From Candidatus Aenigmatarchaeota archaeon (GTDB taxonomy: Archaea > Aenigmatarchaeota > Aenigmatarchaeia > QMZP01), in NCBI GenBank assembly GCA_043824495.1, contig JBDRSV010000024.1:91056-155055 (forward strand): a stretch of DNA of 64,000 nucleotides, given 5' to 3'. Every line of letters begins with the position of its first letter. Position 1 is the stretch's first letter. A program made the position numbers and the translations under genes. The notes below the pieces were generated by a model that saw nothing but the letters and a program-made list of their open reading frames with translations, did not search any database and was not told where the DNA came from. Positions 1-64,000 of the stretch are shown here, one piece after another.

Positions 1-767
1 TTTTCTATCCCAACCACTTTTCTATGCTGGGCGACATCCAAGTAAAAGGCGCCGTAAATGCTATTCCGAAAACGGCTACAGCAGAAATTTGGGTGGCATA
101 TCTCGATTCGAACGGAATCGAAGAGAGACTACGTCCCATCAGATCCGAGCTGAAAAAGGAATTTGCATCAAGCGATTCCAATCTCGCGATCATATTCAGG
201 TCTAGTTCTCGGACTGAGTTTATGGCAGACGAAGTGGCGCATGATGTGATCAATTTTCTCCTGGAGATGCCAGACGGTGTCATTAGCATGTCACTTGATC
301 TGGAGGATGTTCCATACACATCCTCGAATGTTGGAGTCGTGAAAATCGAAAACGACTCTCTGGTTGTGGAAATATTGTCCCGATCCTTCTCTGATGACGA
401 TCTTTCCTGTATGAAAATGGAGATCGATCGCATCTGCCAGAGTCACAGTGCCACTGTAGAGTTCCCTGTAGAATCTTCAGGTTGGGAACCAAACCCTGAC
501 TCATATCTCCTTCAGGTCGCGCAAAAAACATGGGGTGAATGCGTTGGTGAGAATCTCAAACTTGTGGCAGTTCACGCAGGGTTGGAAGCTGGCGCAATTC
601 AAAACCGATGTGAAATCCTGTTTCCTAACAGGATAATGGACGTCATCTCACTTGGCCCCCAAATCGAGAAATCACACACATCAGATGAGAGAGCGTCCAT
701 CACATCCGTCGTCCAACTCTACAATTTCATGAAAGTTTTCGTGCTCGAATTGGTACATGAAAACTGA
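1..767 (+). CDS. Xaa-His dipeptidase (PepD, peptidase M20C family), C-terminal ~255 aa. The ORF is open to the window start, so the 5' end is missing.
   Basis: The frame is open from position 3. The C-terminal motifs AVHAGLEAG...ISLGPQIEKSHTSDERASITSV resemble the PepD C-terminus (HAGLECG...GP.I...HSPDER). The region is GC-rich. Confidence 0.55.
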   Translation, partial: FYPNHFSMLGDIQVKGAVNAIPKTATAEIWVAYLDSNGIEERLRPIRSELKKEFASSDSNLAIIFRSSSRTEFMADEVAHDVINFLLEMPDGVISMSLDLEDVPYTSSNVGVVKIENDSLVVEILSRSFSDDDLSCMKMEIDRICQSHSATVEFPVESSGWEPNPDSYLLQVAQKTWGECVGENLKLVAVHAGLEAGAIQNRCEILFPNRIMDVISLGPQIEKSHTSDERASITSVVQLYNFMKVFVLELVHEN

Positions 768-867
768 TTGAGGTCTGTAGTGAATCACGTAGAAAAAAAG
801 GAACAGAAGAGAATGTTAATTTTTTCAAATCAAGCAGCGAACAACAAAGTTCGCTCAGAAAACTGAG

Positions 868-2388
868 GTGATTTTCATGACTCAACAGGAAGCCCTCACA
901 AGGCTTACAAAACTCTGGGGAAAGGCTGCACTTCTCGATTCTTGTGGCCAGCTTCTGGGATGGGACGAACGAGTTTACATGCCCAGAAAGGGTGCAAAAC
1001 ATCGCGCAGATCAGCTTGCCATGGTGGCGGGAATGGTGCATGAACTCCAGGTTGATCCCAGAATCGGTGATCTTCTGGGTGCAATCAGCGGAAGTGATCT
1101 GGTTCGCGACCCGAGTTCAGACGCTGACGTCATCGTCCGCGAAATCGGCCGGGCTCACTACCGGCTGGTGAAAATGCCGCAATCGCTGGTCGAAGAGATC
1201 ACGCGCGTCACTACGCTCGCCCAGGGTGCGTGGGGCGAGGCGCGCGCCAACTCCGACTTCAAGTCGTTCAAGCCATGGCTGGAGAAAGTCATCGCACTGA
1301 AGAAGCAGGAAGCCGAAGCCGTCGGGTACAAAGACGATCCATACGATGCCATGCTCGATGTTTACGAGCCGGGCGCAACGGTCACCTCAATCGACGAGAT
1401 CTTCGCCAAGAACCGTGAAGAACTCGTGATGCTCCTCGATAAGATCAAAGGCTCGGGCAAAGGCCCCGACACCACGATCATCACCCGTGAATATCCAATC
1501 GAAGCACAGAAGACATTCGGTCACGAGGGCGCTGCCGCAATCGGTTTCGACTTCGAGCGCGGTCGTCTCGATATCACGACCCACCCCTTTTGCGCCGGCA
1601 TCGGCCCCGGCGATACGCGCATCACCACTCGTTACGATGTCCATCATTTCCCCGGCGCGTTCTTCGGTATACTGCACGAGGCCGGACACGGTATCTACGA
1701 CCAATGTCTGCCCGATGACAAGTTTGGCAGTCCGCTGGGTGAGTATATCTCGCTCGGTATCCACGAGTCGCAGTCGCGCATGTGGGAAAATATGGTCGGA
1801 CGCTCACGCGCCTTCTGGACACGCATGTATCCCAAAGCGCAGAAGGCATTCCCCAAAGCGTTAGGCGATGTTCCGGTTGACGCGTTCTATTGGGCGATCA
1901 ACGACGTCCGTCCGTCGTTCATCCGTGTCGAAGCCGACGAGGCCACTTACAACCTGCACATTCTGCTGCGTTTCGAAATGGAGCGCGCGTTCTTCTCGGG
2001 TGACTTGAAGGTCGATGACATCCCGGGCGCCTGGAACGAGAAATTCAAATCATACTTCGGCATCACCCCGCCCAATGACGCGCAGGGCTGCATGCAGGAC
2101 GTTCACTGGAGCGCGGGACTGGTTGGCTATTTCCCGACCTACGCACTTGGCAATCTCTACTCTGCGCAGTTCTTCGCCAAAGCCAACGAGGATCTCGGCG
2201 ACCTCCACGCCCAATTCGCCAAGGGCGAGTTCGCACCGCTGAAGAAGTGGCTGCAAGACAACATCCACAGCCACGGCCGCCGCTATCTCGCATGCGAGCT
2301 GGTCGAACGTGTCACCGGCAAGCCGCTCGGCTCCGAAGCGGTGATGGCGTACATGAACAAGAAGTTCGGTGAACTCTACGGCTTCTGA
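868..2388 (+). CDS. Carboxypeptidase Taq-like metallopeptidase (M32 family)
   Basis: HEAGHGIYDQ carries the HEXXH zinc site, and HESQSRMWEN is present, as in the Thermus carboxypeptidase Taq family. Length ~500 aa, GC-rich. Confidence 0.85.
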   Translation: MIFMTQQEALTRLTKLWGKAALLDSCGQLLGWDERVYMPRKGAKHRADQLAMVAGMVHELQVDPRIGDLLGAISGSDLVRDPSSDADVIVREIGRAHYRLVKMPQSLVEEITRVTTLAQGAWGEARANSDFKSFKPWLEKVIALKKQEAEAVGYKDDPYDAMLDVYEPGATVTSIDEIFAKNREELVMLLDKIKGSGKGPDTTIITREYPIEAQKTFGHEGAAAIGFDFERGRLDITTHPFCAGIGPGDTRITTRYDVHHFPGAFFGILHEAGHGIYDQCLPDDKFGSPLGEYISLGIHESQSRMWENMVGRSRAFWTRMYPKAQKAFPKALGDVPVDAFYWAINDVRPSFIRVEADEATYNLHILLRFEMERAFFSGDLKVDDIPGAWNEKFKSYFGITPPNDAQGCMQDVHWSAGLVGYFPTYALGNLYSAQFFAKANEDLGDLHAQFAKGEFAPLKKWLQDNIHSHGRRYLACELVERVTGKPLGSEAVMAYMNKKFGELYGF

Positions 2389-2539
2389 GAAGTACAATAC
2401 ACCGAATAAACCAGAGTCACTAAAACCCGATAACCTTTAATCCCAGTGGCTAGTAGTGTCGGTCGCTGGGCTGTGGTTCGAGGGAGTTCGCCACAAGAGG
2501 CTCGATGTTCAAGGAGACTGGACTCGAAAGGTTGACAAC

Positions 2540-2947
2540 ATGATGAGACGCATGATTTTCTTGTTGCTGTCGCTTCTGCTGGTGATCAGTTGCTCAGACT
2601 CGGATACTTCAGACGGTTTCTTCCCAAGTCTTGACGAGCAGTATGCTCAGGGTCTGGGAATGTCTTCTGACAAACCATTTCAGGGATTTTATGATCTTAG
2701 TAGTGGATGCAAGATCATACCTGGTGGTCATGTCGAAATTTGCTGCAGAATCCAAGGCGGTCTTAGTCTGGCTGTCAAGGACGCAGTGAATCGCTCCGAT
2801 CGACTAAAAATAGAATTCGGTGGTATCGAGAGCGTCTTATTCGAATCTGGTCAGACAGAAGACACCTTGCGATTGACGGCGATTTCCGAAAAACACCGCG
2901 AGAAAAGGTTGTACATTGTGGTGGTGAACAGTGCTGTGGGGACATAG
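2540..2947 (+). CDS. Putative lipoprotein (hypothetical)
   Basis: MMRRMIFLLLSLLLVISCSDS is a signal peptide with a lipobox Cys. GC-rich, bacterial-style. Confidence 0.5.
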   Translation: MMRRMIFLLLSLLLVISCSDSDTSDGFFPSLDEQYAQGLGMSSDKPFQGFYDLSSGCKIIPGGHVEICCRIQGGLSLAVKDAVNRSDRLKIEFGGIESVLFESGQTEDTLRLTAISEKHREKRLYIVVVNSAVGT

Positions 2948-3009
2948 GTTCTCGCCGCGAATCCAAACAGGTATTCAAGAAGAGTCAATTCCTTCTGCCT
3001 GTTTTTAAT

Positions 3010-3030
3010 TTGTCTAATTAAAGGGATATA
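3010..3030 (-). repeat. Junction motif copy 1 (TTGTCTAATTAAAGGGATATA), at the right edge of a GC-rich block
   Basis: Inverse orientation of the 21-bp motif that recurs at 17661, 20177, 36287 and 56969. A hairpin precedes it on the GC side (AAACAGG...CCTGTTT, 2970-3008). Confidence 0.6.
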
Positions 3031-3110
3031 GAAAGAAAAAATTAGAAATGTTCAGACATATAAACCTTATAAACTATAATGCTCAATAATTGGTATAATT
3101 CGAAAGGAAA

Positions 3111-3458
3111 ATGACATATATGAAAGCTAAGACAGATATTGGGGTTGGTTTGAAGCCACCTGAGCATAAATGTGAAGAAGAAAACTGTGCATGGCACGGG
3201 AAATTGCCTGTCAGAGGCAGAGTGTTTAGAGGTAGAGTTAGGGCCGCTAAATCTCAGAAAACAGCTATAATCGACTGGGGATTCCATAGATTCGTGCCTA
3301 AATACGAGAGATATGAGAGAAGAAAATCAAGAGTGACTGTTCATAATCCTGGCTGTATGAATGCTAAAGAAGGGGATAATGTTGTAATAGCAGAATGCAG
3401 ACCAATTTCAAAGACAAAGCACTTTGTAATTGTTGGTGTGCAAAAGGAAGGAAAATAA
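3111..3458 (+). CDS. rps17: 30S ribosomal protein S17 (uS17)
   Basis: The sequence matches the archaeal S17 fold and length, and L14 follows immediately. Confidence 0.85.
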   Translation: MTYMKAKTDIGVGLKPPEHKCEEENCAWHGKLPVRGRVFRGRVRAAKSQKTAIIDWGFHRFVPKYERYERRKSRVTVHNPGCMNAKEGDNVVIAECRPISKTKHFVIVGVQKEGK

Positions 3459-3459
3459 T

Positions 3460-3858
3460 ATGAAAGCGATATCAGCCAATATGACAAGGTGTTTGCCTGT
3501 GGGAGCAAGAATTAATTGTGTAGATAATTCAGGAGCAAAAATAATTAGAATAATTTCTGTAAGAGGATTTAAAGGTATACGAAGAACAATTCCTTCAACT
3601 GGTATTGCTGGTTTATTCCAGTGTAAAGTACTCAAAGGAAATGAGAAAGTTCGACATCTGGTTCATAAAGCTGTTATTGTAAGACAAACAAAAGAATTCA
3701 GAAGAGCAGACGGAACAAGAGTGTCATTCGAAGATAATGCAGCTGTATTAGTGGATGACAAAGGGGATCCAAAGGGTAATAGCATCAAGGGTCCTATTGC
3801 AAGGGAAGTTGTTGAGAGATTCCCAACAATTGGTAAGATTGCAAGCACAGTAGTTTAA
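3460..3858 (+). CDS. rpl14: 50S ribosomal protein L14 (uL14)
   Basis: Start MKAISANMTRCLPVGARINCVDNSGAK, with the NCVDNSGAK signature. The internal Met start gives ~132 aa. Confidence 0.9.
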   Translation: MKAISANMTRCLPVGARINCVDNSGAKIIRIISVRGFKGIRRTIPSTGIAGLFQCKVLKGNEKVRHLVHKAVIVRQTKEFRRADGTRVSFEDNAAVLVDDKGDPKGNSIKGPIAREVVERFPTIGKIASTVV

Positions 3859-4211
3859 TGGTGACTGACATGACAGATAACATAGATTTCAGTGAATTCC
3901 AAAAAGTTAATATAAGAATAGGAACAATTGAAGCAGCTGAGCCTGTTGAGAACACAGAAAAGCTGTTGAGGCTTCAAATAAGTTTAGGCGAAGAGAAGAG
4001 ACAAATTGTTTCTAGTATAGCAAAGGATTTCACACCTGATCAACTCATTGGTAAGCAAATACCAATACTTACCAACCTGGAGCCAAAAAGTTTCAGAGGA
4101 ATTGAAAGTCAGGGTATGATCTTACTGGTCGTAGAGGAACAAGATGGTTCAGAAAAGCTCACATTAATAACGCCTGAAAATAAAGTTCCTACAGGATCTA
4201 CAGTCAGGTAA
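3858..4211 (+). CDS. tRNA-binding domain protein (Trbp111/CsaA/EMAP-II-like OB fold)
   Basis: VNIRIGTIEAAEPVENTEKLLRLQISLGEE...IESQGMILL is the typical tRNA-binding OB domain pattern. It is inserted between L14 and L24. Confidence 0.6.
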   Translation: MVTDMTDNIDFSEFQKVNIRIGTIEAAEPVENTEKLLRLQISLGEEKRQIVSSIAKDFTPDQLIGKQIPILTNLEPKSFRGIESQGMILLVVEEQDGSEKLTLITPENKVPTGSTVR

Positions 4212-4216
4212 GAGTA

Positions 4217-4561
4217 ATGTCAAAAAAGAGAACAGTTGCAATATTGGTGGGGATATTAATGTTGTTATTGGTATTCCTGGTCGTACTACCGCTATCATTC
4301 GACTCTTCATTGGGAGCTGACTCATTACCTGATTCAGCTTTTTATGAAATTGAATTAGCAGGTGAGAACATAGCATGTGGTATATCACTTGATAGAAAAG
4401 CATGTTTGCTTGAACTTGCTAATGAAAGAGACCAAGAAGTGGAAGAGTTAAATATAAAACAAAGAAGATTATTCGATGAAGATGAAAAGCAACAGTATGA
4501 ATTGCTCATAATTAAAACTGAAAACGCAGCTTCGAGATTAAGAATCGAGGCACTAAAATAG
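4217..4561 (+). CDS. Hypothetical membrane-anchored protein
   Basis: N-terminal transmembrane helix (VAILVGILMLLLVFLVVLPL), and a complete ORF. Confidence 0.4.
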   Translation: MSKKRTVAILVGILMLLLVFLVVLPLSFDSSLGADSLPDSAFYEIELAGENIACGISLDRKACLLELANERDQEVEELNIKQRRLFDEDEKQQYELLIIKTENAASRLRIEALK

Positions 4562-4569
4562 GAGATCAA

Positions 4570-5094
4570 ATGAAACAGACATGGTCTAAAGACTGGTTGA
4601 GTTCAAAACAACCAAGAAAGCAAAGGAAATATAGAGCTAATGCACCGCTCCATATTAGACGTAAGTTTATTTCTGCACACTTGAGTGAAGATTTGAGAAG
4701 ACAATTCAGTAGAAGAGCATTCCCTCTAAGAAAAGGTGATCAAGTAGAAATTATGAGAGGTAGCTTCAGAGGTAAGAAAGGTCAGGTAACTCGAGTAAAC
4801 TTGTCAAAAAGTAAAGTTTACGTTGAAGGTGTAAACGTGAAAAAAGTGGATGGATCTGAAGTTGCAAGAGGAATCCAACCTTCCAACATTAGAATAATCA
4901 GTCTGAACCTTGACGATAAAAAGAGAAGAATCGCTGTAGACAGAACAAGAGACCAGAAAAAATCTGTAAAAGAAACAGTCAAAGAAGTGAAAACAGAAAA
5001 AGAAACAAAACCGGTAGCTAAACCAGATAAATCAAAAGTTCCAGCGAAAGAAGCTAAAACCACTCCTAAAAAATTAACAAAGGAAGGGAAATGA
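4570..5094 (+). CDS. rpl24: 50S ribosomal protein L24 (uL24) with a Lys-rich C-terminal extension
   Basis: KOW motif region RKGDQVEIMRGSFRGKKGQVTRV. The C-terminus is K/E-rich (KKSVKETVKEVKTEKETKPVAKPDKSK). Confidence 0.85.
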   Translation: MKQTWSKDWLSSKQPRKQRKYRANAPLHIRRKFISAHLSEDLRRQFSRRAFPLRKGDQVEIMRGSFRGKKGQVTRVNLSKSKVYVEGVNVKKVDGSEVARGIQPSNIRIISLNLDDKKRRIAVDRTRDQKKSVKETVKEVKTEKETKPVAKPDKSKVPAKEAKTTPKKLTKEGK

Positions 5095-5135
5095 GTTACT
5101 TTATGCTTAAATAGTTAATAATTAAGAGGTTTGAT

Positions 5136-5846
5136 ATGTCACATTTAAAGAGATACGCGATGCCAAGGAACTGGCCAGTTGAGGTCAAGAAGAAAATTTT
5201 TATAGTTAGACCTATGCCTGGGCCTCATGCTATAAATAGATGCATACCTCTAAAAATTCTGATTAAAGATTCTCTAGACTATGCAGATACATCAAGAGAA
5301 GCAAAGAAAATTATCACATCAGGAAAAGTTAAAGTTGATGGTGTGATAAGAAGAGATGTTAAGTTTCCTGTGGGATTGATGGATGTTATAGAATTGCCTG
5401 ATGCAAAGGAAGCTTATAGAGTTGTTCTCAATAGAAGAGGAATAATATTGAAGAAGATAAAATCTGATTCTGATAAGAAATTATGTTTAATCAAAAACAA
5501 AGTGAGTGTTAAAAAAGGACATTTTCAACTAAATCTTCATGACGGTAGAAATATACTCCTAAAAACAGGAGCTGACGCTTACAAAACAGGCGATTCCATT
5601 GTTATCCAACTTTCTGATAATAAAATACTCAAGCACTACAAACTAGAAAAAGGAGTACCAGCTTTCATATACGCAGGAAAGAATATGGGTGTCTCAGGAA
5701 CAATAAAGGAAATCAAAAAGAAGAAAACAATGGTAGAGAAATCTGTTATTATATTTAAGACTGATGAAAAAGAAATGGAAACCCTTAAGGGTTACGTTTT
5801 CCCAGGTTACTTGGATTTGGGTGAATCTGGAAAGGAGAGTAAATGA
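5136..5846 (+). CDS. rps4e: 30S ribosomal protein S4e (eS4)
   Basis: MSHLKRYAMPRNWPVEVKKKIFIVRPMPGPH is the typical S4e N-terminus. Sits at the archaeal operon position after L24. Confidence 0.9.
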   Translation: MSHLKRYAMPRNWPVEVKKKIFIVRPMPGPHAINRCIPLKILIKDSLDYADTSREAKKIITSGKVKVDGVIRRDVKFPVGLMDVIELPDAKEAYRVVLNRRGIILKKIKSDSDKKLCLIKNKVSVKKGHFQLNLHDGRNILLKTGADAYKTGDSIVIQLSDNKILKHYKLEKGVPAFIYAGKNMGVSGTIKEIKKKKTMVEKSVIIFKTDEKEMETLKGYVFPGYLDLGESGKESK

Positions 5847-6352
5847 CAGAAAACCCAATGAGACAGATAAGAATAGAGAAGGTCACTGTAAACATGGGAG
5901 CAGGTGAAGCCGGAGCTAAGTTAGATAATTCTGTTAAGCTTATTGAAAAATTAACAGGAGCTAAAATTGTTATTACAAAAACACATAAAAGAACCACATT
6001 CGGTGGACCAAAGAAAAAACCTATTGGAGCCAAAACAACTCTAAGAGGTAAAAAAGCTGAAGAATTCTTAGAGCTAATGTTAAAAGCTGTTGAAAATAAA
6101 TTAAGAAAAAAACAATTTGATGTTAATGGAAATTTCTCTTTTGGTATAAAAGAATACATTGATATACCAGGTGTCAAATACGATCCAGATATTGGAATTA
6201 TGGGAATGGATATCTGTGTAACATTACAAAGACCTGGATATAGAGTTAAGAATAGAAAAATAAATCAAAGAAAGATTGGGATGAAACACAACATTAAAAA
6301 AGAGGACTCCATGGAATTCATGAAAACTAGATTTAAGGTAGAGGTAGTTTAG
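5843..6352 (+). CDS. rpl5: 50S ribosomal protein L5 (uL5)
   Basis: Start MRQIRIEKVTVNMGAGEAG, with GMDI and the usual L5 pattern. Operon position fits. Confidence 0.9.
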   Translation: MTENPMRQIRIEKVTVNMGAGEAGAKLDNSVKLIEKLTGAKIVITKTHKRTTFGGPKKKPIGAKTTLRGKKAEEFLELMLKAVENKLRKKQFDVNGNFSFGIKEYIDIPGVKYDPDIGIMGMDICVTLQRPGYRVKNRKINQRKIGMKHNIKKEDSMEFMKTRFKVEVV

Positions 6353-6574
6353 ATGTCATTTTTAAAAGTTAGAAAACAGATAGAGAAAAAACCTATCAAG
6401 GTTGCAAGATATGATAAATTTAACAAACCAAAAAAGAGAAAATTCGGAAAAAATATTCATAGATGCGCAAAATGTAACAGAACAGGCGGGATGATAAATA
6501 AGTACGATTTACATTATTGTAGACAGTGCTTCAGAGAACAAGCAGAAAAATTAGGATTTGTAAAATATAGTTAG
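6353..6574 (+). CDS. rps14: 30S ribosomal protein S14 (uS14, zinc-binding type)
   Basis: C-terminal C-x2-C...C-x2-C zinc-binding motif (CAKCNRTGG...YCRQCFRE). Operon position between L5 and S8. Confidence 0.8.
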   Translation: MSFLKVRKQIEKKPIKVARYDKFNKPKKRKFGKNIHRCAKCNRTGGMINKYDLHYCRQCFREQAEKLGFVKYS

Positions 6575-6582
6575 GAGTTAAT

Positions 6583-6969
6583 ATGAGACACGATTTAATT
6601 TCAGATGCATTATGCATAATAAAAAACGCAGAATTCATTGGTAAAAAGGAGTGTAAGGTTCCTGTGTCTAAGTTAATTAAAGGTATGTTGACAATCATAA
6701 AAACCAATGAATACATTAAGGATTTCAAGTTAACACATGAAGAGAAAGGAGATTATTTTCATGTTCATCTTGCAGGTAAAATAAATGATTGTAATTCTAT
6801 TAGACCACAATACTCATTCCAAGTAAAAGACGTTGTTAAATGGGAAAAAAGATTCCTTCCAGCAAGAGAGATAGGAATTTTAATTATTACCACATCAAAG
6901 GGCATAATGGATCAAAGACAAGCAGAAAAAGAAAAATCCGGTGGTAGATTACTGGGTTATGTTTACTAG
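6583..6969 (+). CDS. rps8: 30S ribosomal protein S8 (uS8)
   Basis: N-terminus DLISDALCIIKNAE and C-terminus GGRLLGYVY, typical of S8. Confidence 0.85.
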   Translation: MRHDLISDALCIIKNAEFIGKKECKVPVSKLIKGMLTIIKTNEYIKDFKLTHEEKGDYFHVHLAGKINDCNSIRPQYSFQVKDVVKWEKRFLPAREIGILIITTSKGIMDQRQAEKEKSGGRLLGYVY

Positions 6970-6977
6970 GTGATTAT

Positions 6978-7241
6978 ATGATAACAAGCAGAGACATTAA
7001 ACATGCAGAAGAGCAAAAAAAATTGTTGATTGGAACAAAAAGTATAGTGAAATCACTAAAAATCGGGGAACTGGAAAGAGTCATTTATGCTTCTAATTGC
7101 CCAGAATCCACATTGAAGGATATAAATTATTATTTAAAATTAACTAAAACTGAAGTGGAATTATTCGATGGAAATTCTTCAAAACTAGGTGAAACCTGCG
7201 GTAAACCCTTTAATATACTTATGATCGCAATAAAGAAGTAG
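6978..7241 (+). CDS. rpl30e: 50S ribosomal protein L30e (eL30)
   Basis: LLIGTKSIVKSLK...VIYASNCPE...LGETCGKPF matches the L30e family. Confidence 0.8.
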   Translation: MITSRDIKHAEEQKKLLIGTKSIVKSLKIGELERVIYASNCPESTLKDINYYLKLTKTEVELFDGNSSKLGETCGKPFNILMIAIKK

Positions 7242-7247
7242 ATAAAT

Positions 7248-7652
7248 ATGCCAATAAAACTAGAAACAATGACAATTAGAACTATTGCAACATTTGAAAA
7301 CGTAACGAACGTTCATGCGGTGGATTGCATAATTGCAGACGATTACATGTGTTTTCTTGTTGATCCTGAAAAAGTTGGCTTAGCAATTGGCAAAAACGGA
7401 TCAACAATAAAACAATTAAGAAAAATGTTTAATAAACAAATAAAAGTGTTCGGTTACTACAGAGATCCAGAATCTCTTGTAAAGGGGGTAATACCCGAAG
7501 TAATTGAAATAGAACAAAATAGTGGAGCTTTGGTAGCTACTCTCCCAAGCGGAGAAAAATTATCTATAATAGAGAAAAACAACAAGAATATTAAGATACT
7601 AAAGGAAATATTAAAGAGACATTTTTCCATCAAGACATTAAAACTCAGATAA
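7248..7652 (+). CDS. nusA: Archaeal NusA-like transcription factor (KH domains)
   Basis: KH motif VGLAIGKNGSTIKQL, ~135 aa. It follows L30e as in archaeal RNAP operons. Confidence 0.75.
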   Translation: MPIKLETMTIRTIATFENVTNVHAVDCIIADDYMCFLVDPEKVGLAIGKNGSTIKQLRKMFNKQIKVFGYYRDPESLVKGVIPEVIEIEQNSGALVATLPSGEKLSIIEKNNKNIKILKEILKRHFSIKTLKLR

Positions 7653-7657
7653 GATAT

Positions 7658-8287
7658 ATGATTCAAATGAAAATTAAGATAATAAAAAAATCTGGAAATG
7701 ACCTTGAATTCACAGCTGAAAACATCAGTATACCTTTAGCAAATGCACTTAGAAGGATAATGATTTCTGAAGTGCCAACATTATCAGTTGACTGGATTGA
7801 TATTCATAATAATACATCTGTTTTGTTTGATGAGATGATATCTCACAGAATTGGTTTAATTCCAATAAAATTCAACCCTGATAAATTTAACTTTATAGAT
7901 GATTGTAAATGTGAAGGCAAAGGATGTACATTGTGTCAAGCAGTGTTCTCAGTGACCAAGAAAGGTCCATGTATTGTTTATTCGGGGGACATGAAACCTG
8001 CAAACAAAGAAGCAATTTTCACAGATCCTAAATTCCCTATAGTTGAACTTCTAGAAAATCAAGAAATCAAACTAGATGCTATTGCAAGACTTGGAATAGG
8101 ACAAAATCACTCAAAGAATCAAGCAGCTATAGCAGCATATGAATATGATGGTGACGGAAAAGCATTGAAATTTAAATTTAAGATAGAGTCTGTATCAGGT
8201 TTGAAACCTGATTACATTGTTGAAAAAGCAGCACATATATTAGAATTAAAAGCAGCGGAATTTAAGAAGGAAGTCAATAAGATATGA
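7658..8287 (+). CDS. rpoD: DNA-directed RNA polymerase subunit D (Rpo3/RpoD)
   Basis: ANALRRIMISEVPTLSVDWIDIHNNTSVLFDEMISHRIGLIPI is the classic Rpo3/Rpb3 N-terminal motif. It also has a Cys cluster, CKCEGKGCTLC. Confidence 0.8.
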   Translation: MIQMKIKIIKKSGNDLEFTAENISIPLANALRRIMISEVPTLSVDWIDIHNNTSVLFDEMISHRIGLIPIKFNPDKFNFIDDCKCEGKGCTLCQAVFSVTKKGPCIVYSGDMKPANKEAIFTDPKFPIVELLENQEIKLDAIARLGIGQNHSKNQAAIAAYEYDGDGKALKFKFKIESVSGLKPDYIVEKAAHILELKAAEFKKEVNKI

Positions 8288-8496
8288 GCGCTCAATTGGT
8301 TGTATCCTGGATCCTTGGTAGCATATTCATGCTAGGAGGGGTATGGATAATAACAAACCTCGAGATGAATCTTGGGGTGACCGAGTCCTCTTATATTGTC
8401 GCTCTTATTATAGCATTTATCATGTTCCTTCTAGCTGGTTTCCTATGGATTTCGGTTGCCGTGGGTACAGAAAAACAGCCGCATCACCACCATTAA
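8284..8496 (+). CDS. Small two-TM membrane protein ending in HHHH (hypothetical)
   Basis: Two hydrophobic helices, and the ORF ends ...EKQPHHHH before the stop. The start overlaps the rpoD stop (ATGA). Confidence 0.3.
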   Translation: MSAQLVVSWILGSIFMLGGVWIITNLEMNLGVTESSYIVALIIAFIMFLLAGFLWISVAVGTEKQPHHHH

Positions 8497-8606
8497 TTCC
8501 GAAATGAGCTATTCCTGCATTTATAAATATTTATATCAATAAGAACCAATATACTCACAAAATCTATATAAATCCTTGAGCTGAATAAGCTCATACAAGT
8601 GATATC

Positions 8607-9029
8607 ATGGGACAATTTGGAGCACGAGAATTAAAGAAAAAGAGGAAAAAGTTTAGATGGAAATCTACAAAACACAAGAGACATCAGCTAAAATTATGGA
8701 AGAAATCACCTCTTAGAGGAGCTCCTATCGGAAAAGGTATAGTTCTTAAGAAGAAGGGTATTGAACAAAAACAGCCACATTCTGGTATTATTAAAGCTGT
8801 CAGAGTACAGATAGTTAAAAACGGTATTAATGTTACAGCATTTGTACCAAAAACAGGTGCAATCAAGCATATAGACGAGCATGACGAAGTAACAATAGAA
8901 GGAATGGGCGGATCTCAGGGTGGAGCTGTCGGTTCTATGCACGGTATCAAGTTTAAGGTTTTCAAGGTGAATAATATTTCTTTGAAAGAAATTCTAAAGG
9001 GGAAAAAACAGAAGTCTAAGGGCGGTTAA
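8607..9029 (+). CDS. rps12: 30S ribosomal protein S12 (uS12)
   Basis: The [27 protein letters not shown] region fits S12, and S7 follows. Confidence 0.85.
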
Positions 9030-9031
9030 TT

Positions 9032-9622
9032 ATGTCAATATTACTTTTTAATAGATGGGATACGAGCAAAGTTGAAGTCCAAGATCCTAGTCTTAAGAGA
9101 TATGTTAATTTGGAACCTGTTATAGTACCTAGAACTAACGGTAAAATGAGAGGTCAGCACAAATATAAAGTTAATATAGTTGAAAGATTCACAAACAGAC
9201 TCATGGTTAATGGCCATAGAGGAAAAAAACATAAAATCACATCAGGTCATCATGTTGGAAATACAGCAACACTTTTCAATCACATGAAAGCTGCTTTCAC
9301 AGAAATAGAAAACAAGACAAAGAAAGATCCTGTGCAAGTTCTTGTACACGCAATAGAGAATTCTTCAGTAGTTGAAGAGGTTGCTTCTTACAGAATGGGT
9401 GGCATAATGGCTAGAAAAGCTGTTGTAGTGTCTCCTCAGAGAAGGCTAGACCTAGCATTAAGATACCTCACGCAAGGAATCTACAAGAAGAGCTTCAAAA
9501 ACAGGCAACCTCTCTCAAGAGTCATCGCAGATGAGCTCATAGCTGCTGCTAACAACGACACAAAAGTCTTCGCAATCCAAGAGAAAAACAGAATAGAAAG
9601 AGAAGCCGAAGGCGCTAGATAA
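9032..9622 (+). CDS. rps7: 30S ribosomal protein S7 (uS7)
   Basis: Length and motifs fit archaeal S7 (VERFTNRLMVNGHRGKK...). Order is S12 then S7. Confidence 0.9.
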   Translation: MSILLFNRWDTSKVEVQDPSLKRYVNLEPVIVPRTNGKMRGQHKYKVNIVERFTNRLMVNGHRGKKHKITSGHHVGNTATLFNHMKAAFTEIENKTKKDPVQVLVHAIENSSVVEEVASYRMGGIMARKAVVVSPQRRLDLALRYLTQGIYKKSFKNRQPLSRVIADELIAAANNDTKVFAIQEKNRIEREAEGAR

Positions 9623-9708
9623 TTTTAATGTGCTATTTTTAGTGTCAGTAATTTCGTATAACAGGTAGCTCACACTACTTTTTTCTAAAAATAAAAGAAA
9701 TTGGGTAT

Positions 9709-10134
9709 TTACCCAATGTAATTAGCTTGTCCTGCACCTTGAGGTTTCAAGACTGGGATACCTATTGGTGGTGGTAGCTGTAAATCGTCAGCCATGTAAG
9801 CTATCTTTAGAAGACATCTCCTGAATAAGTGATTCAAGATTTCTATGTTTATTTCTTCTGGTAATTTTTTGTCTTTTTTCCAAGCTTTCATTACTATTGC
9901 TAGTGTTTTTGGAAGATAGATAACTTCTCCGCCTACCTTGATGTCGGCCAAATCAGGTGCATATTTTGTCTCAAACTCGAATGTTACGGACATTCCTTTT
10001 TTGTTAAGTGTTCCGATGTTTACTTCTTTTACACCTATGATTTTTGGTGTTGAGTTTACTTTAATTTCACCCTTAATTGGCTTTGGTTTTTTATTTGCCT
10101 CAAATGAGGTAAATGCGAGTCCTATGATTGGCAT
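9709..10134 (-). CDS. Hypothetical protein
   Basis: Complete 141-aa ORF in an AT-rich region. No family recognised. Confidence 0.4.
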   Translation of the reverse strand: MPIIGLAFTSFEANKKPKPIKGEIKVNSTPKIIGVKEVNIGTLNKKGMSVTFEFETKYAPDLADIKVGGEVIYLPKTLAIVMKAWKKDKKLPEEINIEILNHLFRRCLLKIAYMADDLQLPPPIGIPVLKPQGAGQANYIG

Positions 10135-10248
10135 ACTAATCTCCTTAATATTATGTATACTATTACATATTGTTATTTAAATGCATATTATGCTCTCATT
10201 TACGAATATTTCTTCATATATTTATATTTCCGTACACAAATCTATACT

Positions 10249-10782
10249 ATGAATATTCTCATACCAATGGCAGAGGGCTTTGAGGAAATAGAAGCTATTA
10301 CAGTTATAGATGTTTTCAGGAGAGCTGGAATCAATACTATCAGCGTCGGTCTTCCTGGTACAATGGTCACAGGAGCTCACGGCATCAAAGTTTTTGCTGA
10401 TAAGAGACTTGATGAAGTGAATATAGACGATTTTGATGCTCTTGTTCTTGTTGGTGGAGATCCTGGATACCACAATCTAGGTAAATCACAGAAGATAATA
10501 GAAGCCATCAAGAGGTTTGAAGCAGCAAAGAAACCTGTAGGAGCTATATGTACTGCGCCAGCTATTCTAGGTAAGCTAGGTCTACTAGACGAAAGAAGAG
10601 CAACAATATATCCCGGAATGGAGAGAGAGATACCAAGACCAAGAGGAAACAGAGTCATAGACGATGATAATATAATAACATCACAAGGACCTGGAACAGC
10701 TATGGAATTTGCTATCCAGATTGTGGATAAACTCAAGGGTCCTTCAATAGCGGGTAAGGTAAGAAGGGAACTGGTGGCTTAA
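10249..10782 (+). CDS. DJ-1/PfpI family protein
   Basis: MNILIPMAEGFEEIEAITVIDVFRRAG, and the nucleophile-elbow Cys in VGAICTAPAILG. Confidence 0.8.
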   Translation: MNILIPMAEGFEEIEAITVIDVFRRAGINTISVGLPGTMVTGAHGIKVFADKRLDEVNIDDFDALVLVGGDPGYHNLGKSQKIIEAIKRFEAAKKPVGAICTAPAILGKLGLLDERRATIYPGMEREIPRPRGNRVIDDDNIITSQGPGTAMEFAIQIVDKLKGPSIAGKVRRELVA

Positions 10783-11007
10783 ATGAGCGGATTAACTGCA
10801 GCCGAGAAAGAAATTCTAGAAATAATGTCAAAGAGACTTTTAGTAACAACAAGAGAGTTGAACAAATTCTTGAGCTCTGATAAATACAATGGAGGAACTG
10901 ATTTTAGTTTACAGAGACTTGTAGATCAAGGATACTTAGAAAGAGTAGAATCCTTAGGGACAACTGTTGTTGTAACTCAGAAAGGCTTGAGAGCTCTAAA
11001 AGCTTGA
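10783..11007 (+). CDS. Small winged-helix DNA-binding protein (hypothetical)
   Basis: 74 aa with an HTH-like region, immediately after the DJ-1 gene. Confidence 0.4.
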   Translation: MSGLTAAEKEILEIMSKRLLVTTRELNKFLSSDKYNGGTDFSLQRLVDQGYLERVESLGTTVVVTQKGLRALKA

Positions 11008-11070
11008 GTAAAGATCTTTTTATAGTAAAATGACATATATAGAAGTACTTCGATCGAATGATCTTAGAAT

Positions 11071-11233
11071 AGCCCCGTAGTGTAGTGGTCAAAGTTTGAC
11101 AACCTGTGTGCTCGCATGTAGTTGTCTACACGACTAGGCATATCGGGCCTTGGTTTTCGCAACTAAGGATCTGAGCGAGAAATCGCTGTGAAAGAGGATA
11201 CCCGGTGACTGCGGTTCGAATCCGCACGGGGCT
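11071..11233 (+). tRNA. Intron-containing tRNA (~162 nt). The anticodon is not resolved; candidates are UUG (Gln) or UGG (Pro).
   Basis: Acceptor stem AGCCCCG/CGGGGCT, U8. T-arm TGCGG-TTCGAAT-CCGCA. Because it is ~85 nt longer than a standard tRNA, one or more introns are implied. Confidence 0.55.
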
Positions 11234-11266
11234 ATCATTTTTATTGTATACTTACAATTATTTCTT

Positions 11267-12952
11267 ATGTATCCACTAGAAAAGTTCAGAGACGATATTA
11301 AATCAGTGATAGCTGAATACAAAAAGATAAAGAAAGATGAAGTTGTTTTAGCAAAACCTCCTCAAGGTATTCCAGCAGATTTAGCCTATCCATGTTTTGG
11401 CTTGGCTAAAAGAGAAAAAAGAGATCCAGTAGAATTTGCTCTCACAACAGTGGAGAAAATAAAACCTAGAGGATTGATATCCAGAATAGAAGCTAATGGT
11501 CCATACATAAACTTCTATGCAGACTGGAGTAAGATGGGAAGCTTAGTTTTGAATGGAATAATAAAAGAAAAAAACGCTTATGGTAAAGGAAAGAAAAAGA
11601 ATAAGATTCTAGTGGAACACACTTCAGCCAATCCAGATGGTCCTTTACATCTAGGTCATTTCAGAAACACTGTTATAGGAGACTCTTTAGCAAGAATATT
11701 ACGATTCTATGGTCATGAAGTAAAAACAGATTTCTATGTAAATGATACAGGAAGACAAATAACTCTAGCTTCTTGGATGTATTTACAAAATGAGCCTAAA
11801 CCTAAAGGTAAGCTAGATTGGTGGGTTTATGACTTGTATTTCAAATGTAACCAGAAATTGAAAACCAATCCAAGTATAGAAAATGAAATAACAGATATGA
11901 TGCTTAAGTTTGAAAATGGAGATAAAGAACTAAGAAAAACACATGAGTTCATAGTTGATCAATGCTTGAAGGGGCATAAAGAAACTCTAGAAAGCATTGG
12001 AATTAAAATCGATAGATTCTCAAAGGAAAGCGAATTCCTATTCACTGGAAAAGTTGATGATGTTTTGAAGAAGATACTCAAAACAAAGGAAGGAAAATCG
12101 TCTGGTAAAAGAGTATGGGTTGACTTGAAACAATTCAAAATAGAAAGAGAATTCACTCTAACAAGATCTGATGGAACAACAATTTATCCAGCAAGAGATT
12201 TGGCATATCATGCAGACAAGTTTGAAAGAGCAGATCAAAACATAAATATTATAGGAACAGATCAGAAATTTTACTTCAAGCAGTTAACATCAACTCTTGG
12301 TTTACTATTTCCAAAGAAAACAGAGAATTATCATGTTTTGTTTTATGAGTTTTTGCTGTTGCCAGAAGGAACAATGTCTACACGTTTAGGTAAATTTATT
12401 TCAGTTGATGAACTTGTAAAGAAATTTACAGAAACTGCAAGAAAAAGTATAGAAATAAAAAATCCAAAATACTCAACTAAATTCAAGGATGATATAGCTA
12501 AGATGGTTGGTATAGGTGCATTGAAGTATGCAATGATAAAAGTTTCGCCTGAGAAAACATATTCTTTCAGTGTGGATGACAGCCTAAATTTCGAAGGTAA
12601 CACGGCACCTTATATTCAATATACTCATGCAAGAGCTTCTTCGATACTTCAGAAAGCTGGTAGTAGCAAACATGTAATCAAGTATATAGGAGAAGAAGAG
12701 AAACAAGTCATGAACAAGTTAATGGAATTCCCATATGCAGTGAAAAGAGCTTCTAAAGAATATAGACCACACATAATAGCTAACTATGCATATGATCTAG
12801 CAACGTCTTTCAATAACTTCTATCACTCGGTTCCTGTACTGAAAGCAGAAAAAGACTTAATAGGAACAAGACTAGCTATAGTAAAAGCTGCTCAGATAGT
12901 TTTGAAAACAAGTCTAGATCTTCTAGGTATAGAAGCACCTGATAAGATGTAG
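11267..12952 (+). CDS. argS: Arginyl-tRNA synthetase
   Basis: NPDGPLHLGHFRN is the class I HIGH motif of the ArgRS type. 561 aa, ending in ...DKM as in ArgRS. Confidence 0.9.
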   Translation: MYPLEKFRDDIKSVIAEYKKIKKDEVVLAKPPQGIPADLAYPCFGLAKREKRDPVEFALTTVEKIKPRGLISRIEANGPYINFYADWSKMGSLVLNGIIKEKNAYGKGKKKNKILVEHTSANPDGPLHLGHFRNTVIGDSLARILRFYGHEVKTDFYVNDTGRQITLASWMYLQNEPKPKGKLDWWVYDLYFKCNQKLKTNPSIENEITDMMLKFENGDKELRKTHEFIVDQCLKGHKETLESIGIKIDRFSKESEFLFTGKVDDVLKKILKTKEGKSSGKRVWVDLKQFKIEREFTLTRSDGTTIYPARDLAYHADKFERADQNINIIGTDQKFYFKQLTSTLGLLFPKKTENYHVLFYEFLLLPEGTMSTRLGKFISVDELVKKFTETARKSIEIKNPKYSTKFKDDIAKMVGIGALKYAMIKVSPEKTYSFSVDDSLNFEGNTAPYIQYTHARASSILQKAGSSKHVIKYIGEEEKQVMNKLMEFPYAVKRASKEYRPHIIANYAYDLATSFNNFYHSVPVLKAEKDLIGTRLAIVKAAQIVLKTSLDLLGIEAPDKM

Positions 12953-13083
12953 AGTGATTAAACGGTAAGCATAATCAAGCTAATAGCACTTATTATAATT
13001 ATTTATTTAGTAGTTTCTATTTTCCAATGTTACTGGCCTGCGAGTATGCTTGAAGAAGTCTTATGTATTTATGGTCCACTATT

Positions 13084-13614
13084 CTAGACACTATTCCACA
13101 ATCTCTGAATTAGTTGATTCATTGTAATCTTTTTCTGGAACAGTTCTTTTACATCATTCTTTTCAATCTGCACTCTTATCTGTGCCTTATTCTCTAAATC
13201 ATTCTTATAAGATTCAACTCTTGCAACTAACTCTGGTTTTATCGCTTCATTTTCAGCTTCTACTGCAAATTTTCTTACAAAAGAAGCATCCATAGCTAAA
13301 AGATCATTTGCAATTCGTTCTCTGTAAAGAGACTTAACCATTTTTGTTATTGTAGCTGCTTTTTCTACAGTAGCTGAATCAGATGCTTTCTGTACCACAA
13401 AAGCTTCTACACTCCCTGCACTAACAGGAACAGCTTCTTCTATACCTAAAGTATCTCTGTAAATACTCTCTTTCTGTGCAGATGTTGTAGCTTGATGTTT
13501 TATTACATCAGATGATCTTATGTCTACTAGAGCAAATCTTCCAGAAGCTTGTACAAGAGACATTGATAAAACTAACAAAATTCCAATTATCATCAAAGTT
13601 AATTTATAGTTCAT
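13084..13614 (-). CDS. Secreted hypothetical protein
   Basis: Signal peptide MNYKLTLMIIGILLVLSMSLVQASG. Its start overlaps the upstream gene (operon). Confidence 0.45.
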   Translation of the reverse strand: MNYKLTLMIIGILLVLSMSLVQASGRFALVDIRSSDVIKHQATTSAQKESIYRDTLGIEEAVPVSAGSVEAFVVQKASDSATVEKAATITKMVKSLYRERIANDLLAMDASFVRKFAVEAENEAIKPELVARVESYKNDLENKAQIRVQIEKNDVKELFQKKITMNQLIQRLWNSV

Positions 13615-14410
13615 TGAACCACTCCGTTAATTTTATTGAGTGTGCTGGATATGTTTTATCCACCACCAATATTTTTTTCTTCTCTAAATTCTTAAGCGCC
13701 GCTGCAAGACTAGATTTTGATATTCCCGATTTCTTTTCCAGTTCACTTCTCCTGATAACTCCTTTATTTTCTACGACTATATTTACAATCTTCTTTTCAT
13801 TCACTGATAATGTTTTTATGACCGATTCCTTTTTGGATAACCCTGGTTTCATTTTGTGTATGATTAATCCAATTCCAATGATTATGATAATACCAATAGC
13901 TGCAAACACGAATATAATTGGGTCGGTAGTCTTTGGTAGTTCCTTTTCAAATGAATATGATATTTCAATTGAGTTTATTCCTGCCCACCGAAGTTCTGTT
14001 ATATCTCCAGTTTGTATGTAAGCTGAAGGATTTGATGAAATTATTTTTGTGTTGTCAGGCATCAAAATAACAATGTTGTTATTTTGTAATCCTGTATCCA
14101 TATTGAATTTCCAGTTACCGTCTGTTTTTGATGTGAGTAGAGATGTTGTGTACAAAACAACAGCTTCTCTAGTTTCTCCAATTGACACTTCTATATAATC
14201 ATCATGCACTAGATGCAACCCGCCTCTTACTAGTACCTCATCCACATCTGCTGGGATTGGTAGACGATAAATACCTGATCCTGTTATTGTTATGCTTACT
14301 AATGTGTTTCCATTATCTTCTATGATTATGTAATATTCGGTTGCTTCTTGCGCATACACTGTCGGTATCAGCGCGAGCAATCCTATCATGATCAGCAATA
14401 CAACTTTCAT
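13604..14410 (-). CDS. Membrane-anchored protein with a C-terminal winged-HTH (possible membrane-bound regulator)
   Basis: N-terminal signal peptide, a central TM helix (IIFVFAAIGIIIIIGIGLII), and a C-terminal EKKSGISKSSLAAALKNLEKKKILVV HTH-like region. Confidence 0.5.
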   Translation of the reverse strand: MKVVLLIMIGLLALIPTVYAQEATEYYIIIEDNGNTLVSITITGSGIYRLPIPADVDEVLVRGGLHLVHDDYIEVSIGETREAVVLYTTSLLTSKTDGNWKFNMDTGLQNNNIVILMPDNTKIISSNPSAYIQTGDITELRWAGINSIEISYSFEKELPKTTDPIIFVFAAIGIIIIIGIGLIIHKMKPGLSKKESVIKTLSVNEKKIVNIVVENKGVIRRSELEKKSGISKSSLAAALKNLEKKKILVVDKTYPAHSIKLTEWFNEL

Positions 14411-14475
14411 ACATGAAAGTTAATTTTTGCCTACTTAAATATGACCTGGGGGAAGGGTTCCCCAGGTATATAATT

Positions 14476-15171
14476 TTACCAGTAAAGACCTGGTCCGAAT
14501 GGGCCGATTGGTACTTCTATTGGTTTATTTGGTTTAGGTTGTGGTGTGTTCCACTCTTCAGGGAACCCTGGTCCTATACCACAGTCCCCGCATACTGCTA
14601 TTCGTGGGAATACTTTGTATTCACCGTATGAATAGTCTCCGTAGATATCCATGGCTTTCCAGTGATTTCCACTGTACCAACCAAAGAAGAGCTCATCTTC
14701 ATAGAAGCCAGCGAATTTGTGGTTCTCATAAATTCCCCATACTTTGACTCCATTATTATCTTCACCAACAAAATATCCATTTGCGTATGTTCCCCATATA
14801 ACATTTTCTCCGTCATGTGTCCATAGAATAAATCTATGTGGTCCTGTGTAGTAGGGCATTGTTTCTCCTGTTGTATCAGAAGATCCTGTACTTGGAGCTT
14901 CCATTTTGTCTACTGTAGCTTCGTAACTTGAAGGTATAGAAGCTGTAGCTTCTGTTTTAAACTCTTCTAGCTTATCTGCTACATTCGTTTTCACGATTTC
15001 TATATGCTCTGTGTTCACGCTGTTAGCGAATCCAAATCCCCTCTTCATATCATTCAGTTTCTGAATAAGAGGTTCATAATCCTCGCTTGAAACAGCTTGT
15101 GTTGAGGCAATTCCTAGTGCCAATACTGACACGAAAACAATTGCCATAATATATTTGGTGTCCATTTTCAC
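14476..15171 (-). CDS. Secreted hypothetical protein (W/Y/G-rich)
   Basis: Signal peptide MKMDTKYIMAIVFVSVLALGIASTQA. Complete ORF. Confidence 0.5.
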   Translation of the reverse strand: MKMDTKYIMAIVFVSVLALGIASTQAVSSEDYEPLIQKLNDMKRGFGFANSVNTEHIEIVKTNVADKLEEFKTEATASIPSSYEATVDKMEAPSTGSSDTTGETMPYYTGPHRFILWTHDGENVIWGTYANGYFVGEDNNGVKVWGIYENHKFAGFYEDELFFGWYSGNHWKAMDIYGDYSYGEYKVFPRIAVCGDCGIGPGFPEEWNTPQPKPNKPIEVPIGPFGPGLYW

Positions 15172-15315
15172 ACCCCCTTGACATCACCAAGGAATGAACA
15201 GGATATAAAGACCATACCGAACAAAAGTGAACAATCATGTTATATCCCTCTAATTAGACAATATAAAACAATCAGGTGCCGAGTGCACACCTAATTGTCC
15301 TTGCCAATCCTCTTC

Positions 15316-16422
15316 TCATCTCAGCTTCAAAAACGCTATATGAGGTGCAGGCAGCCACTTGACTAACGATTCAGTCCAAGAGAAAGACCATTTCAGCTTC
15401 TTCTTCATCTCGTGAACCTTCATACATTTCACCGAGACTAGATTCCAGTTCAGGATGCCGAAAGCTGTGCCCAAGAGACCACCGACAAGCATAACGAAGC
15501 CCTGTCCTACAAGATCCATTCCGGCGGAGGAAACGAGAAATTTGTAAGCGAGAAATCCGCCCAAGACTCCGTCAACTGCACACAACACTCTCTGGAAACA
15601 GTGAACCATCTTGATGATGTTCCAGATAAACTGACCGATAAATGTGAGGACCACCGAGATGCACACCAAGACAACGAAAATGACGGTCAGTGCAGTGAGA
15701 ATTGGGTACCAGACAGAAAGTAGAAGCAAACTGAAGAGAATGTATCCCATCGCGTTGAGATACCCGAGTTTTATTTCTCGGCGGTTCTTCTCCTCAAGGA
15801 AATACCTCCTTCTTAACACACCGATGTCGTATTTTTGGTCCGTGTGTCTGCTTATTCCGAGAGCCTCCCCAATACTCTTATAGTTGTACAAAACGTCTTC
15901 CCCGCTAGCGTCTTTCTTATCGACCATCATGAAAGGATAGAAGAACCTTCCGCGATCACGACTTCCAACAAAAGCGAGGAAAGAAAGAACGCCGGAAAAG
16001 ATCACAACACAGGCACCAGAGAGCGCCAACAGAAGAATGCTGCTGAGAGCGAGTTGAAGGATGTTCAGTGTTTCAGCATCTGCGAAAAGACCGGAAAATA
16101 TGTGATGTGCTGGCCACAAGCCGAGCACAAGACTCGGAAAAAGGAACGGGTGTGGCTTCGAGCATAACCAGTCCTTGGCTTTTCCGTAGTTGTCTCTGAT
16201 ATAAAACGGCCAAGTTCCGATATCATCCAACATCTCTCCGAGCATCACTTGGATCGCTTTGGCCACCTCACGGAGGTCGTAACCAAAATAACCAGCTGCT
16301 CCGCCGGCCAGGAAAGCAGCAACCCACATGTACAACTTGTCCGGCATCAGCCACATGGCAGTTGCACAGAACACGATGCCTCCAATGAAGCATCCGATTC
16401 CGATCTTCATCCAATCTTTCAT
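15316..16422 (-). CDS. Multi-pass membrane protein (hypothetical)
   Basis: Several hydrophobic helices. GC is intermediate (~47%). Confidence 0.5.
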   Translation of the reverse strand: MKDWMKIGIGCFIGGIVFCATAMWLMPDKLYMWVAAFLAGGAAGYFGYDLREVAKAIQVMLGEMLDDIGTWPFYIRDNYGKAKDWLCSKPHPFLFPSLVLGLWPAHHIFSGLFADAETLNILQLALSSILLLALSGACVVIFSGVLSFLAFVGSRDRGRFFYPFMMVDKKDASGEDVLYNYKSIGEALGISRHTDQKYDIGVLRRRYFLEEKNRREIKLGYLNAMGYILFSLLLLSVWYPILTALTVIFVVLVCISVVLTFIGQFIWNIIKMVHCFQRVLCAVDGVLGGFLAYKFLVSSAGMDLVGQGFVMLVGGLLGTAFGILNWNLVSVKCMKVHEMKKKLKWSFSWTESLVKWLPAPHIAFLKLR

Positions 16423-16489
16423 GGCGAAAATCTCCTTCTCGTTGTATTTCTTTGTTTATAGTTATCGTCCTAGAATTAATTCAAAACAA

Positions 16490-16996
16490 TCATATCTGCA
16501 AAGGTTCAAGCAGATACATCAGACTTCGGTCTCGTAATTCTGTCCTCTTATAAGGAGGGAGATCTATGAGACAAAGACTGGAAATACTCACGTGCATGGT
16601 TTGATACTTGGTTTCGTCTGCTTGGTACATTCCCGTAAAGATTATATTATTCAGGACAAACCCGGAAACTACTGTCCAGATCCAGAATGCCATCCATCCA
16701 TCGTACAAGAAGACGCTGGCAATCGCTGAAATGATTGCACCCACTGCGAGAACACCTACCTCAAAGAGAAGCATCGTAAAGATATCTCCCACGGGGTCGT
16801 TTTTGTCCTCTTCCCACCAATCCTCCATGACGAGTTCGTGGATAATCATGTCAATGAGATTCTGCCTGTTCTGCATTTTCTCGTGGTAGGCTATGAAACG
16901 AGTTGGTTGACGAATGTTGTGCCAGATGATCAATCCAATTGGCACCCAGATGACTGCTGTAGTGACAAGCAGCCAGAGAACTACTCTAGTTTCCAT
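16490..16996 (-). CDS. Membrane protein (hypothetical)
   Basis: Probable start METRVVLWLLVTTAVIW, with several TM segments. Confidence 0.45.
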   Translation of the reverse strand: METRVVLWLLVTTAVIWVPIGLIIWHNIRQPTRFIAYHEKMQNRQNLIDMIIHELVMEDWWEEDKNDPVGDIFTMLLFEVGVLAVGAIISAIASVFLYDGWMAFWIWTVVSGFVLNNIIFTGMYQADETKYQTMHVSISSLCLIDLPPYKRTELRDRSLMYLLEPLQI

Positions 16997-17234
16997 GTCC
17001 CCTCCAGGATTGATTGTTAGAAAAAATACTAGTATAATCACTCTCGTTAATTGACATTTCTGTCTTTCGTTGTCGTAGAGTATTGATTCCTAAATTACAG
17101 ATGATGACTTTACCTCGAACAAGAATCTTGTGCCAGGTGCTAAAAGTTGTCAGCGATGATAAATGTGGAACATGATGCATAGAATTTAACCTAAAATTTT
17201 ATAAACCTATACAAAACCTTTTTATACCTCTTAA

Positions 17235-17639
17235 TTGACAATATATAGTATGAAGAAAAAAGCAAAGAGGACCACAAAGAAAACAGTGAAAAAACCAGTC
17301 AAGAAAATAAAAATAGAAAAGAGAGTAACACCAAAACCAAAAAAAGAAGAGAAAATTAAATGTCCTTATTGTAAGAGTTCTAGAGTGGTTTGGAGAGGAT
17401 ATAGATACAACGAAAAGACTGACAAGCACTTAAGATTATGTAACAACTGTAAGAGAAAGTTCACAAAAAGAGACGAGTTCTTCCGTATGAGATTCGGTGA
17501 AGAAGAGATAAAAAGAGCTGTGGAATTATACAAGAAAGGTTATTCTTCTGCAGAAGTAGTTCAGAACCTGAAAAGAAATCATGGAATAAAGGTTTCAAGA
17601 TGGACTGTGATCTGTTGGCATAAGAGATACACTAAGTAA
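17235..17639 (+). CDS. Zinc-ribbon plus HTH protein. It resembles the N-terminal DNA-binding module of IS1 InsA and IS6-type transposases, but has no DDE domain.
   Basis: Lys-rich N-terminus, then CPYCKSSRVVWRGYRYNEKTDKHLRLCNNCKRKF (a C4 zinc ribbon), then an HTH-like region (GYSSAEVVQNLKRNHGIKVSRWTV). It ends 22 bp before junction motif copy 2. Confidence 0.5.
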   Translation: MTIYSMKKKAKRTTKKTVKKPVKKIKIEKRVTPKPKKEEKIKCPYCKSSRVVWRGYRYNEKTDKHLRLCNNCKRKFTKRDEFFRMRFGEEEIKRAVELYKKGYSSAEVVQNLKRNHGIKVSRWTVICWHKRYTK

Positions 17640-17660
17640 TTATTTTTTTTATCAGTTATT

Positions 17661-17681
17661 ATATCCCTTTAAATGGACAAT
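17661..17681 (+). repeat. Junction motif copy 2 (ATATCCCTTTAAATGGACAAT), at the left edge of a GC-rich block
   Basis: Forward orientation. A hairpin follows it on the GC side (GGGAGAGGTGCAG...CTGCACACTCTCCC). Confidence 0.6.
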
Positions 17682-17754
17682 GCAAAGGGAGAGGTGCAGT
17701 ATTCCACATCTGCACACTCTCCCACCACATCACCTTTTCAGGCTTTGCAGATTT

Positions 17755-19629
17755 TTACTTCAGAAGCGTCATCTTTTTGCTTTCCGTCAGGCTGGCCGTT
17801 TGCAACCGATAGAAGTACATACCGGACGCGACGGCCTTACCGTAGCGGTCGGTTCCGTCCCAGCTAACCTGATGTGTTCCTTCGGGCTGGGACCCGTTGA
17901 CGAGAGTGGCAACGTTGCGGCCGAGGATATCAAAGACCTCTAGCTTTACGTCTCCTCCCTGAGTCAACTGATAGGAAATCACGGTTCCGGCGTTGAAGGG
18001 GTTCGGGTAGTTCTGGTTCAAGCTGAATGATGTAGGAACGGCTCCTGTTGTCTTGTACGCGATGTTCAGCGTACCTAATGGAATCCACCCAGCCGGAACT
18101 GTCCGGCTGTTGTTGATCTCGTCAGCTATCGTTTTGGCCAACTCGTGATCGCCGAATGGATCGTCGATCAAGTTGTCGCAGTATGTTACCGCCTGTGACA
18201 CAGTCGCGCCGTCATCGCTAATCACAGCGGTTTGTGCCAGTTTGCCGCTAGCGACATTGAGTAGCAAAGCCATGAGTTGCTGTCTGGCTCGATCAATCAT
18301 GTCAACGCTGCCCTTGAGGTTCAGCAACGTCTTCGCGACTTCGAGCTTGTCTTCACAAAGATCCGACACGGGTGGATCGTACACGACGACCTCGTTCACT
18401 GCGTTCGAGTTGAAGTGGCCCGCGATGAGGTCGAGATAGCTACACAGAGTTGAAGCATCGATTTGCGCGCGGCCATTCCCACCAGTAGCGACGCCGACGT
18501 TGTGTTTCCAGAAGCCGATTGTTCGTTGTTCTCCAGCGTCTGACGGGCATCCCAATTCAAAGTCGATTTGGGCTGTGCCTTCACAATCGAGATCGACGGA
18601 CTGTTCGCTCGGAAATGCCGTATACCCGAGGGGGCCAACAAATGATACCATGTAGCTGGCCTCACCCGGGAGGTTCTCGAAATCGTAGTAACCGGCTTCA
18701 TCAGTCACAGCCGATTCTACAAGTACACCGGTGGCATCGAAGACATCAATCGTGATACCAAGAACAGAGCAGTCAGCACTCAGTGTGCCCTCAATTGCGG
18801 CGAAGCATTCTTCCTCTCCACCTCCGCATGCACACGTTCCATCTTCCACCTCAATGGCGGTGATGGTGTTGTCGTAGGCGTCCTTTGACCAGACGACGGT
18901 CAACGGCGCGAAGTTGATGACGTCGCATTCGAGATCCTCATCCCGACCACCGATCGTCGCGAAGTCACTGAGATACACGCCCGTTGTCTTGTCAATGCGA
19001 ACGATGTTGCCCAGACCATCGCGCCCGATGTAAAGGGTGTTCCCCGTCCCAACAATAACACCACTTATTCGATCCAGTGTATTGCCGGCCGCGTCGGTCG
19101 GATACAACGTTCCCAGATAGGCTCCCGAGCCCGCATCGAAGTGGTCAATGCCCGTTGATACATCATCGGAAACCCAGACACTGTTATCCGTCGCATCAAA
19201 GCCAATGCCGTCGATGAAACAGAAGCCCGGTGTTACCACAGAAAACTGGAAAGTGGCTACGCCGGTGGTGGGATCGATGAGATACACGTTCGCCGGACAT
19301 TCGTTGTCACTGCCTCCCCAGATCATGTTGCGCGTATTGTCCCATGCAATAGCGCCGATCGAAACTGGTGTGCCATCCGGTTTGAAAATGGAAACGAAGC
19401 CGAGATCGGTGCCGAATTTGTCTATCGAGTAGAGAGTTGGGTCGAAAGAGTTGGTGTAGAAAATCACACCATCACATCCAACTGCAACACCGATACCGAC
19501 ACCAGACGAGCTTGGAACAGGAACTGTGACGTTCGTGATGACATCACCGGGAGCTGCCATTGACGTAGCGGTGATAGCGGTGAAGAGGCAGAACACAACA
19601 AGCGCAGTGAAAGCTGTGAGACGCTTCAT
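17755..19629 (-). CDS. Large secreted protein with beta-propeller-like repeats, a carboxypeptidase-regulatory-like domain and a T9SS-type C-terminal sorting domain
   Basis: Signal peptide MKRLTAFTALVVFCLFTAITATSMA. The C-terminus NYPNPFN...VFDILGRNVATL...GMYFYRL matches the Por/T9SS C-terminal-domain consensus. GC-rich, bacterial (FCB-group-like). Confidence 0.7.
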   Translation of the reverse strand: MKRLTAFTALVVFCLFTAITATSMAAPGDVITNVTVPVPSSSGVGIGVAVGCDGVIFYTNSFDPTLYSIDKFGTDLGFVSIFKPDGTPVSIGAIAWDNTRNMIWGGSDNECPANVYLIDPTTGVATFQFSVVTPGFCFIDGIGFDATDNSVWVSDDVSTGIDHFDAGSGAYLGTLYPTDAAGNTLDRISGVIVGTGNTLYIGRDGLGNIVRIDKTTGVYLSDFATIGGRDEDLECDVINFAPLTVVWSKDAYDNTITAIEVEDGTCACGGGEEECFAAIEGTLSADCSVLGITIDVFDATGVLVESAVTDEAGYYDFENLPGEASYMVSFVGPLGYTAFPSEQSVDLDCEGTAQIDFELGCPSDAGEQRTIGFWKHNVGVATGGNGRAQIDASTLCSYLDLIAGHFNSNAVNEVVVYDPPVSDLCEDKLEVAKTLLNLKGSVDMIDRARQQLMALLLNVASGKLAQTAVISDDGATVSQAVTYCDNLIDDPFGDHELAKTIADEINNSRTVPAGWIPLGTLNIAYKTTGAVPTSFSLNQNYPNPFNAGTVISYQLTQGGDVKLEVFDILGRNVATLVNGSQPEGTHQVSWDGTDRYGKAVASGMYFYRLQTASLTESKKMTLLK

Positions 19630-20176
19630 GGATTTTTATTCCTTAGGTTGTGAGGGAAATATGACCCTCCGGGTTTGTTTTTCGATTAGTTTCTGATTGT
19701 TTGTCGTTTACCACGTTTCCAAGTTAAGGTCCGCGAATCGCTATTTTCATTGGCATCCTCTCTTTGGGTTAATGTTGTCCGCACAAATTGCGGGATTAAA
19801 AGAAGGAAAGACACAAAAGATAGAGTATGTCTTATGTAGACTGAGAGTAAAATCATTCGAAGAATAAAGCTAATACTATTAAAACAAACATGCATGTTTG
19901 ATGTGTTTCTTTTCATGTTTTTTGTGTTAGCCAATGTACCGTTTCTATGGTTAATTGGATTGATTGAGTTGCAATCAATACAAATTTAAATGATGTTCGA
20001 ATGAGTAGCATGATTTAAATTGTATACAAAAATTGACGTTGATTCATCGTCGTTTTTTTGTGTTTTGGTATTTTTTTTGATTCTAGCTTGTCGCTTTTGT
20101 CAAGTCTTTAACTCAAGTATATAGCTTACAGGTATTTAAATGTTTTCTAACACATTTTTTTTAATTTTCTTTCTTT

Positions 20177-20197
20177 TATCCCTTTAAATAGACATAT
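20177..20197 (+). repeat. Junction motif copy 3 (TATCCCTTTAAATAGACATAT), at the left edge of the ORF-free GC-rich region
   Basis: Forward orientation, followed by a weak AACGGGCG...CGCCCGTT inverted repeat with a ~38-nt loop. Confidence 0.55.
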
Positions 20198-23100
20198 AAA
20201 AAGGCAAACGGGCGAAGATTTGGAGCCAAACTCTTCTTGATGTCTCACCTCCGCCCGTTAAATGCCGTTGTCCGGCCTATCAATTTACCCGCCGGTTAGG
20301 TGAGCACATGTGCTCGTGTCCCAGAGGCGCATGTTTTCATGCCCTCCTTTGCCGGGTTCTTACGCGAACGTGCTGCTTGACCGAGATAATGTAGCTGCCA
20401 GATTCCCCACAACCTTGTTATTGGTGGAACCGCGACAGCGGTCGGTCCAGTCCGTATGCATCGTAGCCTCACTTGGTGAAGGACTGCGAATCAAGAGACG
20501 GGGATTCAGAAGAATCCCCGTCTCACGAGTTGACGGTTGGTACGAGATATATCAAAGGAAGTCTTTATGCCATTGGGTGCATTCCGAAACCTTTAGCCTC
20601 GTCCGTCTCCGAGGGATCCTATCAAAGGTTTCATAAAGGAAATTTCATGGACCTCGTTACGATAGGATCGGAGTGGCGTAAAGCCACGGCCAGAACCTCG
20701 AGGTCCCCCAGGATAAGATCACCGTTTGAATATGAGTCAGCGGTGAACGTAAGGGTGCTGGCGATTCTTCTTCGCATTCAAACCCTCCAGGGAACACTTC
20801 GTAATTTGTGTTGTCAGCGGCTGTTTACGAATCGGCGGTGATCGTTTCCACCACGGTACATGTCGGCGTGGTGACAAACGATGAAGAAGCGACTTCAAAA
20901 CGCGCGCGGCCATTGCTCGGCGGCGGCGAATGAGCCCAGGCATTGACGGCGGTCGCGGCGGTATTCATCCAGGAAGCGACCACTGGTGACCCGCGAAGGG
21001 TCGGTAATCGGTTCATAGAGCAAGCTCCATTTCTTCCGATAGGAAAATTCCAATCCACTTTACAAACTCTCGCCTAAACAGAAAGTATTGTCACATAACT
21101 TTCCGTCGCAAAAGAGAATGTGAAGAGGAAACAATTTCGTACACCTCGTCAAGAGATCGTCTCCATTTTCACCCTACATGGGCTAGGCGAGAGGATAGAC
21201 CAGTTGCTGATAGAGATGTAGAGGGAACCGTTTTCATCCGAAGATCTCTCCCGTCCCTCAGGGAGTAAGTTGCTCGTCCACCAGGTTCCCATACCAAGGG
21301 AGCTGGCAACTCTGCCATTCTCTCTATCCGACTCTCTGTTGTCATCGCCACTACGGCAACAACTCTTAGCCTATCCGGCGTAGGATTATGAGAGTGTAGA
21401 GCGAATTCCTCGTTCCATGTTTGTTCTGTATCGCTGCCTGTTATGATATCCAATCCTGAAAACGGGATTGGGTCAGCGGTATAAACAATACAGGAACCAT
21501 ATATGAGGTAGCAGAGTGTCATGATTCCCAGCATGACAACTCCTTACAAGGGCACATGGTTATATGGTAAATGCTCTCTCCGTCAACAAATCGTGCCCTC
21601 TAAGACATGTTTAGGAGAGAAAGGCGACAACTCATGAAGTGTTCTTCAGGTGGACCCGTCATCACTGTTATTGCGTTGACGGCCTTCTCCTTGACCCGGA
21701 CTTAGACGTGTGGCTTTCGGTGTTTTCGCGGCGCGTTTCTGCTGTTTTGGACTACGCTTCTTGTTGCTCGGAAGCCCGTCTCGGGCACCACCGTGACACG
21801 TCATGAAAGACCTCGTTTGTGAGGAGTTCAGTTCAAGCTTGTGCTGGAACTGTTTGGAACGAGGAATTGTTACTCTTTACGGCGAGCGATTGTGTGTCAT
21901 CGTAACTCCTTGACAATGGTTTCCACAAGCTCCAAAATAAAAAAGAGCTGTTGTTTTCAAATTCAGTTGGGAATCTCCTAGCCCGCCCCCAGAACTGACT
22001 AGAGGAGATCCCCAACTTTTGTACAGCGCACCCCGTGCATTGTTTTCAGGGTGGAGGGGCCCGGCGGTCAACTGAGCCCCTCACTGGACGAATCGGTCAC
22101 AGATAACATGTTACGCATTACCGACTCGAAATCTATGCCACGGCAGTAGATGGAAGTGGTCGCATCTACCGCCGGGCTTCACGACGTTGTGCATTTTGTC
22201 GCCTTCAGCCTTACACAACGCCGTTATTTCCCCACCCACAGGGAATTTAATATCGCGGGGCCTCACTCAGGAGACCCCGCTTCCGTTGGGTTTACTACCG
22301 AATTGTTCGGTAGCGTTCTTCCACGACAGACATACGCACATGCGCACGTCTTCATTTCTTTGAGGACCTACTCATCTCCGATTTGAGTAGGTCCTCGGCT
22401 CCCCACAACCCCCCGATCAGCACCGGGAATTTTTTTGAGGGGAAATCTGAGCAGATATCTCAGACTCCCCTCCCGTCAGGTCTACCGACCAGCACTTCCG
22501 GTTGGACGCCGGAAATTCTTTATTAGAAGGGGTTTCCCCTCTCCAAGAAACCCCTTCCTCTTCGGCGTAGCGCGTCTCACGCGCTTTAGTGCATCGATCC
22601 CCACCGATCAGGTAAAACCCTTGGATGGTTCTCTCCCCGAACCCCCACTGAAATATTTTGGAACCCCTCATAGATCCCCGTAATCTCCGAGAGGTTCCGA
22701 CAGCAGCACCATACAAATGGGACTACCGTGACAATCAAAAATACCGGAATCCACCGCGTCAGAAGAGGATTCCGGTATTCTACATCGCTGGTTGTGTTGA
22801 GAGCTTACCCCTTACTGGTCTTAACGAGTATGTTACGTCGGACTTCCTTTCACCAAATATACGGGTCACTACAGAATACCCGATCGATCCGCTTTGTTGT
22901 CTTAATCTCACCAGCGGATAGTGACGCGGTTACAGCCAGCGATTTCGCCTTTATACAACAGGCGTCTCCAAACCAAAATGGAAATTGGAGTTGTTGCTTC
23001 CACACTTCCGGATTTCCCCCTCCGGTAAACTCTAAGGTACTGATAGGTGACCGCTCGTGTTTCTTGTGTTCGCAATTGCCGATTGCATCAAGCTCTTCGT

Positions 23101-23949
23101 AGATCTAGATCTGGAAGTAATTAGCAAACGATCACAATAAACAGACAACTGGGAGAAGTCCATTTCTACCAGTACCTGGATTTTCTAACCCTCGGGAGGT
23201 GTGTACAAGCCTAAGCAGAGTTTGTCCTGTTGAATTGGCCCCGAGGGTAAGTGGCCTTCCGGAAGAGAATTGGTGAGGTCCTGTAACAGAACTCTATCTC
23301 ATTCCGGGGTAAAGCTCAAGGCACAGCCAGAAGGAGACGTATTACCTTGAGAAGTTGGTCTCCCGAGTGAAGAAATTCGAGATGTCCCATCGATGAAGGA
23401 CATCTCTTCTCCACTCGGGCTCATTCGTCAGCCTGGAAGGAGAAGTGCAAGAGTTTTCGCGCAATTACTCTCTCTCCTCCCGGGAAATTTATGACCTCCT
23501 GGTCCGAAACTTGTGCCGCGGTAAACCAGAAGGCGTAACTGCTAGGCTATGTGACGGCCACAGCAGTAGGGATCGAATCCAATACACGAAAGACAGCTAA
23601 GACTAACTCTGTCTCGTGTGGTTTACGAGTAAAATTCAGAAATCGATAGTCTTCGGCCTCTTCGAGGGAAACTGCTTAAGCGCTTAATTGCAGCGCGTTA
23701 TGTTTCCTGGTAAGTGACCTGTTCTCTAGGATGTACCGAAGGCTAACTTAGTTAGTCTCGGGAAATTCGCGTGTGATTGGTAGAAATGAAACATGAAATG
23801 TCCTTATATATAAATGTAATTTAATTACTTAAATAGGTTGATGGATAGCTTTAAAAAGGTACTATTAAAATTATTTTTTTGTGAAGGGATCGATATACCA
23901 AGTGCTTCCAAAAATAAAGAGTAGAAAAAAATAAGAGTGAAAAAAGCAA

Positions 23950-25992
23950 TTAACCAATGAATTCAACCTTTTCAAAACTGCCGTTTTCTTCAAATTTGTC
24001 TAATGTTGATACGAAAATTATTACTTTTTTCTTGTCTTCTTTACAGATTCTAGCTGCTTGTTGTATTACCATGTTCTTGATTCTGTCTGAAGCACATATG
24101 AAATGATTGCTTTGTTTCAAGTCCTGATAAATTAATTCTCTATCATCTGTGTCTTCAACCATTATAGTTAATTCTTTTCCATCGTTCTGTAAATATATTC
24201 TGTTACCTTCTTGTTCACTCTTCCATCCGACTTCATTAAAGGTCTGCATGATACCTGTTAAGTTCAATTCTTTTTTCTGTGTTGAGTTACCAAATTTATT
24301 AGTGAAAACTTTCTCTCCTATATTTGTAAGAAAGTAATAACATAATCTATTCTTCTTAACTTTAGCATCAGCTGAATCAACTAATCCGTTATAAGTTAAG
24401 TTCTCAACCTTTTTCTTGAAAGTTGCTCCTGACATTTTTACATTTGTGTATATCTGAGATGTGTAAGCAGCACTACCATTACCAATGGTTTTCATCATAG
24501 CCCACTCTTGTTCTCCTAAATCCTCAATTGGAAGAGAGTTTATGAATTCTTCTTCCTTTACTGGAGGAGGTGAGTAGCTATCTTCTTTAGCTATTCTGTC
24601 TTTCATGTGCTCTCTGATATCATCATCTACAATAGAGTTCTTAACCAGTTTAGCCTTGTCGAATTTTACAAGGAATGGTTCTGGGAAATTCATAGAGTGT
24701 CTCAAAAGCATGAAACCGTGACCTACTGGCAGTCTTCTTAGATACTTACCTTCTTCTCTAGAATCAAGACCAAGCATGTTTGAAGCGTCTTGAATATCTG
24801 AAGTATGTTTTGTATCCAAACCTAGATTCATGTATATATGAGTAGAAGTATTACCAATTGCTGGATATGAAACTAAAGATGGATGCTGATCTATGTATAT
24901 CATTCCTAATCCTAATTCTCTAATTTCTCTAAATATTAATTCTACAACGGTTTCTGATCCTAATTTGGCAGATTTTTCTCTGTTAAGAACATGATGAGCT
25001 TCTTCCATCACTATACATCCTATGACTTCTTCTTTTCCGCCTTCTACGAGTAACCAATCTCTTATCCACTGTAGAATTATTTCTATGATAAAGCTCTTAT
25101 CATTAACATCAAGAGCATCTAATTCTAGAATTGTTACCTTTCCTTTCTTGAAGAAATCAGATGGTTTTATACCTTCTACACAGTCGAATATATGACCTGT
25201 GTCTTTGAAGCATAATGACTCTAATGGTCTTTCAGCTGTTGCTAACCAGTTTCTTTCTCTTGTTGGCAGCTTACCTTCTGCATATTCTGCTAAGTAATCT
25301 TTAAGGTCAAACAGTGTTGGATTTTTCTTTTCCTTGAAAACTCCATCTAAAGCTTTCAAGATTACGTGTCTTCCACCACCGAGTAACCAGTAAGAATGAT
25401 CGAATATTGAAGAGAACTCTTTCATCCACTGTGTTTGACTAATTCCTTTAGGACCTTTCAGTGGATTGAATTTGAAAGGAGCTACGCCTCTTCCGATTGT
25501 GTAAATATCTATTTTGTCTTTAATTTTAGTTGATAGTAAATCTTTATAATTTCTCTTAGAGAAATCAAATATCAAAACAGGAATATCCTTTTCTGCTAAT
25601 TCTTCAATTAAGTTATATGAAATATTTGTTTTACCATAACCAGATGAACCAAATATTCCTATATGTGTAAGTAAGTTTTTCTCTTCTAGCATGATTGGAT
25701 ATAAACCCTTTCTTCCGTATAAAACATCACCTAATCTAATTGTTCCTTTAGCTGCTGCTTCTTGGCTAGGAGGTTCCATTAGTACTGTATCTCTTAGATC
25801 TTCATCAGCAGAAACTGCGGCTTTTATAACATCAAGTAGTTCGAAGATTCTTTGTCTTACATCTTCGTTTCCAACTAAGTAAGCTTTACTTAATCTCAAA
25901 GCTTTGTCTTTACCCAAGATTGGAGTAAGCTTCTTAATTTCATCTGCAATTAGTTTTTCTTGAATATTAATCATTTGTACCACCCAAATCAT
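23950..25992 (-). CDS. HerA/DUF87-like P-loop ATPase (FtsK-HerA superfamily) with a C-terminal wHTH-like extension
   Basis: Walker A GIFGSSGYGKTN and Walker B-like IVMEEAHHV. 680 aa, in an AT-rich archaeal-like segment. Confidence 0.7.
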   Translation of the reverse strand: MIWVVQMINIQEKLIADEIKKLTPILGKDKALRLSKAYLVGNEDVRQRIFELLDVIKAAVSADEDLRDTVLMEPPSQEAAAKGTIRLGDVLYGRKGLYPIMLEEKNLLTHIGIFGSSGYGKTNISYNLIEELAEKDIPVLIFDFSKRNYKDLLSTKIKDKIDIYTIGRGVAPFKFNPLKGPKGISQTQWMKEFSSIFDHSYWLLGGGRHVILKALDGVFKEKKNPTLFDLKDYLAEYAEGKLPTRERNWLATAERPLESLCFKDTGHIFDCVEGIKPSDFFKKGKVTILELDALDVNDKSFIIEIILQWIRDWLLVEGGKEEVIGCIVMEEAHHVLNREKSAKLGSETVVELIFREIRELGLGMIYIDQHPSLVSYPAIGNTSTHIYMNLGLDTKHTSDIQDASNMLGLDSREEGKYLRRLPVGHGFMLLRHSMNFPEPFLVKFDKAKLVKNSIVDDDIREHMKDRIAKEDSYSPPPVKEEEFINSLPIEDLGEQEWAMMKTIGNGSAAYTSQIYTNVKMSGATFKKKVENLTYNGLVDSADAKVKKNRLCYYFLTNIGEKVFTNKFGNSTQKKELNLTGIMQTFNEVGWKSEQEGNRIYLQNDGKELTIMVEDTDDRELIYQDLKQSNHFICASDRIKNMVIQQAARICKEDKKKVIIFVSTLDKFEENGSFEKVEFIG

Positions 25993-26515
25993 TAAAGATC
26001 TTTAAGATCTTATTTTCTGTTTGTAGTTGTTCCAGGAGCTCTCTTAGCTCTGTTTTTAATTCTAATCCATCTCTCCAAAAAAGAATATTTTCTTGTCTTT
26101 TTTCTTTTCTGAGAATAGAAACATCAAGTTTGAAATTTCTCTTTTCATCGATGTCTGTGATATGATTCATCATATCGTCTTTTTCTTCGATGTCTTCTTC
26201 AATTTCTTTTAAGAATGTTTTGTGGAGAACTTCTCTTTCTTTCATAGTGTTTTCAATTTCACTAACTCTTATTTGCAAGAATTCTACTTTATCGAATAAG
26301 CTTCCAATAACTAGAGGATCATCTCTTTTTAGAGCAGTGAGTTTACTTTCTTCAAATCTTGGCATTGATCTTTTCTTAATAATTTGAACTTCTCTAACTT
26401 CGGGTTCATCTAGATCAATCTCATCATGTCTAATTAAAGACTCACGTCTTCTCTTTTTTGTAATGTCTTCATACTCGTCAAGAGTTTTATAATAGGGTTC
26501 CATTAATCTGTCCAT
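25967..26515 (-). CDS. Coiled-coil protein, partner of the HerA-like ATPase
   Basis: Highly charged and heptad-rich (EIENTMKEREVLHKTFLKEIEEDIEEKDD...). Its stop overlaps the ATPase start, so the two form an operon. Confidence 0.5.
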   Translation of the reverse strand: MDRLMEPYYKTLDEYEDITKKRRRESLIRHDEIDLDEPEVREVQIIKKRSMPRFEESKLTALKRDDPLVIGSLFDKVEFLQIRVSEIENTMKEREVLHKTFLKEIEEDIEEKDDMMNHITDIDEKRNFKLDVSILRKEKRQENILFWRDGLELKTELRELLEQLQTENKILKIFNDLGGTND

Positions 26516-27377
26516 AATAATTACCTCGAGTGACCATTTGTCACTATCTGATAGTTAAAATATGTATAAAGGGTTTATAAAGCTTTCGGTTAGCTTGCAG
26601 TGTGCTGTTTTTGAGCGTAAAAATCGTGTACGAAAGACAATTTTCTTGGGTTTCCATGACTTTTGTGCCAACGAAAGACATATTCTGTCTTTAGTAAGAG
26701 AGTTAATAAAGATTTCTGTCTCGCGCCTTATAAAGGATCCGAATTGGATATTTTATATAGTAATTAATTACTATTGTAGAGATCTTTATTTACTTAAGTC
26801 TTTACATAAATAATTCTCAAATACTTTTTGTCTTTGCTAAAGTTTAATGCAGATTTTCCTCGAAACTTTTGTGGAAATTCTTGAAATCAAATGTCTTCTA
26901 GTTTTGCTAGAGCTTTTGAAGACATGGAAACTCTCATAAAACCCCAACCGAAAAGTATTTAAACCCTTTGACTATAATTTCACTATAGATTAGTGACAAC
27001 AAATTAAGAAATGTCTGAGTTATGTGTGGTGTCAAATCCTACATAACTATCTTTACAATCTACGCAACTTTGAATAAAAAGAATTTCGGGTTAAACTCGC
27101 AATTCTAAACTCAGAGAAATTGAGTGCACAGGAATTTAGGCGCGGCCTAAAATCCCCATAAGAAATCCAAAAAAATGACACGCTTTGTGTCAAAAAATGT
27201 GATTTGAGGGGGTTTGATTTCCTTAGCTCTGAGTATCTACTTTTCGAAAACCACGAAGACTCGCGTAACAATTCTAAGCAATAAATATAGTGAAATTCCA
27301 GACTTCTGTAGACTTTCGCTGTCTGACATAGAAATTAACAAGTTGACAATAAACGGAAACTTCTGGGAGGGATTGTC

Positions 27378-27740
27378 ATGAGAAATATCATGAGCTGTGT
27401 TTTCCTGCTGCTCACATTATTCCTGGTGAGTTGTGCGAAAAGTGGTCCGGAGCTGGGGAGTGATATCCGGATCAGTGGAACAATCGTCGACATGAGCGAA
27501 GGAGGTAGTAGGGATTTCCTGATCCAGTCCGGAGGAAAACTCTACCATTTCGGTACTCGACTGCAATTTAAATGGAGTAAACTTCGTGCGGGACATTACG
27601 TCACCGTGGATGGGAAGTTTGGGGGACCGTGCGAGGAAGCCTCAATGTTCAGACGCTACATGTACGACGACGAAGGGAACTTCATCAAGTCCCTCGAGGT
27701 CTATGACATCATCCATGTTTCGAACGTGGAGAGGCAGTGA
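27378..27740 (+). CDS. Putative lipoprotein (hypothetical)
   Basis: MRNIMSCVFLLLTLFLVSCAKS is a lipobox signal. A TTGACAATAAAC promoter-like element lies ~35 nt upstream. Confidence 0.5.
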   Translation: MRNIMSCVFLLLTLFLVSCAKSGPELGSDIRISGTIVDMSEGGSRDFLIQSGGKLYHFGTRLQFKWSKLRAGHYVTVDGKFGGPCEEASMFRRYMYDDEGNFIKSLEVYDIIHVSNVERQ

Positions 27741-28240
27741 TCCCACTGAGTTCATCCAATTCATCGGGTGGACCCAGATGAGATTATTGTCTAAAGGCTA
27801 AATCAGCAGGCCTTGAATTGTTGGTAGGGATCATTGGAAGATTCCCAAAAACATGGCAAGGAGGGCAACATGTCGCAGGGAACCAAAAACACCAAAGACA
27901 CAGGAACAAGAGCGTTTCTGGTTATCGACGGAACTACAGGAGACCTCATTCCTGTGAAAGCATCGTCTGGACGAAAAGCTGAGCAAATCGCCGGCAGCGT
28001 AACCAGACAATCCCGCAAATAAAATTACCCACTGTGAATTCCCCAGGAGTATCATCCGCCCGGAAGATACTCTGTTCTCCCCCATACTACCATAGGCCAC
28101 ACGGAGCTCATCAGGTTTTCACTTGGTGGGCTCCAGTGAGATCTTTGGTGGTTAACGTTCCATAACCGTTTCATTCACAACCTTTTGCCGACCTTGTCTG
28201 CATTGCAGCTCAAGGAAGTGTGTAAAGGAAGGAGAGTGTC

Positions 28241-28942
28241 ATGTTATTGCATGTAACAGTAATAAGCCGCGGAGACAGAACAACGATCGATGTTCCCAGA
28301 ACAGAATTCAACTGGGATACCAATCAATGTCGCGTAGTTGAAGGTGCAGAGGAAGCTGAAAGAAATCTCGGGGTGGCGGAGAATCTCGAAATCCGTAAAC
28401 CCGCGGCTTACCAGGGACCCTATTTATACTGTATTGTAGAGGTGGGGTTCGAGGAAATTTGTTTTCCCCCGACTTTCCTCAAGTGGATCGAGAATGTTCC
28501 CGAGGATGAGAAAAGAGCCATCCTTATCGTTCCCACCAAAACCATCCGAAAGGCCGATGATAGTCACTATATGGGATCTATAGATCGTTATAGGTATTAT
28601 CCTCATGGTGAAGTCTTCCTGATTGGTCGCAGAATCATCGTGAGGAACATCTACCTATCACCTGATAACATCAAGATGGTGGTGGATAAAATCCTTGCCC
28701 GACTGAGTGACGGCCTGTTCCTCCGGTTGGCCTTTGAGTTTCTCCAGGCTACGCCGATCAGTGACAATCCTACGGTGACTGGAGAACATATCACCATGTT
28801 GGATAATCTCTTCACGGGGACGCGTTCCCTTCGGAGAGGAGATTCAACTCGTCGCGAACGGTTCAATCATGTTCGGGCCGTGATTGGACATATGGCCAAA
28901 CACGGGATAGTTCTGTCTGGCAAGATCGAACCCGTGAAGTAA
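28241..28942 (+). CDS. Hypothetical protein
   Basis: Preceded by a strong SD (AAGGAAGGAGAG). The upstream leader is conserved with the one before 32758. GC-rich. Confidence 0.5.
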   Translation: MLLHVTVISRGDRTTIDVPRTEFNWDTNQCRVVEGAEEAERNLGVAENLEIRKPAAYQGPYLYCIVEVGFEEICFPPTFLKWIENVPEDEKRAILIVPTKTIRKADDSHYMGSIDRYRYYPHGEVFLIGRRIIVRNIYLSPDNIKMVVDKILARLSDGLFLRLAFEFLQATPISDNPTVTGEHITMLDNLFTGTRSLRRGDSTRRERFNHVRAVIGHMAKHGIVLSGKIEPVK

Positions 28943-28983
28943 TCAACGGCTTGGAAACCAAGTCAAATCAACGACAATGAAAG

Positions 28984-29316
28984 TTGAGGTGTAATATGAA
29001 TAGGCGAATACAGAGTATGATTGTGATGACTGCGACTTTGATAGCTGTTGCAGTCTTTCTCCAAGTCTCACAGCTTCACGCGGCACATTTGATGGCAACC
29101 GCAATTGCAATTGCGGTTGTGGTGATGATCGTTGTTAACATGGGAAGAGTTCCCAACACTCGGCAGAAGTTTCGGAACTTCTCTGTCGGAGCCGTTTTCG
29201 GGAGCATCTTCCTGTGGGAGTTGTTCAAGGTTACGTTCTTGAATCACCCTGCGGCTCTTTGGAGTGTGGTTGTACTCGGAGCTGCGGCAGTCTCATTTCT
29301 GACGTTCCGCCGGTAG
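28984..29316 (+). CDS. Small membrane protein (hypothetical)
   Basis: Three hydrophobic helices. Confidence 0.4.
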   Translation: MRCNMNRRIQSMIVMTATLIAVAVFLQVSQLHAAHLMATAIAIAVVVMIVVNMGRVPNTRQKFRNFSVGAVFGSIFLWELFKVTFLNHPAALWSVVVLGAAAVSFLTFRR

Positions 29317-29387
29317 TACTGAAGTTCACCGGGGATCCCGATCAATCTGGTTGGGATCCCCTCAACCTGACAATAAACTGTTGTTAA

Positions 29388-30233
29388 ATGTTCCATTACA
29401 CCAAGGAGGGCGCAATGCGTCACCAACGTTTCATCACCACAGTACTGGCACTCATGTTCTTGACTGTGCCGGCAATGTTCAGCAGTGCGGTTCTGGCCGA
29501 TCCGATTTCATCCGGAGACGGTCAAATGTATGTGGTCCAACAGGGAGATTGGTTGACGCGGCCGATCATCCCGACACTCTACTCGGATGTGTTGAAGCCA
29601 GGCGACTTGAAGAGTGCTCTCTGGATCGCTGACATCTTCGATACACTCAACATTAACATCACCCACCGCGACAAAATTCGGGCGTATGATACCATCATGG
29701 CGCCGTCATTCGCGGCGTTGAAGAAGTACAAACATCTCGCACCCGCCGACGTGGTCATCAACCTGTTCGCCACGTATGATATCGCGTCCATGGAACTTGT
29801 GGACGCCGAGTTTGTAAGAAAGCGCATCGAGGACTTTGAGGGTACTTACTGGTACAAAAATCGAGCCGCGTGGGCCCGAATTTTCGGAGTCGGTAATGGC
29901 ACGTATGTCTGCGGTGACACCGTGATGCCGTTCTCATGGTTCATGAGCTGCAATACGGACGGTAATACGGGAATGACTATCTCCATCTCCATGGACGAAG
30001 GAGATCTCACCGCAGTTCGCAAGGTTCCAGGTACACGTAACGGATTCTGGGGAGCCAGTCGTGACAATAAGTTCACATACGTGGGCTTCGGCAACGACTG
30101 GATCGATCGTTGCGACTGGAATGACGAGACCGAGAGCTGGGACATTCCACCAGTTCTGAATGAGATCGTCGGAACTCTCAACAACTTTCCATTCGTCCAG
30201 TATATGACCGTCGTCGCGTACGAACTGGAATAG
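29388..30233 (+). CDS. Secreted protein, paralog A (hypothetical)
   Basis: Signal peptide and TM region. The C-terminal region (FSWFMSCNTDGNTGMT) resembles the FAWVAWTNTDGNLQF region of the next gene. SD CAAGGAGGG. Confidence 0.55.
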   Translation: MFHYTKEGAMRHQRFITTVLALMFLTVPAMFSSAVLADPISSGDGQMYVVQQGDWLTRPIIPTLYSDVLKPGDLKSALWIADIFDTLNINITHRDKIRAYDTIMAPSFAALKKYKHLAPADVVINLFATYDIASMELVDAEFVRKRIEDFEGTYWYKNRAAWARIFGVGNGTYVCGDTVMPFSWFMSCNTDGNTGMTISISMDEGDLTAVRKVPGTRNGFWGASRDNKFTYVGFGNDWIDRCDWNDETESWDIPPVLNEIVGTLNNFPFVQYMTVVAYELE

Positions 30234-30294
30234 TTGTTACAGGGGATCCTGACCAATTCGGTTGGGATCCCTTCAACTTGACAATTAACGTAAC

Positions 30295-31659
30295 ATGTTA
30301 ACAATGAATACCAACAGAGAAGGAGAAAGTCAAATGTGTAACATCATCATCCGTACCATCGTGGCACTGGCACTCATGGTTCTGATCGTGCCGGCCATCA
30401 CCAACATCGCAATTGCGGACGGAACGCCGTGTGGTCTCACCGTAGGTAATGGCAACGACATCGATCGCGACTTCGTTGCATTCCTCAACAAAGAAGGAAT
30501 CAGATGGTTAACAATCGAGGAATTCGTTGAGTGCTACTCCCAACTGATCGGTCCAGGTAGTACCATGTTGAGCACCACTCGGGGATATGGCTGGGGATAT
30601 ATTGACGTTCCTTTCAAGTTTGGCGATTCGGTCGCGTCTATAGTGAACATGGAGATCATGCCAGGCGTCCGGATCAATATGGCTTGGGATCAAGCGGTCA
30701 TCTTCTACAAATATGCGAATAATCATGGAATGCATATTCTGAAGAAGACGGAGAATGACCGTGAGGTTCCGGCCTGGAGCGGCTTGATTGATGAAGCTAC
30801 GGTGCGTCAACATGTCAACGGCTTCGAAGTGTCCGCGCAGATTCCGAGTGATGTTCTGGAATCGGATGTTGCGATTATCCGGATGCGAGATTTAAAGGAC
30901 GCCTACTTGGCCGAGAACACCGACGTTATCGAGTCTTACCTCATCGAGAAGTTTGACCTCGACGACGATTCCGAGCCGTATTCTGACAATCGGCCAAATA
31001 TATTTCATCGCAGTGGCGAAGTCTTACTGGACTCGGAGATGTTCTTCGTGTATGAAGGTCTGGAAATTCTCAATCTCATCATCAATGATCGGTGGATTGG
31101 TGTACGATTCCCCGGATCGACCTATATCCACTTCATCAACATCGGACCGAGAAAAGTCCACGACTTGAATGCCAACTTCGTCGAGACGAAAACTCCGAAC
31201 AACACCGGCGGTCAGATCAGTATCCCGCAGGATGTGATCGAAAAGATGACGTGGATCGATTCCGTCTATTCGGATAGGATGTCCCCGAATCCGATGTTAG
31301 GTTTCGGAAACGGTGAGTACCTGGCGAGCTCTGGGATCGTTTCGTTCGCGTGGGTTGCCTGGACCAACACCGATGGCAACCTCCAGTTCTATCTCAATGT
31401 TCTCCTTAACATTGATCATCAGGTGACGATCGAGACTGTGTCTCACTACGGTGGGCCTGATGTTTGGAGGGCGTGGAGTCCGAATCAGACCTGCACAGAG
31501 GTGGAGACTGGAAACGGCTGGTGTTATATTCACTGTTCCCAGTCGGAAAGTGGACCTCGAATCTGCGACTATAGACAAGCCTTGGACGATGCAGTCGCGG
31601 CGTTCAATGGCATCGATTTCTTCACGAACATGAAGGTGATCATGTACACGGTGAAGTAA
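30295..31659 (+). CDS. Secreted protein, paralog B (hypothetical)
   Basis: Signal peptide and TM region (IIIRTIVALALMVLIVPAI). Shares the C-terminal module with paralog A, and has the same hairpin-plus-TTGACAAT upstream module. Confidence 0.55.
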   Translation: MLTMNTNREGESQMCNIIIRTIVALALMVLIVPAITNIAIADGTPCGLTVGNGNDIDRDFVAFLNKEGIRWLTIEEFVECYSQLIGPGSTMLSTTRGYGWGYIDVPFKFGDSVASIVNMEIMPGVRINMAWDQAVIFYKYANNHGMHILKKTENDREVPAWSGLIDEATVRQHVNGFEVSAQIPSDVLESDVAIIRMRDLKDAYLAENTDVIESYLIEKFDLDDDSEPYSDNRPNIFHRSGEVLLDSEMFFVYEGLEILNLIINDRWIGVRFPGSTYIHFINIGPRKVHDLNANFVETKTPNNTGGQISIPQDVIEKMTWIDSVYSDRMSPNPMLGFGNGEYLASSGIVSFAWVAWTNTDGNLQFYLNVLLNIDHQVTIETVSHYGGPDVWRAWSPNQTCTEVETGNGWCYIHCSQSESGPRICDYRQALDDAVAAFNGIDFFTNMKVIMYTVK

Positions 31660-32092
31660 AGCCGAACGCCACGAATTACTAATCCGCTCTTCTTCCCAAA
31701 GAAGTGTGGCTAGTGTGAAAGGAGTATGGGAAGGTTCCACAGTAGTAGCATCAACGGCAAAAAGTAAAAGACAAAAAAATGAAGGCCAAACCCGAGGAGG
31801 AACTCGAAGTGAAGACGAAACGAAGGTCATGCCAATATCCCATTTCGCCCATGATGGCGACTCATATTCTCATAGTCTGACCGGCCGCCGGCGACGCCAC
31901 GGGCCTCTTATATAGTTAGCGGGGCCCATCGCCAATGCAGTCAAAATCCCGGGTAGGCTTCAACCCCTACCCGGGGTTCCAAATGAGCTCATCTAGTTCA
32001 GATATTTTCTAGGTGGGCCCATTTGGAATTGTAAATGATTGTTGACTGTTCAATGAGCGTTCCGAAAGGAACATTGCAAGGAGATTTTTATC

Positions 32093-32557
32093 ATGACACA
32101 GCAGATGACATCAGTACCAGATGGTTGGGGCGGAGCAGGTGGCGACAGTCTCGGCACAGATGCACTCGAGCTTCTGAAGAAAATGGGATTCGACAATGCA
32201 ATGGGACAAGCGTTGCTCGGCAGCTTTAATCCACAGGGTTTCGTGGATGCGCTTCTCACGTTCCGACCGTTCCCGGTTGGCGGAGTCTCTCCCGAAGCTC
32301 GGAACGAGAGCAGAGAAGCTCAGTGGATTTATCTCACATGGATCTTCACCAGTCGGCAGAGAGCCTCCTTTCCCGTCGAAGGGGTGAGTGGCCTTGCTGA
32401 CTTCGTGGATATTGTCCGGAAAGCACAGAGCGATGCGGACGCGAACGAACATGCAGTTCGAATCTTGTCCAGGTTTGGGTGTGTCGATCTCCTCGTTGGT
32501 GAAGGTCGGACCTTCTTGCACACGAAAGCCATCGATTTCGCTAATTCCCAAACGTAA
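32093..32557 (+). CDS. Hypothetical protein
   Basis: Complete 154-aa ORF flanked on both sides by the repeated intergenic hairpin module. Confidence 0.45.
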   Translation: MTQQMTSVPDGWGGAGGDSLGTDALELLKKMGFDNAMGQALLGSFNPQGFVDALLTFRPFPVGGVSPEARNESREAQWIYLTWIFTSRQRASFPVEGVSGLADFVDIVRKAQSDADANEHAVRILSRFGCVDLLVGEGRTFLHTKAIDFANSQT

Positions 32558-32757
32558 GTCCGCGACATCACCAACCAATCCCGGGAACAAGACAGTTCAA
32601 TCTGTTCCCGGGTTCCAAATGAGTTCATGTGGTTTGATTTCTTGACTAGGTGGGCTCATTTGGAATTGAGTTGTAGTAGAACCATAACCCATTCACGACC
32701 TTTTGTCGACCCTGTCTGATATCAGTTCAGGGAAGAATCTAAAGGAAGGAGAATTCA

Positions 32758-34749
32758 ATGCATTCACTCCAAGAAGTAAAAGAACACATCAAGACAACGA
32801 TGTGCAAAGCGGTTCAAGTGAATCGCTGGATGATGTGGATCGCGCTCGTCGTCATATGTATTGTGGCGATTGAGTTGTTCGTTTGGTTGCCTTCACTGCC
32901 AGAAGAGGCGCAAGACGTCCTTTCCCCATTCATAGAAGGTGGAAACAGGAATGCAGGCACGTTATTACTCCACTTCTTCTGTTTCATGGGTGCATTGGTG
33001 TCTATCTTCTTCAAAATCTTCGGTCCGATCACAAGATCTTATGATAATACACTTTTCTGGGAACTCCATCTGGGTGGAACAAAAAGGATCGGATTCCGCC
33101 TGGGTGACTGGCCTACTGGTGTGTTCATTGAAGCGGCAGACGTTCTCAGTGATTTACCAGCGAATGTCAGGAAAAGAATTCCGTGCACCCAGTATGCTGT
33201 TTCTCGAATTAAAAGCGTAACGGAATTCGACGACAGCGGTAGAGCCATCGTCCCACGGGATGAGAGTGTGTCTTCTGTGAGATTCGCCACAGTGGATGAT
33301 GGTCGACCGGGAACGCTCGACTTGGATAGGGTGTTCTCCTGGGCGCATAAGTACATCCGAGGCTATTATATCTGCCTGGCCTTTACATGTCTGTTCCTGG
33401 CTTGGCCGGTGATAACCGGCTACTCGATCGCGAGCTTCATGCACGACCTCCCGGTCCAGATCCACGACATCGCTGTTGACCCATCTCAGAATTCGACGAA
33501 AGTAATCGTCAGTTCTGATCGCAATGTCCGGTATGACTCAAGAATCGAGGTTGCAGATGACTGTGTCTGCTCCCGATTCATTCTGAACATATACCCGGCA
33601 AAGTGTGATTTCCTGGAGGAGATCTTTGCCAGTGACTATGTAATGAGAGGGTATTATGGGGCTCGAACCAACACCGGGCAGCTCTCCGAAGCAACTGGAT
33701 GGAATGGTGTCAGGCAAATCAACATCAGACAAGTTGGTGACACCATCAAGATTGTACTCGGCCTGAAAGATATGGTTGAGTACGCAATGAGTCGCTCGTC
33801 AGAGCACGGCACAAAGGATCTGGTCGTTGGTCTGGACACGCCAGTCGAGTCCAAACAGACATCGGGCGAATATTGGACCGCGAACAAGTTCGCAGATCAG
33901 TACGAAGTTCCTGACAACAATGCCCGTCGCGAGTCATCGTGTGGTGAATGGAAGTCGTTCGTCAGATTTGTATCTGCGGATAGTAACAACGTATACTTCT
34001 CTGCCAGATACGGTGGAGTGTACAGAGTGGATATGAATGGATGGATTGACACGATCGTCCCAAACAACGAGGTTGATTACTACCACACGCCAGTGAGTAG
34101 CGGTAATAAACTCGCTGGCATCCATGATGGGAATGATCTCTGTATTGTGGATATGGATACCAGAAAGGTCAAGAACGTCACCCATGGACAAATATGGGAC
34201 GTCGATTGGGTCTCGGACACCGGACTCGTGTTCTGGAGAGATCTTGATGGTGTCTGTTACTACTCCCTCTCTGCGGACTCGTCTTGGTCTTTGAACAAAA
34301 AGGCCAAATTCCCATCTGTGTGTGGGGATAAGATATTCTACCTCACACACTTACGCACCCATCGGGATGAGTGGGATTCCACACTAATCTGGGAGATGAG
34401 CCTTGACGGGTCTTCCAGAACCGTAGCTAGGTTGAAGGGAGGCTACTCACACCTGAGTATGTCTTCGGACTGCTCAATTGCAGTTCTGAAAGAGCCGTAT
34501 AGTTCTGACCGCACGTGGGTCAATAGAATCAAAACATTCTCCTTCAACGACTGCATTATGACAACACTGACGGAGTGTGGTGAGTCTCCAAGGATCACTA
34601 CAGACAATCGAATTGTTTATGTCAAGTTGTATCCTGTGGAGGGGCGTGGGGATTTCAACTCGAACTCAGAAGTCCGGATCATGGATCTGGACGGCAGAAA
34701 CGACACCTTGATTGTCAACAGAGAGGAACTCCGGAAGTTTCCGATGTAA
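32758..34749 (+). CDS. Membrane protein with a large C-terminal beta-propeller-like extracytoplasmic domain (hypothetical)
   Basis: N-terminal TM helices, 663 aa. Repetitive W/D/G-rich blade-like segments. The upstream leader is conserved with the 28241 gene. Confidence 0.55.
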   Translation: MHSLQEVKEHIKTTMCKAVQVNRWMMWIALVVICIVAIELFVWLPSLPEEAQDVLSPFIEGGNRNAGTLLLHFFCFMGALVSIFFKIFGPITRSYDNTLFWELHLGGTKRIGFRLGDWPTGVFIEAADVLSDLPANVRKRIPCTQYAVSRIKSVTEFDDSGRAIVPRDESVSSVRFATVDDGRPGTLDLDRVFSWAHKYIRGYYICLAFTCLFLAWPVITGYSIASFMHDLPVQIHDIAVDPSQNSTKVIVSSDRNVRYDSRIEVADDCVCSRFILNIYPAKCDFLEEIFASDYVMRGYYGARTNTGQLSEATGWNGVRQINIRQVGDTIKIVLGLKDMVEYAMSRSSEHGTKDLVVGLDTPVESKQTSGEYWTANKFADQYEVPDNNARRESSCGEWKSFVRFVSADSNNVYFSARYGGVYRVDMNGWIDTIVPNNEVDYYHTPVSSGNKLAGIHDGNDLCIVDMDTRKVKNVTHGQIWDVDWVSDTGLVFWRDLDGVCYYSLSADSSWSLNKKAKFPSVCGDKIFYLTHLRTHRDEWDSTLIWEMSLDGSSRTVARLKGGYSHLSMSSDCSIAVLKEPYSSDRTWVNRIKTFSFNDCIMTTLTECGESPRITTDNRIVYVKLYPVEGRGDFNSNSEVRIMDLDGRNDTLIVNREELRKFPM

Positions 34750-34830
34750 GCGTGTAGTTATCATTCACACCCCGCCTGGATTCAATTCCAGGCGGGGTTG
34801 ATCATGAAATAAAGAGAAGGGGAGTGTACC

Positions 34831-35835
34831 ATGATAAAAATGTTTGGTAAACTGCTCTGCGGAGTTGCCATGGTTGTAGGCGGGTTGATCGCAGTGCTAG
34901 CGACGATCACTTTCTTCGCAGTCATTGGGAACATGGTAATCGATACTTACAAAATTGGCATGCATTTCTCTCCGTTGTTACCGACAGCCTTCATCAGCCT
35001 TTGGGTCGCCGCCGTCATGCTTTGGATTACCACCCTCGGCGCGAAAGGCCTCGGATGGTCGGTATCATGCCATTTGAAATTCAACATCGGTTACGGTTCC
35101 ATGCTGCTGGGAATCGTCGGCGTAATTGTGATCCTGGGATACTACACATATCTCTTCACCTTTGCTGACATCCCAGGACAACTGGTTGTCCTCAGTATTG
35201 ACGGTATGGAGACGTTCAGTCGGGTGGAAGTTCGTCTCATGAAAATCATGGATTTGGTGCCTCTACTATTCGCATCCATTTGCACCGGATTCACCGGACT
35301 GGCTCTCTGGTGGGGACGAATACAATCAATCCGGTTTCCGTTCTCCCGTTGGTTCGGAATCGCTGTCGCGATGATTCTTGTTATTGTCATGGCAGTGCCT
35401 GTTCTTGGTCAGGCCGATTCCACAGGCTTCACTGAGGCCAAGACCCATCTTTGTGGGATGCAGATGAATTATGCTGAATATTTCGGTGAGTTGTTCGCGG
35501 CGCGTTTCGCATCCCGGGAACTTGATATCAATATCTTCGATGCCGATGAAGAGTGGATGTGGAGAATGGTTGATTCAACATTCTACCGAAGGGATACACT
35601 CTTTGCTGTCAGAGACGGGTTCTCGTCGGTATTTAATATGGCCGAAGAGAAGGCCGAGCTTGTGGCCGCGACTGATCTGGCGAGAATTGTCGGGAAAATC
35701 AGGGGAATCCCGGAAGGTGAACGCGTTCCTTTAAGGTATTGTTTCCGTGGGGGACAGTTCATCAAGAAAGATACAAACAGAGGTTACCATGCGGTTGTAG
35801 TGCAGATTCTTCCGCTGTCTGAGAATCTGGAGTGA
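34831..35835 (+). CDS. Multi-pass membrane protein (hypothetical)
   Basis: At least six hydrophobic helices. SD GAAGGGGAG. Confidence 0.5.
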   Translation: MIKMFGKLLCGVAMVVGGLIAVLATITFFAVIGNMVIDTYKIGMHFSPLLPTAFISLWVAAVMLWITTLGAKGLGWSVSCHLKFNIGYGSMLLGIVGVIVILGYYTYLFTFADIPGQLVVLSIDGMETFSRVEVRLMKIMDLVPLLFASICTGFTGLALWWGRIQSIRFPFSRWFGIAVAMILVIVMAVPVLGQADSTGFTEAKTHLCGMQMNYAEYFGELFAARFASRELDINIFDADEEWMWRMVDSTFYRRDTLFAVRDGFSSVFNMAEEKAELVAATDLARIVGKIRGIPEGERVPLRYCFRGGQFIKKDTNRGYHAVVVQILPLSENLE

Positions 35836-35973
35836 AACCAACATTATCCTTTCAACATTTGATGGAGGACGGGTCATGAAACTAGTCTTAAATCGTAGGC
35901 ATCTTATAGATCCCGCCAGTGTCATTGGGCCACGCGTGAACTGGTTGTTCTCCTGAATGGCCAAGAGGTTCAG

Positions 35974-36222
35974 GTGCGTCCTATCGACCAGACGATAATT
36001 CTGATCGGACGCGATCCGGAATGTGACGTAATACTCGATAATCGCGCCGTCGACTTCTTCCATGCTCACATTGATTTCGGCGAGAATTTTGTAGTAATTG
36101 ACAACGTGTCACTCAACGGCACGTTTGTCAACGGAGAAAAGGTCGAGAAAGCGGTTCTCCGTCCTGGTGATGTGATCACAATAGCCAGGTATGAGATTCA
36201 CATCCGGTCCCTCCGGAAGTAG
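35974..36222 (+). CDS. FHA-domain protein, N-terminally truncated or frameshifted
   Basis: GRDPECDVILDNRAVDFFHAHIDF...DNVSLNGTFVNGEKV...PGDVITIARYEI is the FHA consensus. The FHA-like sequence continues upstream (ELVVLLNGQEVQV) with no start codon. MKLVLNRR... sits in a different frame at 35876-35953. Confidence 0.6.
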   Translation: MRPIDQTIILIGRDPECDVILDNRAVDFFHAHIDFGENFVVIDNVSLNGTFVNGEKVEKAVLRPGDVITIARYEIHIRSLRK

Positions 36223-36286
36223 ACGACGCGATGGTAGTCTTGTTCCAATTCCGTACAGGTGTTTACAAAATCTGTGCGGGATTTGT

Positions 36287-36308
36287 ATTGTCTAATTAAA
36301 GGGATATA
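36287..36308 (-). repeat. Junction motif copy 4 (ATTGTCTAATTAAAGGGATATA), at the right edge of a GC-rich block
   Basis: Inverse orientation, the same variant as copy 1. An 8-bp stem (CCGTACAG...CTGTGCGG) precedes it on the GC side. Confidence 0.6.
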
Positions 36309-36390
36309 AGAGTTAAGGCTTTGCACAAAAACTCTGTTTTACACAAAAACTGTGCTTAGCCTAAAAAATTCAAGAAAAAGGAGGTGAAGC

Positions 36391-36609
36391 GTGAAAAAGG
36401 TTAAAAGTTGGAAATCTAAAGATAATAATATGATGATTACTCCAAGATTAGTGTTAATGTTCATTTTTGGACTTATTGCTATTTATGGTCTTTTTGCTGC
36501 TCTTAGTCCAGAAAGGTATATAATTCCTCTAGTTTCAGGTGAATTTGCACAAATTATTGGGTTTATTATATTTATCATAGCAGGTTATTTTTTTGTTAGG
36601 TTTAGATAA
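36391..36609 (+). CDS. Small membrane protein (hypothetical)
   Basis: Two TM helices, with an RBS-like GGAGGTGAAG upstream. Confidence 0.3.
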   Translation: MKKVKSWKSKDNNMMITPRLVLMFIFGLIAIYGLFAALSPERYIIPLVSGEFAQIIGFIIFIIAGYFFVRFR

Positions 36610-36874
36610 TATGGACAAAATACAACTTAAAAAGAATAAGATAGATCTGGAAGCTAGATATATAATGCAAGAAAGAAATGCTATTTTATTGGCCCTCCCT
36701 GCTTTACCATTAACTTCTTTTAACTTGGGTTTGTTTGTAGGTCAACTTGATCCATTAGTCTCTGCATTCATTGCTTTGGTTGTTTTTGAATATCTTTATT
36801 TTATTAAGCTTCATTTTGATCGAAAATTAAAGGATAAAATAAAAGAAATTGATGATCTGATGAGAATTACCTAA
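36593..36874 (+). CDS. Small membrane protein (hypothetical)
   Basis: Overlaps the preceding ORF, and has a hydrophobic core. Confidence 0.3.
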   Translation: MLGLDNMDKIQLKKNKIDLEARYIMQERNAILLALPALPLTSFNLGLFVGQLDPLVSAFIALVVFEYLYFIKLHFDRKLKDKIKEIDDLMRIT

Positions 36875-36935
36875 GGCGAATTCTGACCAAAAACCCTTGC
36901 ATTGATTTATATTCCTTTCCAACTAATTCTTTCCT

Positions 36936-37589
36936 ATGACAAAACCAATCGCACTATCGGCAAGTAGCATAAGACTTTTCCTAGAGTGCCCTCGATGCTT
37001 CTGGCTGCATATAAACAAGAAGGTAAGAAGGCCTTCGGGAGCTTTCCCATCGTTGCCAGCGGGTATGGACAAGATACTCAAGATACACTTTGATGAGTAC
37101 AGGGAGAAAGGCAAGATACCAAAAGAGCTAGAAGGCAAATTCAGCGGCAAGCTTTTTGGTGATACAGAAATATTGGGTGTGTGGCGTAACAACAGAAAAG
37201 GGCTAAGACATACAGACAAAAAGAGTGGCATTATTCTCATGGGAGCGTTAGATGACCTCTTTGTCACCAATAATGGACAGTTTGCACCATTGGACTTCAA
37301 AACAAGAGGCTATCCCCTCAAGGAAGACACACATGAACACTATCAGCACCAGATGGACATTTACTCATATCTTCTAGAAAAGAACAACATGAAGACTGCA
37401 GGCTATGCAATACTCATATTCTACCATCCGAAACGTGTTACAAGCACATGCAATGTTGAGTTTAATGCAGACCCTTTGAAGGTGAAGACCAGCATAAAGG
37501 ACGGTGAGAAGATATTTTTGGATGCTGTAAAATGCCTTTCGGGGAAAGAGCCCAATCCTGGCAAGGACTGTGGGTTTTGTAGATGGTGA
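36936..37589 (+). CDS. Cas4-like/RecB-family PD-(D/E)xK nuclease with an Fe-S cluster cysteine set
   Basis: N-terminal CPRC. Motif II GALDDL, motif III LDFKT, QhxxY (HQMDIYSYLL), and C-terminal C...CGFC. No CRISPR array nearby. Confidence 0.65.
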   Translation: MTKPIALSASSIRLFLECPRCFWLHINKKVRRPSGAFPSLPAGMDKILKIHFDEYREKGKIPKELEGKFSGKLFGDTEILGVWRNNRKGLRHTDKKSGIILMGALDDLFVTNNGQFAPLDFKTRGYPLKEDTHEHYQHQMDIYSYLLEKNNMKTAGYAILIFYHPKRVTSTCNVEFNADPLKVKTSIKDGEKIFLDAVKCLSGKEPNPGKDCGFCRW

Positions 37590-37696
37590 TTCAAATCTAT
37601 TTTCAGTGTCAAACAAACCTATTTAAATAAAACAGACCACTTTCTATTGGAACTAATTAAATATATACCAACTGAAACCAATAATTAATAGTTCAT

Positions 37697-38329
37697 ATGC
37701 TTATGGACGAACGAAAACCAGAAATAAAAATTGTAGATAGGTCATTCTTACTTTACCTTCTATCGAAGGCCCAAGAAGCTAAAGCAGAATTAGGTAGAAC
37801 CTTATTACAGAAATTTGTTTTCGCTACTGAGGTTACTACGAAAGGAAAGGGTGGTGGAGGGCTAAATTATTATATTTATAAATGGAAACATGGTCCATTT
37901 AGCAAAGAGCTTGCACAAGATAGAGAAGTTCTTCTAAAAAACAATTTAATAACAGATAGTAATGAACTTACAAAAGAAGGGCATAAAATATTATCATATA
38001 TTAATCCCATTGTTGATAAAGATTCGGAATCTAAAGCCGTAATAAGTGTAATAACTAAAACTCTTTCTGGGAGAAGCTTGTCTCATATATTAGAAATTAT
38101 TTATAAGTCCGATTTTGATCTCCCAAATGGGAAAAGAATGAAAATAAAGACAATACCAGAGGGGACTCCAATGATTTTCAGATCGGAAGAACGAGATGTT
38201 AAAAACAGATCTCTCTTCACAGAATCTACGATAGAAACACTGGCCATAATGATGAATAAGGAAAAACATTCTTCTCTTAAGAAAGCCATGTCAATGCCGA
38301 TGATAGGAGAATTCAAATATGATATATGA
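37697..38329 (+). CDS. Hypothetical protein
   Basis: Complete 210-aa ORF. Its stop overlaps the next gene, so it is in an operon with it. Confidence 0.45.
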   Translation: MLMDERKPEIKIVDRSFLLYLLSKAQEAKAELGRTLLQKFVFATEVTTKGKGGGGLNYYIYKWKHGPFSKELAQDREVLLKNNLITDSNELTKEGHKILSYINPIVDKDSESKAVISVITKTLSGRSLSHILEIIYKSDFDLPNGKRMKIKTIPEGTPMIFRSEERDVKNRSLFTESTIETLAIMMNKEKHSSLKKAMSMPMIGEFKYDI

Positions 38330-38724
38330 TAAAAAAAAGATTTCTTGAAACTAGCGGATTTCGTGAATTCTTCCAAAGTTTGAGCGATTTCGACAAAAAA
38401 AATGTTAAAAAAATTATAGAAAAAATAAGAGAACGTGTGGAGTATAATATACTTAAACCAGATAGTTTTCTTCGCTATGAGTTTGCAGGCACGCGGAAAG
38501 AAAGAAGAGAAAGACTTAGAGTATTCTATCGCGTGTGTGAGGAATGCCGAAGACTAGGTCATGATAAAATCGAAGGCAGATGTCACGATTGCCCAAGAGA
38601 AGACGATATCATTTGTCTTATATGGGGAGACGATATTCGAGACGATGAAACATATAAAGATAAAACAATGCTTGACAGACCAGGAGCTAAAATAGATAAG
38701 AGGTCAAATGAATTCTGTGAATGA
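38326..38724 (+). CDS. Hypothetical protein with an internal C4 zinc ribbon (possible RelE-like core)
   Basis: RYEFAG...RVFYRV flanks CEECRRLGHDKIEGRCHDCP. The RelE-like resemblance is weak. Confidence 0.35.
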   Translation: MIKKRFLETSGFREFFQSLSDFDKKNVKKIIEKIRERVEYNILKPDSFLRYEFAGTRKERRERLRVFYRVCEECRRLGHDKIEGRCHDCPREDDIICLIWGDDIRDDETYKDKTMLDRPGAKIDKRSNEFCE

Positions 38725-38761
38725 ATTAATTTTTTATTTTACGGCGATTTTGGCCTAAAAC

Positions 38762-38995
38762 CTATCTATCAACAGTCTCTACCCACGGCGCTTTTCTCTC
38801 AGGCAGTTTACTTCCTTTGATCACTATCTTGAATTTTAGTGGATTAGTAATATGCTTTCTGAATTCGTCTTTCCTCATTTCTGTCAAGTGTCTGACTATC
38901 TCAACAACATTGAGTCTGTATTCTTCGCTGAATCCTTCTTTTGGTGGTTTAGGGTCCTTTATTCTAATGTCTTTTAGAATTATATCTACCATCAT
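38762..38995 (-). CDS. Hypothetical small protein
   Basis: Complete 77-aa ORF. Confidence 0.3.
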   Translation of the reverse strand: MMVDIILKDIRIKDPKPPKEGFSEEYRLNVVEIVRHLTEMRKDEFRKHITNPLKFKIVIKGSKLPERKAPWVETVDR

Positions 38996-39018
38996 TATAT
39001 TTGGAGCAAAGAAATAAA

Positions 39019-39324
39019 TTAGCTTTCAATTCGCGTGGGGAGCCCCGATTCTCTGAGGCGTTTTATACGTTCCTCATGAGTCATTTTACCTGTGCCTCTT
39101 TCTATAGAGTCCTTTATTTCTGTTTTAGATGCTTTGCATTCAGGACATTTGGTATGGACATCGAGCTTTTCTGGATGATATTTTGGTATCAATTTACTTC
39201 TTCCTGCAGCATGAGCTCTCCCTTCGCTATACCAATCAAGTGTTTTGGTAATATCAATATCCGCCTTTTTACAGAATGGGCACCTGATACTTTCTCTTGT
39301 AAATTCAGGTTTTGATCTTGTCAT
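39019..39324 (-). CDS. Zinc-ribbon protein (hypothetical), downstream of the RM gene
   Basis: CPFCKK...CPECK C4 zinc ribbon. It is 5 bp from the RM ORF. Confidence 0.4.
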   Translation of the reverse strand: MTRSKPEFTRESIRCPFCKKADIDITKTLDWYSEGRAHAAGRSKLIPKYHPEKLDVHTKCPECKASKTEIKDSIERGTGKMTHEERIKRLRESGLPTRIES

Positions 39325-39329
39325 ATATC

Positions 39330-42056
39330 TTATATTTTCTCTATTATTTTCTTCTCTTCTTCTGTTATCCCGTATATTCTATATATATATGAATCTATTT
39401 CTTTGTCAATTCTTTGTATCTCATTTTCTATATGTACTCTTCTATCCGTTTTTTTGTCACCTATCTCATTTAAACTGTTATTCATAGAAATTATTTTATC
39501 AACTAAGTTAATGACATCTTTCTCTGTTTCTTTACTAACTAGTTTAATAGGAAATTTCTTCGTATTAGCAATTAGTATTTTTTGGAATAGCCTTTTTGAA
39601 GGATCTAAATATTTCTCTTTATGGTAAAAAGTCATTAGCTTTGAGTTTAAAATTGCTAGAATATATTTAATTTGATCAGAACTACCGTTCTTGGGTATTA
39701 TATTAAATCCTATTTGTGTGTTATATAACTCCTTTTCGGTATATCCAGCGTATATTTTTGGAGGTTTACCACTGATAATCTGTCTCACGACTATACGAGG
39801 TTTTAAGAAAAATCTCTGTTCTCTGGGAGCGCCTAGCCATTTCCCATAACTAATATATTCTGTTTGGTTCCATTTTATACCATATCTTATAATGCCTGCT
39901 CCAGATAAGAGGGGTTTGAAAGTTTCATTCTTTTTTGTTTCTGAATGAAAAACTTTATTTTTTATTTGATCTTGTGTATGACCTTTGTATTTATCATAAG
40001 GTGTTAATCCTAGCGAGAAATCGCACAAATCTATCAAAGGTTTTGTACCTTCTTCAATCTTTTTAATTATTTTACTTATAGTAGGATTTCGAGATATATT
40101 GATAATGTTATCACGACTCCAGTCTAGTTGATTAAATGTTGTGTATGTATTGCAATTTTCTTTGTCTATGAAACTTATCTTTTCTTCACTAGGATAAATC
40201 AAAAGTTCACATTTAGTACTTTTTGTTGGCTTCTTTTTTTGGTATATGAGTATTATGGTCTCTACTTTAGCCTTCTCAAAAACATTATCAGGAAGTCTCA
40301 CAATCTTTTTAAGAGTCGCTTCGTTTAATAGTAATTTTCTTATTTTTGAATATGATTGATTATATAGGATTGAATTCGGTATAATAAAACCGAAGTATCC
40401 TCCATTCTTTAGTAGACGGAAAGATTTTTCAACAAAAACTGAGTACAGATTCATTCTATTTTCTACTGTTTCATATGCCGAAAATAAATATTTAACAATT
40501 AGAGGATCTAGCTGTTTTATATCTACATACGGTGGATTACCAATTATAATATCAAAGGAACCTCCTTCAAAATCGTCTATCCATTTAAAAGAGTCTAATC
40601 CAGCAACCTCTTCAGCATCTATTAAACTGTTTCCATGACATATATGAGTATCAATCTCTGTGGGTAGTTTTCTTCCCTTTTCTGCAGCCTTCAGTAATAA
40701 ATTCAGTTTTGTTATTTCTACTGCTTTATTGTCTAAGTCCACACCGTAAAAGTTATTCTTAAGCATGTGTGTTTTAACTGAATAAATTCCCTGATAATCT
40801 AATCTCATTTGTTTTGCTTCTGGTTTTTGCATCATACTATTCAACAAATGATCAAAAGACTTTATTAAGAATGAACCAGAACCACACGCAGGGTCTAATA
40901 TTTTAATTTCTAATGGCTTCGTTTTTTTATCTGTTATTAACTCTCCTAAAGTGTTTCTAATAATATAATCTACTACATAAGTCGGTGTGTAATAAATGCC
41001 TTGTTCCTTTCTATGTAGTCTCGAATCTCTTAATTGAGCTTTCCCTGATTTCTTTTGATCAAGAATTAGACCCAAGTATTGCTCATAAACTTGACCTAGA
41101 ACATCAGCATCTATCCAGTCAAAATTATAAATGTATGTTTTGTCTTTCGATTCGTATAAATAATAAATTAAATTTTTAATTATAGATCCGTTGATATTGA
41201 TTGTATCACAATCATTATCTCTCGATATAGCAAACAAACCACTGTTATATACATCATCATATGTTTTGAATATTTCCTTCAGTTTTGTGTAAGCTTTACT
41301 ATCATGTAGGTGTTTTATATCGCTAAGTATAACACCATCAGGATTTATGTTTATGTCTTCACAGCGTCGAATAAATATAAGTCTGTCTAGAATTCTCTGG
41401 ACTATATCATCCTTCTCATCAATAGAATACTTTTTTGCATAGGTTTTCTCAATGTCGCTAGCAATTAAACTTCTTATAAGCATCAAATCATTAAGCAGGG
41501 TTTTATCGATAGAAACCCTTTTCTTCAATCTACCTTCATCTTCAGCTTTTTTAAGGATAATATTTTCTTCAAAACTGTTTTTTGATAAGAAAAGCAAATC
41601 TTCAAAGCTGTTGATATAATCTTCTGGGGTATTGAAAACTCGGAATTTATTTCTTATAGAATTTTCTTCCTCTACACAAAATATTCTTGTTTCTTCAAAG
41701 TTGGTTGATACTGCAAAAGGTACTCTCTTTGATAGTGCATATGATATTACTTGTTTATCCGCTTCTCTATCTAAAGATACACCAACCTTTTTGACTTCAA
41801 GAAAGAAAACAGTTCTGCCATTAATCTTAAAGGCGTAATCTGCGCGTCCTCTTTGACTTCCTCTATGTGCTTGAGACTGTTTATCAAAATCATTTCGCTC
41901 CCAACCAAGCAACTGAAAAAGAGGTTCAATTAATCTAGTTTCTGTATCAGCTTCTGACAGTTTTTTATATGATTCTTTGTCAGCGTTGAATTCGTTAATT
42001 AATTTTTGAATTTCCTCCTTAATGATCTCTTTATCCATATAATTAGAATGAAACAA
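39330..42056 (-). CDS. Single-chain restriction-modification enzyme (Type IIL/IIG, MmeI-like): PD-ExK nuclease, then a gamma-class N6-adenine methyltransferase, then a target-recognition domain
   Basis: The N-terminus has D...FFLEVKK (PD-ExK). Methyltransferase motif I is ILDPACGSGSFL and motif IV is IIGNPPY, in gamma-class order. 908 aa. Confidence 0.75.
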   Translation of the reverse strand: MFHSNYMDKEIIKEEIQKLINEFNADKESYKKLSEADTETRLIEPLFQLLGWERNDFDKQSQAHRGSQRGRADYAFKINGRTVFFLEVKKVGVSLDREADKQVISYALSKRVPFAVSTNFEETRIFCVEEENSIRNKFRVFNTPEDYINSFEDLLFLSKNSFEENIILKKAEDEGRLKKRVSIDKTLLNDLMLIRSLIASDIEKTYAKKYSIDEKDDIVQRILDRLIFIRRCEDININPDGVILSDIKHLHDSKAYTKLKEIFKTYDDVYNSGLFAISRDNDCDTININGSIIKNLIYYLYESKDKTYIYNFDWIDADVLGQVYEQYLGLILDQKKSGKAQLRDSRLHRKEQGIYYTPTYVVDYIIRNTLGELITDKKTKPLEIKILDPACGSGSFLIKSFDHLLNSMMQKPEAKQMRLDYQGIYSVKTHMLKNNFYGVDLDNKAVEITKLNLLLKAAEKGRKLPTEIDTHICHGNSLIDAEEVAGLDSFKWIDDFEGGSFDIIIGNPPYVDIKQLDPLIVKYLFSAYETVENRMNLYSVFVEKSFRLLKNGGYFGFIIPNSILYNQSYSKIRKLLLNEATLKKIVRLPDNVFEKAKVETIILIYQKKKPTKSTKCELLIYPSEEKISFIDKENCNTYTTFNQLDWSRDNIINISRNPTISKIIKKIEEGTKPLIDLCDFSLGLTPYDKYKGHTQDQIKNKVFHSETKKNETFKPLLSGAGIIRYGIKWNQTEYISYGKWLGAPREQRFFLKPRIVVRQIISGKPPKIYAGYTEKELYNTQIGFNIIPKNGSSDQIKYILAILNSKLMTFYHKEKYLDPSKRLFQKILIANTKKFPIKLVSKETEKDVINLVDKIISMNNSLNEIGDKKTDRRVHIENEIQRIDKEIDSYIYRIYGITEEEKKIIEKI

Positions 42057-42193
42057 ATTCTAATAAGCTTTATCTTCACCAATAATTTCTGTTTCTCCTT
42101 TTCTGCCGCTGTACAAGTTCTGGTTCAGTGCGGTTCAACTTAGTTCAACTGAACTGTAGAAAACTTTATAAGCCCTATAAACAAGGATAATGT

Positions 42194-43213
42194 ATGCAAA
42201 AAAAATATTCAGCAGATTGGCTTGAAAAAGCTGAGATTGTGAAAAGAAAAATAAAGGACCTACAACTGGATCCAGAAAATGTTAGGTTTAGCCATATACC
42301 ACAAATTCATAAGAGCACAAAAAACATAGAAGAAATAATGAAGGAGGATGACGGCATCTTTGACCTTTATGATCAAATACTTTCTTCAAATGGTATTATA
42401 GAGCCTATTGTAATTGATTCAAATAATATGGTCATCGAGGGTAATCGAAGATTAACTTGTTTGAGGCTCTTGGATGACCAGGCAAAAAAAGGAGAATTAG
42501 ATGATGAAGGCATATCTAGAACCCAGTTTGAAGAGGTGCAATGCAGACTCTTGCCTAAAATAGATGACGAAACAAGGGATCTTTTCCTTGCAACAATACA
42601 TGTGAAAGGCAAGAAGCCTTGGAAAAGATTTAATAAAGCCAAGCATATATACAGGCTTAACAGAATGCACAAAATAAGTTATGACGAAATAGCAAGACTT
42701 CTTGGGATGGGAAAAGCCACCGTCCAGAGAAATGTTTCTGTTTATGTGGAGGTCAGTAAATATCACACAAGATTCTCTGACGATAAAGAATGGTTTAAGA
42801 AATTCATGCTCTATGAGCAGTTTTTTATGAGAAAAGATTTAAGAGATTTTAGAGAAGATCAAGAAAACATAAACATTTTTGCTAAATGGGTTTATTCTGG
42901 AAAATTTCAAAATCATAAAGATATTAGAAGATTATATGAAGTCCTAAATGATGAGGACTCAAAAAATGAATTTGAAAAGACAAATATGGAGAACGCCATA
43001 AAAACATTGGAAACCAAGAATCCTGAGCTCGTAGACGCTGACTTTAAGAAAATAAACGACACTATAAGTGTTTTACAAGAAATTTCAAGAGCTAAGCTCA
43101 ATGATATTGTCTCAAACCCAGAGAAAATAAAACTATTAAATTCGCTTGAGCATGAACTGAAAAACTTACTGATTGATATAGAAAGCAGAAAAGACAGCTT
43201 AAGGAAAAAATAA
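42194..43213 (+). CDS. ParB/Srx-like nuclease-domain protein with an HTH
   Basis: IEPIVIDSNNMVIEGNRRLTCLRLL is the ParB-like N-terminal domain motif, and SYDEIARLLGMGKATVQRN is an HTH. It is divergent from the RM gene, with a palindromic operator-like site between them. Confidence 0.6.
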   Translation: MQKKYSADWLEKAEIVKRKIKDLQLDPENVRFSHIPQIHKSTKNIEEIMKEDDGIFDLYDQILSSNGIIEPIVIDSNNMVIEGNRRLTCLRLLDDQAKKGELDDEGISRTQFEEVQCRLLPKIDDETRDLFLATIHVKGKKPWKRFNKAKHIYRLNRMHKISYDEIARLLGMGKATVQRNVSVYVEVSKYHTRFSDDKEWFKKFMLYEQFFMRKDLRDFREDQENINIFAKWVYSGKFQNHKDIRRLYEVLNDEDSKNEFEKTNMENAIKTLETKNPELVDADFKKINDTISVLQEISRAKLNDIVSNPEKIKLLNSLEHELKNLLIDIESRKDSLRKK

Positions 43214-43371
43214 TGACCAGGGTGGTGGAAGGGGCGACTGACGGGTGGCCCTCCATAACTTCCTTTGTCAGGAAGCGAACACGGTAAAACGTGCCCTGGT
43301 CTTCATAATCTTAATGTTTGATTAATATTTATATGTTATTTATATATTCTTTTTCTATCTTATTAACTAAT

Positions 43372-43590
43372 CTATAGTTTCCAATAAGTAACTCCACCTC
43401 TGGTTTTACCTCTAGATAAGTACCCGCGTTTAAATAATCTCTTAAGTGTTTTATCTGCACTATGCCAACTCATTTTCGTTCTTTTCGCTATCTTATTTGT
43501 TGTTATGGGTCTCTGGGTTCTTCTAAGAAGATTAAGTATAGCAGATTCCTTTGGACTGAATCTTGAATGTCCGTTTACCATTTTAATCAC
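43372..43590 (-). CDS. Small winged-HTH DNA-binding protein
   Basis: SAILNLLRRTQRPITTNKIAKRTKMSWHSADKTLKRLFKRGYL is a wHTH pattern. Confidence 0.45.
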   Translation of the reverse strand: MIKMVNGHSRFSPKESAILNLLRRTQRPITTNKIAKRTKMSWHSADKTLKRLFKRGYLSRGKTRGGVTYWKL

Positions 43591-43849
43591 GCCTTATCAA
43601 CTTGAAGCTGACTTTAATATCTTTCTTGTCCTTAAGTGGAATTGGAGTTTCTACAGTATACTCTAAAAGATCTTCTTCAGAGAATTTTATTGCATCCGAT
43701 ATCTCTCTTGGAAACCTCACGAAAAACAAGTCTCGTGAGTCCTTGCTTATTTTTGCTGATTTTGTTATAATCTCTTTATCATATGGGAGCTCTTTTTCCA
43801 GTGATCTCTTTTTTTCAGGTTTTTCCCATTGTATGTTTTTTCTTCCCAT
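43583..43849 (-). CDS. Hypothetical protein
   Basis: Its stop overlaps the start of the downstream wHTH gene (43372-43590). Confidence 0.35.
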   Translation of the reverse strand: MGRKNIQWEKPEKKRSLEKELPYDKEIITKSAKISKDSRDLFFVRFPREISDAIKFSEEDLLEYTVETPIPLKDKKDIKVSFKLIRRD

Positions 43850-44027
43850 ACTTAATATATTGCATGTGTTCTTTATAAAAGTTATGGTGTATTTTTAAAG
43901 CTTTGTATGCAAAATGCAAACCTTTATAAGGATAAACATTCTAAATTACATATGTAACTTACAAACTCATAAAATATAAGGAGGTGATAACGAGACTGGC
44001 GATAAGGTATAACTTCGCCAGTCTCTC

Positions 44028-45038
44028 ATGCTTATGAAAACGAAACAACTTACTTTAGATCGAGACTGGAGCCAATATAACTTGGCCCAAACACAGGAGA
44101 AACTTCTATTCATGAGAATACTGAGTGATGCCGTTAATTCCATGAATATAGAATATACATACAAAGGCAACGGAAGACCAAGCATAGGCATAGAGGACAT
44201 GATAAAAGTCCTCGTGATAAAGGTTTTCAACGGCTTCTCGCAGAGGAGGACAATACCAGATTTGTATATGGCTAAAGGTTTAGGCTACATACCTGAAGTC
44301 CCACACTTCAATTCCATAAGCAACTACTTCAACAGCACTGAATTGACTTATTATCTTGAGCAGCTCTACAGGATATTGGCTATGCCATTCATTCCTATAG
44401 AACAGTACTTTGCTATCGATTCTACTGGTTTTGGTAAATACAATACCAATTGGACTGCCAGCAAATATAAAAACGCAAGCATGAGAAGCTTCAACAAGCT
44501 GCATATAATATGCGGAGTGCGGACAAACATAATTGTGATAGCTAAAGTGACAGATGCACACCAACACGATTCTCTTCAGTTTCCTAAGATGCTTAAGGAG
44601 ACATGCAAAATATTCACAGTAAAAGAGATCTCTGCAGACAAAGGATATCTAGCACTCTATAATGTGAATGCAGCTAAAGAATTAGGCGTAGTACCCTACA
44701 TAATGCCCAAGAAGAACACAAAGTTATATTCCAAAAAGAGATGGGTGGATGGAGAGGCATGGGATAGAATGGTACTCATGTGGAGACATAAAGAGGAAGA
44801 ATTCAGAAAACACTACCATCTGAGATCGAATGTTGAGAGCAGCTTCTCAATGATGAAGAGGAAGTTTCTTCCTTTCATAAGGAGTAAGAACCCTATTGCA
44901 CAGAAGAATGAAATTCTGGCTAAGGTTGCTTGTCACAATATATCCGTTCTTGTCCACTCAATCTTTGAATTGGGTTTAAACATAGATTTTAAAAATATAG
45001 ATTCAACAGATGAAAGGAGGGAATATTATGACGCCTGA
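44028..45038 (+). CDS. IS4/IS5-superfamily DDE transposase (DDE_Tnp_1)
   Basis: AIDSTG (D), ISADKGY (D), HYHLRSNVESSFSMMKRKF (the Y-x2-R-x3-E-x6-K signature). A hairpin GAGACTGGCGA...TCGCCAGTCTC lies just upstream. Confidence 0.7.
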   Translation: MLMKTKQLTLDRDWSQYNLAQTQEKLLFMRILSDAVNSMNIEYTYKGNGRPSIGIEDMIKVLVIKVFNGFSQRRTIPDLYMAKGLGYIPEVPHFNSISNYFNSTELTYYLEQLYRILAMPFIPIEQYFAIDSTGFGKYNTNWTASKYKNASMRSFNKLHIICGVRTNIIVIAKVTDAHQHDSLQFPKMLKETCKIFTVKEISADKGYLALYNVNAAKELGVVPYIMPKKNTKLYSKKRWVDGEAWDRMVLMWRHKEEEFRKHYHLRSNVESSFSMMKRKFLPFIRSKNPIAQKNEILAKVACHNISVLVHSIFELGLNIDFKNIDSTDERREYYDA

Positions 45039-45444
45039 AGAAGGGATGAAAATATTAAACCAGTATCTAAGTGATATGAATAAATTAAGGGAGAAAAGAT
45101 ATTATGAGGGTAAAGATGAATTAAACTTACTTGATAGAAAAATAAAAACTTTCATAAATAGAGTTTTCCCAGATTATGAAGAAAGGCAGAAAGACTATTA
45201 TAGAACTGTACATGCTTGGTTTATTGCTACAATGCATGAAGAGACAGAAGAAGAAAAACAAACGGATTACATGAATCAAATAAGAAAAATGACACTATTT
45301 GTCAATACTTTGTTGGATGAATTACAAGTTTTTGGGTTGGCATCAGAAAAATTTGGACCAACAAAAACTGAGACAGAAAAAGAAATAAGCGGTGGAATTC
45401 CAGGCATTCTAAAAGGTAAATACAAACGAACTAAAAGCGAATAG
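45010..45444 (+). CDS. Hypothetical protein
   Basis: ORF overlapping the 3' end of the transposase gene. Confidence 0.35.
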   Translation: MKGGNIMTPEEGMKILNQYLSDMNKLREKRYYEGKDELNLLDRKIKTFINRVFPDYEERQKDYYRTVHAWFIATMHEETEEEKQTDYMNQIRKMTLFVNTLLDELQVFGLASEKFGPTKTETEKEISGGIPGILKGKYKRTKSE

Positions 45445-45513
45445 TAAAAGGTTTTTGTGCAAAGCCAAGAGTTAAACATAAACTATAAATAAAAGAAGAT
45501 ACAAGAAGTCCAC

Positions 45514-46281
45514 ATGGAACCAATTATATGTTTTGGGCAACAGCCTAATGGAATATTTCCTAAGAATTTCTTTGTGGCTAAGATAGATTCAGCTAGAAAG
45601 CTTCAGCGGGAAATTGGTGGAAAAATAATATGGTTCTGTCACGATTCAGATCATGATCACAGAGAAACAAAAACAAGAATAGAATCTAATATGCATAAAG
45701 AAGGTTTTGTTGATCTTAACTTCTCGATTAAGAACAAAACCCAAAGGAAATATACTCCTTTATACCTAAAAGAAATAACTCCGGAATGGAAAGAAGAAAC
45801 AAGAAAAATTCTAGAAAGAATTGTTTCACTAGAATTGCTTATAATATTCTATTCTGTGAATGAAACAAGAGTAGCGGATTTCTGTATAGAGATGTATAAG
45901 AGAATGGGATTACTTGATGGTATAGATATTGTAAGAAGTAGTGATCCTAGGTTTAGAGAAGAAGCAGAGAAGCCAGAAGAAGAATTCATAGATGTGGAAT
46001 ATGATGGAGAAATAGTAAGAGCTAGGTGTATGAAAGATGGGTTATATTTACATGAAGGCGGAGATAGTTACAAGAAGATGGCGGATATGTGTGATTATTC
46101 AAAGAAACAAGTCTCCGCTGCTAGAGATTCTAGGTTTCCCTGGATGCAATCTGTAATTAAAGCAACTCATTATGTGTATGGAATGTCAGAGAAAGAATAT
46201 ATAAAGAAACAACAAATAGAGATGGTTCCTAGAGATGAAATAGATAAGAAAGATTTTGCATTTATTCAATTACTTAAATAA
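45514..46281 (+). CDS. Hypothetical protein
   Basis: Complete 255-aa ORF, convergent with the PIG-L deacetylase gene. Confidence 0.4.
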   Translation: MEPIICFGQQPNGIFPKNFFVAKIDSARKLQREIGGKIIWFCHDSDHDHRETKTRIESNMHKEGFVDLNFSIKNKTQRKYTPLYLKEITPEWKEETRKILERIVSLELLIIFYSVNETRVADFCIEMYKRMGLLDGIDIVRSSDPRFREEAEKPEEEFIDVEYDGEIVRARCMKDGLYLHEGGDSYKKMADMCDYSKKQVSAARDSRFPWMQSVIKATHYVYGMSEKEYIKKQQIEMVPRDEIDKKDFAFIQLLK

Positions 46282-46944
46282 ATCTAAATTAAGTTCTAGT
46301 GGTCTATCAACTATGAAGGATTCTCCATATTTAGAACCAATTAGACTACCTACACTTTGTCTATAGAAGCTTAGTCTATCTACAACACCTTCTGTTTGTG
46401 ATTTGTGACAATTTGCTAATTCTTTCCATTTCTCAAAATAGTCTGTTACATCACATACTAGATTAGGTTCTAGATGTCTTGGAATCATGTAATAAATTAC
46501 ATGTGGAACAAAATGATGATCATGGTCTAATTTGATATTCTTGAATTTAGCTAATCTCAGTGCATGTTTCACTATATTTCCTGTAGTGAAATGATCAGAG
46601 TGAGCTACTCCATCGTGATGCCCTGCATTGTTCTCATAATATGGAGCAAATACAATATCTGGTTTATGCTTTCTAATAACGGAAGCTATTTTTTCTCTAC
46701 TTTTATAATTGTCTTCTATTTGACAATCTTTGAAACCGAGGAATTCGAAAGAAGCTCCTGCGAATTTAGCAGCTTCCTCAACCTCTTTTTCTCGTATTTC
46801 AGGAGAACCCTTTGTCCCTGCTTCACCCTTGGTTAGTACAGCTAAGCTAACCTTGAAACCCTGGTCTACTAGCTTGAGTAGGGTCCCACCCATAGCAAAT
46901 TCTACATCGTCTGGATGAGCACCAAAAATTAGAACGCTTTTCAT
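46270..46944 (-). CDS. PIG-L/LmbE-family deacetylase
   Basis: N-terminus ...IFGAHPDDVEF..., His/Asp-rich, 224 aa. Confidence 0.75.
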   Translation of the reverse strand: MKSVLIFGAHPDDVEFAMGGTLLKLVDQGFKVSLAVLTKGEAGTKGSPEIREKEVEEAAKFAGASFEFLGFKDCQIEDNYKSREKIASVIRKHKPDIVFAPYYENNAGHHDGVAHSDHFTTGNIVKHALRLAKFKNIKLDHDHHFVPHVIYYMIPRHLEPNLVCDVTDYFEKWKELANCHKSQTEGVVDRLSFYRQSVGSLIGSKYGESFIVDRPLELNLDLFK

Positions 46945-47034
46945 GTGTATTTGTTCTCGTCTGAGTTTATATGCGTTTTTGTATAGAATATAGTGGCATA
47001 GATAGATTCAATAACTTTTGTTACTAATGAAAAT

Positions 47035-49560
47035 TTATTTTATGATATGAATTGCAACTGATTTTTCATATCCTTTTATGAAATCTTCTACCATGTCTCT
47101 TGCTGTAGTGTCTGAATGTTGTATTGGTGGATGCTTCATGAAATAAGCTGATGGACCTTCTAAGTAGCCTCCGATACCTCTATCTTTTGCTATTTTTGCA
47201 CAGCGAATACCATCTATTACTACACCAGCAGAATTTGGAGAATCTTCTACAGAAAGTCTGAGTTCTAAATTAAGAGGAACATCTCCGAATTTTCTTCCTT
47301 CCATTCTAATGAAACAAATCTTGTTATCTTTCTGCCATGGAACATAATCACTTGGTCCAATATGAATATTTTCTGGTTCTAGTGGTATTGGTAATTGAGA
47401 CTGAACAGCTTCTGTCTTGCTGATTTTTTTGCTCTTGAGTCTTGATCTCTCAAGCATGTTTAGGAAATCTGTGTTATGAACTAATATGTTTGAACAAATA
47501 AACCGTTCAAATGGTTTTGTGCTTATGTCATAAACATACACATCTTTTAATTTTATTTTTCTAATGTTTTTTATCTTAAGGAAGCGAGTATCGCCTGTAC
47601 ATAATTGTTTAATTTTTTCTCTTTCAAACTCACTTTTAACTTTATCCAATTGAGAAAGAACTATATGAGTTCTAATTGATCCGTGTTTGTACCACGTTGT
47701 TGATTTTATTTTCCATTTTTTCAAAAGTTTTATATTTGGTATTCGATGTGTTCCATAACGTTTTAATTTATTATTAGTATTGAGCATTGCCTTTTTCTTG
47801 TAATCTTGTAAAAATCCTACTTTATTTATGAACAATTCCATATCAATTTTTGATGATATTAATCCATGCCAAGCATACCCTAGTTTGCTGTTATATGCAG
47901 TTCTAGTGCTACTATATCTTTCCTTGAAAATTGTTGAATTTATTCCTAATCTCAAAAACAATGTCTGTATATCATTCAAAAGGTCACGAGAAACAGATGT
48001 CCATCTTATCTGTTTTCCTGTAACACCACCATCACCACTTAAATAACCTCTTAAAACTAATGATATTTGTCTATCTGATAAATTAAAAATCCATTCTGGT
48101 ATCCGTTTTGTATAAGCATTTCCCCCTAAACCAATAGCTAACTTAAATATTTTAGACAATATTTTTGAATGAATCCTTACACTAATACCGTCATTTCTAA
48201 CGCTATATCCAATATTAAATCTATCTGTTAAACTATCTATAAGGTACATACACTCAGGTTCAGCACCGCATGCAATTTCTATATTAGATGAACCTTCTCT
48301 ATCATAATTACCATCTGCAATCCATAAACCAACCAACTGTAAAAGATCATCTGTAATTGGGAATTTAACAGGAATTTTTATTTCAGGATGACCACGGACA
48401 TTTATATGACCGTCTGATACACCATCAACTAATAATTTATTACTATATGGACTTAGATCTATACTTTCAATTTCTTCTGATTTAGCATGTGGTAACACTC
48501 TAGGAACAGCAATATACGTTTCATTTCCTTTTAGTATTTTTACAGGGATTTCATTTAATATACCGTCATCGCTTAATGTAAAGACATTATGATCCCCTGT
48601 GATTTTTATTGTCCTACCTTCTTCGGTAGTTATTTCATAAATAGGTTCAGATACCTTATGTCGTATTAGTGCATTTATATCTGATAGGACAACGTTATAA
48701 TTATCATTTATAGTAAAACATCGCATATTTTCATTAATTTCTTTCATAATTACAATGTCTTTTCCATCAGATCTTTTCTTACCATAAAGCTCCAAATAAG
48801 AGTCTATCAAATCTCCAATTTTAACCCGCTTTAATTGATTGTTTATAACTACAGGAACCTCCTGATCTCCTGTTACACTGTTCCCCCCAGTATTCAATTG
48901 ATATGTCCTATCAATCTTTATTCCTCTATCAGAGAATAACTTTGTTAAAACTCTATGTGTAATTGTTGCACCTAATTGACTCTTAATATCATCACCAATA
49001 ATAGGAATTCCTTTTTCCTTGAACTTATCACCCCATTCAGGATTTGATGCAATGAAAACAGGCATACAGTTAATGAATCCAACACCTGCATCTAAACAAG
49101 CTTGTGCATAGAACTTAGTTGCTTCTTCACTTCCAACAGGCATGTAATTAATTAGCACATCAGCCTGACTATCCTTCAACACTTGAACAACATCCACATT
49201 TTTTTTCCCTGATTTTTTAAATCTATTATCTTCAGGATAATTATTCATATGATCTGCTACACCATCTAACACAGGTCCCATCTGAACTTCCACTCCAATG
49301 TGAGGAACATCCTTATAAAATATAGTAGTGTTGTTAGGCTTTGCGAATATTGCTTCCGACAAATCTTTATCTACCTTTCTCTCATCAATATCAAAAGCAG
49401 CTACTGGTTTAATATCAGATATTTTATATTCACCTAGAATATTATGCATTAGACCTGATACTGGTTTACTAGAATCTACATCTTTGTAATAGAATAATCC
49501 CTGAACAAGACTAGAACAACAATTACCAACTCCAGCAAATGCAACCTTTATTTCTGTCAT
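47035..49560 (-). CDS. ino1: myo-Inositol-1-phosphate synthase containing an intein
   Basis: The N-terminus [17 protein letters not shown] and the exteins ...YQLNTGGN / [20 protein letters not shown] match MIPS. A 469-aa insert carries LAGLIDADG motifs. Confidence 0.85.
47473..48879 (-). mobile_element. Intein with a LAGLIDADG homing endonuclease domain, inside ino1
   Basis: Starts SVTGDQEV (block A-like) after GGN. LAGLIDADG-type motifs LVGLWIADG and LRGYLSGDG. Ends ...NILVHN followed by Thr (+1). Confidence 0.7.
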
Positions 49561-49626
49561 GTTTTACACCTGTAAAATAGTTGGTCAAGAAAGTATATAT
49601 ACTTTACGTGTGTAAATTATTCAATA

Positions 49627-49938
49627 ATGAAACCTTTAGAGAGACTAGAGAAATTGAATACAAGTGATTGTTTGTGGGTCTACATTCTTAGTATACTGAA
49701 TAAGACTCCTATGCATGCATATGCGGTAAGAAAAGAAGTGGAAAAAAGGTTTGGTTTTACACCAGGAAATGTGACATCTTACAAGGTTTTATATTTACTC
49801 AAAAGAAATGGTTATGTAAGTAAGAGTAAATATGGTAGAACAATTGTATACGACATAACTACAGATGGAAAGAAAGAACTGAAAAAAGCAGCAGGCTTCT
49901 ACAGAAGTCTTGCTCAAAAGCTTGAGGCGAGAAAATGA
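49627..49938 (+). CDS. PadR-family transcriptional regulator
   Basis: CLWVYILSILNKTPMHAYAVRKEVEKRFGFTPGNVTSYKVLYLLKRNGYV is the PadR wHTH. Confidence 0.7.
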   Translation: MKPLERLEKLNTSDCLWVYILSILNKTPMHAYAVRKEVEKRFGFTPGNVTSYKVLYLLKRNGYVSKSKYGRTIVYDITTDGKKELKKAAGFYRSLAQKLEARK

Positions 49939-50525
49939 CACTGTATAAGAAAAGAAAAAAATTCGATTCACATTCAAAAAAACTAGGATCGTTTTTCTCT
50001 AAGTTTGGTCTATCTCCAAATCAGTGGACTATGGTTGGTTTTATTCCAGCCATAATAACTGCTTATTTTCTGTATGTAGGAAGCTTGTCTCTAGCTGCTT
50101 TATTCTTCATAATTACTATAGTAGTTGATGTGATAGATGGTTCTGTTGCAAGACATATGGGAAAATCAACTAAACTAGGAGCATATTTGGACACTGTGGT
50201 TGATAGATATGTAGAACTCATAATCATCATAGGATTGCTATTCGTATCAATGCCTGTTATACTTCTACCCATGTATGCATGGATCTTCTTGTTCTTATTC
50301 GGATCAATGATGACTACGTATGTAAAAGCAGCTGCAGTTGAAAAGGGTTTAACTACAAAGGAAATCAAAGGTGGACTGCTTGAAAGAACAGATAGAATGG
50401 TTATTCTGCTGATTGGACTTCTTTTGGGTATAGTTAATCCATTATATTTGAGTTATGTTATTATCTTGTTAGCAATACTCACAAACATTTCTGCTTTACA
50501 AAGATTTTCTATTGCAACGAGTTAA
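49935..50525 (+). CDS. CDP-alcohol phosphatidyltransferase (candidate archaetidylinositol-phosphate or di-myo-inositol-phosphate synthase)
   Basis: DVIDGSVARHMGKSTKLGAYLDTVVDR matches D-x2-DG-x2-AR...G-x3-D-x3-D. Multi-TM, and adjacent to ino1. Confidence 0.75.
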   Translation: MTLYKKRKKFDSHSKKLGSFFSKFGLSPNQWTMVGFIPAIITAYFLYVGSLSLAALFFIITIVVDVIDGSVARHMGKSTKLGAYLDTVVDRYVELIIIIGLLFVSMPVILLPMYAWIFLFLFGSMMTTYVKAAAVEKGLTTKEIKGGLLERTDRMVILLIGLLLGIVNPLYLSYVIILLAILTNISALQRFSIATS

Positions 50526-50563
50526 GGATAAATTATTTAAACAGGAACATACATCTTGTTCTC

Positions 50564-50827
50564 ATGACAGATTTAGATCTCAGTGATTATTTAGTAGCTA
50601 GAACATACTTAACGGAATTTCCTGAAGATCCTACACATGAGGATATAGGGACACTTATTCAGCTGGCAGATTCTCATGACCATTTCGTGATAAGAGAAAG
50701 AGCTTATGATATCTTAGGCAGACTTGGATATCCTACTGAGTTACATGTAGCTGCAGTTGATCCTCATCTTGTTGTAAGAAAAACTGGAAATAGATGGTTG
50801 AATGAGTGGAAAGTGTTATATGTCTAG
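50564..50827 (+). CDS. Hypothetical protein
   Basis: Complete 87-aa ORF. Confidence 0.35.
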   Translation: MTDLDLSDYLVARTYLTEFPEDPTHEDIGTLIQLADSHDHFVIRERAYDILGRLGYPTELHVAAVDPHLVVRKTGNRWLNEWKVLYV

Positions 50828-50857
50828 ATATTTAAACCCCTTTTCTATAGTCCTACT

Positions 50858-52045
50858 ATGAGTCAATTCTCAAACATAGAAGATGCTATACATGATGTAA
50901 AACAAGGAAAACCTATCATAGTTGTAGATGATGAACACAGGGAAAATGAGGGAGATTTAATTGTTGCTGCAGAAAAAGCCACTCCAGAAAATATTAATTT
51001 CATGGCTAAATTTGGAAGGGGTTTAATTTGTACTCCTATTACCAGAGAAAGAGCATCAGAACTTGGTTTAGATTTAATGGCTAGAACAACAGATAGACAT
51101 GGTACTGCTTTTACTGTTTCAATAGATCACAAAGATACAACAACAGGAATATCTGCCACTGAAAGATCACTTACAATACAAAAAATTATAGACGAGAATT
51201 CTAAAAAAGAAGATTTTTATCAACCTGGTCATGTGTTTCCTTTAATCAGCCTAAAAGGTGGAGTGCTACATAGAGCAGGTCATACAGAAGCTACTGTAGA
51301 CTTAGCTGTTCTAGCTGGTTTGAAACCAGCTGGTGTTTGTTGTGAAATAATGAAAGAAGATGGAGAAATGGCAAGACTCCCTGATTTATTAGAATTTGCT
51401 AAAACACATGAATTGAAAATCATAACAATAGCTGATTTAATTCAGTATAGAACAAAGAAAGACAAGCTCATAGAAAGAATCACAGAAATCAAGATGCCAA
51501 TAAAATATGGAGAATTCAGAGCATTTGGTTACAAAGACAAAGTGTATGGTGAAGAATTTTTGGTTCTAGTAAAAGGTGAAATTAAAGATAATGTTCTAGT
51601 TAGAGTGCATTCAGGGTGTGTTACAGGTGATATTTTCGGTTCTAAAAGATGTGATTGTGGTCCTCAGTTAGATGCAGCTTTGAAACAAATTTCAGAAGCT
51701 GGCAATGGTGTTTTACTATACATACAACATCACGAAGGAAGAGGAATTGGTTTGCTAAATAAACTAAAAGCTTACGAGCTTCAGGATCAAGGTCATGATA
51801 CAGTGGAAGCAAATGAGAAATTAGGATTCAAACCAGATTTGAGAGATTATGGTTTAGGAGCTCAAGTTCTTGTTGATCTAGGACTGAAAAAGATACGATT
51901 ACTTACAAATAATCCAACAAAAATAGTCGGTTTAGAAGGATATGGACTCGAGATAACAGAGAGAGTTCCTCTCAAAACAGTACCAAATGAATACAACCAT
52001 AAATACCTAGAAACTAAGAAAGAGAAGATGGGTCACGAGTTATAG
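50858..52045 (+). CDS. ribBA: Bifunctional 3,4-dihydroxy-2-butanone-4-phosphate synthase / GTP cyclohydrolase II
   Basis: RENEGDLI is the DHBP synthase motif, and CDCGPQL is the GTP cyclohydrolase II zinc site. 395 aa. Confidence 0.85.
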
Positions 52046-52144
52046 CTACTTTTGAACGTATTTAAGTCAAAAAGCTTATAAATCCTATATAAATAATACA
52101 AACCTAAGGGATGAAATCCCTCTTATGGGATGGAGGTAAAAAAT

Positions 52145-52516
52145 ATGGCAAAACCAAGTTTTGTAACATTCGATGTTCCTGCAGATGTAGTAAATAAAAT
52201 ATATGAGGCACTTTCCCTAGCAAACACTACAGGTAAGATAAGAAGAGGAGTAAACGAAGCAACAAAAGCAATAGAAAGAGGAAGCGCAAAGTTTATTGTT
52301 ATTGCAGAAGATGTAACTCCTGAAGAAGTAATCATGCACTTACCGTTGTTATGTAAGGAAAAGAAAATACCTTATGCATTTGTTCCTACAAAAGCAGAAT
52401 TGGGAAAAGCATCAGGAATAGATGTTCCAACATCTTCATTAGCTGTGCTTGAAGAAGGCGATTCTAAGAAAATCTTCGCAGAAGTTAAAGCTAAATTAGA
52501 TGCTTTGATCAAGTGA
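52145..52516 (+). CDS. rpl7ae: 50S ribosomal protein L7Ae (eL8 / K-turn binding)
   Basis: MAKPSFVTFDVPADVVNKIYEALSLANTTGKIRRGVNEATKAIERG is the canonical L7Ae sequence. Confidence 0.85.
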   Translation: MAKPSFVTFDVPADVVNKIYEALSLANTTGKIRRGVNEATKAIERGSAKFIVIAEDVTPEEVIMHLPLLCKEKKIPYAFVPTKAELGKASGIDVPTSSLAVLEEGDSKKIFAEVKAKLDALIK

Positions 52517-52722
52517 TTGTTATGGTAGTATCAGCAGAAGTAGTTCAAGTCGCAGGTAAATTGGGCGTCAAAGGCGTAAGCAGAGTTAGATGTAAGGTTC
52601 TTGACGGTCGTGATAAGGACAAAATAGTCACAAGAAACGTTTCAGGTCCTATCAGAAAAGGCGATATTATACTATTAAAAGACACCTCAATGGATAGCGT
52701 GTCTTCACTTCAGAAGAGATAG
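52513..52722 (+). CDS. rps28e: 30S ribosomal protein S28e (eS28)
   Basis: AEVVQVAGKLGVKGVSRVRCKVLDGRDKDKIVTRNVSGPIRKGDIILL is the S28e consensus. It follows L7Ae. Confidence 0.8.
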   Translation: MIVMVVSAEVVQVAGKLGVKGVSRVRCKVLDGRDKDKIVTRNVSGPIRKGDIILLKDTSMDSVSSLQKR

Positions 52723-52794
52723 ATTCTCTGACTTCTGATAATAAATTCCTTCTTATTAGAAAGAATATCTTTGGATGAGAGGGGGGACTAAACG

Positions 52795-52920
52795 CTCCTC
52801 GAGGGTTCATATGTCCTACCTATAGGCAAAATAGAGCATGTGGGGCACGTAAAAGACGCTCCTATAAGAGAAACCCTAGAAGAAACTGGTATAACTCCCT
52901 TATTTGAGCAAGTTTGGTAG
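52795..52920 (+). pseudogene. NUDIX hydrolase remnant (NUDIX box only; no start, ~37 codons)
   Basis: Translates to ...VLPIGKIEHVGHVKDAPIRETLEETGITPLFEQVW*. The REx2EExGI part of the NUDIX box is intact. There is a stop 5 codons upstream and no start codon. Confidence 0.35.
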
Positions 52921-52952
52921 GGTCATTTCAGATATTCTTGAAAAGGATAAAT

Positions 52953-53366
52953 ATGAAATTATGTAGTGCTTGTTTGCTTGGAGTTAAGTGTAGATACAAT
53001 GGGAAAGATAAAGCAGACGAAAAAATACTAGAACTATCCAAGAAAGAAGAATTGATACCCGTTTGTCCAGAACAACTTGGTGGATTATCTACTCCTAGAG
53101 AGCCAGCTGAACGGAAGGGAGACAGAATGATAACAATATCAGGTAAAGATGTTACTGAAAATTTTGAAAGGGGAGCTGAAGAGACACTCAGAATAGCCAA
53201 AATGATGGGAGTGAAAGAGGCCATATTAAAACAAAAAAGTCCTTCTTGTGGATGTGGAAAAGTTTATGATGGAACATTCACTGGAAAAATAATTAAAGAG
53301 GATGGTATAACGGCATCTTTATTGAAAAGGAATGGTATTAAAGTGATGTCTGAAGAGGATTTATGA
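52953..53366 (+). CDS. DUF523-family protein (YbbK-like)
   Basis: MKLCSACLLGVKCRYNG...PVCPEQLGGLSTPREPAE is the DUF523 signature. Confidence 0.65.
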   Translation: MKLCSACLLGVKCRYNGKDKADEKILELSKKEELIPVCPEQLGGLSTPREPAERKGDRMITISGKDVTENFERGAEETLRIAKMMGVKEAILKQKSPSCGCGKVYDGTFTGKIIKEDGITASLLKRNGIKVMSEEDL

Positions 53367-53427
53367 TAAGTCCCTTCATGTAAACTATATAAATACCCAG
53401 GACAAATAAAACCAGATAGGTGATCAC

Positions 53428-53595
53428 ATGAAGTGTAGTTTTTGTGGTGAAGCAATAAAAGAAGGAACTGGAAAGATGTTTGTTAGAACTGATGCTAGAG
53501 TTTTTCATTTCTGCGGTTCTAAGTGCCAGAAAAACCAGAGAATGGGTAGAGTAGGAAAGAACCTAAAGTGGACTAGTAAGTTCGAGAAGGGTTAA
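53428..53595 (+). CDS. rpl24e: 50S ribosomal protein L24e (eL24). It is not in the supplied ORF track because it is only 55 aa.
   Basis: MKCSFCGEAIKEGTGKMFVRTDARVFHFCGSKCQKNQRMGRVGKNLKWT has the C4 zinc motif and TDARVFHFC, canonical for L24e. It completes the L7Ae-S28e-L24e cluster. Confidence 0.8.
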   Translation: MKCSFCGEAIKEGTGKMFVRTDARVFHFCGSKCQKNQRMGRVGKNLKWTSKFEKG

Positions 53596-53601
53596 TTTTG
53601 T

Positions 53602-53793
53602 ATGAGAAAATATACTCTTACTTTCAGAGATGATCCAACATTTCTACTAGAAGAATCCGGTGTTGATGTTCTAGCTAATATGACAAAACCACCTGTACGA
53701 TTTTATCCATCAGGTGATATTAGAAATGACCTTCCTGACTCAAGAGATTTTCTGCTTCAGATGCTTAGAGATCGTGGTTACGGGGACAGGTAA
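53602..53793 (+). CDS. Hypothetical small protein
   Basis: A 63-aa ORF convergent with the diphthine synthase gene. It has low complexity and may not be real. Confidence 0.2.
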   Translation: MRKYTLTFRDDPTFLLEESGVDVLANMTKPPVRFYPSGDIRNDLPDSRDFLLQMLRDRGYGDR

Positions 53794-54543
53794 CTAAACA
53801 GATTCAATAAACTCTTTTTCTAAGAAGTGTAATTCACCAGGAATGAGTATTACTGATGGTGTTGTTTTGATATTTTTAGTTATCAATTCTTTTGCTTTAC
53901 CTGAAACTATTTGTTGTTCTCCACCAATTTGATAAACACCTATAACAAGAGTTTCTTCTGTTATTACGTCTTGTTTCTTTTCTTTTTCCATGTCTATGAG
54001 AATTTCTAACCCTTCTTTGACTGTCATGTATCTGTTTTCTTCTGATTTTACATCAAGCAAAACAAGTGTGTGTAGGCCATTTTTCTTGTTTTTCTGAATT
54101 GTTTCATAACAACTTGTAGGTTTGTAATTATCTTGTGGATAAGCTATAGTTGTGGTGGCTCCGAATTTGTATGGTTGTAAACCACTTTCTCCTATAGCTG
54201 AGTAAATACTAGAACCATGAATTACTTGAGTTTCAATTCCTGCTTTCTTTGCATCAAGAATAATAGATGTGTGTGTAGTTGCTACTAGAGCATCTCCACC
54301 TACTAGAATTCCTACGTTCTTTTCTTTTGCTTCCTTCAGAATTGTTTCAATACCCTCTTCTAAATCACTTCTTTTGATCTCTTTTACTGGTTTTCCTATT
54401 AGCTTATTTAGTTTCTTCTCGTCTATATTCATTCTGGTTGTGTATAGTTCCAAGTAAAGAATGTCACATTTCTGAGCTGTTTCTAAAGCTCTGATACTCA
54501 TATCTTTCTCATCATACAATCCAAGTGAAATTAAGTATAACAT
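53794..54543 (-). CDS. dphB: Diphthine synthase (Dph5)
   Basis: MLYLISLGLYDEKDMSIRALETAQKCD is the tetrapyrrole-methylase-fold diphthine synthase N-terminus. 249 aa. Confidence 0.8.
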   Translation of the reverse strand: MLYLISLGLYDEKDMSIRALETAQKCDILYLELYTTRMNIDEKKLNKLIGKPVKEIKRSDLEEGIETILKEAKEKNVGILVGGDALVATTHTSIILDAKKAGIETQVIHGSSIYSAIGESGLQPYKFGATTTIAYPQDNYKPTSCYETIQKNKKNGLHTLVLLDVKSEENRYMTVKEGLEILIDMEKEKKQDVITEETLVIGVYQIGGEQQIVSGKAKELITKNIKTTPSVILIPGELHFLEKEFIESV

Positions 54544-54642
54544 ATTTATCCCATCTGAGCAAGCAATCCCTTTCTTCTTACTCTCTTAAATGAATAGTAG
54601 TATAACGGTATTTAAAGAATAAGTTTTACCTGTTTAAATGTT

Positions 54643-55014
54643 TCATGTATAAAGTGGTTTTAGATCATCTACAGGATACACACCAAGAGTTTTAATGTAG
54701 GTTCTAGTTCCTTTTAGTGAATAAGCGTGTCTGATGTGGACACCCAATCTTCTTTTAAATCCACCAAGTGTCGACTCTGCGCTAACTAGTTTATCAGAAA
54801 ATTCATCTAGATCATATTCTGTTCCAAATGAAGCCAAATCGTCTCTTAATCTCCTACTTCTCTCTCTAGATGATATATTTATTTCTGCTGGATTTGTGTA
54901 ATCTATTCCATGTTTTCCACAGAAATCGGATATCTGGGTAAGTGTAAGAAGATCATCCAGAAGAACTCCACTAGCTTCTCTTAGAAAAGCTGCTGTGTTA
55001 TCGTTATTTGCCAT
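54643..55014 (-). CDS. Hypothetical protein
   Basis: Probable start MANNDNTAAFLREASG. The longer ORF (to 55128) carries an N-terminal extension that is unlikely to be real. Confidence 0.35.
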   Translation of the reverse strand: MANNDNTAAFLREASGVLLDDLLTLTQISDFCGKHGIDYTNPAEINISSRERSRRLRDDLASFGTEYDLDEFSDKLVSAESTLGGFKRRLGVHIRHAYSLKGTRTYIKTLGVYPVDDLKPLYT

Positions 55015-55055
55015 ACGGAGTAATAATAAGAAATAATTTAAATAAGTTTTCCATG

Positions 55056-55337
55056 CTAAACAGAACCTATAATGATTAGAGCTACTACGATAACCAAAGC
55101 TAGCATAAGCATAAATATCTGTTTCCATGAACTGAAAAAGAATTTTGCCATGAAGAATAATATTATCAGTATTAGTACACCGGCTAGAATAGTTCCTTCT
55201 ATACCTATGTTACTAACAGGGTTGAGAGAACCCATTAATTCTAGAAATAGACCAAAGATACCACTCAGTGTACTCATAGTGTTCCCTATAACAAGTTGTA
55301 TCATTTCAAGTATCACAATCAATGGAGCATCTGCCAT
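55056..55337 (-). CDS. Small membrane protein (hypothetical)
   Basis: Three hydrophobic helices. Confidence 0.3.
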   Translation of the reverse strand: MADAPLIVILEMIQLVIGNTMSTLSGIFGLFLELMGSLNPVSNIGIEGTILAGVLILIILFFMAKFFFSSWKQIFMLMLALVIVVALIIIGSV

Positions 55338-55362
55338 TGATTAATAATTAGTCTGAGTGCAT

Positions 55363-56547
55363 TTATTTCTTTGTGAGGATCTCAACTATGTCTCCATCCT
55401 TGAGCTCGTACTCTGCACCCACTTTCTTACGATCTGTCTTCATTCCACCTATGAATTTATCTGCTAAATCTGTGTGGATTTTTCCAGCGAACTGTTTCAA
55501 ATGAGTTCCTCTAGGAACTAAATGTACGTCTGGTAGAACATTTCCATCTTTATCTGTCATTTTACCTATGTTTGTAACTGGATAAACAGCTATCATATCG
55601 AGTGTTTCAAAAACAGTATGATTCAATATATTTTGTATACCAGTAGATTCATATTTAACAAGAATTTTTTCTTTTATGAACTCTAAAGCTGAGATTTGTT
55701 TTGGTGTTAGTCTATGCGCAACAACTATCTCAAAGTCTTTATCTCCTGGATTATATTTGATGAAACCATGCTCATTAGCTTCTCTTAAAGCTAGTTCACA
55801 CTCGGCTGTACATGGAATTATATGTTTATGTTTATCATGTAAAAGTTTGAAATTCTTCTGACCATCCTCTGTATCTATTTTATTTCCTGCTATCACAATA
55901 GGTTTGTTTCTTTTTCTTAGCTCACTTACTAAATGTATTAAATGATCTTCTTTTGTGTGCACTTCTATGTCTAATTTCTTAACTTCGTCTCTAACAGTTT
56001 CATAATCTAATTGTAAACCTGACAATTGTTCGTAAATTAAATCTTCTAGTTTTGCATCAGTTGTTTCAGCTTTTTTAGAGAGTTGTTTCCAGTTGTTTTT
56101 TAATATTTGAAACATCCAATAATCTATTTCTCTAGGTAAGAAATGGATATCTTCTTCAGGATCATGCGAACCTGCTTTTACAGGATTACCTTCCCCGTCT
56201 GTTCCTCCAGATAGATCAACTACATGAATTAGTCCTGATGCTGTCATAATGTCTGTTAGAAATTGATTACCTAAACCCTTTCCCTTATGTGCATCCGGAA
56301 CAAGTCCTGCTATGTCTATAAGTCTGACTGGTATGTATCTAATTCCGTCAATACATTTAGAATTCTTAGGCTTGCAAGTAACTCCTTGTGTCTTACAAGG
56401 ACATTCTGCTGTTACGTAAGCAACACCTTGGTTAGGTTTGATTGTTGTGAATATTCTGTTGCTTATTTCTATGTCTATCAGAGTAGCTGCTTTGAAGAAT
56501 GTTGATTTACCTGTGTTTGATTTACCTACAACCCCTATTTGGATCAT
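55363..56547 (-). CDS. Obg/YchF-like GTPase with a C-terminal TGS domain
   Basis: G1 GVVGKSNTGKST, G3 DIAGLV, G4 NKID, and a C-terminal TGS domain (ELKDGDIVEI). Confidence 0.8.
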   Translation of the reverse strand: MIQIGVVGKSNTGKSTFFKAATLIDIEISNRIFTTIKPNQGVAYVTAECPCKTQGVTCKPKNSKCIDGIRYIPVRLIDIAGLVPDAHKGKGLGNQFLTDIMTASGLIHVVDLSGGTDGEGNPVKAGSHDPEEDIHFLPREIDYWMFQILKNNWKQLSKKAETTDAKLEDLIYEQLSGLQLDYETVRDEVKKLDIEVHTKEDHLIHLVSELRKRNKPIVIAGNKIDTEDGQKNFKLLHDKHKHIIPCTAECELALREANEHGFIKYNPGDKDFEIVVAHRLTPKQISALEFIKEKILVKYESTGIQNILNHTVFETLDMIAVYPVTNIGKMTDKDGNVLPDVHLVPRGTHLKQFAGKIHTDLADKFIGGMKTDRKKVGAEYELKDGDIVEILTKK

Positions 56548-56582
56548 ATGATATATTTATTTAGTAAATTTAAAAACGATTC

Positions 56583-56951
56583 ATGGGCTTCAATTCCGGT
56601 AACCAGTTCAGAATTGCAGGTATACTTTTGATATTGGAAACTATAGCTCTTCTATATTTCTCTATCGTTCCGTATGCATCTATAGACACTGGGATAGAAG
56701 CATTGCGCCTCGGAGACTTCGAACACTTGATGGCTTATCTCATCTATGCTCTTTTAGCTGAGCGAGTATTAAGTCAGACAAAATTCAAGAAGCATAGAGT
56801 TATACTAGCATTCTTAATTGCAGCAGCTTTTGGTGGAATAAATGAGGTTATACAATCTTTCATTCCTTTGAGAGAAGCAGATATGATTGATTTAGCCTTT
56901 GATACTGTTGGTTCTGTCATCGGTAGCTTTTTGCTTGGTCTTAAGAAATGA
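56583..56951 (+). CDS. VanZ-like membrane protein
   Basis: Four TM helices, with a GGINEVIQSFIPLREADMIDLAFDTVG motif like the VanZ family. Confidence 0.5.
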   Translation: MGFNSGNQFRIAGILLILETIALLYFSIVPYASIDTGIEALRLGDFEHLMAYLIYALLAERVLSQTKFKKHRVILAFLIAAAFGGINEVIQSFIPLREADMIDLAFDTVGSVIGSFLLGLKK

Positions 56952-56968
56952 TTTTTTATAACCTTCTA

Positions 56969-56989
56969 TATCCCTTTAAATAGACAATA
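56969..56989 (+). repeat. Junction motif copy 5 (ATATCCCTTTAAATAGACAAT), at the left edge of a GC-rich block
   Basis: Forward orientation, followed by the hairpin GGGGAAAGTGTGA...TCACACTTTTTCTCCCC. Confidence 0.6.
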
Positions 56990-57063
56990 TAAAGGGGAAA
57001 GTGTGATTGGTGGTCACACTTTTTCTCCCCTTGTAGCACCCGGAGAAGCTGCTCGCGTTGCAG

Positions 57064-57528
57064 TTAATCGTCGAGGTCGAGATCCTGAATGGGACCGTCT
57101 GCGGGATCGATCGCCTTGTCGGTACATGTGAACTCATTGCCGTGACCCTCACCGAAGTTGGCTCGGGCCGTGATCTGGAACGTGCCGTCTGTTGACGCCG
57201 CGGGGACAATTGTGGTAGGCGAAGTAACCGCGAAGAACATTGTGTCCTTGGACCCACTGGCAGGAGCAGGTTTGAACTCGATCGTTGTGTCGCTGTCGCC
57301 ATAGTCGAAGCGGGCAGCGGGAGCCAATGAGCGAGTTAAACTGCTACTGCGAAAGGCTTCAATGCCTCCGGACAAACCGAGGTCGATAGCCTTGTCCCTG
57401 GCGATCTTCTCGATTGTTGTGCTTCTTACGTCTACTTTTACATCATTCAGAACTGTGTCCCCGAACTTCAGGTTGATTTTAATGCTGTCGGCCACGATAC
57501 CCCTCCGTTTCTGCGTGATCAATGTCAC
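57064..57528 (-). CDS. Hypothetical protein
   Basis: Complete ORF, GC-rich, first of a three-gene minus-strand cluster. Confidence 0.45.
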   Translation of the reverse strand: MTLITQKRRGIVADSIKINLKFGDTVLNDVKVDVRSTTIEKIARDKAIDLGLSGGIEAFRSSSLTRSLAPAARFDYGDSDTTIEFKPAPASGSKDTMFFAVTSPTTIVPAASTDGTFQITARANFGEGHGNEFTCTDKAIDPADGPIQDLDLDD

Positions 57529-57536
57529 GTCTGTGA

Positions 57537-58082
57537 TTAGTCCTTCTCAGCCTTCTGAAGTTTCAGACAAATGGTCTCACCGTCAGTTGCGTGGTCGTAG
57601 TCAAATGTAGTCGCAAATTTGGCGCTCCCGATCTTGATTCGAGCGTGAATCTGACACTTCTTGGGAATACTCGGGAGAGTTATCTCCCCACGAATGATCG
57701 TAGAGCCGCCTTCAGTGTCCTCATCATCTATCTTGAAGTAGACGATGGTCCCATTCGGAGTTGCGATACAGTCATCGCCGTGGCATACTTCGGCTTTGAC
57801 GGTGACTGAAGCACGAACAAAGTCGAGATCGAAATCGGTGTTCCCATCAGCCGTGTCATAATCCAGACGTGCTTCGTACAACTCGCCGTCGATTGTTACG
57901 AATGCTTCAAGCGATCCAGCCGCGAGGACGCCCATTAAGACGATGATACCGTTTTCTTTCACGGTGGCACGATTTTCTTCGCTTGCGTCGCCTGCGTCAT
58001 TACCAAATAATACTGAGATGCCTTTTGGTATTAGCTCAGTATCTTCGTAATAGGCGGTCAGTTGAAGTGTCGTTTTATCCAT
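57537..58082 (-). CDS. Hypothetical protein
   Basis: Complete ORF, GC-rich. It is 8 bp from the downstream gene. Confidence 0.45.
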   Translation of the reverse strand: MDKTTLQLTAYYEDTELIPKGISVLFGNDAGDASEENRATVKENGIIVLMGVLAAGSLEAFVTIDGELYEARLDYDTADGNTDFDLDFVRASVTVKAEVCHGDDCIATPNGTIVYFKIDDEDTEGGSTIIRGEITLPSIPKKCQIHARIKIGSAKFATTFDYDHATDGETICLKLQKAEKD

Positions 58083-58127
58083 TTATCCTTTGCCCTCCTT
58101 GTATGGTTTGCCTGTTCCATATAGGCG

Positions 58128-59030
58128 TTATAAACTGACTGTCACAAGAATGTGGTGTGACTTGTCCCCATATTCACTTTGGCGCATTGGCAAGAGCATT
58201 ACTCTACCAATCTTGCCTCCTATATAGTACCAGGAGGATTTAACACCGAACTCGTATCCGCCTCCGAGAAGAAGGAGGTATTTCCCATGCTGCCAGGCAA
58301 ACGCCTTGTCAGCACCGATTCCAACATTTCCGGATTTCGTATCACCGAAGGTCTCAAAGCCCAGGCCGTGGAAGAGGCCAACAGAACTAGAGAAGACCCA
58401 TTTACCCTTTCTGAAGTTCTGGTAGGCATCGAATCGTGTAGCTTGAATTCTTGCAGATCTCAGAAAACCGAGAACTGATGATTCTTTGTGATTAAGTTTC
58501 CATTCAAACCTGGTTCCAAAGTCCAAGTCCCACATGTTCTGGGATGGTTCGGTGATCCATATGGGACCGCCAGGAATGTACTCGGTTCCGGGAGCAATGA
58601 AATTGACAGTTCTCGTTCTCACCCAGATTCTTCGAGCCCCGATAGCAAGTCGAAATTTTCCAGGAAGAACTCCGAGAGCAAACCGAATATTCGTCGTTGT
58701 GGCGATTTTTTGGAAGTCGGTCTGTGCAGGTGGTACGCCTTCTGATTGAGTGTAACCACCGAGACCCATTAGAGTAAAGCTAGTCTCGGTACCCAGTGGG
58801 CGGAGAAGGAACGGGAGCTTGTACGAGGCTCCAGATTCTATTACCCAGAAATCTGTCCGCGAACCATACATCCCGTCTGTTGGGGTCTTGAGAATGTAGG
58901 TGAAGACTGACGAGTTGTCGTAAATTGGTGGTGGTTTGGCATCCACTTTCACCGGAGACACTACCACCACAAACAGTGTCACTGCTGCGATGATGTTACG
59001 CATCGAGACCCTCGCGATAACTTTATGCAT
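58128..59030 (-). CDS. Secreted beta-rich protein, a putative outer-membrane beta-barrel (hypothetical)
   Basis: Signal peptide MRNIIAAVTLFVVVVSPVKVDA. The sequence alternates aromatic and hydrophobic residues as in an OM barrel. Bacterial-style. Confidence 0.45.
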   Translation of the reverse strand: MHKVIARVSMRNIIAAVTLFVVVVSPVKVDAKPPPIYDNSSVFTYILKTPTDGMYGSRTDFWVIESGASYKLPFLLRPLGTETSFTLMGLGGYTQSEGVPPAQTDFQKIATTTNIRFALGVLPGKFRLAIGARRIWVRTRTVNFIAPGTEYIPGGPIWITEPSQNMWDLDFGTRFEWKLNHKESSVLGFLRSARIQATRFDAYQNFRKGKWVFSSSVGLFHGLGFETFGDTKSGNVGIGADKAFAWQHGKYLLLLGGGYEFGVKSSWYYIGGKIGRVMLLPMRQSEYGDKSHHILVTVSL

Positions 59031-59263
59031 CGAAACCCCCTTGGCTGAACGCCGTGACCGAGTCTATAGAAATCTCTCTACTTCTATCTCAACACGAAAG
59101 ACGATTTACTTGACTTTCGTGATTAAGTGGTTACCTAAATACAAATACCAGCACTGAGATGAGATTAATCTTCTCAGATAAATGCTGGGTTAAAGGTGTG
59201 TTTAGTTGAAAAACATGAATATAGAGGATTCTTGATAATAAACTTTTAAAAAGTAGGTGAACC

Positions 59264-60091
59264 TTAAAATAGGCCGAATTTCTTCTTTTTGAACTGTTTA
59301 TAGAATTCTGTCTGAGTTTTGATGGTAAATGTTTGTGTTATTGAGATTCCCAATAACATTATTATTGCTCCTATTATTATGCTAACAGATCCTGATTGTA
59401 ATGCTTTGAATAGTTCTGCTTCACTTCCGCCCATCATTGCGGCTGGTCCCAATGCTAGTGCAATTGCTCCTAATAATGGTAATGAGAATATGAATAATAT
59501 TACCAACACAAGAAGTGTGATTATTATCCAAATTAAAATTACACGAAGAGGACTCTTTGTGACTATGTGGTAAGAGTCTTTTAGGGAATTGAGTATTCCA
59601 TTCTTCTTAATGACTAATGACTGTAAGCTGAAGAAGAACAGTATTGAGATTATTACAGATACTATGGTTGATAGAACAGGACCAGCAAATGGTATTGCTC
59701 CGGCTATGGTACTGAAAATCATTGATATTATTGATATTAGTATAACCAAACCTAAACCTGGTAAGAATTTAGAGTAACCAACACTCCAGCTCTTACTCAC
59801 TTCCTTTTCTTTATCGCTCTGATGTATAAGAGCTATTGTTAAGTATAGATTTAGTAATGTCCATACAGCAAACAAGAACACAAGTGAGACGATGAATCCA
59901 CCTAAACTAAACAGAGCAAGTGGGTTTATAGCAGCTTCAGTTATCACAGATAATATTGATTCTAAATTAGTTGCTGCGAGACCAAATGCTACTAAGAAGA
60001 ATACTAAATGGAGTATGAAAAATGGTAACCATCTTCGAGGTGAAAACCCGAATTTGAATCCCTTCTCCAATGCATCTCCATAATTGAGCAT
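59264..60091 (-). CDS. Multi-pass membrane protein (hypothetical)
   Basis: At least six hydrophobic helices. AT-rich. Confidence 0.5.
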   Translation of the reverse strand: MLNYGDALEKGFKFGFSPRRWLPFFILHLVFFLVAFGLAATNLESILSVITEAAINPLALFSLGGFIVSLVFLFAVWTLLNLYLTIALIHQSDKEKEVSKSWSVGYSKFLPGLGLVILISIISMIFSTIAGAIPFAGPVLSTIVSVIISILFFFSLQSLVIKKNGILNSLKDSYHIVTKSPLRVILIWIIITLLVLVILFIFSLPLLGAIALALGPAAMMGGSEAELFKALQSGSVSIIIGAIIMLLGISITQTFTIKTQTEFYKQFKKKKFGLF

Positions 60092-60105
60092 AATTATACT
60101 TTACC

Positions 60106-60462
60106 TTACTTTCTTATAAACATTGATTTTCGCTTATCTATTATTATAATGTAACCTATTATTGCAAAGAATAGCATAACCAATGTATATGGGAATAGTA
60201 TTCCGGTTATGAAAAACAGATAACCTATAAATCCCCCAACAATAGCGAATATGACAACTGTCCACCCATAAAAATTCCCATCAGATGGCATTACAGCTTC
60301 AATTAAAACTAATAGACCGACAACGAAAACTATAGAACTTATGAATAAATCGAGAGCGCCAAATACACCTGAAAAAAGTAAAGCCCCAGCAACAAATCCC
60401 TTTGCTGCACTCTTGGGATGAAAAAATGGTTGTTCAATCATATACCTATCCATAAACCCCAT
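60106..60462 (-). CDS. Membrane protein (hypothetical)
   Basis: Three TM helices. The start is placed at an internal Met to avoid overlap. Confidence 0.35.
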   Translation of the reverse strand: MGFMDRYMIEQPFFHPKSAAKGFVAGALLFSGVFGALDLFISSIVFVVGLLVLIEAVMPSDGNFYGWTVVIFAIVGGFIGYLFFITGILFPYTLVMLFFAIIGYIIIIDKRKSMFIRK

Positions 60463-60961
60463 GTGAAGTTGGTGTGTCTGTCTTTTCAATAGCAAAATAA
60501 TCTTTGATTCCATTTCTGTAATTGAGTATTAAATTTCTACACTTTGCTATGTAACCTTGTCTAACTCTATCGTAAAACAAATAGGAATACATGTACCATA
60601 TAGGTTTTAAGATAATACTTTTGCCACCAAAACTTGTTCTAATAGCGCCTTGTAGTTGTAAACTAAAATCTCCAGATTTGTCTTTTTTTGATGTGTGCCC
60701 TTGAACTTTTATTTTTATGTAAGCATCAGAATGTCTACTGAGTTTTACTCTCACCCACCATTTAGAGAAAAAAGAAGTTGGATCACTTGAAACGTCCCAA
60801 TTAAGTTGTGTTTGAGCAGTACCTGAGGAACTCACGTGGAAAAATGGCTTTAGACTTCCCGATATTCTTTTAACAACATCAAATGAATTTGGACCTTGGT
60901 ATTTAACATAGCTAAATCTGTCTGGTGCAAGACAGTCATCTTGAATTTGCAACTTTCCCAT
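60446..60961 (-). CDS. Hypothetical protein, paralog 1 of a tandem pair
   Basis: Shares the architecture of the upstream 60969-61508 gene (GPN near the N-terminus, a WW/WV basic core, and a C-terminal W/Y-rich region ending in a Cys). Confidence 0.45.
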   Translation of the reverse strand: MGKLQIQDDCLAPDRFSYVKYQGPNSFDVVKRISGSLKPFFHVSSSGTAQTQLNWDVSSDPTSFFSKWWVRVKLSRHSDAYIKIKVQGHTSKKDKSGDFSLQLQGAIRTSFGGKSIILKPIWYMYSYLFYDRVRQGYIAKCRNLILNYRNGIKDYFAIEKTDTPTSHGVYG

Positions 60962-60968
60962 AATTACC

Positions 60969-61508
60969 TCAGCTCGTTTCTACTTTAACATCTTCTGAGT
61001 TCTTGTTTAATTCCTCGAAGAATTCTCTCATTTTTCTTTGTAAATAAACAGTCATGTGTCTACAGTCTTCTGCATACTCTTCTCTTTTTCCGTGATAGAA
61101 TAATCTATGCCAAAGAGTTCTCATCATTTCGTAAAATAATGTTCTTTGCCATATTGTATCTTGTGGATATTCTGTTCTTAATAGGCCCCTGATATCTATT
61201 TTTGCATTCCCCGTCTTCTCATTTCCTTGTGCAGATAGGTCTATTCTAACAAAAAGATATGTGTTCAAATCCATATCTTTGTGTATCCACCATCGTACCT
61301 TTATCTTATCTCCCTCTTTACCTTTTCCGTAAGAATAATCAGTTTCTTGTATATCGCTATCAGCGACTTTGAATATATTTTTCATGCCTTCGTATAGGCC
61401 GTTATAGAGCTTGATTACGTTCGGACCAACAAACTTCATTGTTATTCCACCTGGCTCTTCCTCAAAGCAATTGTCCTCCATAACTAACTTTGTTCTTGCA
61501 AAAACCAT
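60969..61508 (-). CDS. Hypothetical protein, paralog 2 of a tandem pair
   Basis: KFVGPNVIKLYNGL...KVRWWIHKD...IWQRTLFYEMMRTLWHRLFY parallels the neighbouring paralog. Confidence 0.45.
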   Translation of the reverse strand: MVFARTKLVMEDNCFEEEPGGITMKFVGPNVIKLYNGLYEGMKNIFKVADSDIQETDYSYGKGKEGDKIKVRWWIHKDMDLNTYLFVRIDLSAQGNEKTGNAKIDIRGLLRTEYPQDTIWQRTLFYEMMRTLWHRLFYHGKREEYAEDCRHMTVYLQRKMREFFEELNKNSEDVKVETS

Positions 61509-61532
61509 TAAATCACCAACTTATGTATTTAT

Positions 61533-61742
61533 TTGTCTCTAGGAAATAAATATAAGTATAGGTGTTCTATGTTTGGATTGATAGGTATCATTGTAGGAAT
61601 TCTAATGTTCCTTATTGGAGTATTTTTATTTTTCTTTTTTCCGTCGAATGCGTCTCATCAGTCAAGTAGTTTCGCTCTAACGGGTATTTTAATAGGACTC
61701 TTGTTAATGATTATAGGTGCAGTTTTAATATTTTTACCGTAG
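61533..61742 (+). CDS. Small two-TM membrane protein (hypothetical)
   Basis: Two hydrophobic helices. Precedes the 516-aa gene. Confidence 0.3.
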   Translation: MSLGNKYKYRCSMFGLIGIIVGILMFLIGVFLFFFFPSNASHQSSSFALTGILIGLLLMIIGAVLIFLP

Positions 61743-61749
61743 GTGAATT

Positions 61750-63300
61750 ATGGGATTAATAATAGATGACTTTAGGGATTGGGCAATGGAGTCAGGACCT
61801 TTGACAGGCACAGCTGTATGTGGATCTCCTTTCGAAATGCAGATAATTTTAGATTATACAGGACTTAGGGGAAGCGGTTCTAACATATATTATTCTCTAA
61901 TATACCAAGCACCTAAATGGAACTTCAAGGTCAAAAAAGTAGACGAATGGATAGAAGTTACACCAGCTTTTGCTGATTATTATAATATAACTATTGCACA
62001 AAAGCAAAAGATAGAGGGTGCAATTAAATCTGGGTTAGCTTCTGCTTCCCAATCTGTTGCTGATTATGAACTACTTGCTCACGATGCAAGAAGATATAGA
62101 GAAATAATAGATTATTTCAAGGAGGGTCAAAAAGACGATCATGTTCTACGTTCTCTGTTCCTTGACAGAGTGGATGTGTATACAGGAGATAATTACTCTC
62201 TTGTTACAATGGCTAAGAGGTGGCCAACAATAATAACTGATTTCATAAGAATGGAGAGTGCTTGGACGAATCCAGACATAATTCCGGAGGATAAGCAAGT
62301 TAAGCTCATAATGAATAATCTTGATGTTTCTCAAGCTGAAGCTACTATTCTGAAAACAAAGAATCAGCTGTTCAGAAAGTGGAAAGTAATGTTTTTCCCT
62401 GTTGTTAAGGATAGATATGCAAGAATACAGGCCATGGTTGAAGCAAGAAGAAAATCAATTGACGAATACAAGAACTGGCTTAAACCGTATGTGGCTAAAT
62501 ACAGAATGATAAGAGAGAAAACCGAATTAAATCCAAAAGAATATGTTTCAAATGCTTATATGACTCCTGGTTTTGGTCAATCCCAAGCATCTACAGGAGT
62601 AAGATTATGGTTCTTTAAAGTGTTCCCTCCAGAACAAATGGGTAAATCAGAATCAGTTAGAAGTGACGGAAAATTCATGATAAATCCTTATGATGACTTA
62701 GTCAAAGAGTGGAAAAAGAAAATAGAAGAAAAGTATGGCGTTGAAATAACAGATGACGAAGTAAAAAAACTCCTCAAAGAAAAATCATCAGGAGACAATC
62801 CTGAAATGGATCCTGGTGAGATATATTATATTCTAATAGACCTGAATATAGAACTTGCTCTAACCAAAACACCTCCTCCACAAGGGTCAGAACAAGACAA
62901 TTTGATGTTTAAACCTGTGAGAGCATGGGTAATGTCTCAGAATGTTTTGTTAATTCATTTACTTGAAATATATGCAATAGAGAAAAGTTTTGATAAATAT
63001 GTAAATGAGATGGTTGGAGCTCCTAGTATAGAAAAAAATATTCTAGAAAATATAGAAAAGGAGTTTGAGGAGCCTAAAACAGAGAAAATGACAGGATTGA
63101 AAAACGCTGGAAGAAAGATCAATAGAGCTGGAAGAATATTTAGGAAGGGTGGAGAAAAGATATTTTACGTGTTTGTAAAGAAAGGTCCATATGAAACCGT
63201 TTTCGAGGAAAGAGTATCAAAGATGTATATGCGTGGTGCTGGTGGACAGTATGGTAGGGTAATAGGCTTCATACAACAAAAAATGGGCGTTGGTAATTAG
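61750..63300 (+). CDS. Large hypothetical protein (516 aa)
   Basis: Complete ORF. No recognised family. Confidence 0.5.
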   Translation: MGLIIDDFRDWAMESGPLTGTAVCGSPFEMQIILDYTGLRGSGSNIYYSLIYQAPKWNFKVKKVDEWIEVTPAFADYYNITIAQKQKIEGAIKSGLASASQSVADYELLAHDARRYREIIDYFKEGQKDDHVLRSLFLDRVDVYTGDNYSLVTMAKRWPTIITDFIRMESAWTNPDIIPEDKQVKLIMNNLDVSQAEATILKTKNQLFRKWKVMFFPVVKDRYARIQAMVEARRKSIDEYKNWLKPYVAKYRMIREKTELNPKEYVSNAYMTPGFGQSQASTGVRLWFFKVFPPEQMGKSESVRSDGKFMINPYDDLVKEWKKKIEEKYGVEITDDEVKKLLKEKSSGDNPEMDPGEIYYILIDLNIELALTKTPPPQGSEQDNLMFKPVRAWVMSQNVLLIHLLEIYAIEKSFDKYVNEMVGAPSIEKNILENIEKEFEEPKTEKMTGLKNAGRKINRAGRIFRKGGEKIFYVFVKKGPYETVFEERVSKMYMRGAGGQYGRVIGFIQQKMGVGN

Positions 63301-63408
63301 TTTAGAATTTTCTTTTCGTAGTGGTTTATATAAACTGAAATCAATATACATTCAGCTATTGGTATAAACTTTATAAACTAATAATTTGTTTATCAAACAG
63401 TGATTTGG

Positions 63409-64000
63409 ATGGCTAAAAATAAAAAAATAACTAAGAGAGCAGTTAAGAAATCGGTTAAGAAAACAGCTGAAAAGCCAGCTAAGACTGCCAAATCAAAATC
63501 TAAACCTACTCCTAAGACCAAGAAACTAACACCAGAACAAGAAGCAAAAGAGCTTGATGATGAAAAGCTAGAAAGAATAGATCTTCTAAAGAAATTCACA
63601 AAGGATGTTTTGAAAGAGTATGGTCAGCTAATTAGAGCTATAGTATTATTTGGTTCTACTGCTAGAGGCGGGTTCAAGAAGCACTCTGATATTGATATTT
63701 TTGTTATAGTTGATGATACAAGAGAGAAAATCACTCCTATGCTTAGAGATAAACTAGAAGACGATTTAGACAAAATAGCTAAGAGCTGCTCAAAGAAAAT
63801 GTCTGTGCAGCAACCTTACATGCTCACTGAATTCTGGAGACTTGTGAGAGAAGGTCATCCAATTGTTTTCAATTTCATAAGAGAAGGAGTTCCCGTATTT
63901 GACAGAGACATGTTTTTACCTATCAAGAGATTACTTCAAATAGGAGAGATAAAGCCGTCTCAAGAAGCTGTTGAGAAATTTATTGAGAGAGGACCTAAGA
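63409..64000 (+). CDS. Minimal nucleotidyltransferase (Pol-beta superfamily) domain protein with a Lys/Ala-rich N-terminal tail. The 3' end runs past the window.
   Basis: GSTARGG...HSDIDIFV is the NTase motif. The ORF is open to the window end, so it is not in the ORF track. The N-terminus is KKxxKK-rich. Confidence 0.65.
   Translation, partial: MAKNKKITKRAVKKSVKKTAEKPAKTAKSKSKPTPKTKKLTPEQEAKELDDEKLERIDLLKKFTKDVLKEYGQLIRAIVLFGSTARGGFKKHSDIDIFVIVDDTREKITPMLRDKLEDDLDKIAKSCSKKMSVQQPYMLTEFWRLVREGHPIVFNFIREGVPVFDRDMFLPIKRLLQIGEIKPSQEAVEKFIERGPK

Follow-up and report, generated by a model that had tools for sequence, protein, structure and literature searches.

An intein with LAGLIDADG motifs in the inositol-phosphate synthase gene of an Aenigmatarchaeota genome

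The inteins of archaea lie mostly in proteins of replication, repair and nucleotide metabolism (67% + 8% of archaeal inteins; PMC4760082), and VirB11 is an established archaeal host with 21 inteins (Table 3 of the same paper). Inositol-phosphate synthases (MIPS) are recognized by a set of conserved blocks (N..GN.D, SK...K, K, D; PMC5614600, Table 3), and the closest well-described member, Ino1 of Mycobacterium tuberculosis (1GR0), has no intein. In the window (the whole 64-kb stretch of DNA that was analysed), which comes from a Candidatus Aenigmatarchaeota genome, the ino1 gene is interrupted by one, adding MIPS, a lipid-precursor enzyme, to the list of intein hosts. A literature search found no published account of a MIPS intein, and the main text of the Novikova 2016 intein census does not mention inositol. 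The first-pass annotation of this DNA had called inteins in ino1 unusual, which holds for the literature and for curated models but not for sequence space, where at least 64 protein clusters from several archaeal phyla carry an intein at this same site. We regard the MIPS intein as an ordinary selfish element that is mechanistically standard, undescribed in the literature as far as we found and recurrent in metagenomes.

The interrupted ino1 gene and its insertion site

The ino1 precursor is an open reading frame of 841 aa on the minus strand (47035..49560) with zero internal stops, and a Logan contig from SRR26275509 encodes a protein that is 100% identical. In Pfam the precursor matches Inos-1-P_synth (4e-32) in two separate stretches, and in NCBIfam it matches both the inositol-3-phosphate synthase model TIGR03450 and TIGR01445, which models the N-terminal domain of inteins. 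The N-extein (aa 1-227; 48880..49560, minus strand) ends in YQLNTGGN, contains the TIGR03450 stretch at 4-227 and aligns with residues 14-233 of M. tuberculosis Ino1; the C-extein (aa 697-841 plus stop; 47035..47472, minus strand) starts at Thr+1 of TDFLNML and aligns with residues 234-367. Joined as they would be after splicing, the two parts align with 1GR0 end to end without a gap (E 1.5e-133), and every conserved block residue is kept, with the catalytic blocks NTGGN-TD, SKKISK, DNK and EDSPNSAG all aligned. The spliced extein spans the whole of TIGR03450 (1-355 of 355), yet its 499 bits fall under the equivalog cut-off of 638, and in this it differs from TIGR03450-type MIPS. The predicted host protein is a bacterial/actinobacterial-type inositol-3-phosphate synthase in a DPANN genome. 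M. tuberculosis Ino1 differs in being free of the intein and in its +1 residue, which is Met in place of Thr (GGNMDF) and would be unable to act as a splicing nucleophile.

Alignment to the M. tuberculosis enzyme sets the insertion point between N233 and M234 (N354/N355 in yeast), one residue ahead of the invariant Asp (D235 in M. tuberculosis, D356 in Saccharomyces cerevisiae) of MIPS block D, the residues of which are taken from PMC5614600 (Table 3). Before splicing, the precursor should have no activity, since the intein parts the invariant Asn of this block from its invariant Asp. The proposal that the insertion lies between GGN and TDFLNML is confirmed by the closest MIPS orthologues (70-77% identity, 359-407 aa, from Aenigmarchaeota and Nanoarchaeota): 120 of 120 have no intein, GGN(T/S)DF is contiguous in all of them, and the intein is therefore an in-frame insertion. 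At the DNA level the intein-free site reads CAATTGAATACTGGGGGGAAC followed directly by ACAGATTTCCTAAACATGCTT, the insertion point lying between the two, and this is the predicted homing target. Some longer MIPS proteins (P0066-P0069, 495-590 aa) were considered as mini-intein forms and rejected, as they are internally duplicated MIPS with GGN(M/T)DF intact; the duplications are probably assembly artefacts.

It is scarcely credible that the insertion is dead, with ino1 a pseudogene and the locus of no use to the organism for making inositol phosphate. Two facts would fit gene decay: the genomes of DPANN archaea are reduced and in many cases lack lipid biosynthesis, and there is an IS element at a distance of 2 kb. 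Against this stand the frame that runs unbroken across 841 codons, the presence of every splicing residue, an extein that retains its identity to intein-free orthologues together with all of its MIPS block residues, and a partner transferase that is intact and syntenic.

Intein anatomy and predicted splicing

The insert (precursor aa 228-696; 47473..48879, minus strand) had been described as a 469-aa LAGLIDADG intein that starts with Ser, ends in His-Asn and is followed by Thr at +1, and each part of this description is borne out by HMMs, by the sequence itself and its conservation in 64 homologous inteins, and by an AF2 model of high confidence. The junctions are QLNTGGN/SVTGDQ on the N-terminal side and CSNILVHN/TDFLNML on the C-terminal side. 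The HMM comparison that had been suggested identifies the insert as an intein, with Intein_splicing (PF14890) matching precursor aa 239-696 at 5e-20 (72 bits, the cut-off being 35.8) alongside TIGR01445, and LAGLIDADG_3 (PF14528) matching within the intein at 6e-18 (65 bits).

All of the blocks lie on the minus strand. Block A (SVTGD; 48865..48879) provides Ser1, the N-terminal nucleophile, which is present in 64 of 64 homologous MIPS inteins, and block B (48580..48609) holds the TxxH motif, formed by Thr94 and His97, both invariant across the 64. The first LAGLIDADG motif (48307..48336) carries the catalytic Asp189 and has G184, W186, A188, D189 and G190 invariant; the second (48025..48054) carries the catalytic Asp283 and has G278, Y279, S281, G282, D283 and G284 invariant. 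Blocks F and G (47473..47541) contain the Asp at F:4, the penultimate His468 and the terminal Asn469, and their invariant residues are V449, Y450, D451, R459, F460, C462, S463, H468 and N469. The +1 residue that follows the intein is Thr in 63 homologues and Ser in one. In the block numbering of the InBase convention, the residues that define the class are Ser1, Val at B:12, Asp at F:4 and Val at G:5, which rule out the mechanisms of class 2 (Ala1) and class 3 (Trp at B:12, Cys at F:4, Thr at G:5).

The AF2 model of the intein (pLDDT 90.3, pTM 0.91) has the Hint fold, with an rmsd of 1.8-2.8 Å to mini-inteins and a TM score of 0.7 to full inteins. Foldseek returns TliVMA first (E 2e-25, TM 0.72/0.77), then PI-PkoII, PI-PfuI, PI-SceI and I-DmoI, and the TM scores of TliVMA, PI-PkoII and PI-PfuI range over 0.66-0.77. 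The endonuclease part has a pair of LAGLIDADG helices that both carry a catalytic acid, in an αββαββα core whose fold matches I-DmoI and PI-PfuI. Anatomy, conservation, fold and insertion point are all observed directly, and the insert is very probably a full-length intein of the canonical class-1 type, whose homing endonuclease has two LAGLIDADG motifs, and it occupies a single site in the catalytic block of MIPS that is conserved the most.

Splicing, which we infer from these residues, would start from the translated 841-aa precursor, intein included. An N-O acyl shift at Ser1 would be followed by attack of Thr+1 on the resulting ester; Asn469 would then cyclise with the aid of His468, and an O-N shift would leave a 372-aa MIPS, in which GGN-TDF is the native motif, and release the 469-aa endonuclease. 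Splicing through the oxygen nucleophiles Ser1 and Thr+1 may be slow or condition-dependent. One could go further and see a domesticated regulatory intein, whose splicing would depend on temperature, pH, substrate/NAD+ or membrane state and serve as a post-translational switch for inositol-lipid head-group supply, a proposal that we consider improbable. The insertion in the catalytic block, and hence an inactive precursor, would suit such a switch, as would an intein almost as conserved as its extein (mean pairwise identity among homologues 51.5% vs 57.5%), and two reports document conditional protein splicing in other archaeal inteins (PMC5790916, PMC11409957). However, the closest orthologues manage without an intein, the junctions are free of cysteine, which excludes the common redox-switch mechanism, and transcriptional control is already on offer from a PadR regulator next to the gene.

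Neighbouring genes and the inositol pathway

The first-pass annotation had reported a PadR regulator and a CDP-alcohol phosphatidyltransferase downstream of ino1. Both genes are present, but they lie on the plus strand, divergent from ino1 and upstream of it across a 66-bp control region (49561..49626). The PadR-family regulator (103 aa; 49627..49938; PF03551, 3e-11) is followed by the transferase (196 aa; 49935..50525; PF01066, 60.7 bits). Within the control region, TTTAC-N4-GTAAA palindromes at 49563-49576 and 49603-49616 stand on either side of the palindrome AAAGTATATATACTTT, and these are the 2 matches to the pattern in the 64-kb window, for which 0.09 would be expected. The exact pattern was not found in other ino1 loci, and looser TTTTA-N6-TAAAA palindromes occur in the ino1 intergenic region of L004, L005, L006, L013 and L035. 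We infer that the TTTAC-N4-GTAAA palindromes are a candidate operator, and the divergently encoded PadR would probably control the ino1 cluster. A PadR homologue lies upstream of ino1, and divergent from it, in ~14 related loci, and the transferase adjoins ino1 in ~17 loci and lies directly downstream of an intein-bearing ino1 in ~13 other genomes. This conserved neighbourhood supports the earlier link between ino1 and inositol lipid synthesis. The next gene downstream of ino1 encodes a PIG-L-family de-N-acetylase (46270..46944, minus strand; PF02585, 5e-28), which is BshB1-like at 155 bits, under the NCBIfam cut-off of 182.5; it is not syntenic with ino1 in the other loci compared, and its membership of the ino1 system is uncertain. 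An Rfam scan of the whole window returned no RNA family.

The best NCBIfam match of the transferase, the top of 12 models, is NF040950 (archaetidylinositol-phosphate synthase), whose cut-off of 180 bits it misses with a score of 139.7. The CDP-alcohol motif D65-x2-DG-x2-AR-x8-G-x3-D-x3-D90 is present at residues 65-90, and the nearest solved structure is M. tuberculosis PgsA1 (6h53, 4e-14). The protein is best read as working like an archaetidylinositol-phosphate synthase that scores below the strict NF040950 equivalog threshold, an assignment supported by its conserved adjacency to ino1. Two products had been put forward for the pair of MIPS and transferase, of which archaetidylinositol-phosphate stands and di-myo-inositol-phosphate does not. 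It is very improbable that the cluster yields di-myo-inositol-phosphate, a compatible solute, in place of a membrane lipid: although the transferase shows weak similarity to IPCT/DIPPS enzymes (NF041135, 64.8 bits; 4mnd, 4e-9), the archaetidylinositol-phosphate and phosphatidylinositol-phosphate synthase models are far ahead, the latter at 101.3 bits; Pfam and NCBIfam find no cytidylyltransferase domain in its 196 aa; the MIPS-fused NTP-transferase probe P0071 finds no match in the window; and the genome GC of ~33% does not suggest a hyperthermophile. The transferase is thus probably an archaetidylinositol-phosphate synthase rather than a di-myo-inositol-phosphate enzyme, and the spliced MIPS would deliver inositol-3-phosphate to this synthase for the formation of inositol phospholipid head-groups.

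Distribution, mobility and comparison with other inteins

Carriers of the MIPS intein are found among Aenigmatarchaeota, Iainarchaeota, Micrarchaeota, Altiarchaeales, Hadarchaeum and Hodarchaeaceae, and the homologous inteins are 460-488 aa long. Intein and extein have discordant histories in several comparisons. Micr41 and Bilam10 have exteins that are 82% identical and inteins that are 43% identical, the Hadarchaeum loci L015 and L016 have exteins at 94% and inteins at 64%, and Micr41 and bact13 show the reverse, with inteins at 63% and exteins at 50%. In one lineage (L035) the same MIPS site holds a mini-intein that has lost the core of the endonuclease, and in another (L005) the intein contains a frameshift. 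The presence/absence distribution and the discordant histories are direct observations, and the shared site, the discordance, the empty alleles and the mini-intein are together the mark that a mobile intein leaves. The endonuclease of this intein would cut intein-free ino1 alleles at the GGN/TDF codons, and repair of the cut allele would copy the intein in. The identity discordance can in part be explained by faster intein evolution. In neighbour-joining trees the major intein clades largely mirror the extein clades, so that much of the distribution could be vertical and transfer only occasional.

This last pattern raises the question of a vertically inherited relic, an intein that still splices, since MIPS could not work otherwise, but has lost homing and persists only because precise deletion is rare. 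We consider this unlikely. The mirrored clades are as such a relic would leave them, an IMG/VR scan of viral contigs found no copy of the MIPS intein (distant LAGLIDADG relatives only, at 29% identity or less), and the mini-intein and the frameshift show decay in two lineages. On the other hand, both catalytic Asp residues and the LAGLIDADG residues around them are invariant over 64 sequences that are merely ~51% identical overall, intein length is constrained, the intein/extein discordances are clear, and the predominance of intein-free alleles among the closest orthologues implies repeated gain or loss. A mobile intein remains the preferred reading. More speculatively, and with little likelihood, the MIPS intein could be more than a parasite: a conditional-splicing switch that gates the synthesis of inositol phospholipid head-groups, given that it lies within the catalytic block and is conserved almost to the level of the extein, or, as a separate matter, a tracer of direct gene flow between DPANN cells and their hosts or neighbours, given its discordant histories and its spread over DPANN lineages (Aenigmatarchaeota, Iainarchaeota, Micrarchaeota), Altiarchaeales, Hadarchaeota and the Asgard Hodarchaeaceae.

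This one well-conserved site, for which full-length alleles are many, empty alleles plentiful and a single mini-intein is on record, lends itself to the study of homing and intein decay in archaea that have not been cultivated. The element also provides a cysteine-free (Ser1/Thr+1) intein, along with a predicted LAGLIDADG enzyme whose target of ~40 bp is predictable. Some intein-bearing MIPS proteins are labelled [quoted passage not shown] by the JGI pipeline, and several NCBI entries are named just "hypothetical protein" or "LAGLIDADG family homing endonuclease"; with such uninformative names, the inositol-lipid capacity of DPANN and other archaeal MAGs can be missed.

Among known systems, the solved intein-endonucleases TliVMA (7qss), PI-PkoII (2cw7), PI-PfuI (1dq3) and PI-SceI (1vde) share with the MIPS intein a Hint domain, LAGLIDADG motifs and an extra DNA-recognition region. 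The archaeal ones match its model at TM 0.64-0.77 (Foldseek), and PI-PkoII also matches by sequence (3.5e-17). They differ in having 10-18% identity to it in structural alignment and in their hosts, which are the V-ATPase A subunit, DNA polymerase and ribonucleotide reductase and include no lipid or sugar-phosphate enzyme. The intein form of the tetraether lipid synthase Tes (NF045703) is likewise an archaeal membrane-lipid enzyme with a similar endonuclease region (68 bits), but its host is an unrelated radical SAM protein and its match to the ino1 precursor is limited to aa 391-548; NCBIfam holds an "exception" model for Tes and none for intein-containing MIPS.

The nearest relatives outside MIPS are the inteins of archaeal type II/IV secretion ATPases (VirB11/KlbA-type; PF00437, T2SSE). 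These lie in a different host at a different site, between IED and T(L/R)EL in the Asp box of the ATPase, and the score falls from 679 to 295 bits on passing from the MIPS clade to them. Likeness between the DNA of the two homing sites, which might have caused an ectopic jump, was sought and none was found beyond RAY/AC (the slash marking the insertion point). The protein likeness of the ATPase inteins from DPANN archaea runs over the whole length, at 26-38% identity to the MIPS intein, and takes in Ser1 ("SVxGD"), the His-Asn end, Thr+1 and the full-length LAGLIDADG architecture.

An intein in the catalytic block of inositol-3-phosphate synthase

The ino1 gene, encoding inositol-3-phosphate synthase (MIPS), occupies 47035..49560 on the minus strand as an open frame of 841 codons with no interruption, and the locus was also found on a Logan contig from SRR26275509. 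The Pfam match to Inos-1-P_synth is split into two stretches, and the precursor also matches Intein_splicing (aa 239-696, E 5e-20) and LAGLIDADG_3 (aa 500-582, E 6e-18); in NCBIfam, the N-terminal stretch of TIGR03450 (inositol-3-phosphate synthase) stops at aa 227, TIGR01445 (intein N-terminal domain) is matched, and models of intein-bearing RpoA'', PolII and DnaB match in part. These comparisons bear out the first-pass annotation, which had read a 469-aa LAGLIDADG intein with Ser1, a terminal HN and Thr at +1, all of which the translation places where it had put them. Cuts at GGN/S and HN/T yield an N-extein of 227 aa, an intein of 469 aa (47473..48879, minus strand) and a C-extein of 145 aa. 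The intein has 29.9% GC against 34.2% and 35.6% in the exteins (GC3 18% against 21-22%), which is weak evidence at best of foreign origin.

Spliced in silico, the extein is a 372-aa protein that aligns end to end with Mycobacterium tuberculosis (Mt) Ino1 (PDB 1GR0, E 1.5e-133) and spans 355 of the 355 TIGR03450 positions, its 499 bits lying below the equivalog cut-off of 638. Inteins usually insert into highly conserved active-site motifs. The insertion lies between the equivalents of Mt N233 and M234 (yeast N354 and N355), one residue before an invariant Asp (Mt D235, yeast D356), and the flanks of the proposed junction are indeed contiguous in intein-less MIPS, as GGNMDF in Mt Ino1 and as GGN(T/S)DF in the best 120 matches to the extein. 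[quoted passage not shown]

In an alignment of the 64 homologous MIPS inteins recovered, residues that are invariant or nearly so include Ser1 of block A, Thr94 and His97 of the block B TxxH motif, G184, W186, A188, D189 and G190 of LAGLIDADG motif 1, G278, Y279, S281, G282, D283 and G284 of motif 2, V449, Y450 and D451 of block F, and R459, F460, C462, S463, H468 and N469 of blocks F and G. All but one of the 64 have Thr at +1, the exception having Ser. Two cysteines, C54 (~48718..48720) and C462 (~47494..47496), are invariant in all aligned MIPS inteins, and the splice junctions are cysteine-free. The block residues rule out class 2, which is marked by Ala at position 1 where this intein has Ser, and class 3, since Trp B:12, Cys F:4 and Thr G:5 are absent; the intein thus reads as class 1. 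AlphaFold2, given an alignment of 15 sequences, produced a confident model (pLDDT 90.3, pTM 0.91), and Foldseek against the PDB retrieves the homing-endonuclease-associated TliVMA intein (E 2e-25, TM 0.72/0.77), with PI-PkoII, PI-PfuI and PI-SceI, while the Hint part matches mini-inteins at an rmsd of ~2 Å and the endonuclease core matches I-DmoI. Independently of fold, a PDB sequence search returned PI-PkoII (3.5e-17) and TFIIB mini-inteins. Judged by its residues, nothing in the predicted mechanism departs from the textbook class-1 LAGLIDADG intein.

The inositol-lipid gene neighborhood

The first-pass annotation had set a PadR regulator (49627..49938) and a CDP-alcohol phosphatidyltransferase (49935..50525, 196 aa) downstream of ino1; both lie on the plus strand and are transcribed divergently from it. 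The transferase has a complete CDP-alcohol motif at residues 65-90, and among solved structures Mtb PgsA1 is closest to it. Of the two products suggested for its pairing with MIPS, archaetidylinositol-phosphate is favored, as the best NCBIfam model is the archaetidylinositol-phosphate (AIP) synthase NF040950 (139.7 bits, under the cut-off of 180), followed by bacterial PIP synthase (101 bits). Di-myo-inositol-phosphate synthesis is not supported, since IPCT/DIPPS scores far lower (64.8 bits) and a cytidylyltransferase domain is absent from the transferase and, by tblastn probe, from the 64-kb window. The pathway product is most likely an inositol phospholipid.

A transferase homologue lies directly downstream of intein-bearing ino1 in related loci (for example L001, L002, L004, L005, L008, L010-L012 and L041), and a PadR homologue lies divergently upstream of ino1 in ~14. 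This synteny argues for a functional unit of ino1, AIP synthase and PadR, which would have been rearranged in the window genome. The 66-bp ino1/padR intergenic region (49561..49626) carries two TTTAC-N4-GTAAA palindromes on either side of a 16-bp TATA-like palindrome, AAAGTATATATACTTT; the whole window contains just these two TTTAC-N4-GTAAA sites, where 0.09 is expected. A kindred TTTTA-N6-TAAAA palindrome is found between padR and ino1 in five further loci, which belong to different lineages (L004, 5262-5315; L005, 1707-1722; L006, 1925-1940; L013, 2959-2974; L035, 859-874), making these palindromes a candidate conserved PadR operator of the inositol-lipid cluster. The next gene downstream of ino1 encodes a PIG-L-family de-N-acetylase (46270..46944, minus strand; PF02585; BshB1-like at 155 bits, below cut-off) that, by analogy with glucosaminyl-archaetidylinositol synthesis, might act on a GlcNAc-inositol lipid; its synteny with ino1 recurs in 0 of 41 related loci.

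The wider window is patchy in base composition, with blocks of 48-52% GC (1-4000, 18000-24000, 28000-36000) in a 31-36% background. These blocks code for ORFs without Pfam matches and for a 624-aa protein (17755..19629, minus strand) that combines FlgD_ig with a Por_Secre_tail/T9SS-type sorting domain, an unexpected find in an archaeon; the blocks may represent foreign islands, integrated elements or chimeric assembly. Genes of mobile or defence type near ino1 are a type IIG restriction-modification fusion (Eco57I/N6_Mtase/TaqI_C; 39330..42056, minus), a DDE_Tnp_1 transposase 2 kb from ino1 (44028..45038, plus), a PD-(D/E)XK nuclease (36936..37589, plus) and a HerA-like ATPase (23950..25992, minus).

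Distribution and mobility

A full-length search found the MIPS-intein architecture in 65 clusters at 90% identity, every one with the insert at GGN/S…HN/T(S) and an intein of 460-488 aa; clustering at 50% leaves essentially a single representative of the group (679 bits, next score 295 bits). The window is itself part of a Ca. Aenigmatarchaeota MAG, since its ArgRS shares 100% identity with an NCBI protein from a MAG so named. Judged by source names and by scanning GTDB species representatives, carriers belong to Aenigmatarchaeota, Iainarchaeum, Micrarchaeota/Bilamarchaeaceae, Altiarchaeales, Hadarchaeum and Hodarchaeaceae (Asgard); two further contigs, labelled 'bacterium' and 'Patescibacteria', are suspected to be mis-binned. 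Four database proteins of 495-590 aa (P0066-P0069) were rejected as mini-intein MIPS: within each, part of the catalytic region is duplicated, probably as a strain-variant assembly artefact.

The best 120 matches to the spliced extein (70-77% identical) are nearer than any intein-bearing homologue and are all intein-free, at 359-407 aa with GGN(T/S)DF uninterrupted, several being named Aenigmarchaeota or Nanoarchaeota. Intein and extein similarity are only moderately correlated (Pearson 0.53, Spearman 0.30, 1830 pairs), and certain pairs disagree strongly: the Micrarchaeota locus L041 is 82% identical to L010 in extein and 43% in intein, yet 50% and 63% to L013, and two Hadarchaeum loci (L015, L016) share 94% of the extein and 64% of the intein. 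Locus L035 (JASEJS010000076.1, labelled Patescibacteria) holds a 255-aa mini-intein (1619..2383) at the same GGN/TDF site, which lacks the equivalents of ~134-346, both LAGLIDADG motifs included, and retains the Hint halves and C-terminal helical region; because this 2.9-kb contig also bears a divergent PadR, it is probably archaeal and mis-binned as CPR. In L005, from an 'archaeon' MAG (~2420..3830), one frameshift ~50 codons into the intein may be a real inactivated allele or a sequencing or assembly error.

Inteins pass through a cycle of gain, endonuclease decay and loss. The empty alleles, discordance and decayed copies match this cycle, and sequence comparison gives evidence that the MIPS intein is mobile now or was recently. 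The main intein and extein clades broadly co-diverge in NJ trees, which argues for transfer that would be occasional rather than rampant.

Comparison with known inteins

No paper describing a MIPS intein was found in the literature searched, and NCBIfam has exception models for intein-containing GyrA, RtcB and Tes and none for MIPS; automated JGI annotation already calls some members 'myo-inositol-1-phosphate synthase/intein/homing endonuclease'. We think it very improbable that the intein controls lipid head-group synthesis as a conditional-splicing switch, or that it traces gene flow between DPANN cells and their hosts.

Outside MIPS, every one of the nearest relatives is an intein carried by a PF00437 type II/IV secretion ATPase from DPANN or other archaea, with 26-38% identity across the whole intein; inteins are already known from archaeal VirB11-type ATPases (PMC4760082, Table 3). 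Two T2SSE ATPase genes from DPANN/Thermoproteota MAGs (L023, L030) carry two inteins each, at or near Walker A and at the IED/T site, and the top representative ATPase matches run to 2,000+ aa, in which as many as 6 stretches match. An ancestral jump from a VirB11-type ATPase host to MIPS would be plausible; the DNA of the two target sites was compared and no likeness found. The ATPase inteins resemble the MIPS intein in Ser1, His-Asn and Thr+1 but occupy their own site, …IED/T(L/R)EL…, rather than GGN/TDF. The novelty lies in the host gene and its insertion site; the predicted mechanism is that of a standard class-1 LAGLIDADG intein.
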